This document shows, piece after piece, positions 1-64,000 of a stretch of DNA of 64,000 nt. The notes beneath the pieces are model-generated. The model was not told the origin of the DNA, made no database searches, and saw only the letters and a program-made list of their open reading frames with translations. The DNA lies in the IMG/VR virus record IMGVR_UViG_3300028840_006907, positions 96,001 to 160,000 of that record. The stretch is one strand, 5' to 3'. Both the position numbers and the translations under genes were made by a program. The stretch comes from a virus. Each line of letters starts with the position of its first letter. Positions within the stretch are counted from its first letter, which is position 1.

Positions 1-270
1 TGAAGATACAATGATTTGATTCTGACCTTGATATACATTAACTTTCCCTTGAATACGACAAACTTTAGCATTTTTAACTATTTCGTAATAAGTATCTGCA
101 TGATTGAAAGCGGTTGCTGCTATCTGTCCTTTTTTATCTCTCAACTCAAAAGTTAGAAAATTACCTTTTGAAGCGTTTTTGAATGGTCTTAGTGAAGCGT
201 CTGCTATAACGAAGATTCCATCTATATCTGTTCCACTACTCAATGTTAATATATCTGCTGTGTTTACCAT
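1..270 (-). CDS. OB-fold-like nucleic-acid-binding protein, N-terminal part (ORF open to window edge)
   Basis: Hand translation of minus strand from ATG at 270 is stop-free to position 1 (MVNTADILTLSSGTDIDG...RDKKGQIAATAF...); not in ORF track because truncated. Confidence 0.4.
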   Translation of the reverse strand, partial: MVNTADILTLSSGTDIDGIFVIADASLRPFKNASKGNFLTFELRDKKGQIAATAFNHADTYYEIVKNAKVCRIQGKVNVYQGQNQIIVSS

Positions 271-474
271 TATTCTCCTCCTATATCTATGTCTATTTCA
301 CCAATACCATCACCGACTTCTTCAATACCATCACAAATGATATCACAAAATGGTATATGCTTTCGGAAGATATAGCAGAAAATTATAATGAGAATTATTA
401 TTGCAACAACAATTAAAACCCAACCCCACCAAGGCATAGGTCACTCCTTTATTATGTGTTATCTATTATTTTAT

Positions 475-885
475 TTATACAAATTCAGTCATTGCTGTTA
501 TATCAAATTTTAACTGAATCGGTATTGGTGCACCAAAATCCCATATAGAGAATTCTTTACAGTCAGTGCATCTATAAATTACTTCATTATCAGATTCTGT
601 TATGAAACTTCCAGAAGTAATCAGCTCATTTCCGCAATTACATTTTAAAAAAGTGCATGGTTCATATGTAAATCTAACATCATACCAATCCAAACATTTC
701 TGTGAAACTGAATTGAATGTTTCCATTCCTATTTGATTTTTTAAGCATCTTTGTAGGATATAAGCAGTTGAAAGGATTTTTAATTTTCCTTCAAGCTTTT
801 TCCACCAAATGAATCTTCTCACAATTCTGGTTTTATTATAGACTTTCTTATGTATGCCTGGGTATGGATGAATATTGATCGCCAT
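475..885 (-). CDS. Cys-rich zinc-ribbon hypothetical protein
   Basis: ORF track 136 aa; CxxC pairs (CNCGNE, CTDCKE). Confidence 0.45.
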   Translation of the reverse strand: MAINIHPYPGIHKKVYNKTRIVRRFIWWKKLEGKLKILSTAYILQRCLKNQIGMETFNSVSQKCLDWYDVRFTYEPCTFLKCNCGNELITSGSFITESDNEVIYRCTDCKEFSIWDFGAPIPIQLKFDITAMTEFV

Positions 886-1242
886 CTTGAATTACTCCAT
901 AATATAAAAAGAACCTCATACTCTCAGTGCCTTTCAAGTCAAATTCCATTGCCAAATCCATGCATTAATCTGATATAGAATATATTTGTACTTGAGGTGA
1001 CATAATCGCCTGTCCCGCCTAGGCCAATCGTCTCTCGTTGGGCAAAGGATCGAACATATTAGTTGTCCCTATACCCTTGTGAGCCCGATTTTCAAGAGCA
1101 GAAATCTTTCTGGTATCGTCAAGAAAGATCCGCGACTGCACTTCGATAACATTTCTTTATCTTTTATTTTCGAGATACCACCGGAAATATCTTCATCAAT
1201 ACTTTGTAACCTCCTTTTGAGAGGGTATGAGGCCCTATTAAT

Positions 1243-1881
1243 TTAAAAAATACTTTTATATAATGTATTGTCACTATTTCCAATTTTATATGAAACTAGC
1301 GCTCCGAATTCTACAAATCGTTGCATTAATAAATATGCTTTGGCTCCAAATTTTTTAGAATAATCTTCAATCAATTCTGCCAGCTCTTCACGAGAAAATA
1401 AATGCGTGGTTATATCTTCACTTGCTTCGCTTAGATCTGAACTTATTTCTCCTTTAACAGAGCATAAAATCATAAATACCGATTCGTTCGTTAATCCTGT
1501 TGAACTATATATCGGAGGAGATACATGAAATATTTGATCGATATCTAATCCAGTTTCCTCCTTCATTTCTCTACGAGCCGCGATTTCGGGTGTCTCTCCT
1601 TTATCTATGAGCCCAGCAGGAAGGCCCCACTCGTAGTCTTCCAATGGTACTCTGTACTCTTTTGTTATCACCATTTTTCCATTATATAAAGCAGCGATAA
1701 CTACAGCTTTTTGATTATTAATTCTACGTACCCAATCCCATTTTTTATGTTCACCTCTTGTATCAATATATGGTGATGTAACCATTTGGATAAAAGGTGT
1801 TTTAAAATTAATTTCGATTAGATCCTTTAATATCCTCATTTTTCCATTAATCCTTAGAAATAAATGTTTCTGGTAACTCAT
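1243..1881 (-). CDS. NUDIX hydrolase (ADP-ribose pyrophosphatase-like)
   Basis: 212 aa; Nudix box GLPAGLIDKGETPEIAARREMKEETGL. Confidence 0.8.
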   Translation of the reverse strand: MSYQKHLFLRINGKMRILKDLIEINFKTPFIQMVTSPYIDTRGEHKKWDWVRRINNQKAVVIAALYNGKMVITKEYRVPLEDYEWGLPAGLIDKGETPEIAARREMKEETGLDIDQIFHVSPPIYSSTGLTNESVFMILCSVKGEISSDLSEASEDITTHLFSREELAELIEDYSKKFGAKAYLLMQRFVEFGALVSYKIGNSDNTLYKSIF

Positions 1882-2335
1882 GTTCTGATATTATCATGGT
1901 TCTTGTATTTGTTACTCGTAATGTATGCCATTTATATTCAAGATCATCCCAGAGTCCCTTAAATGTAAAAAGGTATTTTTCTTTTTTATCATACACATTG
2001 TATTCAAGACCGAGCATTCTAGTTTCTACCCACCGTTCAAGAAAAGAATCTCCGTAAGTGTTGCTGTCTTTAATATCATATTCTATAAGAGCTGTGTTAG
2101 GATCATTGAATCTTCCACTTATAACCAATCTTCTTTTTTCTATATCAACACATACATATTTAGATAAATCACGGCAGACACTTTTCAGTTTATTTTTATC
2201 AATCTTTTTTGAAGATTGATCTAAAACAGCTATACAAGAACATACAGGGACATCGGTTTTTTTCATTGTCTCAGCACCTGGAGACACTAAATGTCTTGTG
2301 GAGCTTAAATAAACAGTGAATTGTTTTAAACCCAT
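1847..2335 (-). CDS. hypothetical protein
   Basis: 162 aa ORF, tightly coupled upstream of NUDIX gene. Confidence 0.45.
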   Translation of the reverse strand: MGLKQFTVYLSSTRHLVSPGAETMKKTDVPVCSCIAVLDQSSKKIDKNKLKSVCRDLSKYVCVDIEKRRLVISGRFNDPNTALIEYDIKDSNTYGDSFLERWVETRMLGLEYNVYDKKEKYLFTFKGLWDDLEYKWHTLRVTNTRTMIISEHELPETFISKD

Positions 2336-2425
2336 AATAACCTCGAATCGTTGAAGTTAAATGCTCCTATATATTATACAAGATTGGGATAAGTAATATT
2401 CACTTTTTTTAAAAAAAATTTAGGA

Positions 2426-2502
2426 TGGTACCCCAATCAGGACTCTAACCTGAAATCTTTGGCTCCGGAAACCAACGCTTTATACAATTAAGCTATTGGG
2501 GC
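2426..2502 (-). tRNA. tRNA-Arg (anticodon CCG)
   Basis: Hand fold: acceptor GCCCCAA/TTGGGGT, anticodon loop TTCCGGA, encoded CCA. Confidence 0.8.
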
Positions 2503-2511
2503 ATTATAAGA

Positions 2512-2586
2512 TGGCGGTGCGTAAGGGAATCGAACCCTTGCCAGGAGATCGACAGTCTCCGGTCCTAACCACTGAACGAACGCACC
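2512..2586 (-). tRNA. tRNA-Asp (anticodon GTC)
   Basis: Hand fold: acceptor GGTGCGT/ACGCACC, loop CTGTCGA, T-loop GGTTCGATTCC, CCA. Confidence 0.85.
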
Positions 2587-2783
2587 GTATTTTTATTAAT
2601 CAATTTTTTTATTTCCGATAAAAAGACCGCAGTCGCATTGCCGAGCCATTTTCGTTTTATTCTTTATTACAATGCCTATTGCTTTAATAGGCTTTTTACA
2701 AGTGTTGCAAATATTTTGCTGTGTCTTTTTGTCATGCTGTTTCACTGCTGTTTTAGCCATTACTTGTACTCCTTAAATGTTAT

Positions 2784-2856
2784 GGCAGGGACGGTCAGAT
2801 TCGAACTGACATCGCCGGTTTTGGAGACCGGGTGCTTGACCGTTAGCGACGCCCCT
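2784..2856 (-). tRNA. tRNA-Trp (anticodon CCA)
   Basis: Hand fold: anticodon stem CCGGT/ACCGG, loop CTCCAAA, T-loop GTTCGAATC. Confidence 0.8.
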
Positions 2857-3062
2857 GTATTGACAAATTTTTCATGATTTGAACCATTCACTACAACCTT
2901 CGGCTAGTTCTAATAAATGAACACAAGGTTTTGTTTCTTTTGCCAGAACACAGCCACACACTGTACAAATTACCACAGCAGGTTTCAAATCATGTTTCTC
3001 AATTTCAGCGAATGCTTTCACTATATCATTCACTATATCATTCATTTTTTCTCCGAATTATC

Positions 3063-3135
3063 TGGGCGCAGACGGACTTGAACCGCCCACGAATGGCTTA
3101 TGAGACCACTACTCTACCGACTGAGTTATACGCCC
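3063..3135 (-). tRNA. tRNA-Met/Ile2 (anticodon CAT)
   Basis: Hand fold: acceptor GGGCGTA/TGCGCCC, loop CTCATAA, no encoded CCA. Confidence 0.8.
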
Positions 3136-3144
3136 TTGACTTAT

Positions 3145-3221
3145 GGCACACCCGGCACGATTTGAACGTGCGACTTCTTCGTTCGTGGCGAAGATCTCTA
3201 TCCGGACTGAGTTACGGGTGC
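3145..3221 (-). tRNA. tRNA-Arg (anticodon ACG)
   Basis: Hand fold: anticodon stem CTTCG/CGAAG, loop CCACGAA, T-arm GCACGTTCAAATCGTGC, CCA. Confidence 0.8.
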
Positions 3222-3227
3222 GTATTT

Positions 3228-3728
3228 TTATAAAAAAGTTTTATACGTTTTTTTATTAATGATATATGATAATGTTGATTTTGCTGATTTATATTCCTTT
3301 GCTAATTTATTTAAACTTTCTCCATTTTTATTTCTGTTAATTATAGATTCTATCTCTTTTTTTGTGAATTTTCTTAATTTATACGCAGCTTTAACTGCTT
3401 GCTCTTTTCTTTCTTTTTCAGGTATATCAAATGAATTCTCTGATCTTGTACCAATTGATATATTAGAATCATTGAAATTTAATCTATTTCTATCTAAGTG
3501 TCTAGTCTCAATCCCTTCTTCAAAAACTTTATCCCCAAATAAAAAGTATGCTTTTAATTTATGTACTTTTAAATTTTTAATCTTTTTGTTTACATAGATA
3601 TTTATGGTAGGGTAACCTTTTGAATAATGGAATCTTAAAGGTTTTCCCATTGGCCCAATAACTTCATTTTTATCATTAAAATGATATCCTTTTTTTACAG
3701 CTATTTTTAAGACATCATTATTTTTCAT
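3228..3728 (-). CDS. HNH homing endonuclease
   Basis: 166 aa; HNH_3-like motif HLDRNRLNFNDSN; abuts tRNA cluster. Confidence 0.7.
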   Translation of the reverse strand: MKNNDVLKIAVKKGYHFNDKNEVIGPMGKPLRFHYSKGYPTINIYVNKKIKNLKVHKLKAYFLFGDKVFEEGIETRHLDRNRLNFNDSNISIGTRSENSFDIPEKERKEQAVKAAYKLRKFTKKEIESIINRNKNGESLNKLAKEYKSAKSTLSYIINKKTYKTFL

Positions 3729-3748
3729 ATATTAATTTTTCTTTCTAA

Positions 3749-3821
3749 TAGGGGTACGGGGAGTCGAACCCCGGTCGTGGGAGAGAAAATCCCATATCCT
3801 AAGCCATTAGAAGATACCCCC
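3749..3821 (-). tRNA. tRNA-Glu (anticodon TTC)
   Basis: Hand fold: acceptor GGGGGTA/TACCCCT, anticodon stem TGGGA/TCCCA, loop TTTTCTC, T-arm CGGGGTTCGACTCCCCG; D-arm atypical. Confidence 0.65.
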
Positions 3822-3865
3822 ATAAAATAAAAAAGCTCCTGTCTGGTTCTCACCCGACAGGAGCT
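3822..3865 (-). terminator. rho-independent terminator (minus strand)
   Basis: 10-bp stem AGCTCCTGTC/GACAGGAGCT followed on minus strand by TTTTTTATTTT. Confidence 0.6.
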
Positions 3866-4023
3866 TGTATTTGCTTTATTGTTAGACAATATTATACCCT
3901 ATCAGGTGATATGTACCTCCCGATCTCGTTCGCGCCATTCTATAGCGATTGATATAATATTGTTTGTTGTTTTCATAATAATTTAAATATACCCCAAAAG
4001 GAAAGATATGTCAACTTTAAATT

Positions 4024-4653
4024 TTATTTTTTCTTGAGTCGCTTATGAAAAGTATAAGCTTGAGCTGTTTGAAGTAAAAGAGTTAACCAGTTTTCTTCAA
4101 ATTCTGTTATTAGATAAGGGAATTTTTTGACATCTTTATCTAATTTTGCCCACTTCCAATTAATTGGATCATCGTTACTACTAACCCATATATCTCCATT
4201 GTGCTGATTAATATAAGCTACCCAAAGTTCATTTCTTTCATTAGTATAAGAGTGAAAACAGAATCCTGTTATAAACGGCCCATCGGGAAGTTTGAATGGA
4301 TCTTGGTATTCTTCGAAAAATTGTTTTGATGTTTTTAATCCTGTTTTAATACATCCTGGAATAATTATTTTTTCTATGACATTTTTTTCTGACATTTCTT
4401 CGTTCAATTTTAAAGTAAATTTTGTACTACCTGAGTGCCTTTTCTTCATTTCTTCTTCTGATAATTGTTTAACAATACCGTAATCTTTAAAAGAGGATAG
4501 GTTGAAGGAAGCCCCAATATTCTTTTTACTTTTATTATTAAAAGTAGCTTTTTTTGTCAATCCAGTAATATCTGATATTACATACCCTATGTAAGTTAAA
4601 TTTTCTTTACGCCTAATTTCTAAACCATTTTCTAATAGCTGTGTGTCTTTCAA
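4024..4653 (-). CDS. hypothetical protein
   Basis: 209 aa ORF followed by terminator. Confidence 0.5.
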   Translation of the reverse strand: MKDTQLLENGLEIRRKENLTYIGYVISDITGLTKKATFNNKSKKNIGASFNLSSFKDYGIVKQLSEEEMKKRHSGSTKFTLKLNEEMSEKNVIEKIIIPGCIKTGLKTSKQFFEEYQDPFKLPDGPFITGFCFHSYTNERNELWVAYINQHNGDIWVSSNDDPINWKWAKLDKDVKKFPYLITEFEENWLTLLLQTAQAYTFHKRLKKK

Positions 4654-5193
4654 AACATCTCCTTTGATTTATTATATGGATTTAAGATTTCTATATAATT
4701 AGAAATATATGAAAAATATAAGGAAAAATCAAGAAAAATTTAAGATATCGTGAAAAAGTCGTGAGAACTATTTAAGTATAAAAATCGGAAGTACATAGAT
4801 AGGGATGAATTATATTATTAATCGACACTTTTTTAAAATGATGAAGCCCTTTTGAGGGTAGTCGCACGGGATATCTGTGATTATGAAAATTATCATAGGT
4901 ATCCCATTTTATTGTATTATATGTAGCTGATTATCTATTTCCCAATTATCCTCATCTTTAATAATATCTTCTGGCCATCTGGCTGCAGGAGAAAATTCAT
5001 TATTTTGCCAAATTATAAATTTTTTCATAGCTTCTGATTTGTCTTTTGCTAATACAAGATATTGGTGGCATCCACATCCTTCAGCAAGGAATGTATAATA
5101 GTTCACTTAAAAGAGCCTTTTTAATATGTAGGAATTTAAATTGGAGGATCCGCATTATGACGCAGATCCTCCAACAATGAAAGGAACTTAATA

Positions 5194-6192
5194 TTATTTA
5201 GATTTATTACTACCGGCGGCAATTTTCGAAACTTCTGAAATAGTCGCAGCGTCACCTTGTGCTTTCAGAGCTGCCTGTGCCATTGTAGCAACTTTTTCGT
5301 TGGCACTTAATACAGCTTCATTTGCTCTATTAATTTGTTTTTCCAGATCCACCACTTTAGCTTCAAGATTGGCAATAGTAGATTGAGCAATTTTAGCCTC
5401 AGCATCGGTATGGGATTTAACCATATTAGCCTGGAATTGCGCCGATTTCTTAGCTTTTTCCTCACCATTAGTAAAAGCTTCATCAATTTTATCTTGAATA
5501 CTCTTTTCAAGATTTTCAATCTTTCTAGAAAGTTCATCAATTTTACTATCTTTTTCATTGGCTATTTTTTCACGTTCACCGACTTCTTTTTCACGTTGAT
5601 CAAGGGATTTTGATTTCAACTCTAATTCATCAGCGACCTTATCAGCATCTTTACGACGGTTGCGTGTAGTATCATAGTTATATTGTTCTTCTTCACGAGC
5701 ACGTTCAATATCTTGTTTTTCTGTAATTTTTTCTGCTTCCTCATTGGTTTTCTTAATGGTGTCACGATAATATTCATCGGCTTCTTTCTTTTTCTCTTCA
5801 GCGTCAGCAATAATTTTCTTGGCCTCTTCATCTTTGTCAGCAATTAATTTTTCTTTAACCGCAGCCAGAGCAGCCAGGTCATTAGCACTAACTTCAATAC
5901 CATGAACTTCTTTTAATTCTGCTTTTTTAGCACCAATTGCAGTAACAAGATCATCGTATTCTTTTTTTAAGCCAACAACACCTTCGACAAGTTTTGTAAG
6001 AACAGTTTCAATAGTACTCGTGTCAATTCCAGAAGCATTTTTAACCGCACTTGATACAGCATCTTTGTTTGCTCTTTCAGTAGTACTGACAGGTTCATTT
6101 GCTTTTAATTTAGTTAATTCAGCTTTAGTTTCTTTATATGCATCCCATATTTCTTTTTTTGTGGAACCCATATATTTAATCTCTTCTGCCAT
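5194..6192 (-). CDS. coiled-coil protein (Lys/Glu-rich)
   Basis: 332 aa, low-complexity heptad-like K/E/A-rich sequence. Confidence 0.55.
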   Translation of the reverse strand: MAEEIKYMGSTKKEIWDAYKETKAELTKLKANEPVSTTERANKDAVSSAVKNASGIDTSTIETVLTKLVEGVVGLKKEYDDLVTAIGAKKAELKEVHGIEVSANDLAALAAVKEKLIADKDEEAKKIIADAEEKKKEADEYYRDTIKKTNEEAEKITEKQDIERAREEEQYNYDTTRNRRKDADKVADELELKSKSLDQREKEVGEREKIANEKDSKIDELSRKIENLEKSIQDKIDEAFTNGEEKAKKSAQFQANMVKSHTDAEAKIAQSTIANLEAKVVDLEKQINRANEAVLSANEKVATMAQAALKAQGDAATISEVSKIAAGSNKSK

Positions 6193-6334
6193 TTGAAATT
6201 CCTTTCTTTCAAAAGATTATTAATAAAAAGTTTGTACTACCCAACTATTTTTTGGTTGAGTAGTCCGTTAAATAATATTTAATTGTGAATATTTTTACTA
6301 GAGGAATTGGATGCTCCTTTACGGAGCACCTTTA

Positions 6335-7456
6335 TTATTTCATTCCGTGTTCCCAGTCCTCGACCTCATAAAGAAATTTTGTACCAGCAAGCAACTTCCG
6401 GTTATAGGAAGTACTCTGGATAAATATATTGTATTTGCCAAGATCTGCTTCTTTAGGAGCAAAAGAGACTCTTCCTTCTGGAATGCCTACGATCTCTCTT
6501 GCTTCACTACCACTGAAAAAATCTCCGGTGATTTTATCCTGGAGAATGACTTCTTTATATTCCTGAATCAGAACACGTTTAATAAATTCGTAGAATCCTC
6601 GGCCCTTCTTAAATGTCATCCCATTGTCTAGGACAAATTGTTTAATTGGACAATCTTCCTCAACATCCATAACCTGAAACCGTCCTGGTGGTACTGCAGA
6701 TAGCTTTGTGGTAGCATAACGCTCTTTATATTCTTTCGGAAGTGTAATTTCAGCTCCAGTAAGGGCTGTAAGGTTTTTGACCATGGAACGAGAGAAGTGA
6801 CGCTTCTTGAATCTCTTATTTACAAATTCAACAACTTTCTCTTTCCCGGCCTGGGAATAACATATAGCTTTAATCAGATCTGGAACATCTGAAAACTGAT
6901 TTAGTTCAAGATGAAGTCCTTCAGTTTTTCTGGCTACTTCTTTATAAAAACTGGTAGCATGACGACGGCCTAGTGCCTGAACTGCATATACGTGAACGCC
7001 CATTTCCAGGAGACAGTCTAGTTCGTTTCTCCAATCAAGATGTTTGTAATTTTGAGCCTCATTCTGTTTATGGGGAACATCATCACCGATAAGAACTAAA
7101 ACTTTGTTTTTGCCTGCTGTCCAGTTAAAGGCTCTGGCAGAATGAAGAACTAATTCATAACATTCCGGTGCATCACCACCGTAAGTATTACCACAATGAC
7201 GAATAAATTTTATTAATGAACTTTGATCGGTTGAGAGTTCATGTGTTTTAATAACATAAGTATTTCCATCATCACAATAATCCCCATGTGCAATTAACCC
7301 CATGCGAAAATTTGGTATGTCTTTAAAGAGATTTTTTGTAAACTTTTCGACCTCTTTTCGAACCTGGGTCAGGCATGGGTACATCGAGCCAGTAGTGTCA
7401 AAAGACACTAACACTTCGACGATTCCTTCTTTTTCATCCATAATTTTTTCCTCCAA
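6335..7456 (-). CDS. von Willebrand factor A (vWA) domain protein
   Basis: 373 aa; MIDAS-like DTTGSM near N-terminus, LIGDDVPH. Confidence 0.65.
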   Translation of the reverse strand: MEEKIMDEKEGIVEVLVSFDTTGSMYPCLTQVRKEVEKFTKNLFKDIPNFRMGLIAHGDYCDDGNTYVIKTHELSTDQSSLIKFIRHCGNTYGGDAPECYELVLHSARAFNWTAGKNKVLVLIGDDVPHKQNEAQNYKHLDWRNELDCLLEMGVHVYAVQALGRRHATSFYKEVARKTEGLHLELNQFSDVPDLIKAICYSQAGKEKVVEFVNKRFKKRHFSRSMVKNLTALTGAEITLPKEYKERYATTKLSAVPPGRFQVMDVEEDCPIKQFVLDNGMTFKKGRGFYEFIKRVLIQEYKEVILQDKITGDFFSGSEAREIVGIPEGRVSFAPKEADLGKYNIFIQSTSYNRKLLAGTKFLYEVEDWEHGMK

Positions 7457-7495
7457 TTTATGATTTTGGATTTTTGAATTTGTTTATTTATGTAT

Positions 7496-7852
7496 TTATG
7501 TTTTTTTGGCTGGAAAACCTAAATATGTAAGTTTCCAATCTAATTTTTGAGTCCATCCTTTTTCGATGGCTATATTTCTTGCTTCTTTTCTTGTCCTTGC
7601 TTGAATAACTTTAAAAAAATCTTTACGTGCAGGTACAGTAAAAAGAAAGAGAGGGGGATTTCCGTTAGGCATCTCCACTTTTGGAAGATGTTGATCTTTA
7701 GAGAAAATCCTCTCTATAGTTGTTACCCGATACCCACACTTTGGATTGGTACATAATCTCCTTCGCCTAGTGACATAAGGAGTTTTACAACGTGAATCTA
7801 TTACTTGAGTAGCACTCTCACATTGAGGGCATTTAAATTTTGTATGTGTCAT
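7496..7852 (-). CDS. NrdR-like zinc-ribbon protein (no ATP-cone)
   Basis: 118 aa; [15 protein letters not shown]...[21 protein letters not shown] resembles NrdR N-terminal zinc ribbon. Confidence 0.5.
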
Positions 7853-8726
7853 CTATACTTTGTTCCGCTATATTTAACAAATATTTTCCGTAATTATTCT
7901 TTTCCATTGGTAGAGCTAGGTTCATTAATTGCCCCTCATTTATATAACCATTTCGGTATGCTATCTCTTCAGGAGAAGAAATGATCAGTCCTTGTCTGGT
8001 TTGTATAGCTTCTACAAACTGGGAAGCTTGCATCATGGATTCATGTGTACCCGTATCAAGCCATGCTACTCCTCGGCCAAGAAGTTCTACTTTCAATAAT
8101 TCTTTTTCAAGATAAATCTGGTTAAGGCTAGTTATTTCAAGTTCTCCTCTGGGGGAGGGTTTTACCTGATGAGCGTATTCCACAACATTTTCATCATAGC
8201 AATATAAACCGGTAACAGCATAGTTTGATTTTGGATATTTGGGTTTCTCTTCAATACTAATGGCTCTTCCGTGTCCATTAAATTCTACAACTCCATATCT
8301 TTGGGGATCTGTGACTTGGTAACCGAAAACAGTAGCACCATGATTAAGTGTTACTGATTTTCGGAGTTTATCAATGAATTTATGACCCCAGAATATATTG
8401 TCTCCTAAAATGAGTGTCGTAGGTGAATCCATGGCAAAATCAGCCCCGACAAGAAAGGCTTGAGCCAGCCCTTCAGGTTTAGGTTGTATTACATAAGAGA
8501 AGGACAGCCCCAATTTATGGCCATCTCCGAGTAATCGTTTATACGACTCTATATCCTGGGGTGTTGATATTATGAGAATTTCTCTAATTCCTGCAAGCAT
8601 TAGTATTGATAGAGGATAATATATCATCGGCTTATCGTATATAGGAATTAACTGTTTGCTTATTCCTATAGTAGCTGGATAGAGCCTAGTCCCTGATCCT
8701 CCGGCAAGGATAATACCTTTTACCAT
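7833..8726 (-). CDS. rmlA: glucose-1-phosphate thymidylyltransferase
   Basis: 297 aa; [16 protein letters not shown], full-length RmlA-like. Confidence 0.9.
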
Positions 8727-8944
8727 TATTTTGTCTCTCCTTCAAAAGCTGCTTCTTTTTCATCACCTTTATTTTTATTAGCCATTTCGATGTATCTTTG
8801 TTCAATAAGATATGCTATCTCACCAGGTTCTAAATTTAATACAGCAAACCATCCTGGCATATCATTACGCATTAATCTTATTTGTACAACAGTAGGAGAG
8901 TGTTTTACATCACAGATGCTTATAACAGGCTTTTGTTTTGACAT
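8726..8944 (-). CDS. hypothetical protein (MPGWFA-motif paralog 1)
   Basis: 72 aa; shares MPGWFAxLxL motif with adjacent ORF. Confidence 0.45.
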
Positions 8945-8952
8945 AATTCCCC

Positions 8953-9177
8953 CTATTTTGATTTTAATTTTCTTGGTAATTTAGAAAACCCGCTACGGTC
9001 TTCAATTCCATTTTGAATTAAATTTTCATCAATTTTATATTTCTCTTCAAGTAATTGAGTAATTTCTTCTGCATCTAAATCCAATTCTGCAAACCATCCT
9101 GGCATATTTTTTTCTTTTAGTGTGATTCTGATAGCCCCCTCAACAGGTATCACATCTAATATGCTAAATGATCCCAT
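8953..9177 (-). CDS. hypothetical protein (MPGWFA-motif paralog 2)
   Basis: 74 aa; paralog of 8726-8944. Confidence 0.45.
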   Translation of the reverse strand: MGSFSILDVIPVEGAIRITLKEKNMPGWFAELDLDAEEITQLLEEKYKIDENLIQNGIEDRSGFSKLPRKLKSK

Positions 9178-9189
9178 CCTTTCTCCTTA

Positions 9190-9441
9190 TTAACATTTGG
9201 GTGGTTGGTTATAACTGGACACATTTGCAAGAGAACCAAATGCACTTTTAACTCCTTTAAAAGTTGATGTGATTATATTGTCTATTGTTGAAATAGTAAC
9301 TTTACATATAGTTACTATCCCTGTAACAATCACCCACAATGAAAATCCTGCCGTAACTAGAGTGAAACAACAAACAATTGTTTCTTGCACGTTGAGCCCA
9401 TCATTAATTAATTCCACTATTGCTTGCATTAATTCATTCAT
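9190..9441 (-). CDS. small membrane protein
   Basis: 83 aa with hydrophobic segments. Confidence 0.4.
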   Translation of the reverse strand: MNELMQAIVELINDGLNVQETIVCCFTLVTAGFSLWVIVTGIVTICKVTISTIDNIITSTFKGVKSAFGSLANVSSYNQPPKC

Positions 9442-9466
9442 ATCTGATTCCTATTTTATTTATTAT

Positions 9467-9931
9467 TTAATCTTCCCAAACAGTGTATTTATTAACACCT
9501 TGCCAATTAGTCTTATCATAAATGATCACAGGTCTTAAGAGATCCGGATCCAGAGCCATGGGAATCAACCATCTTAAATTTGGAATGATATTATTTGGCA
9601 AGTTGTTAATATCTGCTATAATTACTTTCTCATCTGTGGGATTATGTTCGGGTAAAATCAGTGCTGCTTTATTCAAAGCATAGAAAAAATAAACTCTCCA
9701 TCCTGAACCATTTATGATAGCAAAGTTTTTAAAATCCGCGATAGTATAAGAAGTTTCTTCTTTAAATTCCCTGATCATTGCCTGTTCAGGAGACTCCATT
9801 GGTTCAATATGACCTCCTATTCCGTTTACTTTATTTATCTGCCATTCTGGTCGATTTTTTTCTATCAGCATTACTTTATTAGTATGCCCTAAACAATCAT
9901 TAAAAAGAAATCCGACTACCATTTCAGTCAT
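9467..9931 (-). CDS. NUDIX hydrolase
   Basis: 154 aa; Nudix box GIGGHIEPMESPEQAMIREFKEETSYT. Confidence 0.75.
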   Translation of the reverse strand: MTEMVVGFLFNDCLGHTNKVMLIEKNRPEWQINKVNGIGGHIEPMESPEQAMIREFKEETSYTIADFKNFAIINGSGWRVYFFYALNKAALILPEHNPTDEKVIIADINNLPNNIIPNLRWLIPMALDPDLLRPVIIYDKTNWQGVNKYTVWED

Positions 9932-10317
9932 TCTTTTACTACCTCGATTGCGGGTTCACCTGGTTTATATGAATTACAAAGAGAATCGATAAATTCTTCT
10001 ATTGTACCGTACCTTTCTCGGGCACCTAATCCTTTATATTTTTCATTGTTCCAAAATTGGTCTGCCCGTTTCTCCATATACTCTCGATGTTTCTCAGGAG
10101 TAAGATCTGTAAAGATCCTGGAACCAACGGGAGGATCGTAATTAGGAAGACAACAATCTCCTTCCCAGTTTATATGAAGCATGTCTTTACCACATTTTAT
10201 ACATGTGATACCAAACGGGGTAACACCATCACGGCTGTTCCATATTGTTTCGGAATATCCACAATCCTTACACTGATATTTCATTAAACAGAAAGCTTCT
10301 TTGTGTAGATATGCCAT
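9928..10317 (-). CDS. zinc-ribbon protein
   Basis: 129 aa; CKDCG and CIKCG CxxC pairs. Confidence 0.5.
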   Translation of the reverse strand: MAYLHKEAFCLMKYQCKDCGYSETIWNSRDGVTPFGITCIKCGKDMLHINWEGDCCLPNYDPPVGSRIFTDLTPEKHREYMEKRADQFWNNEKYKGLGARERYGTIEEFIDSLCNSYKPGEPAIEVVKE

Positions 10318-10329
10318 AGATCCTCCTTG

Positions 10330-10542
10330 TTAATGTCCAAATACTTCATCTGTATCATCTTCAACAAATGCTATAGGATCAGCTACTCCGAATTCTCCCA
10401 TATCTTTTACGCACTCATGGTAAACACAAGTGGGAGTTAACGGCTTGTTTGCTTTAACATTTTCTTTGAATTCAATCTCATTTATACCAATTTCAAAAGT
10501 GCGCTTACAATTTCTGCATAAAAGTTTAATATAATATTTCAT
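10330..10542 (-). CDS. small Cys-rich protein
   Basis: 70 aa; CRNCK motif. Confidence 0.4.
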   Translation of the reverse strand: MKYYIKLLCRNCKRTFEIGINEIEFKENVKANKPLTPTCVYHECVKDMGEFGVADPIAFVEDDTDEVFGH

Positions 10543-10790
10543 TTGGTTTTGTCCTTTTTAAGTCTGTTTTTAACCCGGTCCTTTTCTTGAAAATGCAAAT
10601 CTGCTGTTGACATGTGTGGGCATCCATCATATGGATCAGTGCAGAATTTAATTTCATGCCGAAAACCAATATGTGATTTTATTAATATTATTTTTTTGCA
10701 CCATATGTTTTTGTCTTCATCAGTTATAAGACAACAGACTGGTAGGGTTTCAATACCTTTATTAGAATTTTCTTCGTAATTTACCATCAA
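10539..10790 (-). CDS. small Cys-rich protein
   Basis: 83 aa; 4-nt overlap coupling with neighbours. Confidence 0.4.
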   Translation of the reverse strand: MMVNYEENSNKGIETLPVCCLITDEDKNIWCKKIILIKSHIGFRHEIKFCTDPYDGCPHMSTADLHFQEKDRVKNRLKKDKTK

Positions 10791-10996
10791 TTTAAACCTA
10801 TATGATCAAATCGTTTCAAGGCACATTCTACACATTCATCATCACTTTTTATTTCTATTTTCGGATTTACATCACATCCGCAGTCTATGCATTTCTTTGG
10901 TTTAATTAATCTCGCTTTAATATTTAATTTTGTAAATAGTTGTATAAATTTTCCTATAAACTTTTCTTGTGTTTCTATTATAAAATAGTGGCTCAT
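10787..10996 (-). CDS. small zinc-ribbon protein
   Basis: 69 aa; CIDCGC...CVECA. Confidence 0.4.
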   Translation of the reverse strand: MSHYFIIETQEKFIGKFIQLFTKLNIKARLIKPKKCIDCGCDVNPKIEIKSDDECVECALKRFDHIGLN

Positions 10997-11047
10997 TTAT
11001 TGTTCTTGCCCTTTTGCAAGGTTCCTTTCTTTTTAGGTTTAAATACA

Positions 11048-12658
11048 TTAGTACAGAGGCTTTCCTGGTGCTGATCTCATACTCATAGGTCTTGGTATTT
11101 CTTCTTTCGCTGTTTCATCTTCTATAATAGCTATCTCTTCATTGAATTTATATGCTTTTAAATTCTTTTTAGACTGTTCGAAAAAGGTGATAGCTTTATC
11201 GATTTCATCTATAAGTGTTGATGTTTCCGGATTATCCATATTAATAAAGACCTTTTCAATAATACCGCATGTTAATTCTGCTTGTGTAAAATTATTGTTT
11301 AAGCATCGTGTTAGTATTTTTTCCAGATCTTTTTGTAGAGGAAATTCAATATCTTCGAATTTGGTATAGAAGCGTTTTAGTTTATTGAATTTGGACAGCA
11401 TCACGACATATGCCTCATCCCCGGTTCTGGGAGGTTTTATTTCAACTATTTCATCGAATCTCCCTGGTCGGTCAATGATAGTTTTATGGACTAATTCTGT
11501 GTCGTTAATGGTTATTAAAAGAACTATGTTAAGGTTATTATTTGTATCATCTATTTCATTTATAAAAGCTCCAACACGTTCGTTTTTTTCCTTAAATCCA
11601 AGAGCATCGAGATCTTCAATAATAACAAGAGCTGGTTGAATCATCCGAACAAATTGAAAGCACTTTTTTATTCGGTAAACTGTGCTGAATTCTTCAGGAC
11701 CTAGTTTGATAATAGTTATATCCGTAAGGATCTCTTCGAGTTTTTTTATGATAATAGATTTACCGGTACCCTGAAGCCCTATGAATCCGAAACCCCTTTT
11801 ACGATTATACTTTAAAATTTTCCTTATTACTTGTGCAAAAGCAGGAACATCATATTGGTTGATATTCTCTTCAACCTTCTGACGTGGTTTTGTTATAAGG
11901 CCATTTCTGAATTCCAATATATTGTCATGGGTATTAAAGGTGACAATGAAATCTTTTATTATGAGTTCTTCTAGATCGCGGATAATTTCTTCTGCTGAGT
12001 AAGATGAATTTAACGCATATTGTAAATCAAAGTAATATGAGGAAGATATCAACTTTGTGATCTTTAAATCGAACAATATTTTCTCATCATTAAATTCAAC
12101 CAGAATAAGGATCTCATTAAATTCGTGATCGAGTGAAACCTTTTCTAATGGTTTAAAAGAATGATCATAGTAACCTATTATTTTATATCCATTTGTTTTC
12201 GGGCTTTTAAATAGCCAGAATATGATGTCTTCATTTAAATATTTAGTCTCGTAATAACTGACATTATGGATATCCTCTATCTCTAAAAATTCTTTTAATT
12301 TCTTCTGCCTCTTATCATATTCAGAAAGTTCTTTTTGGTTTATTTTATCTATATATTTCTTGATTTTAATACCCATCTCCAGGCCATAGAGTGAAGCCGG
12401 TAAGGTATAGCGAAATAAGTTGAAGGTGTTTTTAAAAGTGAGTTTTCGATTACCATTGGTTAAGAATTTAAATCCTTTATCTAAATCTAAGATAACAGAT
12501 AAAGCTTTTGTGATATCTGCTGGACTTCCGTAATTTTCACCAATAAAATTGAATAAATGATATAGTTTGTGGTTTCTGGGAACCAGATTCATCAGTGATA
12601 TATCTGTTTTGGGATTTTCATCTCCTGCTGTCGTTACTGGCATATTTACTCGTGGCAT
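11048..12658 (-). CDS. AAA+ family ATPase
   Basis: 536 aa; Walker A GLQGTGKS, Walker B VIIEDLD. Confidence 0.7.
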   Translation of the reverse strand: MPRVNMPVTTAGDENPKTDISLMNLVPRNHKLYHLFNFIGENYGSPADITKALSVILDLDKGFKFLTNGNRKLTFKNTFNLFRYTLPASLYGLEMGIKIKKYIDKINQKELSEYDKRQKKLKEFLEIEDIHNVSYYETKYLNEDIIFWLFKSPKTNGYKIIGYYDHSFKPLEKVSLDHEFNEILILVEFNDEKILFDLKITKLISSSYYFDLQYALNSSYSAEEIIRDLEELIIKDFIVTFNTHDNILEFRNGLITKPRQKVEENINQYDVPAFAQVIRKILKYNRKRGFGFIGLQGTGKSIIIKKLEEILTDITIIKLGPEEFSTVYRIKKCFQFVRMIQPALVIIEDLDALGFKEKNERVGAFINEIDDTNNNLNIVLLITINDTELVHKTIIDRPGRFDEIVEIKPPRTGDEAYVVMLSKFNKLKRFYTKFEDIEFPLQKDLEKILTRCLNNNFTQAELTCGIIEKVFINMDNPETSTLIDEIDKAITFFEQSKKNLKAYKFNEEIAIIEDETAKEEIPRPMSMRSAPGKPLY

Positions 12659-12927
12659 TATTCTTTATCTTCTTCCTCTATTAATTTGTAACCCATACTA
12701 TGAGGCTCTTGTGGTTTAAAATATTTGTCATAAGTATCTGTGTCATCAATGTGAGCTATAATATAATCCCCTTTTATTTCTTTTACTTTCCCTATTATTT
12801 TATCTCCAAATTTAATTGGAGACCCTATAGGAGGTGCCCCTAAATTTGGGTTAATAGGAAATTTTATAAATTCCCCTTTTTCTTTTCGTTTTAAGAATTT
12901 TAAGAATATTTTTGGAAGAGCCATCAT
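12658..12927 (-). CDS. hypothetical protein
   Basis: 89 aa ORF. Confidence 0.4.
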   Translation of the reverse strand: MMALPKIFLKFLKRKEKGEFIKFPINPNLGAPPIGSPIKFGDKIIGKVKEIKGDYIIAHIDDTDTYDKYFKPQEPHSMGYKLIEEEDKE

Positions 12928-13202
12928 AATCCTAGTGCTTCTTTTTCTTTTTTGGTTAATTTTTTTAAAGCTCTTTTTCTGTAAATAACTTTGGGATCTG
13001 TTTTATCCAAATTATAGACTTTTCCTTCAACAATGACACGACCGCCACTGATCTCTTCTCCACTGGCTTTTAAAGGTCTGTAATCAACCCATTCTTCTTT
13101 CAAATCCCCACATTTTAATTCACAAGTTTCTTTATGGATAAATGCCTCTTTCATAAGATTCGACCCACCCATTGTACTTCTTTTCATTAAATAGACTTCC
13201 AT
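12924..13202 (-). CDS. hypothetical protein
   Basis: 92 aa ORF. Confidence 0.4.
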   Translation of the reverse strand: MEVYLMKRSTMGGSNLMKEAFIHKETCELKCGDLKEEWVDYRPLKASGEEISGGRVIVEGKVYNLDKTDPKVIYRKRALKKLTKKEKEALGL

Positions 13203-13612
13203 TATTTATTCCTTTTAATCAATGTCAAAAGAGTCAGCACTTCCACATTTGGGACACCTAGCTTTTCCATGGTTGTGGTCTCTTTTCCAATTCTCATAAA
13301 ACCACCATTTTTGAATCCAAAACTTTCGAAAGATCCTTTTAAATTGCTGTAACGCTAACCACCAGGAGTGCGGGTCAGATCTTTTCCAACCATTTTCTTC
13401 AGCATAATAGTCATCAAACCTAATTCGTGTTGGATACCAGTAACCTTTTTTAGTGAATACATATGAAAGGAAACAGGATATTGGATTATACCCCCATTTT
13501 ATTTTTATGATTGGGAAAGTATAATAACCATATTTTCCAAATTTAAAGTCCCAGAAATCATCCTGACTCCAATCACAGTTATGACAGTGTAAATAAGCGA
13601 TATTTAACTCCT

Positions 13613-14407
13613 TTATATATAGGTAGTGATTGTCTTTTCTACTGCCATAGGCAAAGTCTCAAAATTGGCATCTAATCTAATACAGGGAATTATACTAACA
13701 ATTTCTTCCATATTAAAATGCGATACTTCAAGTTCTCGTTTATAACCATCACTGTAATGATCGTAACATTTTTTATATTTATTAACAAAGTCTTGCCTGA
13801 CAACGAGATTTCTGTTTTCTTCTACAATAAGCCTCCCTTTGGTACCCTTGGTTCTCTGTACTACATTGTAGTATCTTTTCGCATATTTCGGAATTTTAAA
13901 ACGCCATAGATCATCAGGAGAAGCCCCACTGAATTTTACTGCTAATTTTCTTTTTTTCGATGGAGGTAAAAAACCGTCAATTAAAATCAATGCCTGTATG
14001 TTAGGTTTTTTATGATATGGTTTGAAAAAAGACAAGGCGGTAAGGGTATCCCCAACTCCGAAGCTCTTGGCAACAATGATATGATTAACATTATTTCCAT
14101 AATATTGCATAGTTTGTTGTAAAGCCTCAAAGAGACATTCTTCTGAGTCAGATCCAATAGTACCTCGACCAAAGATGAATACATAATTATCTTTGGTCTC
14201 AGGGGCCTTATTGCTCGTCCTGGCTTGTTCAACCCCGGTTAAGACTTCATAAAACAGGGAAGAATTGGTTTTCTCTATTTCTTGAACGTGAGGTAGCCAG
14301 ATAGTATTATAACCATCTAGTGCGTTCATATCAAAAGGATGTTCAGTGTCCTTTTGATGGAACCGGTTCATCCCAAGCATTACTGTTATAATAGTATATG
14401 AATCCAT
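13613..14407 (-). CDS. hypothetical protein
   Basis: 264 aa ORF divergent from rmlB; no motif recognised. Confidence 0.5.
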   Translation of the reverse strand: MDSYTIITVMLGMNRFHQKDTEHPFDMNALDGYNTIWLPHVQEIEKTNSSLFYEVLTGVEQARTSNKAPETKDNYVFIFGRGTIGSDSEECLFEALQQTMQYYGNNVNHIIVAKSFGVGDTLTALSFFKPYHKKPNIQALILIDGFLPPSKKRKLAVKFSGASPDDLWRFKIPKYAKRYYNVVQRTKGTKGRLIVEENRNLVVRQDFVNKYKKCYDHYSDGYKRELEVSHFNMEEIVSIIPCIRLDANFETLPMAVEKTITTYI

Positions 14408-14654
14408 CCATTCTCCTAATTGTTGAAAAAGCTACATATATTTTACGACATAAGGAGACGCTTTCATTAAGTAGTTTTTTTGAAAATCTAAAATAGTTTT
14501 ATTCGGGAAAAATTTCTGTGGTTAAATATTTGATATTAAAGTATGATTTTAAAGGAATTATCTAAGTTAAATCATTTTTTCAACTCAACAACGTAATATT
14601 AATATACCTTCATAAATATAGAACACTCTTTATCACATTTTTTTAGGATGGATT

Positions 14655-15758
14655 ATGAAATTGTTTGTTACCGGTGGAGCAGGATTTATAGGAGCTAATT
14701 TCGTAAATTATTGGATTCAGAAACACCCCAATGACTATGTTACTGTTTTTGATAAATTAACGTATGCAGGGAATCTTAGTAGTTTATCAAAAGTAATGAA
14801 ACATCCTCATTTTAAATTCATTCGTGGGGATATTTTAGATTATAATTTATTATGCAAATCATTGAAAGAAGTAAGTACAGTTGTTCATTTCGCTGCGGAA
14901 TCCCATGTGGATCGGTCTCTTTCGGGATATGAAGCAGAGATGTTGTTTAATCGAACTAATTTGGATGGTACTATCACGCTTCTTCATGCTTGTTCTTTAA
15001 TGGATGTTGAGAGATTTCATCATGTCTCTACAGATGAGGTATATGGTGATTTAGGATATGATGATAAGCCATTTAATGAGAAATCACCCTATAATCCCCA
15101 TAACCCTTATGCTATAAGTAAAGCTGCGGCTGATTTTGCGGTTAGAGGATTTTCCCGTAGTCATGGGTTGGTATATACTATAAGTAATTGTACCAATAAT
15201 TATGGTAAATACCAAACCCCAGAAAAAATTATCCCTCGATCTATATGTCTTTTATTGCAGGATAAAAAGATTGAACTCTATACCGATGAACTAGGAAATC
15301 CAGGGACGAATATTCGAGATTGGATTTTTGTAGAAGATCATTGTAGGGCAATTGAGAAGATCCTTTTATATGGGAAAAATGGAGAAACTTATTGTATTGG
15401 TGGTAATTGTGAGCTAAAAAATATCGAATTGGTTAAAAAGATTTTAGCAATTATGTCAAAATTATTGGGTAAAACCTTTTTTGTTGAAAATAATGTCAAA
15501 CTAGTTAAAGACAGACCCGGGCATGATTTAAGATATGCTATGGATATTGAGAAGATTTCTTCTGAGTTGGACTGGATCCCTAAGCATTCATTTAATGAGG
15601 CATTTGAGTTAACCGTAAAGTGGTATTTATCAGAAGAAGGACAACAGTGGTTAAAATCAGTTGAAAAAACTTCTGGGGAAGTGAGAAAAGATCAGAGTAA
15701 AAAACATAAGAAGAGTTTTGATCTAAAGAATAAATTCAGCCATATTTTCAAACAGTAG
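14655..15758 (+). CDS. rmlB: dTDP-glucose 4,6-dehydratase
   Basis: 367 aa; Rossmann GGAGFIGANFV, full-length RmlB-like. Confidence 0.9.
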   Translation: MKLFVTGGAGFIGANFVNYWIQKHPNDYVTVFDKLTYAGNLSSLSKVMKHPHFKFIRGDILDYNLLCKSLKEVSTVVHFAAESHVDRSLSGYEAEMLFNRTNLDGTITLLHACSLMDVERFHHVSTDEVYGDLGYDDKPFNEKSPYNPHNPYAISKAAADFAVRGFSRSHGLVYTISNCTNNYGKYQTPEKIIPRSICLLLQDKKIELYTDELGNPGTNIRDWIFVEDHCRAIEKILLYGKNGETYCIGGNCELKNIELVKKILAIMSKLLGKTFFVENNVKLVKDRPGHDLRYAMDIEKISSELDWIPKHSFNEAFELTVKWYLSEEGQQWLKSVEKTSGEVRKDQSKKHKKSFDLKNKFSHIFKQ

Positions 15759-15760
15759 AA

Positions 15761-15797
15761 GTTGGCCTCTCCTATAAGAAGAGGCCAACCATTCTTT
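15761..15797 (+). terminator. rho-independent terminator
   Basis: Stem GTTGGCCTCT/AGAGGCCAAC directly after rmlB stop. Confidence 0.6.
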
Positions 15798-15872
15798 AAG
15801 TGGTATACACAACTTAAAGAGCGGTCCTTCATGTTAACGTAGGTAATTTTCTCTGTAAGTTGTTGATTTATA

Positions 15873-16282
15873 TGGAGGTGAGGAGAGTTGAACTCCTGTC
15901 CGCGAAGGTATCTTGAGTAAACCTCTACATGTTTAGTCTATGGTTTAAATCTTATTCATAATCACGTTCACAGACAAACTTAATTAAGAACCAGTCTCTA
16001 GTCTCATTCATTGGTCAAGACTCCTCAATGAACCAGAACCCGTTTGGCTATCCGGAATTAACAGGGTTCAGTTAAAACCGGATTTGTCGTTTTTTGTTTA
16101 AACGACGGCTTCTTCTGCTTGATGAATAGCAGCAAGGTTAAGTGCTGAAAACATCGCACAGAAGTTAACTGTATTAGTTTTTTCAGTTATTATTGAAATC
16201 GGCTTTTTTACGAGGCCAACCGATTAACCTCGACATGCAGTTTACATTTCAACTCATCACGTCGAAAACCAAGTACACCCCC
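15873..16282 (-). ncRNA. ssrA: tmRNA (transfer-messenger RNA, ssrA-like)
   Basis: Minus strand 5' GGGGGTGTACTTGGTTTTCGACG..., internal GGTTGGCCTCGTAAAAAAGCCG matching conserved tmRNA pseudoknot/resume region, 3' tRNA-like GGAGTTCAACTCTCCTCACCTCCA. Confidence 0.8.
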
Positions 16283-16382
16283 AGAATTATCAAAGAACTA
16301 TTAATAGTATAAACTATTTCAATGAAAATATCAAATGTTTTTATCTTTATAAGGCTGTTTTTTAATTAGACTAAATACTAAT

Positions 16383-17201
16383 TTAACTTGATAAAGTTAA
16401 GCTTGGCACTTTTTTAATAGTAGTCTCAGTTTTACTCTCTTCAAAACTGACACCAACAGTAGTCTCATAAAAATCATATAATTTCTCTAATTGTTCTTCC
16501 AATCTTTGATTTGATTCAATAGCTATTTCTCTCGCTTGTTTAAACATGTTATAAGCCATTTTTAAATAATCTTCTTTGTTTTCATCGTAAGCTTCACGAA
16601 TTTCTTCCCTTGATACTTCCATTTTATCACTACAATAAAAATTATCAAAAAACTGGCTAGTTAATTCATATAGTATGATAGCTTTTTTCTCAGCATATTC
16701 TTTAAATTCATTATCAGTCATTTTATCAATATGATTTTGTTTAAATGCTGTAATCATGAGTTCTTTGACATCTCTACACATAATTAAATCTACAAGAGTG
16801 GCAAATGCTTTGTAATCTTCATGAGATGTGACATTTTTACTATCTTTAATATGTGGCATAAGAAGTTTACCATAAGTATTAAGCATGGCTGAACGGGAGA
16901 TAATTAATTGTTCTTCAACAGCAGACATTTGAGCTTTAAGAGTTTCCTGATATTTGATATTGCTATATACAGACATCACTTCAATTGTTTTTACCACGGT
17001 TTTTTTGAAATCAATGTTATGAGGGCATTTTTCATGAGGGGATGTTTTTCCTCCTTTTTGTGTCCCCAGTGCGAATACGAAAGATTTACCTATTTTTATA
17101 TATGGTTTTCCAAGAAAAATGATGATTAGTAATGTGATTAGGATAATGAGCAACACAGTCATAAGTTGCCAAAACTCAAATTTACTTAGAAATTCGACCA
17201 T
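16383..17201 (-). CDS. membrane-anchored hypothetical protein
   Basis: 272 aa; N-terminal hydrophobic helix. Confidence 0.5.
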   Translation of the reverse strand: MVEFLSKFEFWQLMTVLLIILITLLIIIFLGKPYIKIGKSFVFALGTQKGGKTSPHEKCPHNIDFKKTVVKTIEVMSVYSNIKYQETLKAQMSAVEEQLIISRSAMLNTYGKLLMPHIKDSKNVTSHEDYKAFATLVDLIMCRDVKELMITAFKQNHIDKMTDNEFKEYAEKKAIILYELTSQFFDNFYCSDKMEVSREEIREAYDENKEDYLKMAYNMFKQAREIAIESNQRLEEQLEKLYDFYETTVGVSFEESKTETTIKKVPSLTLSS

Positions 17202-17300
17202 AAGATAAACTCCTCCGAAATATTTAAACGATTAAAATGCTGTTATCTTGTTGCAATTTCTGTTTAATAAATTTTCGGTATTAATACATTATTGGAGTTT

Positions 17301-17651
17301 TTAGCTCTTTTTGATGAATTTTTTAGTGAGTGCTGTAAAACGATTGTGTCTAATCTCTTCTTTTTTTGGCTCCATTCTAAGGATCTTATTACTCCATAAA
17401 AATTCGCCTTTTTTTAGTATAAACCATATATCTTCTTCTACTAAATAACCCAATTCAAGATGGTCATGTTTCTTAAATAGTCTCCCTAAAACATTTATAA
17501 TGTCATCTGGAATGATAAAGGTTATGACAGAATTTCTAAGATTTGCTACGAATTGCTTTATTTCGGTTTTTTTTATTGGGTCAATAATTTTTTCTATTAA
17601 AACAGTGACTGTATTTTTTCTTAGAATTTTGTTAGTATAAAAATTGTGCAT
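17301..17651 (-). CDS. hypothetical protein (paralog flanking amidase)
   Basis: Start trimmed to internal ATG with AAGGAG RBS; C-terminus LWSNKILRMEPK...RFTAL paralogous to 18631-18987. Confidence 0.5.
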   Translation of the reverse strand: MHNFYTNKILRKNTVTVLIEKIIDPIKKTEIKQFVANLRNSVITFIIPDDIINVLGRLFKKHDHLELGYLVEEDIWFILKKGEFLWSNKILRMEPKKEEIRHNRFTALTKKFIKKS

Positions 17652-17706
17652 TATTGTTCTCCTTAACAATAATACACAATTTAGGTAAGAAAGATTTAGA
17701 AAAAAA

Positions 17707-18627
17707 TTAAATAATTTTATCCCAGTCGAATCCTGGGCCAATATCAAGTTTTCCATAGCCTCGATAGTTTACATGTGAACAAATTCCCTGGAAAGTCTGA
17801 GCTTCCTCTTTAGAAGGGAATAATCTGTAACGTTTATTCTCTGGAAGTAGTTCATGAGGAATATTGAATCTACTACATAGATAGGCTAATAAGTTACGAA
17901 GAGAGTCATATTGCTCTTCTGTGAAAGTAGCAAAATACGTATATTTGCGAAATGGCGTATCCAATTTAACATAAAATTCATCTTCATTAATGCCACAATA
18001 TTTCGTTCCGTAAACGGTATGTAAGTCTCCATTCTCTCTTACCAATGGGCCTATATTGGATAATTCAATAGCGATACTTCGTTTCGAATTTATACCATTT
18101 CCACCGACAGATCCTCGGCCCAGATGGTATGACCAATATCTTGGATCAAAAAGCTCGTATACAACACCATTTCGGCCTATCACATAAGCCGTAGACATAT
18201 GGACATCCTGCTCAGTCAGAGAGGCTAAATCACTCCGTAAAAACCCAACTGTAAAATGCAAGACTACCATATCTTTATCATATTCTGTCTCATAATAATA
18301 GCCAGTCACACCCTTTGGAGTTAAAATCGATAAAGGGAAAGTGAATGACCCATCTTCTTTCACATCATAAGAGACTCCGTCAGTATCTTTTTTTGTCCTT
18401 TCAAATTTTTCCTCGTGATTAGTAATACCTTCAGGGTACATCATTACCTCCTTTGTCTGATTGGTATTATCCTTTTCTGGTTCTTCTTTAATAGGCTCCG
18501 GCATTAAAGAAGTAGATGCAATAACTGATTCTTTTATTTTTGGTTGATCAGTTATTTTTTTGTTTGACTCGGTATTTGCAAACATTTGGCTTAAAAACCT
18601 GAAAAATGATTCTAATAAATTTTTCAT
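17707..18627 (-). CDS. N-acetylmuramoyl-L-alanine amidase (amidase_2/PGRP-like), endolysin candidate
   Basis: 306 aa; HFTVG...STAYVIGRNG pattern typical of amidase_2. Confidence 0.7.
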   Translation of the reverse strand: MKNLLESFFRFLSQMFANTESNKKITDQPKIKESVIASTSLMPEPIKEEPEKDNTNQTKEVMMYPEGITNHEEKFERTKKDTDGVSYDVKEDGSFTFPLSILTPKGVTGYYYETEYDKDMVVLHFTVGFLRSDLASLTEQDVHMSTAYVIGRNGVVYELFDPRYWSYHLGRGSVGGNGINSKRSIAIELSNIGPLVRENGDLHTVYGTKYCGINEDEFYVKLDTPFRKYTYFATFTEEQYDSLRNLLAYLCSRFNIPHELLPENKRYRLFPSKEEAQTFQGICSHVNYRGYGKLDIGPGFDWDKII

Positions 18628-18630
18628 AGT

Positions 18631-18987
18631 TTAACCTCCTTCCTTTATAAGTGCAGTATACCGATTGAACCTTTTCTTTGGTTCTGATTTTACTTCTTTA
18701 GGTTTTTCTGTAGTGATTTTAAAGTTACTCCATAGAATTTCCTCACCTAGAATCACAAACCATAATCTGTGTTTTCGGATATAACCTACATCACATATAT
18801 TATTTTTAAGAAGTACTTGATTAATTTTATAAAGAGTACCATTTGGTATCTTTAAACTAATCGTCCTATCTACATTGCGTGCATAAGTATCACCACCCTC
18901 CGTAAAAAGTAATACTTTGTTATAAGTGTCTTGTAATTCATCTATGGGAACATAAATAGGAAATTTTTTACTCATAATTCTACCCAA
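18631..18987 (-). CDS. hypothetical protein (paralog flanking amidase)
   Basis: 118 aa; C-terminus LWSNFKITTEKPK...RFNRYTAL. Confidence 0.5.
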   Translation of the reverse strand: MGRIMSKKFPIYVPIDELQDTYNKVLLFTEGGDTYARNVDRTISLKIPNGTLYKINQVLLKNNICDVGYIRKHRLWFVILGEEILWSNFKITTEKPKEVKSEPKKRFNRYTALIKEGG

Positions 18988-19305
18988 TTCATTATATATT
19001 TAAAATTCACCCTCAATACATTATACAAGATGTATAAGAGAGAAATTTGGTACTATTTTACTTTTTGAATATATTTAAGAGTACATCTTCAACTTTTTGC
19101 TTTGTAAGTTTTGTCTTTTTAGTGGCATATAGATATTGAATATCCAATAAATATTTCTTGGCTTCATTCATCTCATTTGAGGTATCTGTCTTTGATGTTT
19201 TTAAGTCCATAAGGTTAAAAAATAAAATTAAAGGATTATTACAGAAATTAATTATATTAAAAACAGATTTATAAAGAAAAAAACCATATTTACAAGAGAA
19301 CTACC

Positions 19306-19476
19306 ATGCCGAAATGTAGCGTATGTGGCCAGGATAAAGGAACTGTTGATAGAAATATGTTTGATGGTATGTGTGCTGAATGTACGGATAAAGCTTTATA
19401 TGACCCTTCAGTTAGTAAAAAGGCTGAAGAGAATAATAAATTACTTAAACAATTAAATGAATTGAACATTTTTTAG
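19306..19476 (+). CDS. small zinc-ribbon protein (56 aa)
   Basis: Hand translation MPKCSVCGQDKGTV...CAECTDK; below ORF-track size cutoff. Confidence 0.45.
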   Translation: MPKCSVCGQDKGTVDRNMFDGMCAECTDKALYDPSVSKKAEENNKLLKQLNELNIF

Positions 19477-19484
19477 GATTAATT

Positions 19485-19946
19485 ATGCTAGATAAAGTAC
19501 CTACATTATATGTATTAATCGGTATCCCGGGTTCAGGGAAGAGCCGTTGGGCCATAAAGAATTCTCAGTATTACCGAATATGTCCTGATGATATGATGAA
19601 TCAGAAGAATAATATCAATGCTCATTTAATTGTAAGAGGAATGTTGATCACAGCTTTAAAATTTGGTATAGACACCGTTTTAGACGGGACTAATCTTAAT
19701 ACACGTTTTCGTAGAGAGATGTTTGCTAAACTCCCATTTCATAAAAGATGTGCAAAAATGTTTGAGATAGATCCTGAAATAGCTTTTGACCGCATGAGCA
19801 AAGATATAAAAGACGGTATTTATAGAGCCGATGTACCTAAATCCACATTTTATCGATATTATGGAGATTTTTTATATTGTAAAGAGGCTGTGAAAGAAGA
19901 AGAAGAATTCGATTCGATAGATTATGTTGATCAGGATTCATTTTAA
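19485..19946 (+). CDS. P-loop kinase, polynucleotide-kinase (Pnk) kinase-domain-like
   Basis: 153 aa; Walker A LIGIPGSGKSRWA, resembles T4 Pnk N-terminus. Confidence 0.55.
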   Translation: MLDKVPTLYVLIGIPGSGKSRWAIKNSQYYRICPDDMMNQKNNINAHLIVRGMLITALKFGIDTVLDGTNLNTRFRREMFAKLPFHKRCAKMFEIDPEIAFDRMSKDIKDGIYRADVPKSTFYRYYGDFLYCKEAVKEEEEFDSIDYVDQDSF

Positions 19947-20063
19947 GTCATCTACTTCAAAGACCCACAGAAAAACCATATATAGTAAGAAAAAATCTGT
20001 TTTCTCTGAAAAATGTATTATTTTAATATCTATATATAATATAGAGCATAGGAGGAAACTGAT

Positions 20064-20522
20064 ATGAATATAAGAGATAGAGTGTTAGATCTTTTAGAGA
20101 AAAGTTCGAAACCCTTATCTTCAGAAGAAATTGCAAAGCAATTGAAGCTAACTAATCGGCAGGTTCAAGAAGCAAACACAAAACTTAAAAGACAAAAGCG
20201 TATTAAATCACATGGTATTCGTCCATGTAAGTTTTCGTTTCTCACAAGAGAACTAGGGACAAAACTATCAACCAAAAAAGTCGAAAAGAAAAAAACTGAA
20301 AAGAAGAAAACGACTGTTAAAAATAGTTCTTCTTTTAAATTTAATGGCTACATATTGATGTTTTTAACGGAGGATTCTCCTGACCCTAAGATGCTCCATG
20401 ATTTTGATAATGCTAAAGAATTAACTGATAAATTCGAAGAACTTCAAGATATGGATGGATTGATTGATATAGCGGCTTATTCAAAAATTGGGATGGTTCG
20501 AAAACTACAATTAGAAATTTAA
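20064..20522 (+). CDS. winged-helix DNA-binding protein
   Basis: 152 aa; N-terminal MarR-like VLDLLEKSSKPLSSEEIAKQL. Confidence 0.45.
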   Translation: MNIRDRVLDLLEKSSKPLSSEEIAKQLKLTNRQVQEANTKLKRQKRIKSHGIRPCKFSFLTRELGTKLSTKKVEKKKTEKKKTTVKNSSSFKFNGYILMFLTEDSPDPKMLHDFDNAKELTDKFEELQDMDGLIDIAAYSKIGMVRKLQLEI

Positions 20523-20523
20523 T

Positions 20524-21405
20524 TTATTTGTCTATATAGTGATAGCCCATTTTCTCCCACTGCTCTCTGAATTGAATAGCTTCATATTCTATCCCTAATA
20601 AATTTATTAGTATCTTTTCACTCTTTTTTGTTTTTTGTTGAATAGCTTGTTTAGTGATTTTATAAGAGTTAGCTAATTCTTCAAAAGTCCATTTACCTTT
20701 ATTATCCAAATTATACCGATGGATAATAATATTTTGTTGTTGTTCATTTAAATAGTTTTTTATGACTCTTCGAATGATAACATCTATTTCCGAATTCTCA
20801 TATTCTTTTCCGGTTAAGTAATGTTCATCAAGATCAGGTATATTATTTATTAGAAGGATGTCTTCAATTTCATTTCCATTACCTATGGGTTCATAGAGAG
20901 ATTCAACTTTTAATAATTTAAATCTCAATTTTTCCTTTTCTGTATATCTAATGTGAGGCATGTATTTTGTAATTATATTCTTTCTCGCTATTGGTGGTAT
21001 CATACTCATTATAAAAGTGGTCTCTTTATAAGCTGGGTTATAGCATTTACTTGAATGGGTGAGAATAGTAAGATTGATTTCATTTATAATATCCTGATAT
21101 TCTACTCCACCTTGTAAAGAGGTATATATCTTCTTTGCTATATTCACGACTATTCCTTCGTGTTTGGCTGGATCTATACGGTATATCTGTCGTATTAAAA
21201 TTTCTTTTCCTTTTATGGATGGTGAAGGTCTTTCTTTAAAGAGGCGGTATTCAGCTATTTTATTTTTTATTTGTTTAATTCCCGCTTTTTTGGCTGTCTT
21301 TTCATCGGTACAATTTGTTACTACTGCTGTGAATACTCTTTTGGAACCACTGAGATTTAATTTATCAGCTTTACCTTGTAATTTTACCTTAACTTCAAAT
21401 AGCAT
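20524..21405 (-). CDS. sigma-70-family-like transcription factor (divergent)
   Basis: 293 aa; C-terminal region-4-like HTH (FEELANSYKITKQAIQQ). Confidence 0.45.
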   Translation of the reverse strand: MLFEVKVKLQGKADKLNLSGSKRVFTAVVTNCTDEKTAKKAGIKQIKNKIAEYRLFKERPSPSIKGKEILIRQIYRIDPAKHEGIVVNIAKKIYTSLQGGVEYQDIINEINLTILTHSSKCYNPAYKETTFIMSMIPPIARKNIITKYMPHIRYTEKEKLRFKLLKVESLYEPIGNGNEIEDILLINNIPDLDEHYLTGKEYENSEIDVIIRRVIKNYLNEQQQNIIIHRYNLDNKGKWTFEELANSYKITKQAIQQKTKKSEKILINLLGIEYEAIQFREQWEKMGYHYIDK

Positions 21406-21564
21406 TATAACTCTCTTATTTTTTATATGAATATTTTCCAGGAATCACCCTAGCATGATCTGTGATATTTTGTTGTGGAATTTATTTAAATTACAGTTTA
21501 TGGGATTCTAATTATGACATGAATATTTAAAGAATATTACGATTTAATTTATTTGAAGAAGTTG

Positions 21565-21593
21565 TTGACTTTTTATTCGAAATTGAGTATACT
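21565..21593 (+). promoter_or_regulatory. sigma70-like promoter TTGACT-N17-TATACT
   Basis: Near-consensus -35/-10 with 17-nt spacer. Confidence 0.5.
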
Positions 21594-21632
21594 ATACAAA
21601 TAGCAAATGAAATTTAAATTAAAGAAGGAAAA

Positions 21633-21722
21633 ATGACTTCAATAAATCTAAGCGCAATTATAAAAACAGCGGGAGCCACCGGGACAACAGTCGTAGTGGG
21701 TACGGCAGGAGTATTGCCTTAG
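21633..21722 (+). CDS. small Gly/Thr/Ala-rich peptide (29 aa)
   Basis: AAGGA RBS then MTSINLSAIIKTAGATGTTVVVGTAGVLP, followed by terminator. Confidence 0.4.
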   Translation: MTSINLSAIIKTAGATGTTVVVGTAGVLP

Positions 21723-21757
21723 AGGAAGTCTATATTATATATAAAGTCAAAGAAAAA

Positions 21758-21792
21758 GGACTTCCTCGATAAAAAGAGGGAGTCCTTTTTTT
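21758..21792 (+). terminator. rho-independent terminator
   Basis: Stem GGACTTCCTC/GAGGGAGTCC then TTTTTTT. Confidence 0.6.
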
Positions 21793-21794
21793 AT

Positions 21795-21868
21795 GCCGGA
21801 ATAGCTCAGTTGGCCAGAGCGGTTGATTTGTAATCAATTCGTCGGGGGTTCGAATCCCTCTTTCGGCT
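21795..21868 (+). tRNA. tRNA-Thr (anticodon TGT)
   Basis: Hand fold: acceptor GCCGGAA/TTTCGGC, loop TTTGTAA, T-loop GGTTCGAATCC. Confidence 0.8.
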
Positions 21869-21934
21869 TGTAAATTTATTTGGAAAGGAGATGACATGAT
21901 GGCGAAAGTGTGATACTTAAACAAAGGAGCCGTT

Positions 21935-22234
21935 ATGTCTCATCCGAAAAACAAAAGAGAACGTTTTCTTATTGGGAAACGTAAAGGGGAAAAACGTTCT
22001 TATTTGTATTGGAGTGGTTATTCCAATTGGTTTGACCTTCCAGATTATTTCTATAAGAAAAGCCCTCGTAATAAGGGTGTTGAGTATGAGGAGAAAAAGA
22101 GATTACTCGAAAAGAGTAAAGCAATAAGAAGGGATACAACAAAGTTATGCTCTTGTCCTCAGTGTGGAAATCCGCGCAGACATTTTAAAGAGCGTACTTT
22201 ACAAGAAAAAAGATATTTTACTGCGGGGGGCTAG
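21935..22234 (+). CDS. hypothetical basic protein with C-terminal CxxC
   Basis: 99 aa; CSCPQCGNPRRH. Confidence 0.45.
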   Translation: MSHPKNKRERFLIGKRKGEKRSYLYWSGYSNWFDLPDYFYKKSPRNKGVEYEEKKRLLEKSKAIRRDTTKLCSCPQCGNPRRHFKERTLQEKRYFTAGG

Positions 22235-22294
22235 GCCTGGTGGTCTGGCAGGTCTCATAAGCCTGCAACTCAAGTTCAATTCTTGGCCCCGCAA
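22222..22294 (+). tRNA. tRNA-Met-like (anticodon CAT), atypical D-arm
   Basis: Hand fold: acceptor TGCGGGG/CCCCGCA, anticodon stem CAGGT/GCCTG, loop CTCATAA, T-loop TTCAATT. Confidence 0.5.
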
Positions 22295-22314
22295 ATGCAT
22301 ATAAAGGGGAAATA

Positions 22315-22683
22315 ATGGGAATGGATATACATGAGTGTTTTGAATATAAATTAAAATCATTTAATGAAATGGTTGCAAAGATCAATGAGAAACCGAAAGA
22401 AGATGAAGAGATCGATCTTGATAAACCTTATATCAGTCAATGGGATCATTTTGAGAGCTTCTTGAGGGAATTAATCTCTGATGATCACAGTCGGTTTAAA
22501 AGTGCTATTTTATGGCTTTTCTTTGCTGATGAAGAATTAGAGTTGCATGAAAAGATGAAAAACTTGTTTAACATATTAACAGATTTTGACGATAAACAAT
22601 TGATCTCTATGGTTTATGATTCGGGTTGTGATCGAGTGAAAGTTGATTTTGATAAATCGGAAAGTATAATTCATATGGAATAA
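22315..22683 (+). CDS. hypothetical acidic protein
   Basis: 122 aa ORF. Confidence 0.5.
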   Translation: MGMDIHECFEYKLKSFNEMVAKINEKPKEDEEIDLDKPYISQWDHFESFLRELISDDHSRFKSAILWLFFADEELELHEKMKNLFNILTDFDDKQLISMVYDSGCDRVKVDFDKSESIIHME

Positions 22684-22689
22684 AAATGG

Positions 22690-22765
22690 GGGCCGGAATG
22701 TTCCAAGGGGGCGAGAATGCCTTGCAAGCAATCTGCGGTGAGTTCGATTCTCACTCGGTCCACCA
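22690..22765 (+). tRNA. tRNA-Ala-like (anticodon TGC), degenerate D-arm
   Basis: G3:U70 acceptor pair, loop CTTGCAA, 3' half close to canonical tRNA-Ala (GTTCGATTC...TCCACCA); D-arm and one anticodon-stem pair irregular. Confidence 0.45.
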
Positions 22766-22919
22766 TAAGTAAAATAACAAAATCTTTCAAAAGGAAGTAG
22801 GCTTAAGAGTAGCCACTTTAATGAGTGATGAAAGGCGATGTGCACACGAATTTCGTGGAGTAGTTATCCGAATAGTCTTTGGTGTAACAACACACCTTTT
22901 GAAAGATTATTAATATAAT

Positions 22920-22994
22920 GCGAGTGTAGTTCAATGGCAGAACCCCACCCTTCCAAGGTGGTTGTTGTGAGTTCAAATCTCATCACTCGCTCCA
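22920..22994 (+). tRNA. tRNA-Gly (anticodon TCC)
   Basis: Hand fold: acceptor GCGAGTG/CACTCGC, loop CTTCCAA, CCA. Confidence 0.85.
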
Positions 22995-23001
22995 AATTTA
23001 T

Positions 23002-23076
23002 GCGGTAGTAGCTCAATGGTGGAGTTCCTCTTTGCCAAGGAGGAGGTTATCGGTTCAAGCCCGATCTACCGCTCCA
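23002..23076 (+). tRNA. tRNA-Gly (anticodon GCC)
   Basis: Hand fold: acceptor GCGGTAG/CTACCGC, loop TTGCCAA, CCA. Confidence 0.85.
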
Positions 23077-23166
23077 GGTCAAAGGCTCTGGCAGGTTGCC
23101 TTAAATAAAATGGGGTGTGGGTACCTAGGCACTTCTCACATCTCTGCCTGACCTGATTAAATTTAC

Positions 23167-23245
23167 GGGCGCGTAGCCTAGCTGGTTAGGGCACCTGTTT
23201 TACACGCAGGAGATTTCGTAGGTTCAAGTCCTACCGCGCCTACCA
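23167..23245 (+). tRNA. tRNA-Val (anticodon TAC)
   Basis: Hand fold: acceptor GGGCGCG/CGCGCCT, loop TTTACAC, T-arm GTAGGTTCAAGTCCTAC, CCA. Confidence 0.8.
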
Positions 23246-23253
23246 TAAATCAA

Positions 23254-23328
23254 GCCGGAGTAGCTCAGAGGCAGAGCAACGCTCTCGTAAAGCGTAGGTC
23301 AAGGGTTCAAGTCCCTTTTCCGGCTCCA
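23254..23328 (+). tRNA. tRNA-Thr (anticodon CGT)
   Basis: Hand fold: acceptor GCCGGAG/TTCCGGC, loop CTCGTAA, CCA. Confidence 0.85.
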
Positions 23329-23424
23329 TTATGAAAGAAGAAATAATATGCCAAAAGCAGAAAGGGCAGATGCCCATTAACTATCTCTGGAAAAACAATT
23401 GATGGAAATTTCGTTGTTAAGGGT

Positions 23425-23655
23425 GTGTTTCCATTATTCTCTTCATTAACAGGCTTACCTCTTGAAGATATCCTAGAAGTTTTAAAACAGAATAATATGA
23501 TTGTGGATTGGCTGGATTTTTATGACCAGGCAATGGAAGAGAATTGGAAACCGAAACGGACTTTATTGAAAATTCGTGATTCGGTCGGAGAGGTATATGG
23601 ATCTAAGGTAGGAGAAGAGATCATGAAAAAATTTAAAATTTTTCGGGATATTTGA
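23425..23655 (+). CDS. hypothetical protein
   Basis: 76 aa ORF. Confidence 0.4.
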   Translation: MFPLFSSLTGLPLEDILEVLKQNNMIVDWLDFYDQAMEENWKPKRTLLKIRDSVGEVYGSKVGEEIMKKFKIFRDI

Positions 23656-23705
23656 TATTCTAGTCTCGTATAATATTTATAGGGATATTTAAATATAAAT
23701 AATAA

Positions 23706-24290
23706 ATGGAGGGAAATATGGTAAATAAAGATCCAGAAGATGTGGCTTTATTCGACATGGATGGCACTCTCTGTGACTACGAGAAAGGACTTATAAAGAG
23801 CTTGGAACAACTCAGGTCACCAATGGAGCCTCCTGTAACGAAACCACCTTCAAAAAGTTCCCCGAACTATTTAAGGGTACGTGCGGATCTGGTACGTACG
23901 AATGAAGATTGGTATGTTAACCTTGATCGATTTGAACTTGGTTTTGATATCTGGAATATTGCTGAAGAACTCGATTATACCAGAATGATTTTAACCCAAG
24001 GCCCGAAACGAAATCCATTCGCATGGTCTGGGAAAAAGATGTGGATCGATAAGCATCTGGGGACGGATGTTGGCATCACCATCACGCGAGATAAAGGGTT
24101 AGTGTATGGACGTGTTCTTGTAGATGACTACCCAGGATATATCAATCGTTGGTTGGAATGGCGTAGGAACGGGTTGGTAGTAATGCCAGCTAGTAGAATT
24201 AATGGTGATTTCAAGCATCCTCAGGTTATCCGATATGACGGGAGTAATTTAAATGAAGTCAGAGAAAGAATGATTGCAGTGAAGAGGTAA
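23706..24290 (+). CDS. HAD-superfamily 5'(3')-deoxyribonucleotidase-like phosphatase
   Basis: 194 aa; motif I FDMDGTL, VLVDDYP. Confidence 0.6.
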   Translation: MEGNMVNKDPEDVALFDMDGTLCDYEKGLIKSLEQLRSPMEPPVTKPPSKSSPNYLRVRADLVRTNEDWYVNLDRFELGFDIWNIAEELDYTRMILTQGPKRNPFAWSGKKMWIDKHLGTDVGITITRDKGLVYGRVLVDDYPGYINRWLEWRRNGLVVMPASRINGDFKHPQVIRYDGSNLNEVRERMIAVKR

Positions 24291-24291
24291 T

Positions 24292-24693
24292 ATGAGAATG
24301 GTTTATTGTTTTCAAGATTTTGGGTCACACGGATTAATATATCCTCTTGAAGGTGATAATACTCCTAATATGGTTTTTTATATTGAGGAAAATGAAAACG
24401 GTATTTTAGATAATGCATATTTAATGAATACTATTTTTTGTAAAACAAAAGAGATATTCAATACAATTCTTAATAGAATTAAGAATGATCTATTTGAAGT
24501 GAAATATAAAGATTATTCGATTATGTTTAAAGCAATGAAATCGGATAAATCTTATGTGGGTAAATTAAAAAAGCCTTCGAATTCTCTATGGACATTAACA
24601 GAAATTGAAAAAAAAGATACAATCACTCAAATAGATTTATTTATAAAATGTGGCATTGTTCTAATAGGTTATTCTGAGGGAAAAGTAAAATGA
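24292..24693 (+). CDS. hypothetical protein
   Basis: 133 aa ORF. Confidence 0.4.
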   Translation: MRMVYCFQDFGSHGLIYPLEGDNTPNMVFYIEENENGILDNAYLMNTIFCKTKEIFNTILNRIKNDLFEVKYKDYSIMFKAMKSDKSYVGKLKKPSNSLWTLTEIEKKDTITQIDLFIKCGIVLIGYSEGKVK

Positions 24694-24902
24694 ATAATTT
24701 AAATAATTCCGAAGATTTAATTCAAAATTTATCTAATAGATCGCTTTTTTTATTAGATCAAGTCTCTGTTTTGAAAAACGATGAAGATTTTCTACTTTTA
24801 TGTTTACATATTGATTCATTGAAATCTTTCGAAAAAAAGATATTTATTAAATTACTTGAGAAAGAAAATATGGATTTTTATGAAAGATTTAAAAATTTAT
24901 GA
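24690..24902 (+). CDS. hypothetical protein
   Basis: 70 aa ORF, 4-nt overlap coupling. Confidence 0.4.
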   Translation: MNNLNNSEDLIQNLSNRSLFLLDQVSVLKNDEDFLLLCLHIDSLKSFEKKIFIKLLEKENMDFYERFKNL

Positions 24903-25333
24903 AATGTCCTGTTTGTAGTACTAAAATAAAAACAATGCCGAATGACGAAGATACGGTTTATTGCCCTAATTGCCATTCAGAGATTCCTCAAAGATTTGCT
25001 GAGAATTTTGAATTATATAAAGAAATGGGAAAAAGGATCAATCCATTCAATGAAATTGAAATCGCTCCTCAGGTCTTAGCGGATCAGTATGAAGATATTG
25101 CAAATCATTTTATACCACAAATCATTGGAGTAAAAGGATTCCTGATAACTGATGAATCGAGTTTGCTTGATTTTAATTTCGAAATTGTAGATGGGAAAAT
25201 AAAAAGAGAGACCAAAAAGACACTGAAGAAAATAAAAAAAATTTATGATGTAGATGTATCTGATATCAAAGATTTGAATTTAATGAAAATCTTTGAACGG
25301 TTAAGGATATTATCACCTGTATTTAATCAGTAA
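24899..25333 (+). CDS. zinc-ribbon protein
   Basis: 144 aa; CPVCS...CPNCH. Confidence 0.45.
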   Translation: MKCPVCSTKIKTMPNDEDTVYCPNCHSEIPQRFAENFELYKEMGKRINPFNEIEIAPQVLADQYEDIANHFIPQIIGVKGFLITDESSLLDFNFEIVDGKIKRETKKTLKKIKKIYDVDVSDIKDLNLMKIFERLRILSPVFNQ

Positions 25334-25475
25334 AGTGAGGTATTATGCTTTATTTAATTATTAACTCAATAATGATTCTTATAGCTATAGGGGTTTTAGT
25401 AATGTTCTATAGATTCAGTGAACAAGATATTGGCATGGAGTATGCCAGGGACGGATTACCATATAAGGGGAAAAT

Positions 25476-26360
25476 GTGGATTTAATAATTGAAACAGATA
25501 TAGGTCATGATCCTGATGATTTCTTTGCACTCTGTTATTTCTTTTCTGTAGGAGTAAATGTACGGGCTATTTTAATCTCACCAGGAGATGAATCACAAGT
25601 TGCTATTGTTCGTTTTCTCCTCTCTGAACTGGGTAGAGAGGATGTAGTTGTAGGTGTCCCGGAACTGGGCAGAAGAAAGGAATATTTAACAAGTATTCAT
25701 AAATATTTTATTATAAGATATAATTATCCACGTTTTTCAGATGATTGTTGTGTTGGTGAAGAAATTCTTCATACTGTTTTTGATATATACCCTCAGAGTG
25801 AATTGTTTATTTGTGGTGCAATAAGAAATATTGGTAATTATCTTATCAGAAATGAAAATATAAAAATACCGAAAGCAGTCATGCAAGGTGGGTTTATAGG
25901 ATACGATACTCATGGTATTGATGTACCTAAATTAGATAAGTTCATTGGTAAAGAGAGTGTACCAACTTTTAATCTCAATGGATATGTCAGAGGTTCTCAG
26001 GCTTTTTTAAATCATTATAATATTGGGGAAAGATGGTTTGTTTCTAAAAATGTGTGTCACACAGCTATCTATGATTCAAAGATCCATGAAAAAGTTACGG
26101 CTATTCCGGCCAAGAACAGAGCAATGGAATTATTCCAGGAAGGAATGACAGAGTATTTAAGGAAACATCCTAAAGGTAAGAAATTCCATGATCCAACGGC
26201 AGCGGTATGCCATCTTCATCCTGAAATCGGGACTTGGGTAAAAGCCCGGTTATATCGATATCAAGGGGGATGGGGTTCTCGTATAGACGGTAATGGTGAT
26301 AATATTATAGTTGATATTGATCATAAAAAATTATGGGATTACATTGCAAAAGGAAAATAA
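25476..26360 (+). CDS. nucleoside hydrolase (IU-preferring family-like)
   Basis: 294 aa; N-terminal ETDIGHDPDDFFAL resembles DxDxxxDD nucleoside hydrolase signature. Confidence 0.6.
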   Translation: MDLIIETDIGHDPDDFFALCYFFSVGVNVRAILISPGDESQVAIVRFLLSELGREDVVVGVPELGRRKEYLTSIHKYFIIRYNYPRFSDDCCVGEEILHTVFDIYPQSELFICGAIRNIGNYLIRNENIKIPKAVMQGGFIGYDTHGIDVPKLDKFIGKESVPTFNLNGYVRGSQAFLNHYNIGERWFVSKNVCHTAIYDSKIHEKVTAIPAKNRAMELFQEGMTEYLRKHPKGKKFHDPTAAVCHLHPEIGTWVKARLYRYQGGWGSRIDGNGDNIIVDIDHKKLWDYIAKGK

Positions 26361-26369
26361 TAGTTTGAT

Positions 26370-26645
26370 ATGTTACAGATTGCTTTTGATGTAGATGGTT
26401 GTTTAATTCAACAAATTGGGGTAAAAGAAGATACTCCCCGATATGATGTTATTGCTCTTTATCGTTTATTTGAAAAATTTGAAAATGATCTGTACATTTG
26501 GTCCGGCGGTGGTATAGATTATGCTACTAGATGGAGAGATAAATTAGGTTTAACAGGTGAGGTCGTTCAAAAAGGCTCTTTTAAACCTGATATTGCTGTT
26601 GATGACGAAGAAGTTGATCTTGGTATAGTAAATTTAAGGGTTTGA
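26370..26645 (+). CDS. small HAD-like phosphatase
   Basis: 91 aa; AFDVDGCL motif I, VDDEE. Confidence 0.45.
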   Translation: MLQIAFDVDGCLIQQIGVKEDTPRYDVIALYRLFEKFENDLYIWSGGGIDYATRWRDKLGLTGEVVQKGSFKPDIAVDDEEVDLGIVNLRV

Positions 26646-26646
26646 T

Positions 26647-26829
26647 ATGAATGCAAATAATGAAGAAAATCTGGATCAGGAAGATACTGGTTTTATATTA
26701 TGGTGTTTAGGATTTGTCCTTGGTGTATCAGAAGGTTTAGATGATAAACATAAAAAATTTATAAAAGATAATCATGATAGGGTTGCTTTAAAAATAGGCC
26801 GAATACATGAGAGGCAACAGGTAAATTAA
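26647..26829 (+). CDS. hypothetical protein
   Basis: 60 aa ORF. Confidence 0.35.
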   Translation: MNANNEENLDQEDTGFILWCLGFVLGVSEGLDDKHKKFIKDNHDRVALKIGRIHERQQVN

Positions 26830-26989
26830 TGGGACTTATAGGAAAACCTAATAAAGAATATAAAATCCGATTAAAATATTGGACCAAAGGCATGGAAATA
26901 CAATGCCCTAGTTGTAAAACAATGGTTAAAGAACCCTATAAATGTCCTAAATGTTTTTCTATTCTTAAACCATATGTTAAGGGGAAAAG

Positions 26990-27796
26990 ATGATAAAGTT
27001 AATTTATGCTACTGACCTTCATGGGGATCCTCGTAAGTATCGAGCTGTTCTGGAATTCGCTCTGAAACATGATATAAAGTTAATTCATCTCGGTGCTGAT
27101 ATATTACCGAAAGGTACCAATCTGTTAAAGATACAGAAAAGGTTCGTTAAGAATTACTTAAAAGATTTTCATACTGAGTGCGACTCTTATGGTATCAAAA
27201 TTTTAAGTTTCTTTGGCAATGACGATATCTATACTCGTAAGAAGTATTTTCGGGAATATGGTGAATTGCTCGATGAGAATCCATGTACAATAGAAGGCTA
27301 TGAATTTAAAGCTTACCCCTATGTCTTGGATTATCCCTTTGGTATAAAATCCGCTTGTAAACTGGATTATCCTGGGTGGAAATGTCCCGATCTTTATTTA
27401 ACCAATCCATGTGAGTTTAATGAAAAAGGTTATTATCTCATTGAAGATATAAATGATTACTTTCTGCAGAAGGGTACTGTGGAAGATGATCTTAAAGAGA
27501 TCCATGCCGATGATAAAACTATCATGGCGATGCATATGCCTCCGCAGGGACTCGGTATGGATGTCTGTTACGGGAACAGGCGTGTAGGTTCCAAGTCAGT
27601 CCTGGACTGGATCTATCGGGAACAACCCTTGTTATTTCTGTCAGGTCATATTCATGAAAGTCCTGAGATAACGGGTATTTGGAAGACTATGGTAGGTGAC
27701 ACAGTGGTTATTCAGCCCGGACAAAAAACCGATAAAACCACAATGGTTTATATCGAAATAGATGGTAATAAAGTTGATGCTCAATTAATAGGATAA
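26990..27796 (+). CDS. calcineurin-like metallophosphoesterase
   Basis: 268 aa; DLHGD, GNDD, GHIHE motifs. Confidence 0.65.
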   Translation: MIKLIYATDLHGDPRKYRAVLEFALKHDIKLIHLGADILPKGTNLLKIQKRFVKNYLKDFHTECDSYGIKILSFFGNDDIYTRKKYFREYGELLDENPCTIEGYEFKAYPYVLDYPFGIKSACKLDYPGWKCPDLYLTNPCEFNEKGYYLIEDINDYFLQKGTVEDDLKEIHADDKTIMAMHMPPQGLGMDVCYGNRRVGSKSVLDWIYREQPLLFLSGHIHESPEITGIWKTMVGDTVVIQPGQKTDKTTMVYIEIDGNKVDAQLIG

Positions 27797-27799
27797 ATT

Positions 27800-28072
27800 A
27801 TGTTTGAAAATTTACAGATAATAGTTTCTTCGGAAGAAGAGAAACAGGAATTATTAAGAGGGTGTAAGCATATTCATGATTTTACTGTGTTGTCTCAGGA
27901 TGATAAAAGCATCACAGCTCACGATGAATTTGGTGAAACTAGACCTCTTGAAAAAGATGTTGTTGGGGTATGTTTGAATTTCGATGAGTACCCTTTTGTT
28001 AATTTCCTAGCCGGACTATACGACTGTGATGATAAATCGATTCAAGAAGATATTATTAAAGTAAAACCCTAA
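27800..28072 (+). CDS. hypothetical protein
   Basis: 90 aa ORF. Confidence 0.4.
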   Translation: MFENLQIIVSSEEEKQELLRGCKHIHDFTVLSQDDKSITAHDEFGETRPLEKDVVGVCLNFDEYPFVNFLAGLYDCDDKSIQEDIIKVKP

Positions 28073-28170
28073 TTGCTCATACTAAATTATGATGTGATTA
28101 TAAAGTGAAAATATAAAAAGAAACAGTCTAATACCTGAAGAATACAGAAAAAATAAAAATAAAAAACTGG

Positions 28171-28199
28171 TTGACACGGTTATGTTTTTTTAGTATTAT
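28171..28199 (+). promoter_or_regulatory. sigma70-like promoter TTGACA-N17-TATTAT
   Basis: Consensus -35 with 17-nt spacer. Confidence 0.5.
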
Positions 28200-28408
28200 T
28201 AAGGGTAGTTATTGAAGATTAAATTTTTAAAAAGTAGGAAAATGATGAATTTATTTAAGGCCCAGAACACAGTCAAAAGCATAAGACTACTATCAAGTAG
28301 TTTTAAATGCTCATTGTGTTTATCCCATATGCTCTATTCAATTAGAGGAAAACAGGTATGGGTGGGGTCTATGTGAATGTGATTTAATACATAATACGGA
28401 TAAAAAAA

Positions 28409-28442
28409 GCCCCCGCCCGATAAAAAGGACGGGGGCTTTTTT
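28409..28442 (+). terminator. rho-independent terminator
   Basis: GC stem GCCCCCG/CGGGGGC then TTTTTT. Confidence 0.65.
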
Positions 28443-28462
28443 CGTTTATAGGGTTAAAAGTA

Positions 28463-28711
28463 ATGAAAACAGTAAAAGACAGAGCATATTCATTTAATCA
28501 TACGAAAGATCGGCTTCTTGAAAGATGCCAGGTATCTTTATCGTTCGATGAATACAATGAGCTTTGTCAGAGATATATTGATAATAAAGTAACAATTGAT
28601 AATGTGGAAGGAGAGCAGATAGTATTCCTGACTGGATTTAAAGGAAACATGATTAAGTTTGTCTGGTCAAATAAACGTAAGTTGATTACAACTGCTCTTA
28701 AAACAATTTAA
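28463..28711 (+). CDS. hypothetical protein
   Basis: 82 aa ORF. Confidence 0.45.
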   Translation: MKTVKDRAYSFNHTKDRLLERCQVSLSFDEYNELCQRYIDNKVTIDNVEGEQIVFLTGFKGNMIKFVWSNKRKLITTALKTI

Positions 28712-28767
28712 CAAAGGAGACAGCCATTATGGTTGATGACTTTAGTGACTTTAGAAGTTTTAATTAT

Positions 28768-28843
28768 GGCTGTCTGACCGATGTGGTAAAGGTGCTGGAC
28801 TGAAAATCCAGAAATTCCGGTTCAATTCCGGAGGCAGCCACCA
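28768..28843 (+). tRNA. tRNA-Phe (anticodon GAA)
   Basis: Hand fold: acceptor GGCTGTC/GGCAGCC, loop CTGAAAA, CCA. Confidence 0.85.
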
Positions 28844-28870
28844 TTAGTAAATTAGTGTTTTTTAATAAAA

Positions 28871-28946
28871 GGGCGTATCGGCAAGCGGTTAAGCCACTAC
28901 TCTGATAAGGTAGCATGCGAAAGTTCAAATCTTTCTACGCCCACCA
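28871..28946 (+). tRNA. tRNA-Ile (anticodon GAT)
   Basis: Hand fold: acceptor GGGCGTA/TACGCCC, loop CTGATAA, CCA. Confidence 0.85.
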
Positions 28947-28965
28947 TAAATCTTAGGAGGACAAG

Positions 28966-29187
28966 GTGTTCTGGGTTTTACAAAACAATCTTTTTAATGA
29001 AGTAGGGTTTCAGTCTTTGGTAGGAACTCTGGAAAGGATGAATATAAAACATATCATTGTGAAAGTGGTTCCTTTTGTAGGAGATATAATTCCTGACATA
29101 AACCCGAAGAACCCTGTCATAGCAGTGGGAGCCTATTCCATGTGGAAGGTTGCCAAAAGAAAAGATGGCACCCAGGTGTCTTTGTGA
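28966..29187 (+). CDS. ATP-grasp protein, N-terminal fragment (frame differs from downstream part)
   Basis: 73 aa ORF overlapping 29142-29732 in another frame. Confidence 0.4.
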   Translation: MFWVLQNNLFNEVGFQSLVGTLERMNIKHIIVKVVPFVGDIIPDINPKNPVIAVGAYSMWKVAKRKDGTQVSL

Positions 29188-29732
29188 ATGAGAATTTTAC
29201 GTATCCGAAATTGATAAAACATTATGGAGACAATCTCTTAAATAAAGAATGCAATATAACTACACTTGAGAATGTTCTCCCGAAATATAACGAATTTTTT
29301 ATAAAACCTTGTAAGGATAGTAAAGTTTTCTCAGGACAAAGGATGACCTGGGTAGAATTTAAAGAGTGGAGAGAAAGAATCTTAGAACTCGGATGGGAGG
29401 GTTCAGTAAAGGGAAGTACCTGTGTAGTACAGGCACCTGTAAAAGAAATCTACCGGGAGTACCGGTTCTTTATAGTGAATGGTAAAGTTGTCACAGGTTC
29501 GCAATACAGAGTAGGAATGCGGGTATTTTCAACGGAATGTCATGAAAAGGATGTAATTGAATATGCTCAACGAATGGTTGATCTCTGGAGTCCGGATGTA
29601 GGTTTTGTCATTGACATAGCACTAACTCCTGAAGGATTCAAAGTTATCGAGATAAACTGTTTAAATGCTTCAGGCTTTTATGCCTGTGATATGAGTAAAG
29701 TAGTTTTTGCATTGGAGAAAATTTATAATTAA
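29142..29732 (+). CDS. ATP-grasp domain protein (C-terminal part)
   Basis: 196 aa; EYRFFIVNGKVV...VIDIALT...KVIEINCLNASGFY. Confidence 0.55.
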   Translation: MEGCQKKRWHPGVFVNENFTYPKLIKHYGDNLLNKECNITTLENVLPKYNEFFIKPCKDSKVFSGQRMTWVEFKEWRERILELGWEGSVKGSTCVVQAPVKEIYREYRFFIVNGKVVTGSQYRVGMRVFSTECHEKDVIEYAQRMVDLWSPDVGFVIDIALTPEGFKVIEINCLNASGFYACDMSKVVFALEKIYN

Positions 29733-29733
29733 C

Positions 29734-29819
29734 GCAGACGTGCTGGAATGGTAGACAGGCTTGGCTAAGGACCAAGTGTTCGTATGGGCGTGAGAGTTCG
29801 AGTCTCTCCGTCTGCACCA
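29734..29819 (+). tRNA. tRNA-Leu (anticodon read as AAG), type II
   Basis: Hand fold: acceptor GCAGACG/CGTCTGC, loop CTAAGGA, long variable arm, CCA. Confidence 0.75.
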
Positions 29820-29833
29820 TATAGGAAGTAAAG

Positions 29834-29998
29834 ATGGGCGAATGTAATTGCTGTTATATGACAATGGGAGAACATGCTTTGACTTGCCCTGCGTATAAAA
29901 GGGATAAAAGTCAGCCCTGTGATTGTTGCTATATGACAACAGGAGAACATGCTCTTACTTGCCCACAGTATGAAATTGAAGATAATGAGGAGGATTAA
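29834..29998 (+). CDS. small Cys-rich protein with internal tandem repeat (54 aa)
   Basis: Hand translation MGECNCCYMTMGEHALTCPAYKRDKSQPCDCCYMTTGEHALTCPQYEIEDNEED; RBS AGGAAG. Confidence 0.45.
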   Translation: MGECNCCYMTMGEHALTCPAYKRDKSQPCDCCYMTTGEHALTCPQYEIEDNEED

Positions 29999-30077
29999 GA
30001 TGGGACTGAACTCATCGTTGTTTAAACGTAAGTGGTTTGTAGATTAAGACCTGAGCCTGAGTGCTACAGGTCTGTAC

Positions 30078-30150
30078 GGGCTTGTGGCCAAGTTGGTAAG
30101 GCTCTTGACTTTTAATCAAGAAATCGTCAGTTCGATCCTGACCAGGCCCA
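30078..30150 (+). tRNA. tRNA-Lys (anticodon TTT)
   Basis: Hand fold: acceptor GGGCTTG/CAGGCCC, loop CTTTTAA. Confidence 0.85.
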
Positions 30151-30159
30151 TATGTAAAC

Positions 30160-30236
30160 GCTCCCGTAACTCAGTTGGTCAGAGTAGCTGATTCTTAATC
30201 AGCGAGTCGAGTGTTCAAATCACTCCGGGAGTACCA
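30160..30236 (+). tRNA. tRNA-Lys (anticodon CTT)
   Basis: Hand fold: acceptor GCTCCCG/CGGGAGT, loop TTCTTAA, CCA. Confidence 0.8.
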
Positions 30237-30255
30237 TAAGTAAAGTAAATAATTC

Positions 30256-30344
30256 GGAAGGGAGCCAGATATTGGTTAGCTGGGGCTGTCTGCTAAACAG
30301 TTGTTCTATAAGGACTTAGGGTTCAATTCCCTATCCTTCCGCCA
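30256..30344 (+). tRNA. tRNA-Ser (anticodon GCT), type II
   Basis: Hand fold: acceptor GGAAGGG/TCCTTCC, loop CTGCTAA, long variable arm, CCA. Confidence 0.8.
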
Positions 30345-30360
30345 TAAAAAGAAGATTAGC

Positions 30361-30603
30361 ATGAAAGATGAAGATGAACTTAAATGGTGTGATGACGATT
30401 GCAAAAATTGTGATGACGATTCAATAATTAAAGAAATACATGCTATTCGGAAGGAACATGCTAAAAGGTTTAATTATGATATAAAAGCTATGGGAGACGA
30501 TCACAAATTAAAACATCCAATCATTGTAGAGATGATGACTGCAAGTAGAAAAGGAGATCATGAAACTGTTAGAAAATTAAGACAAAAGTTGAATTCTATG
30601 TGA
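30361..30603 (+). CDS. small Cys-rich protein
   Basis: ORF trimmed to first ATG after tRNA-Ser; WCDDDCKNCDDD. Confidence 0.45.
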   Translation: MKDEDELKWCDDDCKNCDDDSIIKEIHAIRKEHAKRFNYDIKAMGDDHKLKHPIIVEMMTASRKGDHETVRKLRQKLNSM

Positions 30604-30767
30604 ATGAAAAGATTTTAAAAATGAATATGAAAAAGAAAGAACAGAAAAAGGCAATAAAATGGGGCAGAAGAAAGATATACATAGGAAGAAAAAGATTAAT
30701 GCCCGTAAACGAAAACCGTGTAATCGGGATTGCGAAAACTATAAAAAATTCAAGTGTTAATATATAG

Positions 30768-30845
30768 GGCCGAGTGGTGAAGTTGTTTTAACACGGTAGT
30801 CTGCAAAACTATTATGCGTCGGTTAGAATCCGACCTCGGCCTCCA
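30768..30845 (+). tRNA. tRNA-Cys (anticodon GCA)
   Basis: Hand fold: acceptor GGCCGAG/CTCGGCC, loop CTGCAAA, CCA. Confidence 0.75.
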
Positions 30846-31068
30846 GTTCTTTGAAATAAATAAGTATATCGAGTCCACGCGCAGATGTTAAGTCTGTGAG
30901 GAAGCTCAGGACATCACCGCTGACGGAAGGAGACGTAAGTCGTAGGTACTTCCTAGGATGCAACACAAACAGACCTATGCCGGTGAGCGGGGCTATGATG
31001 GTCGGGTTAGTGGCAAAGATAAATGTGGACATAAAACAGAATCCTGGCTACGGATATACTTATTATAC

Positions 31069-31175
31069 GGAGAGGTAGGTTTAATTGGTAAAATCAGTGC
31101 TTTGCACAGCACCTAAGCTAGCAAGGTGCCATTCCAGGGATGGATTTCGGGGTTCAAGTCCCCGTCTCTCTGCCA
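31069..31175 (+). other. atypical 107-nt tRNA-like element (canonical acceptor, D-arm and T-arm; aberrant anticodon region)
   Basis: GGAGAGG/TCTCTCT acceptor pairing, D-arm GGTTTAATTGGTAAAATC, T-arm CGGGGTTCAAGTCCCCG, CCA; middle holds GTGCTTTGCAC hairpin and GCTAGC palindrome. Confidence 0.35.
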
Positions 31176-31186
31176 ATAAATTATAC

Positions 31187-31275
31187 GGAGGTAGACCGGC
31201 TGGACGAGGAGCCTGTCTTGAAAACAGGTAGGGCTGTAAAAGGTCTTCGGGGTTCAAGTCCTCGTGCCTCCGCCA
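31187..31275 (+). tRNA. tRNA-Ser (anticodon TGA), type II
   Basis: Hand fold: acceptor GGAGGTA/TGCCTCC, loop CTTGAAA, CCA. Confidence 0.8.
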
Positions 31276-31351
31276 TAAAAACAATAGTTATCAAAAGGTA
31301 ACTATAAGTTCTTTGACATTTCGGTTATTATGAAGTAAGCACATATTTATA

Positions 31352-31430
31352 TGGTGAGCGTAGCTTAACTTGGTTAGAGCACTGGATTGTGGTTCCAGGA
31401 GTTGGGGATTCGAGTTCCCTCGCTCACCCC
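31352..31430 (+). tRNA. tRNA-His (anticodon GTG)
   Basis: Extra 5' G(-1) opposite C73, loop TTGTGGT, CCA. Confidence 0.85.
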
Positions 31431-31459
31431 ATAAATTTTCATTTTATATAGAATGAAAC

Positions 31460-31549
31460 GAGTAGGAGGTCAGATAGTGGTTGGCTGCACCGGACTGTAA
31501 ATCCGGATCTCGTAAAGGGACGCTGGGGGTTCGACGCCCTCCCTACTCA
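31460..31549 (+). tRNA. tRNA-Tyr (anticodon GTA), type II
   Basis: Hand fold: acceptor GAGTAGG/CCTACTC, loop CTGTAAA, long variable arm. Confidence 0.8.
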
Positions 31550-31563
31550 TTTGTCAATTTTAT

Positions 31564-31649
31564 GGAGAGCAACCGAATGGTTAGGAGGCGGTTTCGAAAA
31601 CCGTTAAGGCTGAAAGGCTAACTAAGTTCGATTCTTAGGCTCTCCGCCA
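31564..31649 (+). tRNA. tRNA-Ser (anticodon CGA), type II
   Basis: Hand fold: acceptor GGAGAGC/GCTCTCC, loop TTCGAAA, CCA. Confidence 0.8.
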
Positions 31650-32066
31650 TTAACAAACAGATTTTAAAAAAGATGATGCTACTCTTTTAATTGCTTCTTT
31701 ATCGGCGTTTTCCATTTGATTAACAATTTTTTTGGCCCAGGTATATCCAGAATCACCTCCCCAAACAAGCCATGCTACATAACCTTTATCTTTCCATGGT
31801 TCATTTTTATATTCTGGGTTTATCTTTTTATTCTTTTGATGACGGTCGAAGAAAGCTTTCATTCTTTTGACTGTTTTGGGAGATAAAATATCTCTGTTTT
31901 TAAGATTAACAGCTCTTTGAACACCAGACCCAACACCTTCTGCTTTTGCCTGTTCAACTGTTAGTCCTCCTTTACCACCGGCCATTCTTCTATATCTTAA
32001 ACCTTTTTCAGCTTCTTTGGCTACTGATTCAGGAGGTTTAAAATTGATATGTTCATATTTTTTCAT
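31650..32066 (-). CDS. hypothetical protein
   Basis: 138 aa ORF, Gly-rich GGKGGLT and WLVWGGDSGY motifs. Confidence 0.5.
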   Translation of the reverse strand: MKKYEHINFKPPESVAKEAEKGLRYRRMAGGKGGLTVEQAKAEGVGSGVQRAVNLKNRDILSPKTVKRMKAFFDRHQKNKKINPEYKNEPWKDKGYVAWLVWGGDSGYTWAKKIVNQMENADKEAIKRVASSFLKSVC

Positions 32067-32116
32067 AATAAATAACTCCTTATTATGTTTTTATATATTT
32101 ATAGATAATTATTTTT

Positions 32117-32202
32117 GGAGGATATCCGAATTGGTTTAGGGGCTCGGTTGGAAACCGAGTGGGCTCAATGCCTTGCAGGTTCGATCCCTGTGTCCTCCGC
32201 CA
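32117..32202 (+). tRNA. tRNA-Ser (anticodon GGA), type II
   Basis: Hand fold: acceptor GGAGGAT/GTCCTCC, loop TTGGAAA, CCA. Confidence 0.8.
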
Positions 32203-32282
32203 CTTTTTCAAAAAAACTTCCGAACAATTCTTGTTCTCATGTCGTATCATATATAGGGGCTGTTTTTTATGAAAGGTAAGAT

Positions 32283-32624
32283 ATGGGTCGATACCAAATA
32301 GCACTGGAGAAAAAACCTAAAAAGATCGAGTTAAATAAATCCGATACTAAGAAAATTGATATTTCTAATAAATCTGAATTAAAACAATCATATTTCACCG
32401 ATCTTAAAGTGATGATGGAGTTTATGGCTGAAAAGGGTGGTAATTGGATACCAGAAAAAGATCTTTATTTTGAAGAGATCCCTTTAGTAGCCTATAAATC
32501 TGATAACGAAATGGTTGTCATTACTGCAAAGGATATGCATCTTACGGAAAAGAATATAACGGAAATGGACAGAAAATCTTTTAGATCTGAGAAACCTCTT
32601 CGATTTAAAAAGTTTTTTGAGTAG
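32283..32624 (+). CDS. MxRY-family small protein (paralog 1)
   Basis: 113 aa; N-terminus MGRYQIALEKKPKK. Confidence 0.5.
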   Translation: MGRYQIALEKKPKKIELNKSDTKKIDISNKSELKQSYFTDLKVMMEFMAEKGGNWIPEKDLYFEEIPLVAYKSDNEMVVITAKDMHLTEKNITEMDRKSFRSEKPLRFKKFFE

Positions 32625-32636
32625 GATAGGAATCAT

Positions 32637-32945
32637 ATGAGCCGGTATCGTATCATAGTTGATGAAAAAAAAGAAGAAGAACAGATCCATTTAAGACAGG
32701 AACGAAATAAAGAAGAGAATAATCGCATATTTGACGATGTAAAAAAGATGAGTGACTTTATGTCCCTATTAAATTCAGTATGGGTTCCTACTCATTTTGG
32801 GTTCATTATGAAATACAGGGAATTTGAAGGAGTGATAACAGTTATTATAAGTACTGCAGAGTATAATAAAACAAAAGATCTTTTACCCAAAGAATTGTTA
32901 ATACAATTCGAAGCTCATGGAGTGGTAGTTTTTAAAAAATCATGA
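32637..32945 (+). CDS. MxRY-family small protein (paralog 2)
   Basis: 102 aa; N-terminus MSRYRIIVDEKK. Confidence 0.5.
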   Translation: MSRYRIIVDEKKEEEQIHLRQERNKEENNRIFDDVKKMSDFMSLLNSVWVPTHFGFIMKYREFEGVITVIISTAEYNKTKDLLPKELLIQFEAHGVVVFKKS

Positions 32946-33262
32946 GTAGATACAAAATAGCATTAAATAAGGGAAAGTCTCCCGAAGATAAAGAATTAAA
33001 TGAGTATTTTGCAAATAAACCAGAACATAGTATTTCGTTTATAAGTGCTGTAGATGTTTATAATTTTTTATCTGAAGAAAGTGATAAATGGTTCCCAGAT
33101 TCTGGGACACCTTTGATAATAAGTTATGTAAATAAAGATAAAAATAGATCGTTTATGATAACTCAATATAACTGGAATAAGACAAAGCATTTTATACCAG
33201 TATCTATTTTGAGATCCATTGAAGAAAGAGCACCGTTTTTCGTATCAAAAAAGAGAGTATGA
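32942..33262 (+). CDS. MxRY-family small protein (paralog 3)
   Basis: 106 aa; N-terminus MSRYKIALNKGK. Confidence 0.5.
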   Translation: MSRYKIALNKGKSPEDKELNEYFANKPEHSISFISAVDVYNFLSEESDKWFPDSGTPLIISYVNKDKNRSFMITQYNWNKTKHFIPVSILRSIEERAPFFVSKKRV

Positions 33263-33263
33263 A

Positions 33264-33788
33264 ATGGGACAAGAAATTTGGTTGTACCCAGATCCGGTTC
33301 AGATACCTAAGGTAAAAGAGTACGTTAAACTTTTAGGTAAGAGGGTGGATGATTATAATTACATCGATGGACCGGATTTTGATGGTTGGGAAATGAATTG
33401 TTGGATTGAATGGACAACAGTGGATCCCGAATGGGAGAGTGATACAGAAGAATACAGTTTTGAAGGTATGGATGAATTCTTAGAAATAGGTTATCAATCT
33501 CATCACTATAAGGGTGATTTCGCAGAATGTATTGCCTGGGAAATTAAAAAACGATTTACAATACTTAAAGTTGGTTGGGATTCAATTGGATGGTCCACTC
33601 AGTTCTGGGATAATGAGCCTTTTGATTTTCAGATAAAGATGAGACAAAAAACATTGAAAAAAGATTTGAGTGATGAAATGCGAAGGGATTTCGAAGAAGA
33701 AATAGTTATGATAAAAAAGATAAAAGAAGGCTGTATGGGTTTTGCCAAAGAGCTGTTCTTAAAAGCTGATCAATTACTAAAAAATTAA
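33264..33788 (+). CDS. hypothetical Trp-rich acidic protein
   Basis: ORF-track 33219-33788 trimmed to ATG just after upstream stop (MGQEIWLYPDP...). Confidence 0.5.
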   Translation: MGQEIWLYPDPVQIPKVKEYVKLLGKRVDDYNYIDGPDFDGWEMNCWIEWTTVDPEWESDTEEYSFEGMDEFLEIGYQSHHYKGDFAECIAWEIKKRFTILKVGWDSIGWSTQFWDNEPFDFQIKMRQKTLKKDLSDEMRRDFEEEIVMIKKIKEGCMGFAKELFLKADQLLKN

Positions 33789-33790
33789 AT

Positions 33791-33946
33791 ATGGGTAGAT
33801 ACGAGATAGCACTAGATAAGCAACCGAAGAGAGTTTTAAATTTGAATCATTTTAAACAACAAGCCCAAACTGTTATATCAAGCTGGCCTAAATGGAAAAG
33901 ACAGGGAGCGGGTAAAGAGGAAACAGCTCCAATTAAAAGAAAATGA
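33791..33946 (+). CDS. MxRY-family small protein (paralog 4, 51 aa)
   Basis: Hand translation MGRYEIALDKQPKRVLNL...; below ORF-track cutoff. Confidence 0.4.
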   Translation: MGRYEIALDKQPKRVLNLNHFKQQAQTVISSWPKWKRQGAGKEETAPIKRK

Positions 33947-33964
33947 GTTATTAAGGGATACAGT

Positions 33965-34318
33965 ATGAGTCGTTTTGATATTGCCTTGGGTAAAGAACTC
34001 CCAAAGGTAAAAAAGACCAAAAATTCTAAGAAAAGTAAGAAGGCTAAAAAGAAGGTTATTTCTCCGTATGATTTAAAGAGTAATGTAACTGTATTTACGA
34101 ATGCTCGTAAGATGTATGAGTTTATGGGTTTGGCAATAGGTTCTTGGCATCCTGTTATTTCTGACCCACCGGTGATTGGTTATCATAACCCGGCTTGGGA
34201 AGGGATCTCGGTTACAATTAGTGTTGAAGATTACAACAAAACAAAAAGTCCAATTAAGGGTATTAAGATGCCTGTTATGAGTCCTGTTGAAATTGTAGGA
34301 AATTTGTTTAGAAAATAA
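33965..34318 (+). CDS. MxRY-family small protein (paralog 5)
   Basis: 117 aa; N-terminus MSRFDIALGKELPK. Confidence 0.5.
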   Translation: MSRFDIALGKELPKVKKTKNSKKSKKAKKKVISPYDLKSNVTVFTNARKMYEFMGLAIGSWHPVISDPPVIGYHNPAWEGISVTISVEDYNKTKSPIKGIKMPVMSPVEIVGNLFRK

Positions 34319-34320
34319 AT

Positions 34321-34397
34321 GGCAGTGTAGCATAGTAGATTAATGCATTCGGCTCATATCCGGGAGATCGGAGGTTTAATTCCTCTCACTGCCACCA
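34321..34397 (+). tRNA. tRNA-Met/Ile2 (anticodon CAT)
   Basis: Hand fold: acceptor GGCAGTG/CACTGCC, loop CTCATAT, CCA. Confidence 0.75.
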
Positions 34398-34420
34398 ATT
34401 TACATAAAGAAAGAAGTAGT

Positions 34421-34621
34421 ATGACATATGAATTAGAATTTGATCCTGAATATGAAGAACAAATTCGTGAGGCAGAATTACTTGCTAGTGATATATGCCC
34501 TACGTGCCTTGGTTCAGGTAAGGTCTATGGTAAATGGAATACAAAAAAACGGTGTACTGACTGTGATGGTACAGGAAAACACCCGGATAATCATAAAGAA
34601 GAAAAGGAGCTTCCTTATTAA
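34421..34621 (+). CDS. small DnaJ-type zinc-finger protein (CXXCXGXG x2)
   Basis: Trimmed to ATG after tRNA; CPTCLGSGK and CTDCDGTGK. Confidence 0.5.
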   Translation: MTYELEFDPEYEEQIREAELLASDICPTCLGSGKVYGKWNTKKRCTDCDGTGKHPDNHKEEKELPY

Positions 34622-34900
34622 TGGCAACAAACAACCAGACTACAACGCGCTGGGATCCTAATGGTGAAATCGTGAAAAACTATGGTTGTTTGAGCGATTG
34701 TGACGGTGCGATAATCCGATGACGGTGGACTCCGTAGCTGAAGCTCCATATCAGCTTCTATGGGTAACAATGGAGATAACCCATAGCGCAGGGCTGTCAT
34801 AGCTTTAGAGTGTCATATAAGGAAGTATCCTTATATAAATTTATTAACCCTTTACAAAGGAGGTAGATATGCTATAACACAATAAACAAGGAGTTATAGT

Positions 34901-35137
34901 ATGTCTAGAAGTTACAGAAAGCCGTATGTAAAAGACGGCTATGGATCAAAGGGCAAAAGATTCATGAAGAATTATGCCAATCGGGTGGTAAGGCATTCTA
35001 AGGATGTTCCGAATGGCAGAGCCTATAAGAAATTATTTTGTTCTTATGATATTTGTGATTATTATTTCTACGTGGAAGTAAAGAGAAAGGATGATCCTTA
35101 TTTTGAACCAGAGTTCTGGAAATACGCCAGAAAATGA
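34901..35137 (+). CDS. hypothetical basic protein
   Basis: 78 aa ORF. Confidence 0.4.
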   Translation: MSRSYRKPYVKDGYGSKGKRFMKNYANRVVRHSKDVPNGRAYKKLFCSYDICDYYFYVEVKRKDDPYFEPEFWKYARK

Positions 35138-35309
35138 AATAAAAGTACAAGCTACAAGGATAATGCAGGAATTACTTAAACGCATCTTAGACAATTCTGC
35201 AGAGGTAGGACGACCAGACCCAGACATAAGATATGGCTCTTCTCTTCATGTTTTAAGTAAATCCATTGGGCAAGTCATGGCGGAGGAATTGGAGAAATTG
35301 AAGAAATGA
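35091..35309 (+). CDS. hypothetical protein
   Basis: 72 aa ORF overlapping neighbour in another frame. Confidence 0.35.
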   Translation: MILILNQSSGNTPENEIKVQATRIMQELLKRILDNSAEVGRPDPDIRYGSSLHVLSKSIGQVMAEELEKLKK

Positions 35310-35503
35310 AAGTTTCATTCCATTTTTTATGGTATGACTTCTGGGTCGGGTTCTTTTGGGATCAAAAGAAACGAATTTTGTACTTTTGCCCATTACCATG
35401 TGCCGTTATTAAAATGAAATTCAGGAAAAGGAAAATTGATAAAGGTTTTCGACATCCAAAATTAAGCTTCTTTTATAAAGTTTTTAAAGGGAAAAAAGAA
35501 TAA
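35306..35503 (+). CDS. hypothetical protein
   Basis: 65 aa ORF. Confidence 0.35.
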   Translation: MKVSFHFLWYDFWVGFFWDQKKRILYFCPLPCAVIKMKFRKRKIDKGFRHPKLSFFYKVFKGKKE

Positions 35504-35557
35504 CTATTTGTGCTGTAATAAAGATGGGATTTTAATTGTAGAAAAAGTTATAGGATT

Positions 35558-36142
35558 ATGATGAGTGAAGCTCGTAAAAGTTATGCTAAACGTTCATTTA
35601 TTATAGGTAAATTTAAATATATCTTTAAAATATATGTTACTGAAGAACTAATATTTTCATCAGAGGATCTATTCCCTTTAAGGGATAAGACTATGATAAC
35701 ATTTTTTAGAACGAATTCTTATATTGAAACAGCAAAACAAATGAATATCTCAATTCCTGAATTAAAGAAAAAGATCTTAAATACTATAGAATTACTTGGA
35801 GAAGTTAGATCATTCTATTTAACGAAAAAACTTGTTAGGCATAATAAAAAAAGTAAAGATTGTAATTTAGGAACTTATAGAACAAAAAGAATAAGAGTAA
35901 GTGAATATAAAAAACCATTAGTTGAAGAATTCAGATGTAATATTAAGAGGTATCAAAATATAATGGGTAAATTTTTGAGCCCTTTAAAAAAGGATGTTAT
36001 GGAATTAATATTGAAAAACGGCTCTTATTTAAAAACAGCTAAAAGATTGAATATAACACCCAAAAAAGTCAGAAATGAGCTTGTGGGAATAGTTAAATTA
36101 CTTAAAAAGGTGAAAAAGACTGATTGGATTATTCCATCATAG
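35558..36142 (+). CDS. DNA-binding protein with two HTH repeats (sigma-70 region-4-like)
   Basis: 194 aa; repeated YIETAKQMNIS / YLKTAKRLNIT helix-turn-helix-like segments. Confidence 0.5.
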   Translation: MMSEARKSYAKRSFIIGKFKYIFKIYVTEELIFSSEDLFPLRDKTMITFFRTNSYIETAKQMNISIPELKKKILNTIELLGEVRSFYLTKKLVRHNKKSKDCNLGTYRTKRIRVSEYKKPLVEEFRCNIKRYQNIMGKFLSPLKKDVMELILKNGSYLKTAKRLNITPKKVRNELVGIVKLLKKVKKTDWIIPS

Positions 36143-36328
36143 AAAAGAGATATTATGACCATATGTCCTTATTGTAATGAACAAAGAAGTTTAGAGCATG
36201 ATAATTCATGTGTTCTCTGGAAACGAAGAATATACATAGGTTTTACGAATGCCCTGATGTGCCTTTTCGGGATACTTTTAATATTTGGTCTAATGTTTCT
36301 TGTAATAAAGTATGGTTGAAAGATTTAT

Positions 36329-36410
36329 GGCCGAGTGGCAGAATTGGCAGACGCGCTAGATTTAGGATCTAGTTTCGAAAGAATTGGAGGTTCGATCCCT
36401 CTCTCGGCTA
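36329..36410 (+). tRNA. tRNA-Leu (anticodon TAG), type II
   Basis: Hand fold: acceptor GGCCGAG/CTCGGCT, loop TTTAGGA, long variable arm. Confidence 0.8.
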
Positions 36411-36438
36411 TTTAAAGAATTCTTTAAAGGTAAATAAG

Positions 36439-36741
36439 ATGAGAACTTATGGACAAATAGTAGATGATGTAAAAAAGGTTTCAGGGCCTCAATTAGTGGC
36501 TTTGTTCTGCGTCATAGCAGGTGAGTGTATAAAAAAGAAATGTTTCAATCCTGGTGGGATGAAAACAACTATTGCCAGAATAGAAAACAGAATTGCTGAA
36601 GAAATGGGTAAAGAAGAACCTAAACCTAAGATAGCGGAATTAACGTGTGGAAGTTGTGGAGCCACTTACACTTTAGATACGAATTATATACATCGTACAT
36701 GTGGCTTACGGGGCTGTAAAGGTAAGTTACATAAATTATAA
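36439..36741 (+). CDS. zinc-ribbon protein
   Basis: 100 aa; CGSCG...CGLRGC. Confidence 0.45.
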   Translation: MRTYGQIVDDVKKVSGPQLVALFCVIAGECIKKKCFNPGGMKTTIARIENRIAEEMGKEEPKPKIAELTCGSCGATYTLDTNYIHRTCGLRGCKGKLHKL

Positions 36742-36749
36742 ATAAAAAT

Positions 36750-36833
36750 GATCGGGTGGAGGAATTGGGATACTCAGCAAATTTAAGCTTTGCTGTCCTT
36801 TGTGACATGCGGGTTCGATTCCCGCCCCGATTA
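36750..36833 (+). tRNA. tRNA-Leu (anticodon TAA), type II
   Basis: Hand fold: acceptor GATCGGG/CCCGATT, loop TTTAAGC, long variable arm. Confidence 0.8.
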
Positions 36834-36846
36834 TTATATAATAATT

Positions 36847-37323
36847 ATGGTTTACAAAAATTGTAGAACATACGGCCCTTATGAAGGTAAAGATGGTAGA
36901 CTAAGAGTATGTGTAGTTTACCCTGATTTGAGTAAAAGAACAGTATCATATCCTAAATATCTTATGGAGAAACATTTGAATAGATATTTAGAAAAGAATG
37001 AAACAATAGATCATAAAGATGAAAATCCTTTAAATAATAAATTAAGTAATTTGAATATTCTTATTAAAGGTGATCATTGCCGTAAACATGCTAAGAGATT
37101 GTTACCTAGAAGTTTTAGCTGCCCTCAATGTAAGAAACCGTTTGTTTTATCAGGACGAAGATTACATGATGCTATACAAAACAGAAAAAGAGGTAAAGTG
37201 GGTCCTTTTTGTAATAAAAGATGTGGGGGAATATACGGAACAGATGTTCAAAATAAAAGAATAGAAGTTTTAGATGTGATTCAAATACCTGTTGAATATG
37301 AGCCTAAAATAAAAGAGATATAG
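36847..37323 (+). CDS. HNH homing endonuclease
   Basis: Trimmed to ATG after tRNA-Leu; IDHKDENPLNNKLSNL HNH_3-like motif. Confidence 0.7.
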   Translation: MVYKNCRTYGPYEGKDGRLRVCVVYPDLSKRTVSYPKYLMEKHLNRYLEKNETIDHKDENPLNNKLSNLNILIKGDHCRKHAKRLLPRSFSCPQCKKPFVLSGRRLHDAIQNRKRGKVGPFCNKRCGGIYGTDVQNKRIEVLDVIQIPVEYEPKIKEI

Positions 37324-37325
37324 AC

Positions 37326-37637
37326 ATGAATTTATATTGTCCAAAATGCAAGGAGCGTCGTGTTGCCCAAGTAGGTGCAGGGGCTTCTATAATGGTAAAT
37401 GGTAAACCTGCTGATTATAGCATTTTAAAAGGAATTATGAGATGCGGTGAGTGTGGTAGCTCATTGGTAGCAGAAGAAGATTTAATAGAATACAATCCTC
37501 ATAAATGTTTACCTGTTGGGTTTTCTTTTTGTGAAGGGTTTTGTCCACAGAAGACAGAAGATGGTAAATGCGGGTTTGATAAGTATGAGTTGTTAAGTTG
37601 TCCTTATGATTTAGGTAATCGTAATTGTAATTGTTAA
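37326..37637 (+). CDS. Cys-rich zinc-binding protein
   Basis: 103 aa with many Cys (CPKCKE, CGECG, CNC). Confidence 0.45.
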   Translation: MNLYCPKCKERRVAQVGAGASIMVNGKPADYSILKGIMRCGECGSSLVAEEDLIEYNPHKCLPVGFSFCEGFCPQKTEDGKCGFDKYELLSCPYDLGNRNCNC

Positions 37638-37644
37638 TAAATAA

Positions 37645-37727
37645 GGCCGGATGTTGGAATTGGTATACAAGGACGGCTCAAACCCGTTCGCCTTTACGGT
37701 ATGGGAGTTCGATTCTCCCTCCGGCTA
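37645..37727 (+). tRNA. tRNA-Leu (anticodon CAA), type II
   Basis: Hand fold: acceptor GGCCGGA/TCCGGCT, loop CTCAAAC, long variable arm. Confidence 0.8.
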
Positions 37728-37741
37728 AATAAAGGATTCTT

Positions 37742-38035
37742 ATGAATAAAAGGTGCTTTTATACGTCAATAGTGCAAAGCCGGTATCATATCAGAGGCAC
37801 TAAGCCACAGGAACCTTATATTCATTATATAGATCCTTATCTTCGGAAGGTATTGAGATATCCTCGGTGGTTAAGATCTGATCTTAAATTTGAAGTACAA
37901 GAGCCCGTTTTATCGAAAAAAGAATATTTAAAAATAAAAATGAAAATTATAGCTAAAATTGCAAAAAAAGCTACAGAGCAAATTCAAGCTGAAGAAGATA
38001 GACGCATTATCAAATTTTTAAAGAAAGTTGCATAA
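37742..38035 (+). CDS. hypothetical protein
   Basis: 97 aa ORF. Confidence 0.4.
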   Translation: MNKRCFYTSIVQSRYHIRGTKPQEPYIHYIDPYLRKVLRYPRWLRSDLKFEVQEPVLSKKEYLKIKMKIIAKIAKKATEQIQAEEDRRIIKFLKKVA

Positions 38036-38376
38036 TGGAAAATAAAGAAATTACTCTTAGGGAAATTGGTGAATTAGCCAATAAACTAGAAGATGAAATC
38101 GGAATAAATCTGGATGCTGTGATGAATAAGTTGACTCAGGAGGTTGGAGAGTTCAATGATGCCATCCAAAAGCACAGAGGTATTCACAGCCGGTCATGGG
38201 TACCTTTGGTTAAAGTGATAGATGAGCTAGGTGATGTCCTTGTGAATTTAATATCGATAGCTTATAGGCTTGAAATTAATCCAGATGCCTTTCCTGGTAT
38301 AGCTGAGAAGACTCTTAATAAGTTCAAAGAGCGTAAGAATGATTACATAGAAAATAAGGGGATTGATAATGTATAG
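38035..38376 (+). CDS. MazG-like nucleoside triphosphate pyrophosphohydrolase
   Basis: 113 aa; EVGEF...DELGDVLVNLISIA all-alpha NTP-PPase-like motifs. Confidence 0.55.
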   Translation: MENKEITLREIGELANKLEDEIGINLDAVMNKLTQEVGEFNDAIQKHRGIHSRSWVPLVKVIDELGDVLVNLISIAYRLEINPDAFPGIAEKTLNKFKERKNDYIENKGIDNV

Positions 38377-38557
38377 TTCGATTCAAACTGATTTAGTGAC
38401 CAGACGTGTCCTTATAAATGATTATGAGGTAAAGGATTATGAGGGAATTGTAAGAGCCGTCTTTCATGATGGTAAATATTTAAAAGCCATAGTGGAAAAA
38501 GAAGGTGGTGAATTAGAACAGTGTAATGTTGTAGAGATGAAAATTATTAGAAAATAA
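38363..38557 (+). CDS. hypothetical protein
   Basis: 64 aa ORF. Confidence 0.4.
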   Translation: MIMYSSIQTDLVTRRVLINDYEVKDYEGIVRAVFHDGKYLKAIVEKEGGELEQCNVVEMKIIRK

Positions 38558-38563
38558 ATATAC

Positions 38564-38642
38564 GCCCTGTTAGCTCAGTTGGATCTAGAGCAAGGCCCTT
38601 CTAAGGCTTAGGTCGGGGGTTCGAGTCCCTCACAGGGTGCCA
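38564..38642 (+). tRNA. tRNA-Arg (anticodon TCT)
   Basis: Hand fold: acceptor GCCCTGT/ACAGGGT, loop CTTCTAA, CCA. Confidence 0.85.
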
Positions 38643-38867
38643 TTTTAATAATGCTCTAATAGCGCATTTTTAATAAATGCGAATGGAGGATTATTATGGA
38701 CGAGAACAAGAAGCATTTAATTGAAATGGCTACACTTAAGTACGGAGAAATTTATCCCACTAGTGAATGTAATTCCCTCTTAGAATGATTTACTGTAGTG
38801 GGAGGTAAGTTGTACCTCTGGTTTAATTTAAAGGATGGGAATACAAGAGTCCTGTCACGGGAGATAA

Positions 38868-39443
38868 ATGATGGGGATAAGGATTGATATTGAACATGTC
38901 CGGAAGATCCAGGAAGAACGGAAAAGAATTAATTCTATACCATTAGAACAAATTGAATGGTACGAAGATGGGATAAAATTGGAAATTCATCCCGATTTAA
39001 TAAGAGAATTTTTATTTACAGGATTAGATAATACTGACTTCATAATAAGTGAAATGTACAAAGATAAAGGTCCTTACAGAGTTTTTAAAGATTCTGAATG
39101 TGGTAGATTATTTGATGAGAAGCAAATTGTCGGGCAGAAAATGTGCTATTTAGGTGATGTTGGTTGTGGCTCAACCGGTATAGGACCTAGACCTATATTT
39201 GTTGATGCTGAAGAGTTTGTGAAAAGAGTAAGTACTTTACGATCAGAAGGTATGACAAAAGAACAGTGTAAAGAGTTTGTCTTTAAGAAACTGGAAAAGA
39301 AAGGGTGTGGTTATAATTTTAGTGGATCCTGGATTGAATGGGATAGTCTTATAGAAGCAGTTTTCGGTAATTTAGAAACTGATAACACGAATCCAGTTGT
39401 CCGGAACGTAATTGAAATAATGAAACGTGATAAGTCCCTGTAG
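38868..39443 (+). CDS. hypothetical protein
   Basis: 191 aa ORF; stop overlaps start of tRNA-Arg. Confidence 0.5.
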   Translation: MMGIRIDIEHVRKIQEERKRINSIPLEQIEWYEDGIKLEIHPDLIREFLFTGLDNTDFIISEMYKDKGPYRVFKDSECGRLFDEKQIVGQKMCYLGDVGCGSTGIGPRPIFVDAEEFVKRVSTLRSEGMTKEQCKEFVFKKLEKKGCGYNFSGSWIEWDSLIEAVFGNLETDNTNPVVRNVIEIMKRDKSL

Positions 39444-39509
39444 TTCAACAGGATAGAACATAGGTTTCCTAAACCTAGTATTGGGGTTCGAGTCCCTACA
39501 GGGATACCA
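39434..39509 (+). tRNA. tRNA-Arg (anticodon CCT)
   Basis: Hand fold: acceptor GTCCCTG/CAGGGAT, loop TTCCTAA, CCA. Confidence 0.8.
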
Positions 39510-39640
39510 TAAATTCATAATAGAAAGGAACATCAGAGTGCAGAAAAACATGTTGAAGGTGTTTAGCATTTTGCCCCATTATTACATACAATATGACACT
39601 CGAAATGTATAATTAAAAATGAGAGGAGGATGATGTAGCT

Positions 39641-40192
39641 ATGAACAACTATAAGACATTAGTATTAGCAGGTGGAGTACCTATTGACGTGGAAAGCTGG
39701 CAAAAATCATTAACAAAATGTATATCGGGAAAGGCCATAGCAATCAAGAATAGGAAAGAAATTGCCTTTGAGACTAATGGAGTAGTTACATACATACCTT
39801 CGATCATTGTAATCTTAAATACCTATTTTATGGGTAGATTAAGGTTTGTAAATACGGTTCCTCTTAATAGGCGTAATTTGTGGCTTAGGGATAAAGGTCA
39901 TTGTATGTATTGTAATAGTAAAATAACGACAGAAGAAGTGACTTTTGATCATGTCATTCCTCAAAGTAAAGGCGGTAAAACAACTTGGACGAACGTTGTC
40001 TGCTCGTGTTCTATTTGTAATAATAAAAAAGACAATAGAACTCCAAAACAGGCTAGGATGACTTTGGTAAAAGCACCAACGGTTCCTAAACTTAGTAAAA
40101 AGGTTGTCCAAAGAATGATAAAAAAGTTGGGAACTATTTCTATTAATGAGGATTCTTGGAAAGGTTATTGGGACGTGACTTTATTGTCGTAA
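39641..40192 (+). CDS. HNH endonuclease
   Basis: 183 aa; CMYCNSKIT...FDHVIPQSKGG...CSCSICNNKK. Confidence 0.7.
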   Translation: MNNYKTLVLAGGVPIDVESWQKSLTKCISGKAIAIKNRKEIAFETNGVVTYIPSIIVILNTYFMGRLRFVNTVPLNRRNLWLRDKGHCMYCNSKITTEEVTFDHVIPQSKGGKTTWTNVVCSCSICNNKKDNRTPKQARMTLVKAPTVPKLSKKVVQRMIKKLGTISINEDSWKGYWDVTLLS

Positions 40193-40253
40193 GAAAAAGG
40201 GAGTATTTTTACTCCCTTTTTTTATATTTAAAATTATAAAAGGAGAAAAAATT

Positions 40254-40514
40254 TTGAAAGCTGTATGCACATGGGGTGATGGACCCGATGTAATCTTATG
40301 TTTAGATGGAACACCTTTGGTTTTACTCGAAAATCCTGATTTAAATAATGGCCAATCAGTTCATGGTGTTGTAACTAAAGGTGATGTAGATTTAACTGCT
40401 GATCAGGCTTATAAATTGGGTTTTCAATTAATAAATGCCGCTCAACAGGCCAAAAAATTGTATGAAGGGATTAGGGGACAGGATGAGAAAAGAAATTCAG
40501 GAAATGATAGATAA
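40254..40514 (+). CDS. hypothetical protein
   Basis: 86 aa ORF. Confidence 0.35.
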   Translation: MKAVCTWGDGPDVILCLDGTPLVLLENPDLNNGQSVHGVVTKGDVDLTADQAYKLGFQLINAAQQAKKLYEGIRGQDEKRNSGNDR

Positions 40515-40662
40515 AATTGATCGTGGTGAACACATGCCTTATAAAGTTATTAAAGGGCGGGTGCCTATAACAAACGGTGAAGAAGACTGGGACCAAGCAG
40601 AATTTACATCAACCGAGGAGAGGGTATTATGTCCAGAGACAGCGAATGCGAAGAATCATTAA
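40435..40662 (+). CDS. hypothetical protein (start likely internal)
   Basis: 75 aa ORF overlapping neighbours. Confidence 0.3.
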   Translation: MPLNRPKNCMKGLGDRMRKEIQEMIDKIDRGEHMPYKVIKGRVPITNGEEDWDQAEFTSTEERVLCPETANAKNH

Positions 40663-40841
40663 GGTACCATACCTGCCAGGGACCTCTGCATAAAGTTATA
40701 GATAATGGTGAATCCAGAGTTATTTGTATGGGTGCTATAAAAACTTTAATATTAAAAGGCCATGAAATAGATATAGAGGAAAATGTTCCCAGGAAGTTTA
40801 AGAAGGAGTTGTCCAGTATTGTTATAATCGATAATTCATAA
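40629..40841 (+). CDS. hypothetical protein
   Basis: 70 aa ORF. Confidence 0.3.
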   Translation: MSRDSECEESLRYHTCQGPLHKVIDNGESRVICMGAIKTLILKGHEIDIEENVPRKFKKELSSIVIIDNS

Positions 40842-40868
40842 TAATTCATTAATATCGATTTAAATAGT

Positions 40869-41246
40869 ATGGCAAAGAAAAAAATATTCGAAATCGATAA
40901 AGACAGTATTGTTAAAGCAACTAAAGAGGGTTATCTATATTGTTGTACTATACCACCTCATGGAGAAATCCGTGGGGATAGAAATAAGCGTTATATTTAT
41001 TACCATAGAGCTTTAATGGAACAAAAATTAGGTCGTTTTCTTAAATCTTGGGAAGAGGTTGACCATAAAAATGGGGATAAAACTGATAACCGCCTATCAA
41101 ATCTTGTTTTAAAGGTACATGGAGAGCATCAACGTGATCATGCCAATAATGGTAATAGCTTCTGGAAAAAGAGTCCTCTGAATAAACCTGGTGCGAAACG
41201 AAAGGCTCATAGAGTAATAGCTAAGTTTTTGGGAGAAATGTGTTAA
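40869..41246 (+). CDS. HNH homing endonuclease
   Basis: 125 aa; VDHKNGDKTDNRLSNL HNH_3-like motif. Confidence 0.7.
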   Translation: MAKKKIFEIDKDSIVKATKEGYLYCCTIPPHGEIRGDRNKRYIYYHRALMEQKLGRFLKSWEEVDHKNGDKTDNRLSNLVLKVHGEHQRDHANNGNSFWKKSPLNKPGAKRKAHRVIAKFLGEMC

Positions 41247-41478
41247 AGAATACTTTTTCGGCTTCTTGTGGAGTATACTTTTTAAATAAGAGTGATATCT
41301 TTTTTCCTTCAATATCTAAAATTCTTTCTACATAAGGTTGCCCTATTTCAGGTATAAATTTATTTGCAAATTTATTATTTTTCTGTATTTTCAATGAATG
41401 GTGATATCTTAATTTTGAAGGAATATCTTTTATTCTTTTTTTAGGTTTTTTCTCTAAAATTATCTCATATCTACCCAT
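41221..41478 (-). CDS. MxRY-family small protein (paralog 6, dispersed copy)
   Basis: 85 aa; N-terminus MGRYEIILEKKPKK. Confidence 0.5.
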   Translation of the reverse strand: MGRYEIILEKKPKKRIKDIPSKLRYHHSLKIQKNNKFANKFIPEIGQPYVERILDIEGKKISLLFKKYTPQEAEKVFFNTFLPKT

Positions 41479-41481
41479 GAT

Positions 41482-41985
41482 TTAAAAAGTTTTCCATGAA
41501 GTCCCTTCTGAATTACCTGCTCCGGGTCCAGCAGTAAAACCGCAGGTCTTACAAGTAGGGTACTGCCAGCATGTGGTACCATTTCCTTCATAAGTCCGAC
41601 AACAACGACAGTTTGTATATGTATATTTTATATCAATTCCCCCACATTTGGGGCATGGGTCTTGTCCGTTTCTTAGAATACCTTTTTCATCAAATAACTT
41701 TTTCAGTCGTCTTTTTTCTTTGTATAGGTTCTCAATCTTTTTATCTATTTTTTCAATCATTTTAGTAAAGATAGGATTAGCCTTGTTCCAAGCAATTCGG
41801 ATTGATTCATATTCTGCTCCTAAAGCACAAATACTTACCTTTACTGTATTATTACATTTTTTATTTGAGCACCGGGCCTCACCGGGATTAAAGGTTGTAT
41901 AACCGCAATGCCCAGCCAAGATTCCTTTGGTACCACATTTTAAACAGGGGTTAACCTTTTTATTAATAGGAGTTTTTAGTTCCAT
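41482..41985 (-). CDS. Lar-like restriction alleviation protein with extra C-terminal zinc ribbon
   Basis: 167 aa; PCLKCG...C..C...IRIAWNKANP resembles Lar family; second CPKCGG...CKTCG. Confidence 0.5.
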   Translation of the reverse strand: MELKTPINKKVNPCLKCGTKGILAGHCGYTTFNPGEARCSNKKCNNTVKVSICALGAEYESIRIAWNKANPIFTKMIEKIDKKIENLYKEKRRLKKLFDEKGILRNGQDPCPKCGGIDIKYTYTNCRCCRTYEGNGTTCWQYPTCKTCGFTAGPGAGNSEGTSWKTF

Positions 41986-42164
41986 TTAAGTCTCTTTCTG
42001 TTTAAAGCAATCACGCCAATTATCACCGAAATGTTCTTGTGCAAATTTAATTGTAATAACTCTGACTGAATTACAATTATCACAAGGTCTATCCATACTA
42101 TCCTGCTCATGACCACATTCTGAACATACATAATTCATTTTATTGCCTCCCTCAGGTTTATATA

Positions 42165-42566
42165 TTATCTACAAGCTCCTGCACAACTCTTACCACAGTG
42201 CTTCCAAAATTCATCCCATTTCTTTTTACTGGCATTTTTCTTAGGTAACCGGGCAATGGGGCCTATCCATCTTACATCATCTGACCCACATTTACACATA
42301 CGTACTACACCAGAACGTTTAAGTACAAAATAATCAGGCCATACATAAATTTTATGGCATTCGTAACATATTACTTTATAGGAAGCTCGGGTAGTTTCTG
42401 TCCTTTCACAATAAACTTCCCCTTTCCTAGGTTTATTTTTTCGTAAAGGTTTAAGGGGTGTTTGTTTATATACCTTTGCTCTTATAGTTTTAAGAAATTT
42501 CTGGAATATCCTTTGTCTTTCCTCACCATTAATAGCATCTCTTAATTCTTGGCCTAACGTTTTCAT
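42165..42566 (-). CDS. zinc-ribbon protein
   Basis: 133 aa; CYECH, CKCGS, CGKSCAGAC. Confidence 0.4.
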   Translation of the reverse strand: MKTLGQELRDAINGEERQRIFQKFLKTIRAKVYKQTPLKPLRKNKPRKGEVYCERTETTRASYKVICYECHKIYVWPDYFVLKRSGVVRMCKCGSDDVRWIGPIARLPKKNASKKKWDEFWKHCGKSCAGACR

Positions 42567-42612
42567 GTAAATATTCCTCTTAAAATTGTGCCTTGAAAAC
42601 TTGCACCGTTTT

Positions 42613-42915
42613 TTAAATATTTTGATTTATGATTTTGCCTTTATATTCCTTAAGCATCTCATCCATATTGGTGATCCGAATTTTTTTATTGAACTGCTTT
42701 GCCATTCCCCTGGGACTTTTTAAAATTAGTCCAGTATCATCTAATTCGAAATATTCCCATTCCCGACGTTGATATCCAAGAGATTTAACAATACGCATAC
42801 CGTAACCTCCCCCTTCATTTTTATGTACTGCATTAGATTGACAGCCCATAACATTGTAACTGGCTAAATATTTTAGGAGGGGAAATTCCTCATATTTGAT
42901 TTCTTTGACTTTCAT
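42613..42915 (-). CDS. hypothetical protein
   Basis: 100 aa ORF. Confidence 0.4.
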   Translation of the reverse strand: MKVKEIKYEEFPLLKYLASYNVMGCQSNAVHKNEGGGYGMRIVKSLGYQRREWEYFELDDTGLILKSPRGMAKQFNKKIRITNMDEMLKEYKGKIINQNI

Positions 42916-43277
42916 TTTTTACTGTAACCTTTTTTACGTTTATATTCTACTCTTGTTAACCATCCACTAAAAGAAATTAATGCTCTTCTTTTTAATCTGG
43001 GCTTTGAATAAAAGCGTGATTTATAGTGCTTCCTTTGAAATGATAACTTTCTTCTGAGTTTGATTAATTCAGGATCAATCGGTTTTAAATGATACTCTTC
43101 TTGTTTTTCAGGTTCAGGCTCTCCCGTAAAAGTACCCATGGCAACTGGAGTCCTACCTACAAAAACAATAGTACAAGTCCATGTGCAATTAGCACAACAA
43201 GTAGAAGTTAATCCCCATCCTTGAGGGCATTGATTATAATAAGTTCCTCCAGTGCCTGTGCAAGAGATATCTATCAT
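42912..43277 (-). CDS. Cys-rich hypothetical protein
   Basis: 121 aa; CPQGWGLTSTCCANCTWTC. Confidence 0.4.
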   Translation of the reverse strand: MIDISCTGTGGTYYNQCPQGWGLTSTCCANCTWTCTIVFVGRTPVAMGTFTGEPEPEKQEEYHLKPIDPELIKLRRKLSFQRKHYKSRFYSKPRLKRRALISFSGWLTRVEYKRKKGYSKK

Positions 43278-44089
43278 TTGTCAGGTATCTCCTGGAATTT
43301 GTTACTGTATTTCCATTTAAATCCACCACCTGTTCTATTTGTAAAAAATTTTTTTCCAGACGGATCATTTCTATTCCTATCTTTTCGGTTCCTGGCTACT
43401 GCTGTTATTTTAGACTTATCTACACCTGTTACAAAAGAAGCTTCTTTAATACTGCTGTATGTGCATATTAAGTTTACTCCCTTTTTATCCCATTGTTCTA
43501 CAGGTCTTTCAAATTTTTTGCACCATTGTTCTTTGGTTATTATTTCAAGGTTGTCTAATGCATATGGTTTATTTGTATCAATTCGGGTTATATATGGTGT
43601 TAAACCTTTATTTTGTTTATCTTGTACCCATATCCGAAACATTTTGAAAAATTTATATTGATCGGAGATCCATCCTAAAAACTCATCGAATGAATAAGAA
43701 AGATCTTCTCCTTTTTTTCTTGAAAGTGCCTTATGACGATTGTAAACTTTATTTAGAAAATCATTAACATAATTGAGCCTTTTTTTCTTCCAAATTTTAT
43801 GACAGTCTTTGCATATGTTGAAATTTTTACGAGCTTTATTTTTATCAGTTAATTCAACTCTACATTTACAACATACTTTTTGGTTATCATGTTCATAATT
43901 TTCTGCATATTTCCAGATGTAACCTCCACAACTTTTAGATTTACCAACAACACAATTATTTATAGTTTGTCGATGTAATTTATTCTTTCTTGCAGCCATG
44001 GATATTGAAGGGTAAGTCTTTATGGCTCTACCGGTTTCCATTGAATATTTTGTAACTGCTCTCCATCGAGTCTTTGGTATATTAATCAT
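43274..44089 (-). CDS. homing-endonuclease-like DNA-binding protein (NUMOD/HTH-like modules)
   Basis: 271 aa; repeated SI..AAR.. and YSSIKEASFVTGV segments like homing-endonuclease DNA-binding modules; no clear catalytic motif seen. Confidence 0.4.
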   Translation of the reverse strand: MINIPKTRWRAVTKYSMETGRAIKTYPSISMAARKNKLHRQTINNCVVGKSKSCGGYIWKYAENYEHDNQKVCCKCRVELTDKNKARKNFNICKDCHKIWKKKRLNYVNDFLNKVYNRHKALSRKKGEDLSYSFDEFLGWISDQYKFFKMFRIWVQDKQNKGLTPYITRIDTNKPYALDNLEIITKEQWCKKFERPVEQWDKKGVNLICTYSSIKEASFVTGVDKSKITAVARNRKDRNRNDPSGKKFFTNRTGGGFKWKYSNKFQEIPDK

Positions 44090-45297
44090 GGTTTTTTACA
44101 GAAATGATAAAGTTTACGTTTTTCTGGAAAAGATTTACCTATCCGGGATTCTCCTAATAACTTATAATAATTAAATCCGACATCTCTGAAAATAGTTACA
44201 ACATCTCCGTCCGAGTCATGAGGCTCAAGAAATACATGTCGAAAAAGTGATAAATATTTAAGTAGTCTCTTTTTCTTTTTAATCCATCGTAAAAAACTGA
44301 AACAAAAAACTACGTCATAATCATATCCAAGGATGTTTTCATATTCTGAATTATCAAGATCTATTTGAATAATTCTCATCTTATCAGTAGGAATTCGAAA
44401 AGCATTTTTTACTATCTGTGTAGCTTGTAGATGAACCGAATTAAAATCAATTGCAGTAGCTGAATCTATCCCACAATATTTGAAGAGATAGGCAGGGACA
44501 AGTCCCATACAGGTACCTAGATCAAGTACTTTGAGCCCTTCCCAGCAAATTTCATTTTTAAATTTAGTCCATCTTAAATTCCAATTTCTTTCCCCTTCAT
44601 AATACTTCCCATTTATGGTAACGTTATAATAGGGTTTAAAATTCATACCACCCGTGGAATAAGACCAGGCTTTTTCTATAAGAGGAATATCGATTCCAGA
44701 ACGTTCGATAGTAATTGTTTCATTATATAAATTCTTTAGAAATTCATAATAGTCAACTGGGATGCATTGTAAGTGGTATAAAGGGATCTTTATAAAATCT
44801 CTGATATTTGCTATTGATTCAAGATCGATTATACCGTATTCATATCCATTATCAGTTACATTTGATTGGACTAAGTCATAAAAGAAGAACCCAGTTTTTC
44901 GGGCATTTTCGGTTAAAGTTTTAAAGAATCGTTTATACTTGTCGTTCTGTTTATTTACATTTTCAAAAGTACTAAATTCATGCTTATTTTTATACCGTTG
45001 AATATCCCCGTATAGTTTACCATCTATTTCCTTCATGGGACAAGAGACATATCCCATGCTGTACCCTATACAAGAGCCGTTATCAGAAAGAATAACTTCT
45101 TTGATGTCAGCAAGACCATTATAAAATCCTGCATTTACAGCTTGTAGAAATAGACTTCCTATATGTCGTTCCCAAAGGACATAGTCTTCTTTCCAAAGTT
45201 TGTAATATGTTTTATTTAAAGGGTCGTAAAATAATCTGTTTTCTTTTACAATTTCTAGTGCACAGAAGTCAATAGTATCTATATATGTAAATTTCAT
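44086..45297 (-). CDS. SAM-dependent methyltransferase-like protein
   Basis: 403 aa; motif I VLDLGTCMG, DYDVVFCFSFL. Confidence 0.5.
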   Translation of the reverse strand: MKFTYIDTIDFCALEIVKENRLFYDPLNKTYYKLWKEDYVLWERHIGSLFLQAVNAGFYNGLADIKEVILSDNGSCIGYSMGYVSCPMKEIDGKLYGDIQRYKNKHEFSTFENVNKQNDKYKRFFKTLTENARKTGFFFYDLVQSNVTDNGYEYGIIDLESIANIRDFIKIPLYHLQCIPVDYYEFLKNLYNETITIERSGIDIPLIEKAWSYSTGGMNFKPYYNVTINGKYYEGERNWNLRWTKFKNEICWEGLKVLDLGTCMGLVPAYLFKYCGIDSATAIDFNSVHLQATQIVKNAFRIPTDKMRIIQIDLDNSEYENILGYDYDVVFCFSFLRWIKKKKRLLKYLSLFRHVFLEPHDSDGDVVTIFRDVGFNYYKLLGESRIGKSFPEKRKLYHFCKKP

Positions 45298-45306
45298 TAA
45301 TTCTCC

Positions 45307-45804
45307 TTAATCTGATATAAGAATAAATTCACTTTCATGAACATTAAATTTGTCAGGATCCCATGTTGATACGATAATTTGGATTAATTCATTGGCTTTG
45401 TTTTTTGTCGCATCAATTCCTTGAAGACCGCATTTTACATTATTTTTAATATTACTAGCACCTGAAATTGTGACCATATCATCATTTTTGGAAATTGTAT
45501 TTAAGATACGGCCCATTGTATCCATGGAAAGAAGTTGTACATCTTTAAAGATAAAACGAAATAGAGAATATTTTTTTTCTTCGTAATGTCTTTTCTGTAT
45601 ATCAGGCCAACAAATATTATGGAATTTTTTAATTTCTTTTTTAATACTGTTTATGTCTTCAATCACTTCTTTCCATTCATTAGAGATGGTATAATTAGGG
45701 ATAGAAATTTCATGAGCCGTTTCAATTCCGGCTTCAATTAGTAAAGTCGTTCTTAATATTCTTGTTTTCTGATAATATTCGAGATAATTTTTTATTTGAC
45801 CCAT
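45307..45804 (-). CDS. hypothetical protein
   Basis: 165 aa ORF. Confidence 0.45.
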   Translation of the reverse strand: MGQIKNYLEYYQKTRILRTTLLIEAGIETAHEISIPNYTISNEWKEVIEDINSIKKEIKKFHNICWPDIQKRHYEEKKYSLFRFIFKDVQLLSMDTMGRILNTISKNDDMVTISGASNIKNNVKCGLQGIDATKNKANELIQIIVSTWDPDKFNVHESEFILISD

Positions 45805-46084
45805 TTTTTATTTCCTCTTCTTTTTTCTTAATATCAAATGAAATCATCCCTATTATATAAATTATAAAAGTTGCAGTAAAAATTATAATAGGAGGTAAGA
45901 TTTTAAACCCTAACCATAGGATAATACTGACAACATAAATAATAATAATAATAATCCATGTAATAATGAATCTGTTAGGTGGCTCATAAAAACATTTCAA
46001 TTCTTCATAAGTACTATTTTTCATATGGTAATTTTTTCTCCCACTGCTTTCCACAAATTTTACATTCCATAGTGACTTTACCAT
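45734..46084 (-). CDS. small membrane protein
   Basis: 116 aa; two hydrophobic helices. Confidence 0.35.
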   Translation of the reverse strand: MVKSLWNVKFVESSGRKNYHMKNSTYEELKCFYEPPNRFIITWIIIIIIYVVSIILWLGFKILPPIIIFTATFIIYIIGMISFDIKKKEEEIKNGSNKKLSRILSENKNIKNDFTN

Positions 46085-46382
46085 CTCTTTTGCTATTCGG
46101 GATTTCTCTACTTTCAGTATGTATCCAACGTATATCTTCAGAATCCCTGTCTTGTGTATAAGGGTAATCAGGTGTACATTTTTCTATAGTCTTTTTTAAC
46201 TTTTTCAGTCTTTCTCTAATTTTTTCTTGCCTCTTTCCGAATTCTGGGTCACATTTTTCCATGTGCTCACTCCAGTGGCCCCGTTTTATTCTTTTATGGC
46301 ATATTTGACAAGTAAAACAACATGCAATAGTGTGTTTGATGCTTTTATTGTCATGGCATTTACAGTGGCATTCTTCAGTCAA
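46014..46382 (-). CDS. Cys/His-rich zinc-binding protein
   Basis: 122 aa; CHCKCH, CCFTCQICH. Confidence 0.4.
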   Translation of the reverse strand: MTEECHCKCHDNKSIKHTIACCFTCQICHKRIKRGHWSEHMEKCDPEFGKRQEKIRERLKKLKKTIEKCTPDYPYTQDRDSEDIRWIHTESREIPNSKRDGKVTMECKICGKQWEKKLPYEK

Positions 46383-46401
46383 TTTTATATCTCCCCTTTA
46401 A

Positions 46402-47571
46402 TTATCCAAAATTAGACTTTCGGGTCAGAGGTATCTTTTTTGCAGTATCCGCAAATAGTTTTAACCCTTTCCATGAATCAATGTGGTAGGAAGTAATATA
46501 AGGTGCCTTAGGAGGTGGGCAACCACAATGCCCGTTAACTCTAACTGATCTTTTACCCTCTTTATTGGCATACATCTCCTTAGCATCTTTTAAAGGCATA
46601 TTCCCATCGACCATCCAGTAAGTCCATGCTCTTTCAAAGGTGAAACCCGGGAGTTCTCCAGAGATAGAGAAAGGAACTTCTCCGTCACCTTTTTTAGATA
46701 CAATATCAATACCGGCTAGATCAAGTTCAAGTCTGATGTAATGATCACAAGCTACCTCTCCAGCAAGATTCCCCATTGTATAACTTTCTCCATTATTGGC
46801 TAGATGCGTTTCGCATTTCTTTTTGATTTTTTTCTGATAACATTCTTCGTGGAAATATTTCCATTTTTCATAAAGAACTTCATCATTTTCTTCAATGACA
46901 TAATTTTCATCTATATTTTTTCTGCCATTTTTGTTTTTCTCATAACCATATTCTTTATCAATAGTCAGGTCAATGAGCCCCCTATTGAAAATAGTATGAT
47001 GAAATATATAGACAGTATTTTTGTCTGTGTTTCGAAGCTCTTTTTCAATTTCTGTTAAAGTTTTCCCGACGTATTTGGAGTTTATCTCAAATTGGTTAGA
47101 GTACCGTAATCTTTTGGTTTTATGGCAATACTCTACTTCCCATCCTTTATTACAGTGGGAACATTTTACATAAGCGGGAGGTAAATCATTGCCCATTGAG
47201 AATGAGATACTTATAGGATACGGCCTTTTGTTTTTTGCCCAATCAAAATCTTCTGCATCCATCTCTTCTCGGGTTAATATATTAGGGATATTTTCTTTAC
47301 TCCATCTTTCAATAAAATCCCAAAATTCTGTCTTTGTAAAAACTTTTCCTACAGGAAAATTGAAAATTTTCTCTACCGGAATAAAACCTGTCGCAGTACC
47401 TAAATTACCACACGTATCGAGATAATATCGACCTAAGACATAATATTCGTATAGTCTTTCATCACGTTTGTAACCTGCTTCGTGTCTTTCATTGATCATT
47501 TCCCAAAATGTGTTGTAAGATTTAAGTGACTTTTCGATTCCTTTAATTGTGTTATAGTCTTGTTTTTTCAT
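46402..47571 (-). CDS. hypothetical protein
   Basis: 389 aa ORF, no motif recognised. Confidence 0.5.
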   Translation of the reverse strand: MKKQDYNTIKGIEKSLKSYNTFWEMINERHEAGYKRDERLYEYYVLGRYYLDTCGNLGTATGFIPVEKIFNFPVGKVFTKTEFWDFIERWSKENIPNILTREEMDAEDFDWAKNKRPYPISISFSMGNDLPPAYVKCSHCNKGWEVEYCHKTKRLRYSNQFEINSKYVGKTLTEIEKELRNTDKNTVYIFHHTIFNRGLIDLTIDKEYGYEKNKNGRKNIDENYVIEENDEVLYEKWKYFHEECYQKKIKKKCETHLANNGESYTMGNLAGEVACDHYIRLELDLAGIDIVSKKGDGEVPFSISGELPGFTFERAWTYWMVDGNMPLKDAKEMYANKEGKRSVRVNGHCGCPPPKAPYITSYHIDSWKGLKLFADTAKKIPLTRKSNFG

Positions 47572-48599
47572 TTTACCACATGTTTAGAAGTGATTGTTTC
47601 TGCGAATTCTGGCCCCCTATCATAGTCATCAATCCATATGTTATCACAGTGCCGATTTCCTTTTTTCTCACTGCCGTACCATTGTGTCCTCCAATGTGCC
47701 TCAACTCTTATCTTATGATCCAGTTTCCATTTTCCGACACCTCCAGCTTGTTTGATACGAGTTATATCGTTATTCTTATCCTTTATATTTGAACCAACAA
47801 TAATAAATCTTTTGTTGGTAGCTTTTTCTTTCCTTTGTTCCAGTTTTCTTTTCTTGGTTTTATTTTTAATATTTTTTAATCTTGCATCAAAATCTAGTGG
47901 ATCATGGTTTTTTAAATCAGGTTTTTTGCTTGTGATATATAAAAGAGTGTTAAATACAAATTTTGCGAATTCTTCTAAATGATCAACATTTTTATATAAA
48001 TCATATTTATCTACTTCTTCCTTTTTTCTTTTTGTCTCATTTTCAATATAAATCTTTAATTGATCCTGAATTTTTCCAGGTTGCATTTCTATGTGGAAAT
48101 AAAAGGTGGTATCATTAAATGGTATGTCTGGTGTAGGTTTTAATAATGAACATGCCATTACTCTAATATGCTTTTCAGTATTGAAATCTCGAAGATAAAC
48201 GTAAAAACCATTTACAGGATGTTTACTTCCATCTATATCATTTATAGAAAAAAGACCTGGATCTATCTGTATAAAAATTTCTCTAAACGGGGATCTTAAG
48301 AAATAAGCATCAGTATTACAATTTGTTTGGGCTAGTCTTGCTGAAAGTTCTGGTGTTATATAGTATATCTGATCAGCATTATTTTTCATTTGATACATAT
48401 GAAAATATGTATTGTAAAAATGACTTATTCTTGCTGGTGAATCAAATTCAGTAAAAATAGAAGAAGTAGCATTACAAAATTGTTTGAATGTAGGATCAAA
48501 ACCAATATCGAGCATATTTTGTACTAGTATAGTTGGGGCTACTGTCTCTAGATGTTTAATAGCCAGTTCATAATGAGTTTTTGTGAAATACTTCTCCAT
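47568..48599 (-). CDS. hypothetical protein
   Basis: 343 aa ORF. Confidence 0.5.
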   Translation of the reverse strand: MEKYFTKTHYELAIKHLETVAPTILVQNMLDIGFDPTFKQFCNATSSIFTEFDSPARISHFYNTYFHMYQMKNNADQIYYITPELSARLAQTNCNTDAYFLRSPFREIFIQIDPGLFSINDIDGSKHPVNGFYVYLRDFNTEKHIRVMACSLLKPTPDIPFNDTTFYFHIEMQPGKIQDQLKIYIENETKRKKEEVDKYDLYKNVDHLEEFAKFVFNTLLYITSKKPDLKNHDPLDFDARLKNIKNKTKKRKLEQRKEKATNKRFIIVGSNIKDKNNDITRIKQAGGVGKWKLDHKIRVEAHWRTQWYGSEKKGNRHCDNIWIDDYDRGPEFAETITSKHVVK

Positions 48600-48763
48600 A
48601 ATAATTATACAAAGTTTATAAGGTGTTTCAATAAGAAAAAAATGATTTAATTTCTATTTAATCGTTTAATCAGCGATTATCTATTAATATAATTACCGTA
48701 TATAGAAAGTAATGTACTATAAAAATAAAGTGAAATACCATAAAAGCAAACAGAAATGATAAA

Positions 48764-49390
48764 ATGATTGAGACACTTTTTTATTTTTGCTATTATTCTT
48801 ATTTACTAGGTGACTTAAAAAGTACTGAGATGTACTATTCTCTATTGAGAAAAGAATTCAAAGAACATGGCCGAAAAGATTCATTAGAATCTCACCAATA
48901 CCGAGAATTGAAAAAAGTTAAAGATGCTCTTGATTCTGGAACCATATCCAAGAAGGAATGGGTAGCTGATAAAGTTATTGTACCCAAGATTAATTCAGAG
49001 ATAAAAATAAAACAAGATGAATTGGTCCGGAAGATCCATATGGAGGGGCTAGAACAGCTTAAAGTTATCTTGGATGATTGTGTGCAGATATATAATATTG
49101 AGCATCCTTGTGGCTCCTACGGGGCTGTAGATATGGTTTATAAAGGATTGAATACGATCTATCCGGTGGAAGTGAAACGAAGTCGGGGAGAACATGATTT
49201 AATTGGACAAATAGGAAAGTATGATTTATATCATCGTTTAAGGCTCCATTACAAACATTATAAACATGTTCAACCGGTAACGATATGTCATTCTTATCAG
49301 AAATTTGCTTTAAATGAGTTAAGACAAATGAGGGTTTTGACCTTAATTTATACCATAATTAATAAGAAAATTACTCTAAATGTAATATAA
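48764..49390 (+). CDS. hypothetical protein, possible PD-(D/E)xK nuclease fold
   Basis: 208 aa; AVDMVY...IYPVEVKRS resembles D...E.K motif. Confidence 0.4.
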   Translation: MIETLFYFCYYSYLLGDLKSTEMYYSLLRKEFKEHGRKDSLESHQYRELKKVKDALDSGTISKKEWVADKVIVPKINSEIKIKQDELVRKIHMEGLEQLKVILDDCVQIYNIEHPCGSYGAVDMVYKGLNTIYPVEVKRSRGEHDLIGQIGKYDLYHRLRLHYKHYKHVQPVTICHSYQKFALNELRQMRVLTLIYTIINKKITLNVI

Positions 49391-49402
49391 ATTACTTTTC
49401 TA

Positions 49403-49431
49403 TTGACTTTAAGATCATTTAGGGGTATATT
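49403..49431 (+). promoter_or_regulatory. sigma70-like promoter TTGACT-N17-TATATT
   Basis: Near-consensus -35/-10. Confidence 0.5.
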
Positions 49432-49487
49432 TAAATTAAATTACCTTTTGTTAGAAAACGATAATTTCTAAAGAGTGTGTCAAAGAA

Positions 49488-49565
49488 ATGCTGAGAATGA
49501 CTTTTAATAGTAACCCAAATCCACAACCAAAGAATTTGCTATTCGTTGGGGTTGTTATGATATAG
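49488..49565 (+). CDS. micro-ORF (25 aa) with NPNPQP motif
   Basis: MLRMTFNSNPNPQPKNLLFVGVVMI between promoter and terminator. Confidence 0.35.
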   Translation: MLRMTFNSNPNPQPKNLLFVGVVMI

Positions 49566-49592
49566 TCATAATCTCTACCTTGGATCAGGAAA

Positions 49593-49628
49593 AGCCCCGG
49601 CAAATGAGAGTTCTCCGGGGCTTTTCTT
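49593..49628 (+). terminator. rho-independent terminator / conserved hairpin (copy 1)
   Basis: GCCCCGG-caaatgagagttct-CCGGGGC then TTTT. Confidence 0.6.
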
Positions 49629-49646
49629 ATTTAATAATGTACTAAT

Positions 49647-49979
49647 ATGAAATTCGGTTCTATCACAGGTTTTTATAAGGGAAGGATAGAACTTATGAAT
49701 AAAGTATCTTGGGATGAGTATAATAGTATGGTAAATTCAGCAATTGATAGTGGGTATCCTTATGCTAGTGGTATTTTAATAGCTGAATTAGAATCCATAG
49801 CTAAGAATCTAACTCATCAAAATAAAAAGATAGAGGAAACATTAGTAAAAGAAGATAAGGATAAATTGGAAATTAGATTGGAATCAGTAAAGTCATGGAA
49901 TAAAGATACTATTGAGGGTATCGAAAGAGCTATTAAAAAAGCTGATGAAGCAGTAAAAAAATTAAGTGTTGACATTTAA
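49647..49979 (+). CDS. hypothetical protein
   Basis: 110 aa ORF. Confidence 0.45.
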   Translation: MKFGSITGFYKGRIELMNKVSWDEYNSMVNSAIDSGYPYASGILIAELESIAKNLTHQNKKIEETLVKEDKDKLEIRLESVKSWNKDTIEGIERAIKKADEAVKKLSVDI

Positions 49980-49997
49980 TACAATTTGTGGTATCTT
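49969..49997 (+). promoter_or_regulatory. possible promoter TTGACA-N17-TATCTT
   Basis: Consensus -35, weak -10. Confidence 0.35.
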
Positions 49998-50035
49998 TAA
50001 ATTTACATAGTTTTTATTATAAGGAAAGTTTTAAA

Positions 50036-50110
50036 ATGTTGTTTACAAAAATACTCAATAATAACCCGCAACCTAATCAACCAACGAATATTTATTTGTC
50101 GGGGGCCTGA
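50036..50110 (+). CDS. micro-ORF (24 aa) with NNNPQPNQP motif
   Basis: MLFTKILNNNPQPNQPTNIYLSGA; RBS AAGGAAAG. Confidence 0.35.
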   Translation: MLFTKILNNNPQPNQPTNIYLSGA

Positions 50111-50141
50111 GTATTGTCCAAAAGTTAAACTGAAATCACAA

Positions 50142-50178
50142 CCCCCGGCGAATGAGAGTTCACCGGGGGTTTTTATTT
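50142..50178 (+). terminator. rho-independent terminator / conserved hairpin (copy 2)
   Basis: CCCCCGG-cgaatgagagttca-CCGGGGG then TTTTTATTTTT. Confidence 0.6.
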
Positions 50179-50179
50179 T

Positions 50180-50255
50180 TGGGATGTCGCCTAACGGTAT
50201 GGCACCTGACTCTGGCTCAGGAATAATCAGGGTTCAAGTCCTTGCATCCCAGCCA
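50180..50255 (+). tRNA. tRNA-Gln (anticodon CTG)
   Basis: U1:A72 acceptor TGGGATG/CATCCCA, loop CTCTGGC, CCA. Confidence 0.8.
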
Positions 50256-50279
50256 ATTAACTTTAGGAAACAACAATAA

Positions 50280-50353
50280 CGGGGTGTGGCCTAGTCTGGT
50301 AAGGCGTCTGCTTCGGGAGTAGAAAATCGGAGGTTCAAATCCTCTCATCCCGA
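50280..50353 (+). tRNA. tRNA-Pro (anticodon CGG)
   Basis: C1:G72 acceptor CGGGGTG/CATCCCG, loop TTCGGGA. Confidence 0.8.
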
Positions 50354-50371
50354 TTAATAAAGGTAAAAATT

Positions 50372-50926
50372 ATGAGACCCATGATATATCCTAAAAAGAA
50401 TAGGAAAATAAAAAGACCACGAAGATCGAGACCATTAAAAAGATGTGTTCATATTGATGGAAAAGAATGGAGGTGGGAAACAACAGGTCACTGGGATAGT
50501 GATGCAGGTAGTTATGGTTGTTTAACTGATCAGAGCGTTAAAATACTTTCTCCTGATAATAAATTTTTTTCTATACGTGCTCATGAAGTAATGAAATGTG
50601 AACCGATAAGATGGGAATGTTGTGTTGGTGAAAAATTAATAACAGTTTTACCGGGGAAAGTAAAACAGTATATAATAGATAATTTAATTGATCATGATAT
50701 TTCAAGATCGTTAAGGAGACGCATTCATATAGATGGTAGAGAATGGGGTTGGCAGTTTAGTAAAGGAAATCCTGCATATCAGCTCTGTGGAGTATCTGTC
50801 CGTTCTCCTGATAATCGGTATTTATGGATTTATGCAAAAGAGTTAGGATACGAGATTAAACCATCAGTAATTAAAAAGTATATAATTGATAATTTATTAT
50901 ATCGGGGTATAGCGCAGCCTGGTTAG
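50372..50926 (+). CDS. hypothetical protein with internal duplicated ~75-aa module
   Basis: 184 aa; repeats HIDG(K/R)EW(R/G)W...SPDN(K/R)...YIIDNL; 3' end overlaps tRNA-Pro. Confidence 0.45.
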   Translation: MRPMIYPKKNRKIKRPRRSRPLKRCVHIDGKEWRWETTGHWDSDAGSYGCLTDQSVKILSPDNKFFSIRAHEVMKCEPIRWECCVGEKLITVLPGKVKQYIIDNLIDHDISRSLRRRIHIDGREWGWQFSKGNPAYQLCGVSVRSPDNRYLWIYAKELGYEIKPSVIKKYIIDNLLYRGIAQPG

Positions 50927-50979
50927 CGCGTCTGAATGGGGTTCAGAAGGTCGCCAGTTCAACTCTGGCTACCCCGACC
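50902..50979 (+). tRNA. tRNA-Pro (anticodon GGG)
   Basis: C1:G72 acceptor CGGGGTA/TACCCCG, loop ATGGGGT, CCA. Confidence 0.8.
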
Positions 50980-50998
50980 AAAGTTCTTTGAAAATTAT

Positions 50999-51274
50999 GG
51001 GGGTGTGGCAGAAGGGATATGCAGTCCTCAAAAAGTAGACAGGTCTGGGTAAAACCGGGTCATTACAGGAAGTTTGTATTCGCTACTGAAACGAAACAAA
51101 GGGAAGGTAGTGTAACGCTTACGGACTGGTGCTTGCAAGGGTTTACGGAAGACACTGACACGTTGCCTGGGATCTGGAGACAGCCCAGGAGGGTTTGTAA
51201 ATAACGGCAGGAAGTCCTTTTTCCCAATAGTGAGCTTTGGATGACTTATGCCGGTTCGAATCCGGTCACCTCCA
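50999..51274 (+). other. tRNA-like ends (acceptor GGGGGTG/CACCTCC, T-arm GCCGGTTCGAATCCGGT) enclosing ~200-nt GC-rich insert; unresolved structured RNA or intron-containing tRNA
   Basis: Acceptor complementarity and canonical T-arm at 3' end; no normal anticodon arm found by hand; GC content far above surroundings. Confidence 0.4.
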
Positions 51275-51360
51275 TCAAAATAAATTAAATAGATAGATAG
51301 GCAAACTGGCAAGCCATTTGGTTGTAATAGAAAATGTGTAGCAAGATCATAAAGACATAC

Positions 51361-51632
51361 TGGAGTGTAGCTCAGTGGCAGAGCGGGTGGCTGTCTTGGT
51401 TGGCAGCTCTTATAGGAAACTGTAAGATGAAAACTCGGTGAATTCAGGGAAACCTAAGTCTTAAACAGATATGGCAATCCTGAGCGAAGCCTTGAGAAAG
51501 GAACGTGCAGAGACTTATAGCGCCGAGCACCTAAGGTGAAAACTATGGTGATGAGATAGTCCAGGCCCTTGGGAAATCAGGGGAATTACTGTAACCACTT
51601 GGTCGGGGGTTCAAATCCCTCCACTCCAGCCA
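51361..51632 (+). tRNA. tRNA-Asn (anticodon GTT) interrupted by a group I intron
   Basis: Exon 1 51361-51394 (TGGAGTG...GGTGG-CTGT), exon 2 51592-51632 (TAA-CCACT...CACTCCAGCCA); spliced loop CTGTTAA; U1:A72 as in bacterial tRNA-Asn. Confidence 0.7.
51395..51591 (+). ncRNA. group I intron (~197 nt) in tRNA-Asn anticodon loop
   Basis: 5' exon ends in U; IGS GGCAG pairs with exon CUGU; R-like GCAGAGACTTATAGCG and S-like GAGATAGTCC elements; terminal G before exon 2. Confidence 0.65.
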
Positions 51633-51683
51633 ATTTTAAAGGGTCCTAGAGGAATTTACTTTAAAGAAAAGGAGAAAAATTAA

Positions 51684-51884
51684 ATGAGTAAAGATGAGAA
51701 ACCTGATTATTCGAAAGATTTCGATACATGTCCTTGGTGTAATAAAATACCAAAAGTATCGAAACATTTCAGATATGATGAATGGCAACTGATCCATCGT
51801 TGTGATAAATTACTTACTGTAATTAGTATGGATTGGACTGAATTAGATAGTCTTAAAAATCGATGGAATCGACCTAAGAAATGA
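51684..51884 (+). CDS. hypothetical protein
   Basis: 66 aa ORF; CPWCNK. Confidence 0.4.
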   Translation: MSKDEKPDYSKDFDTCPWCNKIPKVSKHFRYDEWQLIHRCDKLLTVISMDWTELDSLKNRWNRPKK

Positions 51885-52156
51885 CAGAATGTACTATATG
51901 TGAAAGAGAAACTCCTGAGAAATATGTGGAGAAACATCACTTGACTCCTTGTAGCCGAGGAGGAAAGGATAAGGAGAAAACACTTACTTGTATTGATTGC
52001 GGAGATCAGGTACATCGATTATTTACGAATAAAGAATTGGAGAGAGACTATTATACACTCGAAAAATTATTAGCTCATCCTAAAATCCAGAAATGGAAGA
52101 AATGGGTTAAGAATAAGAGATTCGGGATATGTATGAAACGAAAAAAGAAGAGATAA
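51881..52156 (+). CDS. small HNH-type endonuclease-like protein
   Basis: 91 aa; CTICE...EKHHLTPCSRGG...CIDCGDQVH. Confidence 0.5.
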   Translation: MTECTICERETPEKYVEKHHLTPCSRGGKDKEKTLTCIDCGDQVHRLFTNKELERDYYTLEKLLAHPKIQKWKKWVKNKRFGICMKRKKKR

Positions 52157-52163
52157 TATATAA

Positions 52164-52239
52164 CGGGCGGTCGCCTAATCTGGTATGGCACCACATTTGG
52201 GATGTGGAATAACTGGAAGTTCAAATCTTCTCCGCCCGA
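52164..52239 (+). tRNA. tRNA-Pro (anticodon TGG)
   Basis: C1:G72 acceptor CGGGCGG/CCGCCCG, loop TTTGGGA. Confidence 0.8.
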
Positions 52240-52253
52240 TATATTTTTAAATC

Positions 52254-52329
52254 AATAAGTTACTGGGATGTAGTTCAGTTGAAAGAACACCGGAATTTGG
52301 ATCCGGGGGTCGCAGGTTTGAGCCCTGCC
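52254..52329 (+). tRNA. tRNA-Gln (anticodon TTG)
   Basis: U1:A72 acceptor TGGGATG/CATCCCA, loop ATTTGGA, CCA. Confidence 0.8.
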
Positions 52330-52537
52330 ATCCCAGCCATTTAATTTTTTTATCAATATATTTACCACAAAGACGTATATTATTTATACAACTTAAAAAT
52401 AGGAATAATATATGACATAGATAAAAATACCACCCTAGATCCTCAAAATATTCAAACCTCCTTAAAACACGGTTATTATACCAAATGGTGTTATACCAAA
52501 CAGTACAATATTCATTCATTTAAACAGGAGAATAACC

Positions 52538-52837
52538 GTGATCAAAAATAGAAAATTTTTAAAATTTGAATTAAAATTAGAAGCTCAAAAATTACGAAAA
52601 ATCAAGACTGATATTAAAACCAAGCAGAGAGCTGGCCAGTATGCCGGTCATGAACAGTCCGAATTATTGACTCTTAAATGGAATTACCGCCATCGATTTA
52701 TTGCTTATTGTATGATGCGGGGTAGAGAATATAAGCAAATCGAAAGAACATGTAGAGTTGAACCAAATCATGACTGGGTAAAGGAGATCATCAATGAATA
52801 CTCCCCGCAAAAAGAAACTATACGTGCTTCTGCGTAA
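52538..52837 (+). CDS. hypothetical protein
   Basis: 99 aa ORF. Confidence 0.4.
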   Translation: MIKNRKFLKFELKLEAQKLRKIKTDIKTKQRAGQYAGHEQSELLTLKWNYRHRFIAYCMMRGREYKQIERTCRVEPNHDWVKEIINEYSPQKETIRASA

Positions 52838-53108
52838 AGATTTGGATGAAACTTATCGATGTGTTCAAGGAGGCCATGCTATTGCTGAGTATTCTCTAAA
52901 GGATTACCAGTCATTTAAAGAATGGGCAAATGGAACTCTGATTTATCTTGGAGTACCTGATTTAAAAGCTTTGGAATTATGGTTGCTCAAATTGGAACGG
53001 AAAAATATTTTTCATATCAGGTTTCATGAACCCGATCTTGGGAATGAGTTAACATCGGTAGCTTGTATAAATACAGGGAAAATTTTTAAAAGTCTTCCTC
53101 TTGCTTAA
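52794..53108 (+). CDS. possible PTH2-like peptidyl-tRNA hydrolase
   Basis: 104 aa; KLYVLLRKDLDE...GGHAIAEY weakly resembles PTH2 family. Confidence 0.35.
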   Translation: MNTPRKKKLYVLLRKDLDETYRCVQGGHAIAEYSLKDYQSFKEWANGTLIYLGVPDLKALELWLLKLERKNIFHIRFHEPDLGNELTSVACINTGKIFKSLPLA

Positions 53109-53115
53109 AGTTACA

Positions 53116-53189
53116 GCGCCTGAGGCTCTGAGGTGAGCAACTTGGACTCTAAATCCAAGTTTTTCAGGGTTCGACTCCCTACAGGCGCA
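53116..53189 (+). tRNA. suppressor tRNA (anticodon CTA, reads UAG)
   Basis: Hand fold: acceptor GCGCCTG/CAGGCGC, anticodon stem TTGGA/TCCAA, loop CTCTAAA (U33, CUA, A37), T-loop TTCGACT. Confidence 0.65.
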
Positions 53190-53287
53190 TTATAACTATA
53201 ATCTTTCCAACATTTTAAATTTTTAGTTATCACAATCATCTCTCAATCTTGTATAATATATAAGGGAAAAATTTAAGGAGATATAAA

Positions 53288-54022
53288 GTGATAATAATTT
53301 CTAAATTCCATGATTATTACGATAGTGGAATGACATATGGTATTGATAAAGAATTGAGGTTTATAAGAAAAACTGAAAAAATAGATAAACAATTGGAGAT
53401 ACCTGAAAAGATTACTGAATTAATGAAAGATTTGCCTAAGGTTTATGATTATTATAGAAGTCAACAATTTACAGCTCAACCTTTTATAATAATTTTCTGT
53501 GGTCAGGTTCATCTGGGGTATCATTTTTTTAATTTGAAAGATCCTAAGGATAAGAACTATTATGTGCGTCATACAGATCCAGATATCTATACATATGATT
53601 TGCCTTCAGTAGAAAAAGTGATTCAGAAATACGAACCGGAGATGTTCAAAACGTTTCGTAATAAAGATACACTCTTTCACCGTATCCTACCTTCATTCAA
53701 ATATGACGTTCTGGAAAGAGCATTCAAAAAATTCGAAGACAAGAAAATGGATGTCGGGATTCATCTGGATGAAGAATCCCCGATCCTATATCTTGGATAT
53801 GATGACAGAGATTTTATTTACATAAAGAATCCTGTTCTTCGGAAACTTCAATTTTTTAAAAAGGTTAATTCATTTACAGCTTTCCAGAATATCTCAATGT
53901 TTATAGGAGGAATTTGTAGCAAGACTTTCCCTCCCACCGTGGAACTCAGTGAAAAAGACAGAATCGGAAAACAAGGATTTGACAAGTGGTCTTTCAGAAA
54001 GAAGGGGGAAAATTCAAAATGA
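53288..54022 (+). CDS. hypothetical protein
   Basis: 244 aa ORF. Confidence 0.5.
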   Translation: MIIISKFHDYYDSGMTYGIDKELRFIRKTEKIDKQLEIPEKITELMKDLPKVYDYYRSQQFTAQPFIIIFCGQVHLGYHFFNLKDPKDKNYYVRHTDPDIYTYDLPSVEKVIQKYEPEMFKTFRNKDTLFHRILPSFKYDVLERAFKKFEDKKMDVGIHLDEESPILYLGYDDRDFIYIKNPVLRKLQFFKKVNSFTAFQNISMFIGGICSKTFPPTVELSEKDRIGKQGFDKWSFRKKGENSK

Positions 54023-54290
54023 ATTTATTAGTAGCAGTAACAGGAGGATTCAATTTGTTTCATTGAAAATGCTATGGAACATTGTAGTGTAGAAGATCGT
54101 AAGAATGTTTATTATAATAATGCAGATAAAATATTGGATGGGGTTTATTTAGATAGATAAAGAAGAGTTTTAAATACATATATTTGAAATTGAAATACCC
54201 ATATTCGAAATTCATGAATCTTGAATATGGGTATTTTAATTATTTATTGATATTTCCATTAATTATAAACCTTAACTAGGAAGATGTATT

Positions 54291-54563
54291 ATGGCCGATA
54301 AAAAAACCGAAAAGAAGAAGTTTAATTGTGAGGTATTATTAGCACTTGATGAGAAGATAGGCCGAGGCAATATAGTCAGGTTACAAGTAGTGCGTTGGAA
54401 TAATTATTCCCCGGTTCTGGAAAAACGGGAGTATTACCAGAAGGATGATGAAGAAAGAACTGGGAAAGCCAAAGGTTTTAATCATGAAGATTTTGAAATG
54501 ATCCTAGAAAATGCAGATAAAATTCAGAAACTCCTTGAAAAGGAGTTTAAAGATAAAAAATAA
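54291..54563 (+). CDS. hypothetical protein
   Basis: 90 aa ORF. Confidence 0.4.
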   Translation: MADKKTEKKKFNCEVLLALDEKIGRGNIVRLQVVRWNNYSPVLEKREYYQKDDEERTGKAKGFNHEDFEMILENADKIQKLLEKEFKDKK

Positions 54564-54580
54564 AATAAAGGTTAGTTTAT

Positions 54581-54763
54581 ATGAGTATCGAGATTGTCGT
54601 AGCTGAATTAACACAAGGACTCAAAACTTTTCAATCAATCCATGGAGTTGATGACGAAGCAATGGTTGATGTTCTTACAGAGTGTGCCGAAATGTATAAA
54701 CGTAAAAAATTAGCAAAGGAAATGATGAAAAATAAAGATATAGTGACTGAACCTATTACTTAG
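54581..54763 (+). CDS. hypothetical protein
   Basis: 60 aa ORF. Confidence 0.35.
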   Translation: MSIEIVVAELTQGLKTFQSIHGVDDEAMVDVLTECAEMYKRKKLAKEMMKNKDIVTEPIT

Positions 54764-55454
54764 ATTTCTTTTCTTTATATTTGCTAAAGAGACCCATAAA
54801 AAGCGTCCAGAGTAATTTCAAGGCGTTATTCCTGACGTATTTTATTATTAATTCAATACCTTTCTTTTCGATATATAATTCAAATTCCTTTTCAAAAGTT
54901 TCTGTTCTATCCTTTATTGATTTTTTCCATACTTCAACCATTTCATTCAGATTGGTTTTACGTTCTTCAATCTCTTCTCGAATAGAATCTATTACCTCTT
55001 CTTTTTTATTACCTATTTCACTCAACAGGTCACTTAAATTTTTATCAATATCATTTTTGACATTCTTTAAAGCATCCTCTAGGAAACCTTGACCTTCATC
55101 CAATATCTTTCTGAGATTGTTATAGACTTCTCCCAATTCCCCTGTCTTGGTATCAGTTTTTCCCAAGAATTCCTTAACATTCTGGAGCTTTTCATCCATA
55201 TTACCAAGGTTGAGCTTTTCCATTGATTTTCTAATTTTTTCTGCTTTATCTTCTTGAATAGCCATATATTCTGCTAAATAATCTACTATTTTGTTTATTT
55301 TAAGTTTTGATTCAGAAAAATCAGGTTTTAGTTTTTCAACTTCCTCTTGTAATTCTTCTAAAAACATTTCACGGATTTTCTGAAGGGCTCCTTCCATTGC
55401 CCCACCGTTTGATGAGACACTGTTAAGTAGGTTCTTAAATTTCTTTTTATTCAT
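54756..55454 (-). CDS. coiled-coil protein
   Basis: 232 aa; E/K/L-rich heptad-like sequence. Confidence 0.5.
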   Translation of the reverse strand: MNKKKFKNLLNSVSSNGGAMEGALQKIREMFLEELQEEVEKLKPDFSESKLKINKIVDYLAEYMAIQEDKAEKIRKSMEKLNLGNMDEKLQNVKEFLGKTDTKTGELGEVYNNLRKILDEGQGFLEDALKNVKNDIDKNLSDLLSEIGNKKEEVIDSIREEIEERKTNLNEMVEVWKKSIKDRTETFEKEFELYIEKKGIELIIKYVRNNALKLLWTLFMGLFSKYKEKKSK

Positions 55455-55726
55455 GATTTCCTTTCTATTATTGTTATTTTTCTTACTTTGAGTTTCGGTC
55501 CTGGTACAACTTTGGCTGGTATTGGTATTTGTTCATGATACCATTCTATAAATCTTTCATCGTTTATATCAAAAATAAGCCCATCAGAGATAACAATATC
55601 AGGTTTATTTGATTTACTATCTGAAGTACCAATATGGACAGGATGGGTATATTCTTTTTCTGATGTTTGAACTTTTTCAGTTACCCAATAATATCCGTTT
55701 TTTTCAGGAGCTTTCTTTGTCCACAT
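55451..55726 (-). CDS. hypothetical protein
   Basis: 91 aa ORF, overlap-coupled in minus-strand gene block. Confidence 0.4.
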   Translation of the reverse strand: MWTKKAPEKNGYYWVTEKVQTSEKEYTHPVHIGTSDSKSNKPDIVISDGLIFDINDERFIEWYHEQIPIPAKVVPGPKLKVRKITIIERKS

Positions 55727-56029
55727 TTATAATATTTCTTTCACTTTGTTTTTTAATGTATCACATTTAGGATCAAATTCTGGCTCTTTTCCATCGTTCC
55801 ATGGTGACTTAATCCAGAAAAAGCATGAGTCAACACGACCCACTCTGATGTCTCCATTCATGTAATCCCTTTGTCCTTTAAAATAAGCCCTCTCAATGGC
55901 TTTAAAGTCGGTAGTGGCCTCTATACTAATGTATTGTATTTTATTGCTCTCAGGGGCAAATAACCGCCATGAGATAAGGAATAGTAAGTAAGCTCCTATT
56001 AAAATTATAAAACTATTAATTTTAAACAT
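55727..56029 (-). CDS. membrane-anchored hypothetical protein
   Basis: 100 aa; N-terminal hydrophobic helix. Confidence 0.4.
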   Translation of the reverse strand: MFKINSFIILIGAYLLFLISWRLFAPESNKIQYISIEATTDFKAIERAYFKGQRDYMNGDIRVGRVDSCFFWIKSPWNDGKEPEFDPKCDTLKNKVKEIL

Positions 56030-56897
56030 ATAAATTGTTCTCTTGTATAATACCAGCTATTAATGTGAGAAAAGGAGACTCCCTAAGATACTTTTCCCGA
56101 TCCTCCTTTAATTCTTTTCTGATATCTGTAGAGGATATCTTTGGTATTTTATTACCAGCATCAAAAAACTTATGTGGTTCTTTCATATACCAATTCACAT
56201 TTGGATCGCGCTTTTCTCCTTGTCTAGATACTACAATGAATGGTATCAATTTTTCAAGGTGTTCATAGTTAACCCATTTATCAAATGTATTGGCATTATC
56301 AAGTCCAATGACATAATTGAATCGGTATTCGTTTTTGGCAAAATCCTCTTCCATAAATTTATTAAGGAAATAATATGTCTCTCCAGCTAGTTCGTGAACA
56401 ATTTCATAATCGCATACTTTCATTCTCTTATCTACCTGTACATATTCTCGACACATGGCTAGCCGTAGTGATGCAGGAGCCATTTCTTTTCCATATAAAT
56501 GTCTGTAGCAGGGGATGTACCAAACTTCATCGAATAACCCTGCTTCATCGAGTAAGAATTTTCCTATAGCAAGATGGCCAGGATGGATGGGATCAAAAGC
56601 ACCCCCGATGAGCGCAACTGATACTTTCCTGCCAAGTTTACGGTATAAAGATCGGCTATTAATTTTGGTGATGTTCATTTCAACCAATTCATTAAAATCA
56701 TAACCGGCTTCATTAATCCATTGTATCAGTGTACCAAGTAGATCGCTCGTTTCATCTTTTAATCCCGTCATGGTCCTGGCTCTTGTCAATTCAAATGCTT
56801 CTTTAAGGATATCATTCAATCTGATATCAGTAGGAGTATTTCCAAAAGCTTCTGAATACGTTTTATTGATATTATTTAATAAATCTGATAAATTCAT
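56022..56897 (-). CDS. nadD: nicotinate-nucleotide adenylyltransferase (NadD/NMNAT-like) with N-terminal MazG-like extension
   Basis: 291 aa; GGAFDPIHPGHL (HxGH nucleotidyltransferase) and ISSTDIR; N-terminal ~90 aa EAFELTRARTMTGLKDETSDLLGTLIQWINEAG resembles MazG/HisE-type NTP-PPase. Confidence 0.75.
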   Translation of the reverse strand: MNLSDLLNNINKTYSEAFGNTPTDIRLNDILKEAFELTRARTMTGLKDETSDLLGTLIQWINEAGYDFNELVEMNITKINSRSLYRKLGRKVSVALIGGAFDPIHPGHLAIGKFLLDEAGLFDEVWYIPCYRHLYGKEMAPASLRLAMCREYVQVDKRMKVCDYEIVHELAGETYYFLNKFMEEDFAKNEYRFNYVIGLDNANTFDKWVNYEHLEKLIPFIVVSRQGEKRDPNVNWYMKEPHKFFDAGNKIPKISSTDIRKELKEDREKYLRESPFLTLIAGIIQENNLYV

Positions 56898-57078
56898 TTT
56901 TCAATTTCTTTTTAGGTAAATTTTTTATTATACAATCAATACAAATATCTTTACTTTTCCACTGCCCATTTTCTATAGTTCTTAATACCACCCTATAACT
57001 TTTATCTCTAATAAAGAGCCTGCTATCGTCAATATCCATTTGTTTTTTGCATATATCACATATTGTAATTTTAGCCAT
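56872..57078 (-). CDS. small zinc-ribbon protein
   Basis: 68 aa; CDICKK...CIDCI. Confidence 0.4.
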   Translation of the reverse strand: MAKITICDICKKQMDIDDSRLFIRDKSYRVVLRTIENGQWKSKDICIDCIIKNLPKKKLKNEFIRFIK

Positions 57079-57095
57079 TTTGTTTTAAATTACAT

Positions 57096-57887
57096 TTATA
57101 TATCTAAATGGCAAATACGAGGCATTTCCATTTTATGAGCATTCTTTTCATGTCGTTCTAGATATAATTCAAGAACTTTCATTTTTCTTTTTTCTATTGT
57201 TAACATAGATTTCATCGCTTCAAGTCCTTTGATAGTTTTTAAACCACCTAATTTTTTACAAAAATCCATAGCCCATTCCAATTCAGAATATGTAGCTCCA
57301 ATCTGATCTTCATCAGTTCTGCCATCTTCCCATAATCCATCAGTAGGTTTTGCTGTTAAAATATCTGAGTTCACTCCAAGATAGGCTCCCATACCATATA
57401 CCTCAGATTTGACTAGCTCTCCTATTGGACTTATATCAACACCACCATCACCGAATTTTGTAAAGAAACCAATTCCGAAATCTTCAACCATATTCCCAGT
57501 ACCAACAACATAATAATTATGGGTATTTGCGATAGCATAAAGAGCTACCATTCGAAGACGGGATCTGGTATTAACCATGGCAAATTCATTGTAATAATTA
57601 CTATGATTAAAATTATTAAAGACAACTGAAAGATCTTCCGTATGACTGGTAACATTGGTATAGTCTTTTTTTAATTTTTCAACATGTGCTTCTGCTCTGG
57701 GAAGAATATCTTGATTTATTGGCATATGGGCACATATAACAGGTTTATAAGTTCTGGCACATAAATTTGATACAACTGCTGAGTCAATTCCACCTGAAAC
57801 TCCAACTACACAGCCATCTACATGGGATTCCTTCATGTCTCTAATAATCCAATTTACAATATGATCTGAGACTTTTTTATAGTCCAA
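57096..57887 (-). CDS. nadE: NAD+ synthetase (NH3-dependent type)
   Basis: 263 aa; PP-loop GVSGGIDSAV. Confidence 0.8.
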   Translation of the reverse strand: MDYKKVSDHIVNWIIRDMKESHVDGCVVGVSGGIDSAVVSNLCARTYKPVICAHMPINQDILPRAEAHVEKLKKDYTNVTSHTEDLSVVFNNFNHSNYYNEFAMVNTRSRLRMVALYAIANTHNYYVVGTGNMVEDFGIGFFTKFGDGGVDISPIGELVKSEVYGMGAYLGVNSDILTAKPTDGLWEDGRTDEDQIGATYSELEWAMDFCKKLGGLKTIKGLEAMKSMLTIEKRKMKVLELYLERHEKNAHKMEMPRICHLDI

Positions 57888-57899
57888 ATTTATCCTCCT

Positions 57900-59624
57900 T
57901 TAATTCATGGCAATTGAGTATATTTTTTTATTGTCAACAAATAACACTTTCATATGTTCATGGTATAATCGCATAGATACATTAATCGGTGTATTCGTAA
58001 TATCCTTACTTCCTTTATTATTTTTAAATAGAGACATTTTATCATTATCGACAGAGATGCACATTCCAGTAGGTAATGTAATAAAATTAACTGGATGGTA
58101 ATCAATCATATCTTCCTGTTTAATATCATAGCTAGTATGGGTTTTATCAAAACAAATTGTATATTTAAAATAACTTCCCTGTTTTTCTGTGACCACTATA
58201 CAGATTCCTTTATCATACCGGGCATCAATGATTCTTTGGCCGTCCAATTCTTTTACATAAGTATTAATACATTTCCCTCTTTCGAAAGGAATAGCTAATC
58301 GTATCTTTGTGAAATCATCCTGTACAATAACACCTCGGAAAGACTTATATGATTTGCTTATTCTACATACAGTTTTAGTCGTATGAATAACTCTCTGGAA
58401 TTTTTCAAAATGATTCTCTATCAATCTTCCATTATTAATGGTGTAAATATACCCATTATACCCCATTATGTCTTCAGCTTTGATGTCGGATATTGATTTA
58501 TTATTTAAATCAAAGAACTCAGCTTTTAAATTCTTGAAATAAACTATTAAGGGATCCGCTCCATAAGCTTCACACATGCCTACTATGGTTGATTTTAAAG
58601 GTTTATGGAACTTAACCACTTTATCTTTATTCTGGTCATATATGGCTTTAGAAGTTATCACAAAGCGTTTATCATTAAAGAAGAAGATATTCCGAATCGG
58701 TTCATTTACTTCGAATACTTTTTCTACTATGAAATCACCTCTACTAGTTATAGTTCTGGCAACTGCTGCTACAACCACGACCTCGTCCGGTAATGGCGGG
58801 ATGGATCTCTCATTATTTTTAAATTCTGATACATACCATTCAAAATGTTTTTTAGGGATCACAGAATAATCTTGGCACATGGCCGGTAATGGCTTTGCTC
58901 CTTTATCAAAATTTGAGACTCCATCATCCATCCTTTTAATCCATTGTTTCGGTTTATAATCGATATGTCTACTTTTGTAAGGGTGAATACCCAGATACAT
59001 TTGATAAGTTACGACACCCCAGGAGAACCAGTCAGAGTACTCAGTAAATTGAGCATTCTTAACCTGTCGATCTCGAACACTATCCATAAGAGCATCTGCT
59101 GGGAAGCTTTTTGTTTTCCAGGCATCCACATCAATGTGATAAACGGTCTTTAAATCACCGCTAAGAAGGAAATTCATCTCATTATAATCAACTACTAGGA
59201 AGCCATTTTTATGGATGTATTGTAGGGCTTTCTGCATTTTAAGAACTAGGTCAGCTATATCTGTTGGACTTAAATGTTTATTGTCTCTGAAAGTCTTAGT
59301 AAATACTTGGCAGAGAAATTCAACTCCATCAACATATCTCATTGTAAACCCAATGGGTGTGTGGTTCCTCACTTCATATAAAGGTTCTATGGGTGACAGG
59401 ATATCATCTCGTTTTAATTCGGTCAATTCGTGTATTTTTGCTTCTGGTATCATATTTTTAGTATCATGATAAATTTTATATGCAATCCCATTTAGATAAA
59501 AAACTGTTCCAAAACCACCAGAAGCTTTATAATTATCATCAGTCAAAGTAACAATTTCTTTTGTTGTCTGAACTTTGAATGACTTCTTTATTATCGGGTT
59601 CATTTTTGTTTTCGGTAAAATCAT
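57900..59624 (-). CDS. protein-kinase-like (Ser/Thr kinase fold) protein with C-terminal extension
   Basis: 574 aa; Gly-rich loop SGGFGTVF, AYKIY Lys, catalytic-loop-like VVDYNEMNFLL, DVDAW. Confidence 0.6.
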   Translation of the reverse strand: MILPKTKMNPIIKKSFKVQTTKEIVTLTDDNYKASGGFGTVFYLNGIAYKIYHDTKNMIPEAKIHELTELKRDDILSPIEPLYEVRNHTPIGFTMRYVDGVEFLCQVFTKTFRDNKHLSPTDIADLVLKMQKALQYIHKNGFLVVDYNEMNFLLSGDLKTVYHIDVDAWKTKSFPADALMDSVRDRQVKNAQFTEYSDWFSWGVVTYQMYLGIHPYKSRHIDYKPKQWIKRMDDGVSNFDKGAKPLPAMCQDYSVIPKKHFEWYVSEFKNNERSIPPLPDEVVVVAAVARTITSRGDFIVEKVFEVNEPIRNIFFFNDKRFVITSKAIYDQNKDKVVKFHKPLKSTIVGMCEAYGADPLIVYFKNLKAEFFDLNNKSISDIKAEDIMGYNGYIYTINNGRLIENHFEKFQRVIHTTKTVCRISKSYKSFRGVIVQDDFTKIRLAIPFERGKCINTYVKELDGQRIIDARYDKGICIVVTEKQGSYFKYTICFDKTHTSYDIKQEDMIDYHPVNFITLPTGMCISVDNDKMSLFKNNKGSKDITNTPINVSMRLYHEHMKVLFVDNKKIYSIAMN

Positions 59625-60487
59625 TAATATTCCTCATTTAAATAAATAGTAGCAGTACCAACGTCATCATAATGATGCCAATTATGTTTTTTAACTTTCT
59701 TACCAAAAAAGATCATGCGCTTTTTTACAAATTCACCGGTAGTGTTTTTAAATCCAATAAATTCGGGTATTGTAATATCTAATCCTATATCTTTTTTATA
59801 ACTATCTCTGTAGGTTGATATACCATCTGTACATATTGTAACAGATAAGAGTTTATCCTTCATAATATTGGAAATTTCTTCGGAATAGATTGTATCAAAA
59901 GGTAATGAAGATTCAAGAGGATTTTCTAGCCCCTTTTCTCCTGACAAAGTAATAATTTCCCGAAAGCATTGAGGATTATCTTCACCTTTAATAGCACAAT
60001 TTTTTAAATAGACTGTTCTATCACTTATTAGATAAAATGGGGCATTTAAGGAATAATCTATTTTCATTATTAGCTGATAATTACCGCCATCTTCTTTTCT
60101 ATAATTAGCTGTAATGACACCATCACCCCATGCAAATACCAATACTCTTGAAGACAATCTTATAGTTATTAATAATGTGGCTTCCAAAGCCTTAGGAGTA
60201 ATGGGGTATATCTTTCTTATTTCATCAGCTCTTTTGTGAATGCCGTTTCCGAGATAAAATGAGAGTTCTTTCAGATTTAATCGTTCGAATAATCCAGTTT
60301 GGATACAAAATTCAATATTATATTTAGCAACATGACATAATATTTGAGCACCTACTTCAGAATGATCCGCAGAAGAACATCCATCTGCAACGATGCCATA
60401 CTCAATTCCTTTAAAAGAGCCACTTAATGCATAGTCTTGACAGACTAAATGAGTGCTTCCTTTTTCATAATATGAGTCACAGCTCAC
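59624..60487 (-). CDS. PP2C-family (PPM) protein phosphatase-like
   Basis: 287 aa; GIVADGCSS, FAWGDGV, ICTDGIS motifs. Confidence 0.6.
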   Translation of the reverse strand: MSCDSYYEKGSTHLVCQDYALSGSFKGIEYGIVADGCSSADHSEVGAQILCHVAKYNIEFCIQTGLFERLNLKELSFYLGNGIHKRADEIRKIYPITPKALEATLLITIRLSSRVLVFAWGDGVITANYRKEDGGNYQLIMKIDYSLNAPFYLISDRTVYLKNCAIKGEDNPQCFREIITLSGEKGLENPLESSLPFDTIYSEEISNIMKDKLLSVTICTDGISTYRDSYKKDIGLDITIPEFIGFKNTTGEFVKKRMIFFGKKVKKHNWHHYDDVGTATIYLNEEY

Positions 60488-60546
60488 AATTACCTCCTTT
60501 TAGTAAGCACAGAAGGCTCCATTACAGAGCCTTCCTGCAAAAATTC

Positions 60547-61314
60547 CTAGTTAAATTTGAAATCTTTAATTGGTTGTGAAGGTTGTCCGGTGCCGAGGGC
60601 ATCTGACTGTGAGCTAACACTCTGACTCATAAACTGGGCTAGTTTAGCTAATTTTGATTCAGAAACATCACCCATTGATATATATTCATCAAGTCCAGCT
60701 TCTTCTTTGAAATCCGTAAGTAATTTCTTTAAATCTTTTCTACCATCATTAACACCAATAAGAATGGTACGAACTGATTCCATCGCTTCATCTTCATCAT
60801 TCATACTGTCTAATGTTTCTTTTATCATTTGTGGAGTAACACCGAATTCGGGGCAATTATCTTCACCATCAGTAATTATGAAAACCATTCCATTAGCATT
60901 TACGATCCTTTCAGAATTATAGAGCTTATTTATATAATCTCTCATGACGTCCAAACCACAAAGAGTCGCTTGAAAAAGATTTGTAGCATTCGCTGGAAAG
61001 ATCACATCGTCGTAATTATCTAGTTCAATATCACTCAGAAGCATCCATCCATGAATTTCCTGGATACCTCCATTATTAAAAGCGATAACACGTAATAAAA
61101 GATTCAAAGCTCGTGGGGAGCCTTTACATGACCCTACACATGCTTTTATCATTTTTTCCAGACCTGTTTTAAACCCTTTCACTGAATAGGTTTTATCAAC
61201 GATTATAGTGACTGCTGTATATTCTGTAGCTCCAAGTCTATCAACTTTAACTTTTGTATAATCGAATTTATGGAGAGATACATCGGAATCACTTACATTC
61301 ATAAACTTAGGCAT
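60547..61314 (-). CDS. vWA-domain protein (TerY-like)
   Basis: 255 aa; VFIITDGEDN and degenerate MIDAS IIVDKTYS. Confidence 0.55.
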   Translation of the reverse strand: MPKFMNVSDSDVSLHKFDYTKVKVDRLGATEYTAVTIIVDKTYSVKGFKTGLEKMIKACVGSCKGSPRALNLLLRVIAFNNGGIQEIHGWMLLSDIELDNYDDVIFPANATNLFQATLCGLDVMRDYINKLYNSERIVNANGMVFIITDGEDNCPEFGVTPQMIKETLDSMNDEDEAMESVRTILIGVNDGRKDLKKLLTDFKEEAGLDEYISMGDVSESKLAKLAQFMSQSVSSQSDALGTGQPSQPIKDFKFN

Positions 61315-61326
61315 AAGTTATCCTTT

Positions 61327-62154
61327 CTAGAAAAAGTCCACTGTTGTAGCAACCTGCATACCATAATCATCTGCAGTATACTTGTTAATAAAGTCTTCAC
61401 CATTTTGCTCACATCCAGGTACACTTGAAGTAGCATCTTTGAGTAAAACGAATTTTTTAACTTGGTCGGCACCTAAATATTCAAAGATATCTCTGAATGT
61501 AAAGGAATAGCAGTGTGAAAGAGCTTCACCAGCTCCAAGAATTATATCATATTCCTTGATTACATTGATAAAATCTTCGTTTAATCTGGTTCCTTCATCC
61601 TCTGGGTCAATCACGTCAGCCACTAATGCTGAATAGTGCTCAGTGAAAGGATTACTCCCTTTGGTGGTACGGGGAGCAATACCGTAATAAGTGGCTTCCC
61701 ATTCAGAGACCGCATTGAGAAATTCAGGCTCTAACATTTGTCCATCACTTCCGATAATACAATGTTCAGGCCATATCATTAATTGATATCTGTTATTAGC
61801 CTTTAATTGTTTCAAGTAGTCAACATAACGCTCTTGAAAGCCTGGATTGAAAGCACGGTATTCTCCATCTAAGACCATTTCTAAAGTTAAGTACGTAGGT
61901 ACAGTATTCCCTTTGTGAAGGAAAATAGGTGTGGGGTGGTTTCCCTCTCTGTCAATCCAAGATCGGCTGTGAGCCACGTGGAGCTTATAATGTGAGTCCA
62001 TCGTGATTTGGATTTCATCAATATCACCCCCGAATTTTCGAATCATTTTTGAAAGTCTTGCCATGTCTTCAACGGCACCAGGAACAGTGAGAGTTCCCCT
62101 TGTAAAGTCTTTTTGAGGGTCAATTACCACAAGGCACACTTTAGGTTTTTCCAT
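61327..62154 (-). CDS. pncA: nicotinamidase (isochorismatase-family)
   Basis: 275 aa; VVIDPQKDF, WPEHCIIGSDGQ, RTTKG, catalytic-Cys context GAGEALSHCY. Confidence 0.8.
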   Translation of the reverse strand: MEKPKVCLVVIDPQKDFTRGTLTVPGAVEDMARLSKMIRKFGGDIDEIQITMDSHYKLHVAHSRSWIDREGNHPTPIFLHKGNTVPTYLTLEMVLDGEYRAFNPGFQERYVDYLKQLKANNRYQLMIWPEHCIIGSDGQMLEPEFLNAVSEWEATYYGIAPRTTKGSNPFTEHYSALVADVIDPEDEGTRLNEDFINVIKEYDIILGAGEALSHCYSFTFRDIFEYLGADQVKKFVLLKDATSSVPGCEQNGEDFINKYTADDYGMQVATTVDFF

Positions 62155-62201
62155 ATCTTATCCTCCTTTAAGATTTAGTATATGTTATCTGTTATTTATA
62201 A

Positions 62202-62444
62202 TTAAAGCAACCCTTTTATATCAGCCCTTTCAATATCAGTTCTGTTAAAAAAGTTCTTATTTCCTTTTTTTCTAGGTTCTGGTAATACCCCGCATTTTAT
62301 ACGACGGTATATAGTTTGTTTGGATATATTATATTCAGTACAAATATCTCTCAAACTAATTTCATCTCTATGATGTTTGTAAAGTATTTTAGCTACTTCT
62401 TCTGCTATAGCTTTTGCTAATTTTTTAATATCTGCATCATCCAT
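62202..62444 (-). CDS. small HTH DNA-binding protein (AlpA/MerR-like)
   Basis: 80 aa; ISKQTIYRRIKCGVLPEP. Confidence 0.5.
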   Translation of the reverse strand: MDDADIKKLAKAIAEEVAKILYKHHRDEISLRDICTEYNISKQTIYRRIKCGVLPEPRKKGNKNFFNRTDIERADIKGLL

Positions 62445-62451
62445 AATATAT

Positions 62452-63624
62452 TTATATCATTAAATCTTTTTTACAATGTACAATCATATCTTTATTACCA
62501 GTGTTCTTTCCTTCGTCATCTGATAACTTGACTGTGTCAATCCATCTGCCATTTATCATACAGGCTATCATTTTAATAACAATATTCAATGGTATGACAT
62601 CTACGTCATTTGTAAACCAGGTTCCAATTCCATATGCATCTCTGATCAAATTGATGCAAGCTTTATGGATAGATTTCACTTTATCTATACTGTTAATAGC
62701 ATCAGAGAATACCAATGTTTTAAGCATCGGATCAATTCTTAATTTTTGGTATTTACTTACTGATTTAGTAATGAAATCAAAAGGTGAACCACTATCTTGC
62801 CGGAGACCATCAAAAAGTTTCGCAAAAAATGTATTGAATGTTTTTAGGAATACATCAGTAGTAAATGTATCTGGAAGAGCAATTCCAAGATCTCCTTGAA
62901 ATATATCAGACCATATTTTCAGAGCCATCTCATTAGCCATACGAAATCCATACATAGCTGCATGGAATTGATACCATTCATGAGCTTTTGTTCCTATGGG
63001 AGTTAAATTGTATTTCTTTGCTAGATAAACATTACTAGGTCCAGAGAAACAACTACCTAGATATTGCTTTGCATCACGAACTACTTCATCATGATTCTTT
63101 AGAGAGTATCTTCTACGAGTACCAAATTCAGCGATGGGTACTCCGATTTCTTTAAGAGCCATAAATTTCAGACGATTTCTTTCTTTACGTTCCTTACGAA
63201 TCATCTTTGTCTTACCAGTTTTCTCAAAATAAAGTTGACTGATAGTAGCCATCAAAGGTACTTCCCAAAGAATCTTTCGGTACCAGGGTCCTATATACTT
63301 ACAATGAAAATTAGATCCTTCTTGTGTTAATATTATCTCATCTGGGTTATACCGGTACCCACTAAGAAGATCGATATAGGCAGGATTTAAATAATAACAT
63401 TTTTCTTTAAGAAAGTCTATATCATCTTTGCTTAATGTAAAACCACGAAATGTGTCTATAATTCTCCTTAATTCATCGGCAAAGCCATCTGGAAACTCTC
63501 TACCATCACGGTTTATAAATTGGTACATAGCGAGAGCATTGGGGTATTTCTGACATGCCCCACACTGCATAGTGAATTTATACACATCATTATCGAGTAT
63601 ACCAGCTACGTACTCATTCTCCAT
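62452..63624 (-). CDS. pncB: nicotinate phosphoribosyltransferase
   Basis: 390 aa; N-terminal LDNDVYKFTM signature of NAPRTase family. Confidence 0.8.
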   Translation of the reverse strand: MENEYVAGILDNDVYKFTMQCGACQKYPNALAMYQFINRDGREFPDGFADELRRIIDTFRGFTLSKDDIDFLKEKCYYLNPAYIDLLSGYRYNPDEIILTQEGSNFHCKYIGPWYRKILWEVPLMATISQLYFEKTGKTKMIRKERKERNRLKFMALKEIGVPIAEFGTRRRYSLKNHDEVVRDAKQYLGSCFSGPSNVYLAKKYNLTPIGTKAHEWYQFHAAMYGFRMANEMALKIWSDIFQGDLGIALPDTFTTDVFLKTFNTFFAKLFDGLRQDSGSPFDFITKSVSKYQKLRIDPMLKTLVFSDAINSIDKVKSIHKACINLIRDAYGIGTWFTNDVDVIPLNIVIKMIACMINGRWIDTVKLSDDEGKNTGNKDMIVHCKKDLMI

Positions 63625-63712
63625 ATATACCCTCCTTTTATTTTATCTATTTCCGTTCTTTTATTTCTAAAATCCTTTTTTTATATTCTTATAATGGAAA
63701 GGAACTATCATA

Positions 63713-63943
63713 TTGGAAACTGAAAAACATATAAAAACGATTATAGCTGAGATTTTATGCCTTAAAGAAGATGAAATAATACCGCAAGCATCTATCGTAG
63801 ATGATCTTGGTGCAGATTCACTAGATGAAATAGAAATTTTAATGGCTTTAGAGGATGAACTTGATATAGATATTCCTGAAAATGAAGCTCAGAGAATGAA
63901 AACAGTTAAGGATATCTTAAAATATATTGAAGAAATCACCTAA
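63713..63943 (+). CDS. acyl carrier protein-like
   Basis: 76 aa; DLGADSLDEIEIL phosphopantetheine-attachment motif. Confidence 0.65.
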   Translation: METEKHIKTIIAEILCLKEDEIIPQASIVDDLGADSLDEIEILMALEDELDIDIPENEAQRMKTVKDILKYIEEIT

Positions 63944-64000
63944 CTAAATACATAACTCCTAAATAGAATAAAAGACCAAAAATAGCAAATAAACTTAAGA

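Follow-up and report, generated by a model that had tools for sequence, protein, structure and literature searches.

A tetrad of nicotinamidase, vWA, PP2C phosphatase and kinase genes in huge phages and bacteria, a candidate switch on NAD+ salvage

Judged from sequence, genes for a nicotinamidase, a vWA protein, a PP2C-type phosphatase and a protein kinase form a conserved unit of four (a tetrad) that is found in huge phages and in bacteria. We put the chance at somewhat better than even (roughly 0.55) that this module is a phosphorylation switch on the entry enzyme of Preiss-Handler NAD+ salvage. The copy described here lies in a stretch of 64,000 nucleotides (the window), positions 96,001 to 160,000 of the IMG/VR virus record IMGVR_UViG_3300028840_006907. 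In the original prediction, the vWA, PP2C and kinase genes were read as an overlap-coupled, TerY-P-like triad embedded between pncA and nadE in a phage NAD+ biosynthesis operon, where it would serve either phospho-regulation of the pathway or an independent signalling role. In the literature, we found no paper that describes the four-gene module.

The NAD+ salvage block in the window

The three minus-strand open reading frames (ORFs) of the triad were confirmed exactly, at 60547-61314, 59624-60487 and 57900-59624. From 63624 down to 54756 every gene lies on the minus strand; spacings between genes range from -26 to 59 nt, and the ribosome-binding sites are strong (Table 1). The pncB ATG is preceded by the strong ribosome-binding site AAAGGAGG, and the PP2C gene has a GTG start with AAAGGAGG ahead of it. 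Gaps of 12 nt separate the nicotinamidase gene from the vWA gene and the kinase gene from nadE. The predicted overlap-coupling holds for one of the two triad junctions: PP2C and kinase genes overlap by 1 nt (TAATG), whereas vWA and PP2C genes are parted by a 59-nt spacer holding a stable hairpin (fold of 60480-60560 on the minus strand, -23.3 kcal/mol, z = -2.27 against shuffles). The hairpin in this spacer has no T-tract, and is possibly an element of transcript processing, stability or attenuation.

Table 1. Genes and RNA element of the same-strand array (positions in the window)
Feature	Position	Strand	Description
pncB	62452..63624	-	390 aa, nicotinate phosphoribosyltransferase; opens the same-strand array; second Preiss-Handler enzyme
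Small helix-turn-helix protein	62202..62444	-	80 aa; between pncB and the nicotinamidase gene
Nicotinamidase-like gene ("pncA")	61327..62154	-	275 aa, isochorismatase-like fold family; first salvage enzyme (predicted)
vWA gene	60547..61314	-	255 aa; MIDAS metal site, serine-rich C-terminal helix and tail
RNA hairpin, ~12 bp	60509..60538	-	in the 59-nt vWA-PP2C spacer
PP2C-type phosphatase gene	59624..60487	-	287 aa
Kinase gene, N-terminal part	58755..59624	-	Hanks-type Ser/Thr kinase domain, YegI type, ~residues 1-290
Kinase gene, C-terminal part	57900..58754	-	beta-propeller domain, ~residues 291-574; whole protein 574 aa
nadE, NAD+ synthetase	57096..57887	-	263 aa; final enzyme of the route (predicted)
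68-aa ORF, two CxxC pairs	56872..57078	-	zinc-ribbon-like by eye; 26-nt overlap with the nadD start
nadD, nicotinate-mononucleotide adenylyltransferase	56022..56897	-	291 aa; N-terminal extension of ~90 aa, fold unknown

The salvage enzymes around the triad are recognised by their profiles. PncB matches Pfam NAPRTase (E 9.9e-50) and NAPRTase_N (E 1.7e-29), and NadE matches Pfam NAD_synthase (E 2.6e-45) as well as PHROG 11189 'NAD synthetase' (E 2.7e-67). NadD matches Pfam CTP_transf_like over residues 96-261 (E 1.4e-17) and NCBIfam TIGR00482 (E 3.4e-29) with 102 bits, slightly below the 112-bit cutoff. Both predicted flanks of the triad were borne out, nadE by its Pfam match and pncA by the comparison of its family profile with PDB described below. 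The block is thereby predicted to encode the whole Preiss-Handler route from nicotinamide, in which the PncA-like enzyme would convert nicotinamide to nicotinate, PncB would yield NaMN, NadD NaAD and NadE finally NAD+.

Proteins of the tetrad and their likeness to TerY-P

Family profile and conserved residues identify the predicted product of 61327-62154 as a nicotinamidase. The best PDB match of the profile is yeast Pnc1 (2h0r, E 3.9e-16), and its ten PDB matches are nine nicotinamidases or pyrazinamidases and one cysteine hydrolase (3irv, E 2.2e-4). One of the nine, 3r2j, carries only the name 'alpha/beta-hydrolase-like protein'. PF00857 is matched by 22 of 29 family members, and the window's sequence alone gave a weak match to NCBIfam PRK11609 (E 8e-4) and none in Pfam. 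The catalytic triad Asp-Lys-Cys (D12, K165, C215) is invariant in the 29 members and aligned with the yeast Pnc1 motifs; D53, H55, W128, H131 and C132 are likewise invariant, and H62 is kept in at least 90%. The D-x-H motif and the histidine of the WPxHC motif form the metal site for the pyridine nitrogen, which sets nicotinamidases apart from other isochorismatase-like enzymes. The family also has a specific insertion of about 65 residues, so the substrate might be other than free nicotinamide.

The single 255-aa vWA sequence gave no Pfam match, and PF00092 (VWA) was matched by 11 of 28 family members with a best E of 1.5e-6. Its AlphaFold model (pLDDT 82.8) has only vWA domains as top Foldseek matches in PDB. 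The MIDAS residues D40, S44, T111 and D149 are invariant across the relatives, as are S230, S232, G243, S246 and Q247. About a dozen of the relatives are labelled 'YegL' by JGI.

The phosphatase matches Pfam PP2C_2 (E 4.5e-16), with D35-G36, G121-D122-G123, G222 and D274-D275 invariant and D18 and D221 kept in at least 90% of relatives. The conserved metal-binding aspartates of PP2C are among them (D35, D122, D274 and D275 invariant, D18 and D221 at the lower level), and the enzyme appears catalytically complete. The kinase matches Pfam Pkinase (E 5.6e-9), and its K50, E66, D146, N151 and D165, invariant across relatives, take the roles of ATP-binding Lys, helix-C Glu, catalytic Asp and Asn, and metal-binding Asp. 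It is thus predicted to be a Ser/Thr kinase with its full set of catalytic residues, followed at the C-terminus by a beta-propeller that is presumably a sensor or partner-binding domain. The domain calls made at the outset for all three triad proteins are therefore upheld, for the vWA protein by the modelled fold, the relatives that match PF00092 and the invariant MIDAS, and for the two enzymes by profile matches and invariant residues.

With E. coli yegL-pphC-yegI, the triad has both its three domain types and their order (vWA, PP2C, kinase) in common. The phage kinase domain is specifically YegI-like: hhalign of its profile with YegI gave a probability of 97.8% (E 8.5e-13, 310 columns), and the bit score of the profile was higher for YegI (38.8) than for the best-scoring kinase in PDB (25.5). 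YegI reportedly autophosphorylates at serines of its activation loop, and PphC is a PP2C-like phosphatase whose gene adjoins yegI (bioRxiv 10.1101/819920, 10.1101/303594). In E. coli B strains the overlap of pphC with yegI measures 4 nt (10.1101/819920), compared with 1 nt for the phage pair. A MIDAS and a C-terminal helix rich in serine are common to YegL and the phage vWA protein, the likeness of the helices being judged by eye. The match of the phage vWA protein to E. coli YegL is weak and confined to the C-terminal half (hhalign 58%, E 9.7e-5), with no match in hmmsearch, and that of the phage PP2C to PphC is also weak (hhalign 32%, hmmsearch E 3.5). PADLOC gave no TerY-P match for the window, but as it gave none for E. 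coli YegL, PphC and YegI either, this result carries no information.

TerY-P modules are found in CoCoNuT systems (PMC11090510), and TerY-P has been hypothesised to be a metal-sensing phosphorylation switch, as PMC11090510 puts it in citing Anantharaman et al. 2012. However, the kinases of the described triads end in a zinc ribbon (CoCoNuT-linked) or an OB-fold (stand-alone defence) (PMC11090510) and not in a beta-propeller, and YegI reportedly sits in the membrane as an integral protein (10.1101/819920). The tetrad further differs by its constant fourth member, the nicotinamidase gene, and by neighbours that are NAD salvage genes and NrtR rather than Ter, restriction/DNA-processing or defence genes. 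The module resembles TerY-P without strict membership, which fails on the kinase C-terminal domain and the genomic context. Of the predicted likeness, the gene order and the YegI-like kinase stand, the propeller and the NAD context speak against strict membership, and the specific affinity of the vWA protein to TerY and of the phosphatase to PphC is weak.

Recurrence of the tetrad and its tie to NAD metabolism

Synteny was summarized for 73 viral loci, anchored on the kinase and having 9 kb or more of upstream sequence, and for a cellular set of 42 fully covered GTDB assembly loci; the loci are partly redundant, 148 of 161 kinases being less than 95% identical to each other. PP2C is present in all 73 viral loci, vWA in 71 and nicotinamidase, as the gene upstream of vWA, in 70, and the order nicotinamidase, vWA, PP2C, kinase is colinear on one strand in 66. 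In the GTDB loci the same order is found in 33 of 42, with nicotinamidase upstream of vWA in 40, vWA in 41 and PP2C in 36 (missing from 6). Reciprocally, nicotinamidase-anchored viral loci (n = 65) contain vWA in 62, PP2C in 61 and kinase in 61. Recurrence of this order in well over a hundred independent loci puts the arrangement far beyond chance. Kinases only 27-40% identical still occur with the nicotinamidase-vWA pair, in phages and several bacterial phyla, and in 6 of the 80 genome loci the contig or chromosome is 2.3-6.2 Mb long.

The family as a whole comprises 1,152 clusters at 50% identity, and besides metagenomic phages it is present in long bacterial chromosomes assembled from metagenomes.

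The nicotinamidase gene lies upstream of vWA nearly everywhere and directly adjacent in most loci, and no other pair in the module is so closely spaced, the median gaps being 25 nt (viral loci) and 9 nt. Since vWA has its closest-linked partner in the nicotinamidase gene, the triad is more than embedded in the NAD block, as had been supposed, and the unit is better described as the tetrad. The same tight pairing would suit a variant of the main explanation, in which the vWA protein would serve chiefly to load the nicotinamidase metal, as a metallochaperone or assembly factor, while kinase and phosphatase tune that step. Such roles are played by vWA proteins in chelatase and MoxR systems; the nicotinamidase metal site (D53, H55, H131) is kept, the vWA MIDAS is full, and the metal-sensing hypothesis for TerY-P, in the form PMC11090510 gives it, points the same way. 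We nevertheless rate this variant as very unlikely, for no AAA+ partner such as MoxR or chelatase systems have is conserved beside the module, and to our knowledge canonical nicotinamidases work without a chaperone.

Unrelated genes, amounting to 0.4-6 kb, come between vWA, PP2C and kinase in many phage loci, so strict co-translation is not required. These intervening genes would also agree with the triad being an independent TerY-P-type cassette (for stress, metal-sensing or host-manipulation) with targets outside NAD metabolism, the nicotinamidase owing its position to shared regulation or hitch-hiking. The YegI-like kinase domain, the E. coli yegL-pphC-yegI genes with no NAD genes nearby, and some loci in which the kinase is distant from or rearranged against the nicotinamidase (L016, L049, L070, L187) could be explained in the same way. 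However, hitch-hiking leaves the nicotinamidase-vWA pairing across such divergent kinases unexplained, and the link persists in 62 of 65 loci when the search is anchored on nicotinamidase, so we regard an independent cassette as improbable. Between the two roles first proposed for the triad, the conserved synteny favours phospho-regulation of the NAD pathway.

Other genes of the pathway are found around the tetrad less constantly. A 10-kb neighbourhood includes at least one of pncB, nadE and nadD in 45 of the 73 viral loci and 19 of the 42 genome loci, and all three are missing from a 20-kb span in about 40-55% of loci. The commonest neighbour is pncB, present at 33 of the 73 viral and 19 of the 42 genome loci, which in several Capsulimonadaceae chromosomes stands directly 3' of the kinase gene. 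The classical targets of NrtR are genes of the pncA, pncB and nadE type, and NrtR itself was reportedly characterized by Rodionov et al. in 2008 as a Nudix-related, ADP-ribose-responsive repressor of bacterial NAD regulons. An NrtR-like gene (Nudix plus NrtR winged helix) flanks the tetrad in 47 of 165 loci, mostly on the same strand and directly upstream of nicotinamidase or directly downstream of the kinase. We know of no described NrtR regulon with an embedded vWA, PP2C and kinase set such as the tetrad carries; the window's own phage differs further in having no NrtR within 10 kb, with a small HTH_17 gene instead.

A Spirochaetota chromosome carries the series pncB-nadE-nicotinamidase-vWA-PP2C-kinase-NrtR amid ordinary cellular genes, and a 413-kb phage contig carries pncB-nadE-nicotinamidase-vWA-PP2C-kinase-NADAR-adenylyltransferase-NrtR-like. 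In the two bacterial flanks inspected, ordinary cellular genes and no obvious defence-island genes were seen. Conserved together with nicotinamidase, and often with pncB, nadE, nadD and NrtR, the triad is therefore tied to NAD+ salvage and is no stray cassette. Nor is it confined to phages, the setting in which it was first noticed, as the module also occurs in bacterial chromosomes, often beside NrtR.

Proposed switch and known phage NAD+ systems

From gene order alone, we infer the targets and contacts of kinase, vWA protein and nicotinamidase as follows. The beta-propeller would sense a signal or bind a partner, upon which the kinase (with T171 as candidate activation-loop site) would phosphorylate either the nicotinamidase itself or the vWA protein, the latter on its serine-rich C-terminal tail, and PP2C would reset the switch. 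Through its MIDAS, the vWA protein may bind the metal-dependent nicotinamidase, control its activity or load its metal. The module would thereby set when nicotinamide enters a salvage that is costly in ATP and PRPP. Huge phages probably use the module to rebuild NAD+, their likely gain being NAD+ remade from nicotinamide that host NADase-type defences or phage metabolism set free.

Two kinds of phage NAD+ system have been described. Jumbo phages carry pncB-nadD-nadE 'biosynthetic gene clusters' for Preiss-Handler salvage (Microbiome 2024, PMC11662467), which the present block resembles in holding pncB, nadD and nadE in one same-strand array on a huge phage, with nicotinamidase added. Kinase, phosphatase and von Willebrand domain are not mentioned among those genes in PMC11662467, whereas here the regulatory triad is what is conserved at the core, and the variable neighbours are the salvage enzymes apart from nicotinamidase. 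NARP1 (Adps and Namat) and NARP2 (Nampt and Nmnat) rebuild NAD+ from nicotinamide in phages (bioRxiv 10.1101/2024.02.11.579819). The route predicted here would likewise be phage-encoded and start from nicotinamide, the product of defensive NADases, but it takes four steps through nicotinate (PncA, PncB, NadD, NadE) with other chemistry and enzymes, and the tetrad adds a dedicated kinase, phosphatase and vWA module. Identity of the block with NARP1 or NARP2 was rejected, its genes being PncA-like, PncB, NadE and NadD by HMM.

Since NARP1 and NARP2 need nicotinamide, its removal is a plausible weapon, and the nicotinamidase could instead be the effector of a TerY-P-like conflict system: upon a signal sensed by the propeller, nicotinamide or a related pyridine carboxamide would be destroyed and denied to competitors, which in bacteria would block phage NAD+ reconstitution and in huge phages would exclude superinfecting phages. 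TerY-P-like triads do act as stand-alone anti-phage systems according to the summary of Gao et al. 2020 in PMC11090510, and 28 of the 73 viral and 23 of the 42 genome loci have the complete tetrad but none of pncB, nadE and nadD in its vicinity. Yet the commonest neighbour, pncB, encodes the consumer of the nicotinamidase product, the adjacent regulator in 47 loci is one of NAD biosynthesis, the window itself encodes a complete route to NAD+, and the two bacterial flanks lack obvious defence-island genes. We therefore consider a conflict system unlikely.

The phosphorylation switch on salvage, if true, would show huge phages with a full Preiss-Handler route starting at nicotinamide itself and, apparently for the first time, a switch of Ser/Thr kinase, phosphatase and vWA protein genetically wired to an NAD+ salvage enzyme, in phages and bacteria. 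The poorly understood TerY-P-type triads would gain a candidate client protein, and their output would become measurable as nicotinamidase activity and NAD+ level, so that the mechanism is testable. Much of bacterial immunity turns on NAD+ depletion, and the discovery that phages have pathways to rebuild NAD+ is recent. Only tentatively do we suggest the wider possibility of an unrecognised, widespread, signal-gated NAD+ salvage module, often under NrtR control, which huge phages might have captured from bacteria as a third, regulated, route of NAD+ reconstitution to outlast NAD+ depletion by immune systems such as TIR and SIR2.

Two small genes of the block occur in the window's phage alone among 85 loci. 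The 68-aa ORF with CxxC pairs gave no match in a Pfam search; the 80-aa helix-turn-helix protein matches HTH_17 (E 6.3e-7) and HTH_11 (E 6.6e-6) of Pfam and is possibly a local regulator.

The triad genes and their NAD salvage neighbours

The ORF list places three consecutive minus-strand genes exactly where the original prediction had put a vWA-domain protein, a PP2C-like phosphatase and a protein-kinase-like protein, and the predicted flanks, a nicotinamidase gene ("pncA") and nadE, also agree in identity (see the table below). For the kinase and the phosphatase, the Pfam matches are joined by conserved residues. In the family alignments, K50, E66, D146, N151 and D165 of the kinase are invariant, as are D35-G36, G121-D122-G123, G222 and D274-D275 of the PP2C protein, whose D18 and D221 are kept in at least 90%. 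Judged from these residues, both enzymes look catalytically complete. In the viral structure library the kinase had a single full-length match, a generic "serine/threonine protein kinase" of an uncultured myovirus. The vWA ORF alone has no direct Pfam match, and its predicted identity is borne out by its family, over 500 proteins in all, with the JGI name "YegL" on several members. PF00092 (VWA) is matched by 11 of 28 aligned members, the AlphaFold model (pLDDT 82.8) has vWA domains as its only fold matches in PDB, and the MIDAS metal-site residues D40, S44, T111 and D149 are invariant.

The nicotinamidase was identified by aligning 29 relatives and comparing their profile with PDB. The catalytic triad (D12, K165, C215), the metal-site residues D53 and H55, and the WPxHC motif (W128, H131, C132) are invariant in these relatives, and 22 of the 29 members match PF00857 (Isochorismatase). 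Nine of ten PDB matches are nicotinamidases or pyrazinamidases, the best being yeast Pnc1 (E 3.9e-16); entry 3r2j, among these matches, bears only the name "alpha/beta-hydrolase-like protein". Enzyme identities and conserved catalytic residues are thus established by homology, and the identities of pncB, nicotinamidase, nadD and nadE indicate that all four steps of the Preiss-Handler route, from nicotinamide to NAD+, are encoded in the block.

Features of the window (positions in nucleotides; E-values are from profile matches)
Feature	Position	Strand	Length (aa)	Basis or remark
Acyl-carrier-protein-like gene	63713-63943	+		PP-binding; divergent from pncB
pncB	62452-63624	-		NAPRTase, E 9.9e-50
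HTH_17/MerR-like protein	62202-62444	-	80	between pncB and nicotinamidase gene
"pncA" nicotinamidase	61327-62154	-		single sequence weak: NCBIfam, E 8e-4
vWA protein	60547-61314	-	255	family Pfam matches, AlphaFold model, MIDAS residues
Hairpin in vWA/PP2C spacer	60509-60538	-		about 12 bp, no T-tract
PP2C phosphatase	59624-60487	-	287	Pfam PP2C_2, E 4.5e-16
Ser/Thr kinase	57900-59624	-	574	Pfam Pkinase, residues 56-224, E 5.6e-9
nadE	57096-57887	-		NAD_synthase, E 2.6e-45
ORF with two CxxC pairs	56872-57078	-	68	zinc-ribbon-like by eye
nadD	56022-56897	-		TIGR00482, E 3.4e-29
Amber suppressor tRNA	53116-53189	+		anticodon CTA
AcrVA2-like protein (label only)	47568-48599	-	343	PF26125 in the collection's precomputed Pfam table
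Sugar-nucleotidyl transferase; GDP-mannose-dehydratase-like epimerase; Amidase_2 cell-wall amidase (named in the order in which the ORFs are listed)	7833-8726; 14655-15758; 17707-18627	-; +; -		NTP_transferase, E 2.7e-69 (transferase); E 8.9e-68 (epimerase)
tmRNA	15873-16282	-
tRNA clusters	2426-3822; 21795-39509; 50180-53189

Overlap coupling, predicted for all three genes, holds for PP2C and kinase (1 nt, TAATG) but not for vWA and PP2C, which are separated by a 59-nt spacer. The hairpin in this spacer folds with -23.3 kcal/mol (81-nt stretch; z -2.27) and might cause the upstream (pncB to vWA) and downstream (PP2C to nadD) genes to be expressed at unequal levels. From 63624 down to 54756 all genes lie on the minus strand, their gaps run from -26 to 59 nt and ribosome-binding sites are strong; from this arrangement a single operon for the NAD block is plausible. 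Promoter-like sites (52 vs 41.8±6.7 in shuffles) and terminator-like sites (5 vs 3.8±1.8, all within coding regions) are near the shuffled background, and these scans are therefore uninformative on operon structure. The 68-aa ORF runs 26 nt into the start of nadD. At its N-terminus NadD is extended by about 90 residues that match nothing in Pfam.

The amber suppressor tRNA would read TAG. Of the 52 ORFs with a length of 120 aa or more, 8 end in this codon, the nicotinamidase and vWA genes among them. Read-through fusions were ruled out for these two, as only 2 and 18 residues, respectively, would be added until the next stop. All nine genes of the block are full length with the standard code; stage-specific stop-codon recoding is possible.

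A four-gene module in huge phages and bacterial genomes

To describe its distribution, 80 viral contigs with a full-length kinase were scanned by family profiles, and counts were made on the 73 loci whose sequence reaches 9 kb or more upstream of the kinase. PP2C is found in all of these, vWA in 71 and nicotinamidase in 70; in 66 of 73, the four genes are colinear and share a strand. The reciprocal, nicotinamidase-anchored search recovered vWA in 62, PP2C in 61 and kinase in 61 of 65 loci. The tightest junction is that between nicotinamidase and vWA (median gap, 25 nt), and 0.4-6 kb of other genes often lie between vWA, PP2C and kinase. A rival explanation takes the triad as an independent cassette. 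Against this stand the two anchored counts. One of pncB, nadE and nadD or more occurs within 10 kb, at variable positions, in 45 of 73 viral loci; for genes present once in a genome of several hundred kb, this is far above expectation. A 413-kb phage contig arranges the set differently, in the order pncB, nadE, nicotinamidase, vWA, PP2C, kinase, NADAR, adenylyltransferase and an NrtR-like winged-helix protein. A second, more divergent nicotinamidase-like copy was seen in two collected loci, L017 (11974-12861, adjoining nadD) and L143 (6355-7224).

In a survey of one genome per GTDB species, 131 cellular relatives were found. Among fully covered genome loci, 40 of 42 contain the nicotinamidase, 41 the vWA gene and 36 the PP2C gene, and these loci are more compact than those of phages. 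The absence of PP2C from six of the 42 indicates that the phosphatase seems dispensable in some lineages. Nicotinamidase, vWA and kinase genes without an intervening PP2C gene were noted on nine genome contigs (loci L093, L098, L100, L128, L141, L147, L148, L156 and L166). Contigs or chromosomes 2.3-6.2 Mb long, belonging to Capsulimonadaceae, Chthonomonadaceae and Spirochaetota, carry six of the 80 genome loci. In one Capsulimonadaceae locus the tetrad is followed directly by pncB; in the Spirochaetota locus the order is pncB, nadE, nicotinamidase, vWA, PP2C, kinase and NrtR (Nudix plus NrtR winged helix), between CheR/PAS genes on one side and a Leptospira-type porin (OmpL1) on the other. 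Prophage origin of the bacterial copies was rejected at the two loci examined, where the flanks are ordinary cellular genes (CheR/PAS, Leptospira OmpL1 porin, radical SAM, ECF sigma factor and BlaR1-type peptidase). Gene order is conserved between phages and members of several bacterial phyla.

At E<=1e-30 the kinase family comprises 1,152 clusters (50% identity), and relaxing the threshold to E<=1e-3 brings the number to only 4,782, which marks it as a distinct clade rather than generic kinase noise. In its largest similarity cluster, viral kinases are mixed with genomic ones. Fifteen loci (L134, L138, L140, L142-L144, L149, L152-L154, L157, L159, L161, L164 and L165) form a cluster of their own; they come from MAGs labelled Patescibacteria/CPR or unclassified ("bacterium", "uncultured bacterium"), on contigs of 7.5-455 kb (GC, 0.32-0.53), and may be mis-binned huge-phage contigs rather than bacterial genes.

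NrtR is reportedly (Rodionov et al. 2008) the ADP-ribose-responsive repressor of NAD genes. Of 165 kinase-anchored loci, 47 have NrtR-like genes. Almost all of these genes share the strand of the module and lie directly upstream of the nicotinamidase or directly downstream of the kinase; the presence of NrtR ties the module to the NAD regulon. Association with pncB, nadE, nadD and NrtR is established. In the window, the 80-aa HTH gene is found in this phage alone among the compared loci, and since relatives often have an NrtR-like regulator instead, it may be a local substitute for that regulator.

Relation to TerY-P and a proposed phospho-switch

TerY-P systems are defined by three components: a vWA protein resembling TerY, a phosphatase of the PP2C type and a Ser/Thr kinase with a C-terminal zinc ribbon, which an OB-fold replaces in the stand-alone defence versions (PMC11090510, summarising Anantharaman et al. 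2012 and Gao et al. 2020). We used E. coli K-12 yegL-pphC-yegI (bioRxiv 10.1101/819920) as the reference triad. The kinase aligns with YegI over 310 columns (hhalign probability 97.8%, E 8.5e-13), and its profile gives YegI 38.8 bits and the highest-scoring PDB kinase 25.5. Similarity is lower for vWA with YegL (58%; no match by hmmsearch) and PP2C with PphC (32%; hmmsearch E 3.5); the serine-rich tail of the vWA protein (S230, S232, S234, S237) is present in YegL too. The predicted TerY-P likeness thus stands for the three domain types and, most closely, for the YegI-like kinase, but not for the kinase C-terminal domain, which departs from the described zinc ribbon or OB-fold, nor for the genomic context; moreover, the module has a constant fourth member. 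Going by these sequence comparisons, it is probably related to TerY-P and probably works like such a triad. PADLOC gave no TerY-P match for the three proteins; as E. coli YegL, PphC and YegI were missed as well, this result was set aside as evidence.

We consider a phospho-switch functionally coupled to nicotinamidase and NAD salvage somewhat better than an even bet (about 0.55), and hold any particular wiring with less confidence. In one such wiring, the propeller of the kinase would act as a sensor, the kinase would phosphorylate the conserved serine-rich vWA tail or the nicotinamidase, and PP2C would reverse this. The vWA MIDAS site could then bind or metal-load the nicotinamidase and so gate the entry of nicotinamide into salvage. 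The same metal site bears on a rival explanation, that the vWA protein is mainly a metallochaperone; another has the nicotinamidase act as effector in a conflict system. For the phospho-switch, an attractive role in phages, by analogy with the NAD+ reconstitution pathways NARP1 and NARP2 (bioRxiv 10.1101/2024.02.11.579819), would be to serve the rebuilding of NAD+ from nicotinamide that NADase defences release.

Preiss-Handler clusters in jumbo phages have already been published (PMC11662467), in a paper that nowhere mentions a kinase, phosphatase or vWA protein. The module is not described in surveys of jumbo phages and viral NAD systems, nor was it found in literature on nicotinamidase/PncA with PP2C, von Willebrand, kinase, NrtR or huge phages, a scope that leaves the TerY-P paper of Anantharaman et al. 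2012 outside. The module connects two active fields and lends itself to direct tests.

The replicon and other genes around the block

The replicon is a huge phage, and the region is an auxiliary-metabolism neighbourhood. The window carries 34 tRNA genes, including the amber suppressor, and a tmRNA, and its sequence is also carried by contigs of 388-470 kb. Searched by megablast against phage records, the whole block gave no match at the DNA level; at the protein level, relatives among GenBank phage records are only three uncultured huge phages (462-595 kb), and the annotated PncA-like protein of Phage G is not a relative at E<=1e-3. The transferase, epimerase and amidase are typical huge-phage auxiliary genes. 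The 343-aa protein labelled AcrVA2-like had no match in our own Pfam scan (E<=1e-5) and matched PHROG 6160 (unknown function) at 3e-9.

The pairing of the PP-binding gene with pncB also occurs in related phages, at loci L003 (3026-3256, minus strand) and L049. Flotillin/Band_7, CesT-like chaperone, PspA/IM30 and potassium-channel-like genes adjoin the NAD block just past the right end of the window (locus L001, 1-4825), and the same membrane-stress gene set lies between nadE and nadD in L003 (14236-16964). NAD salvage and membrane-stress genes are thus found side by side in two phages, with kinases that share 59% identity.
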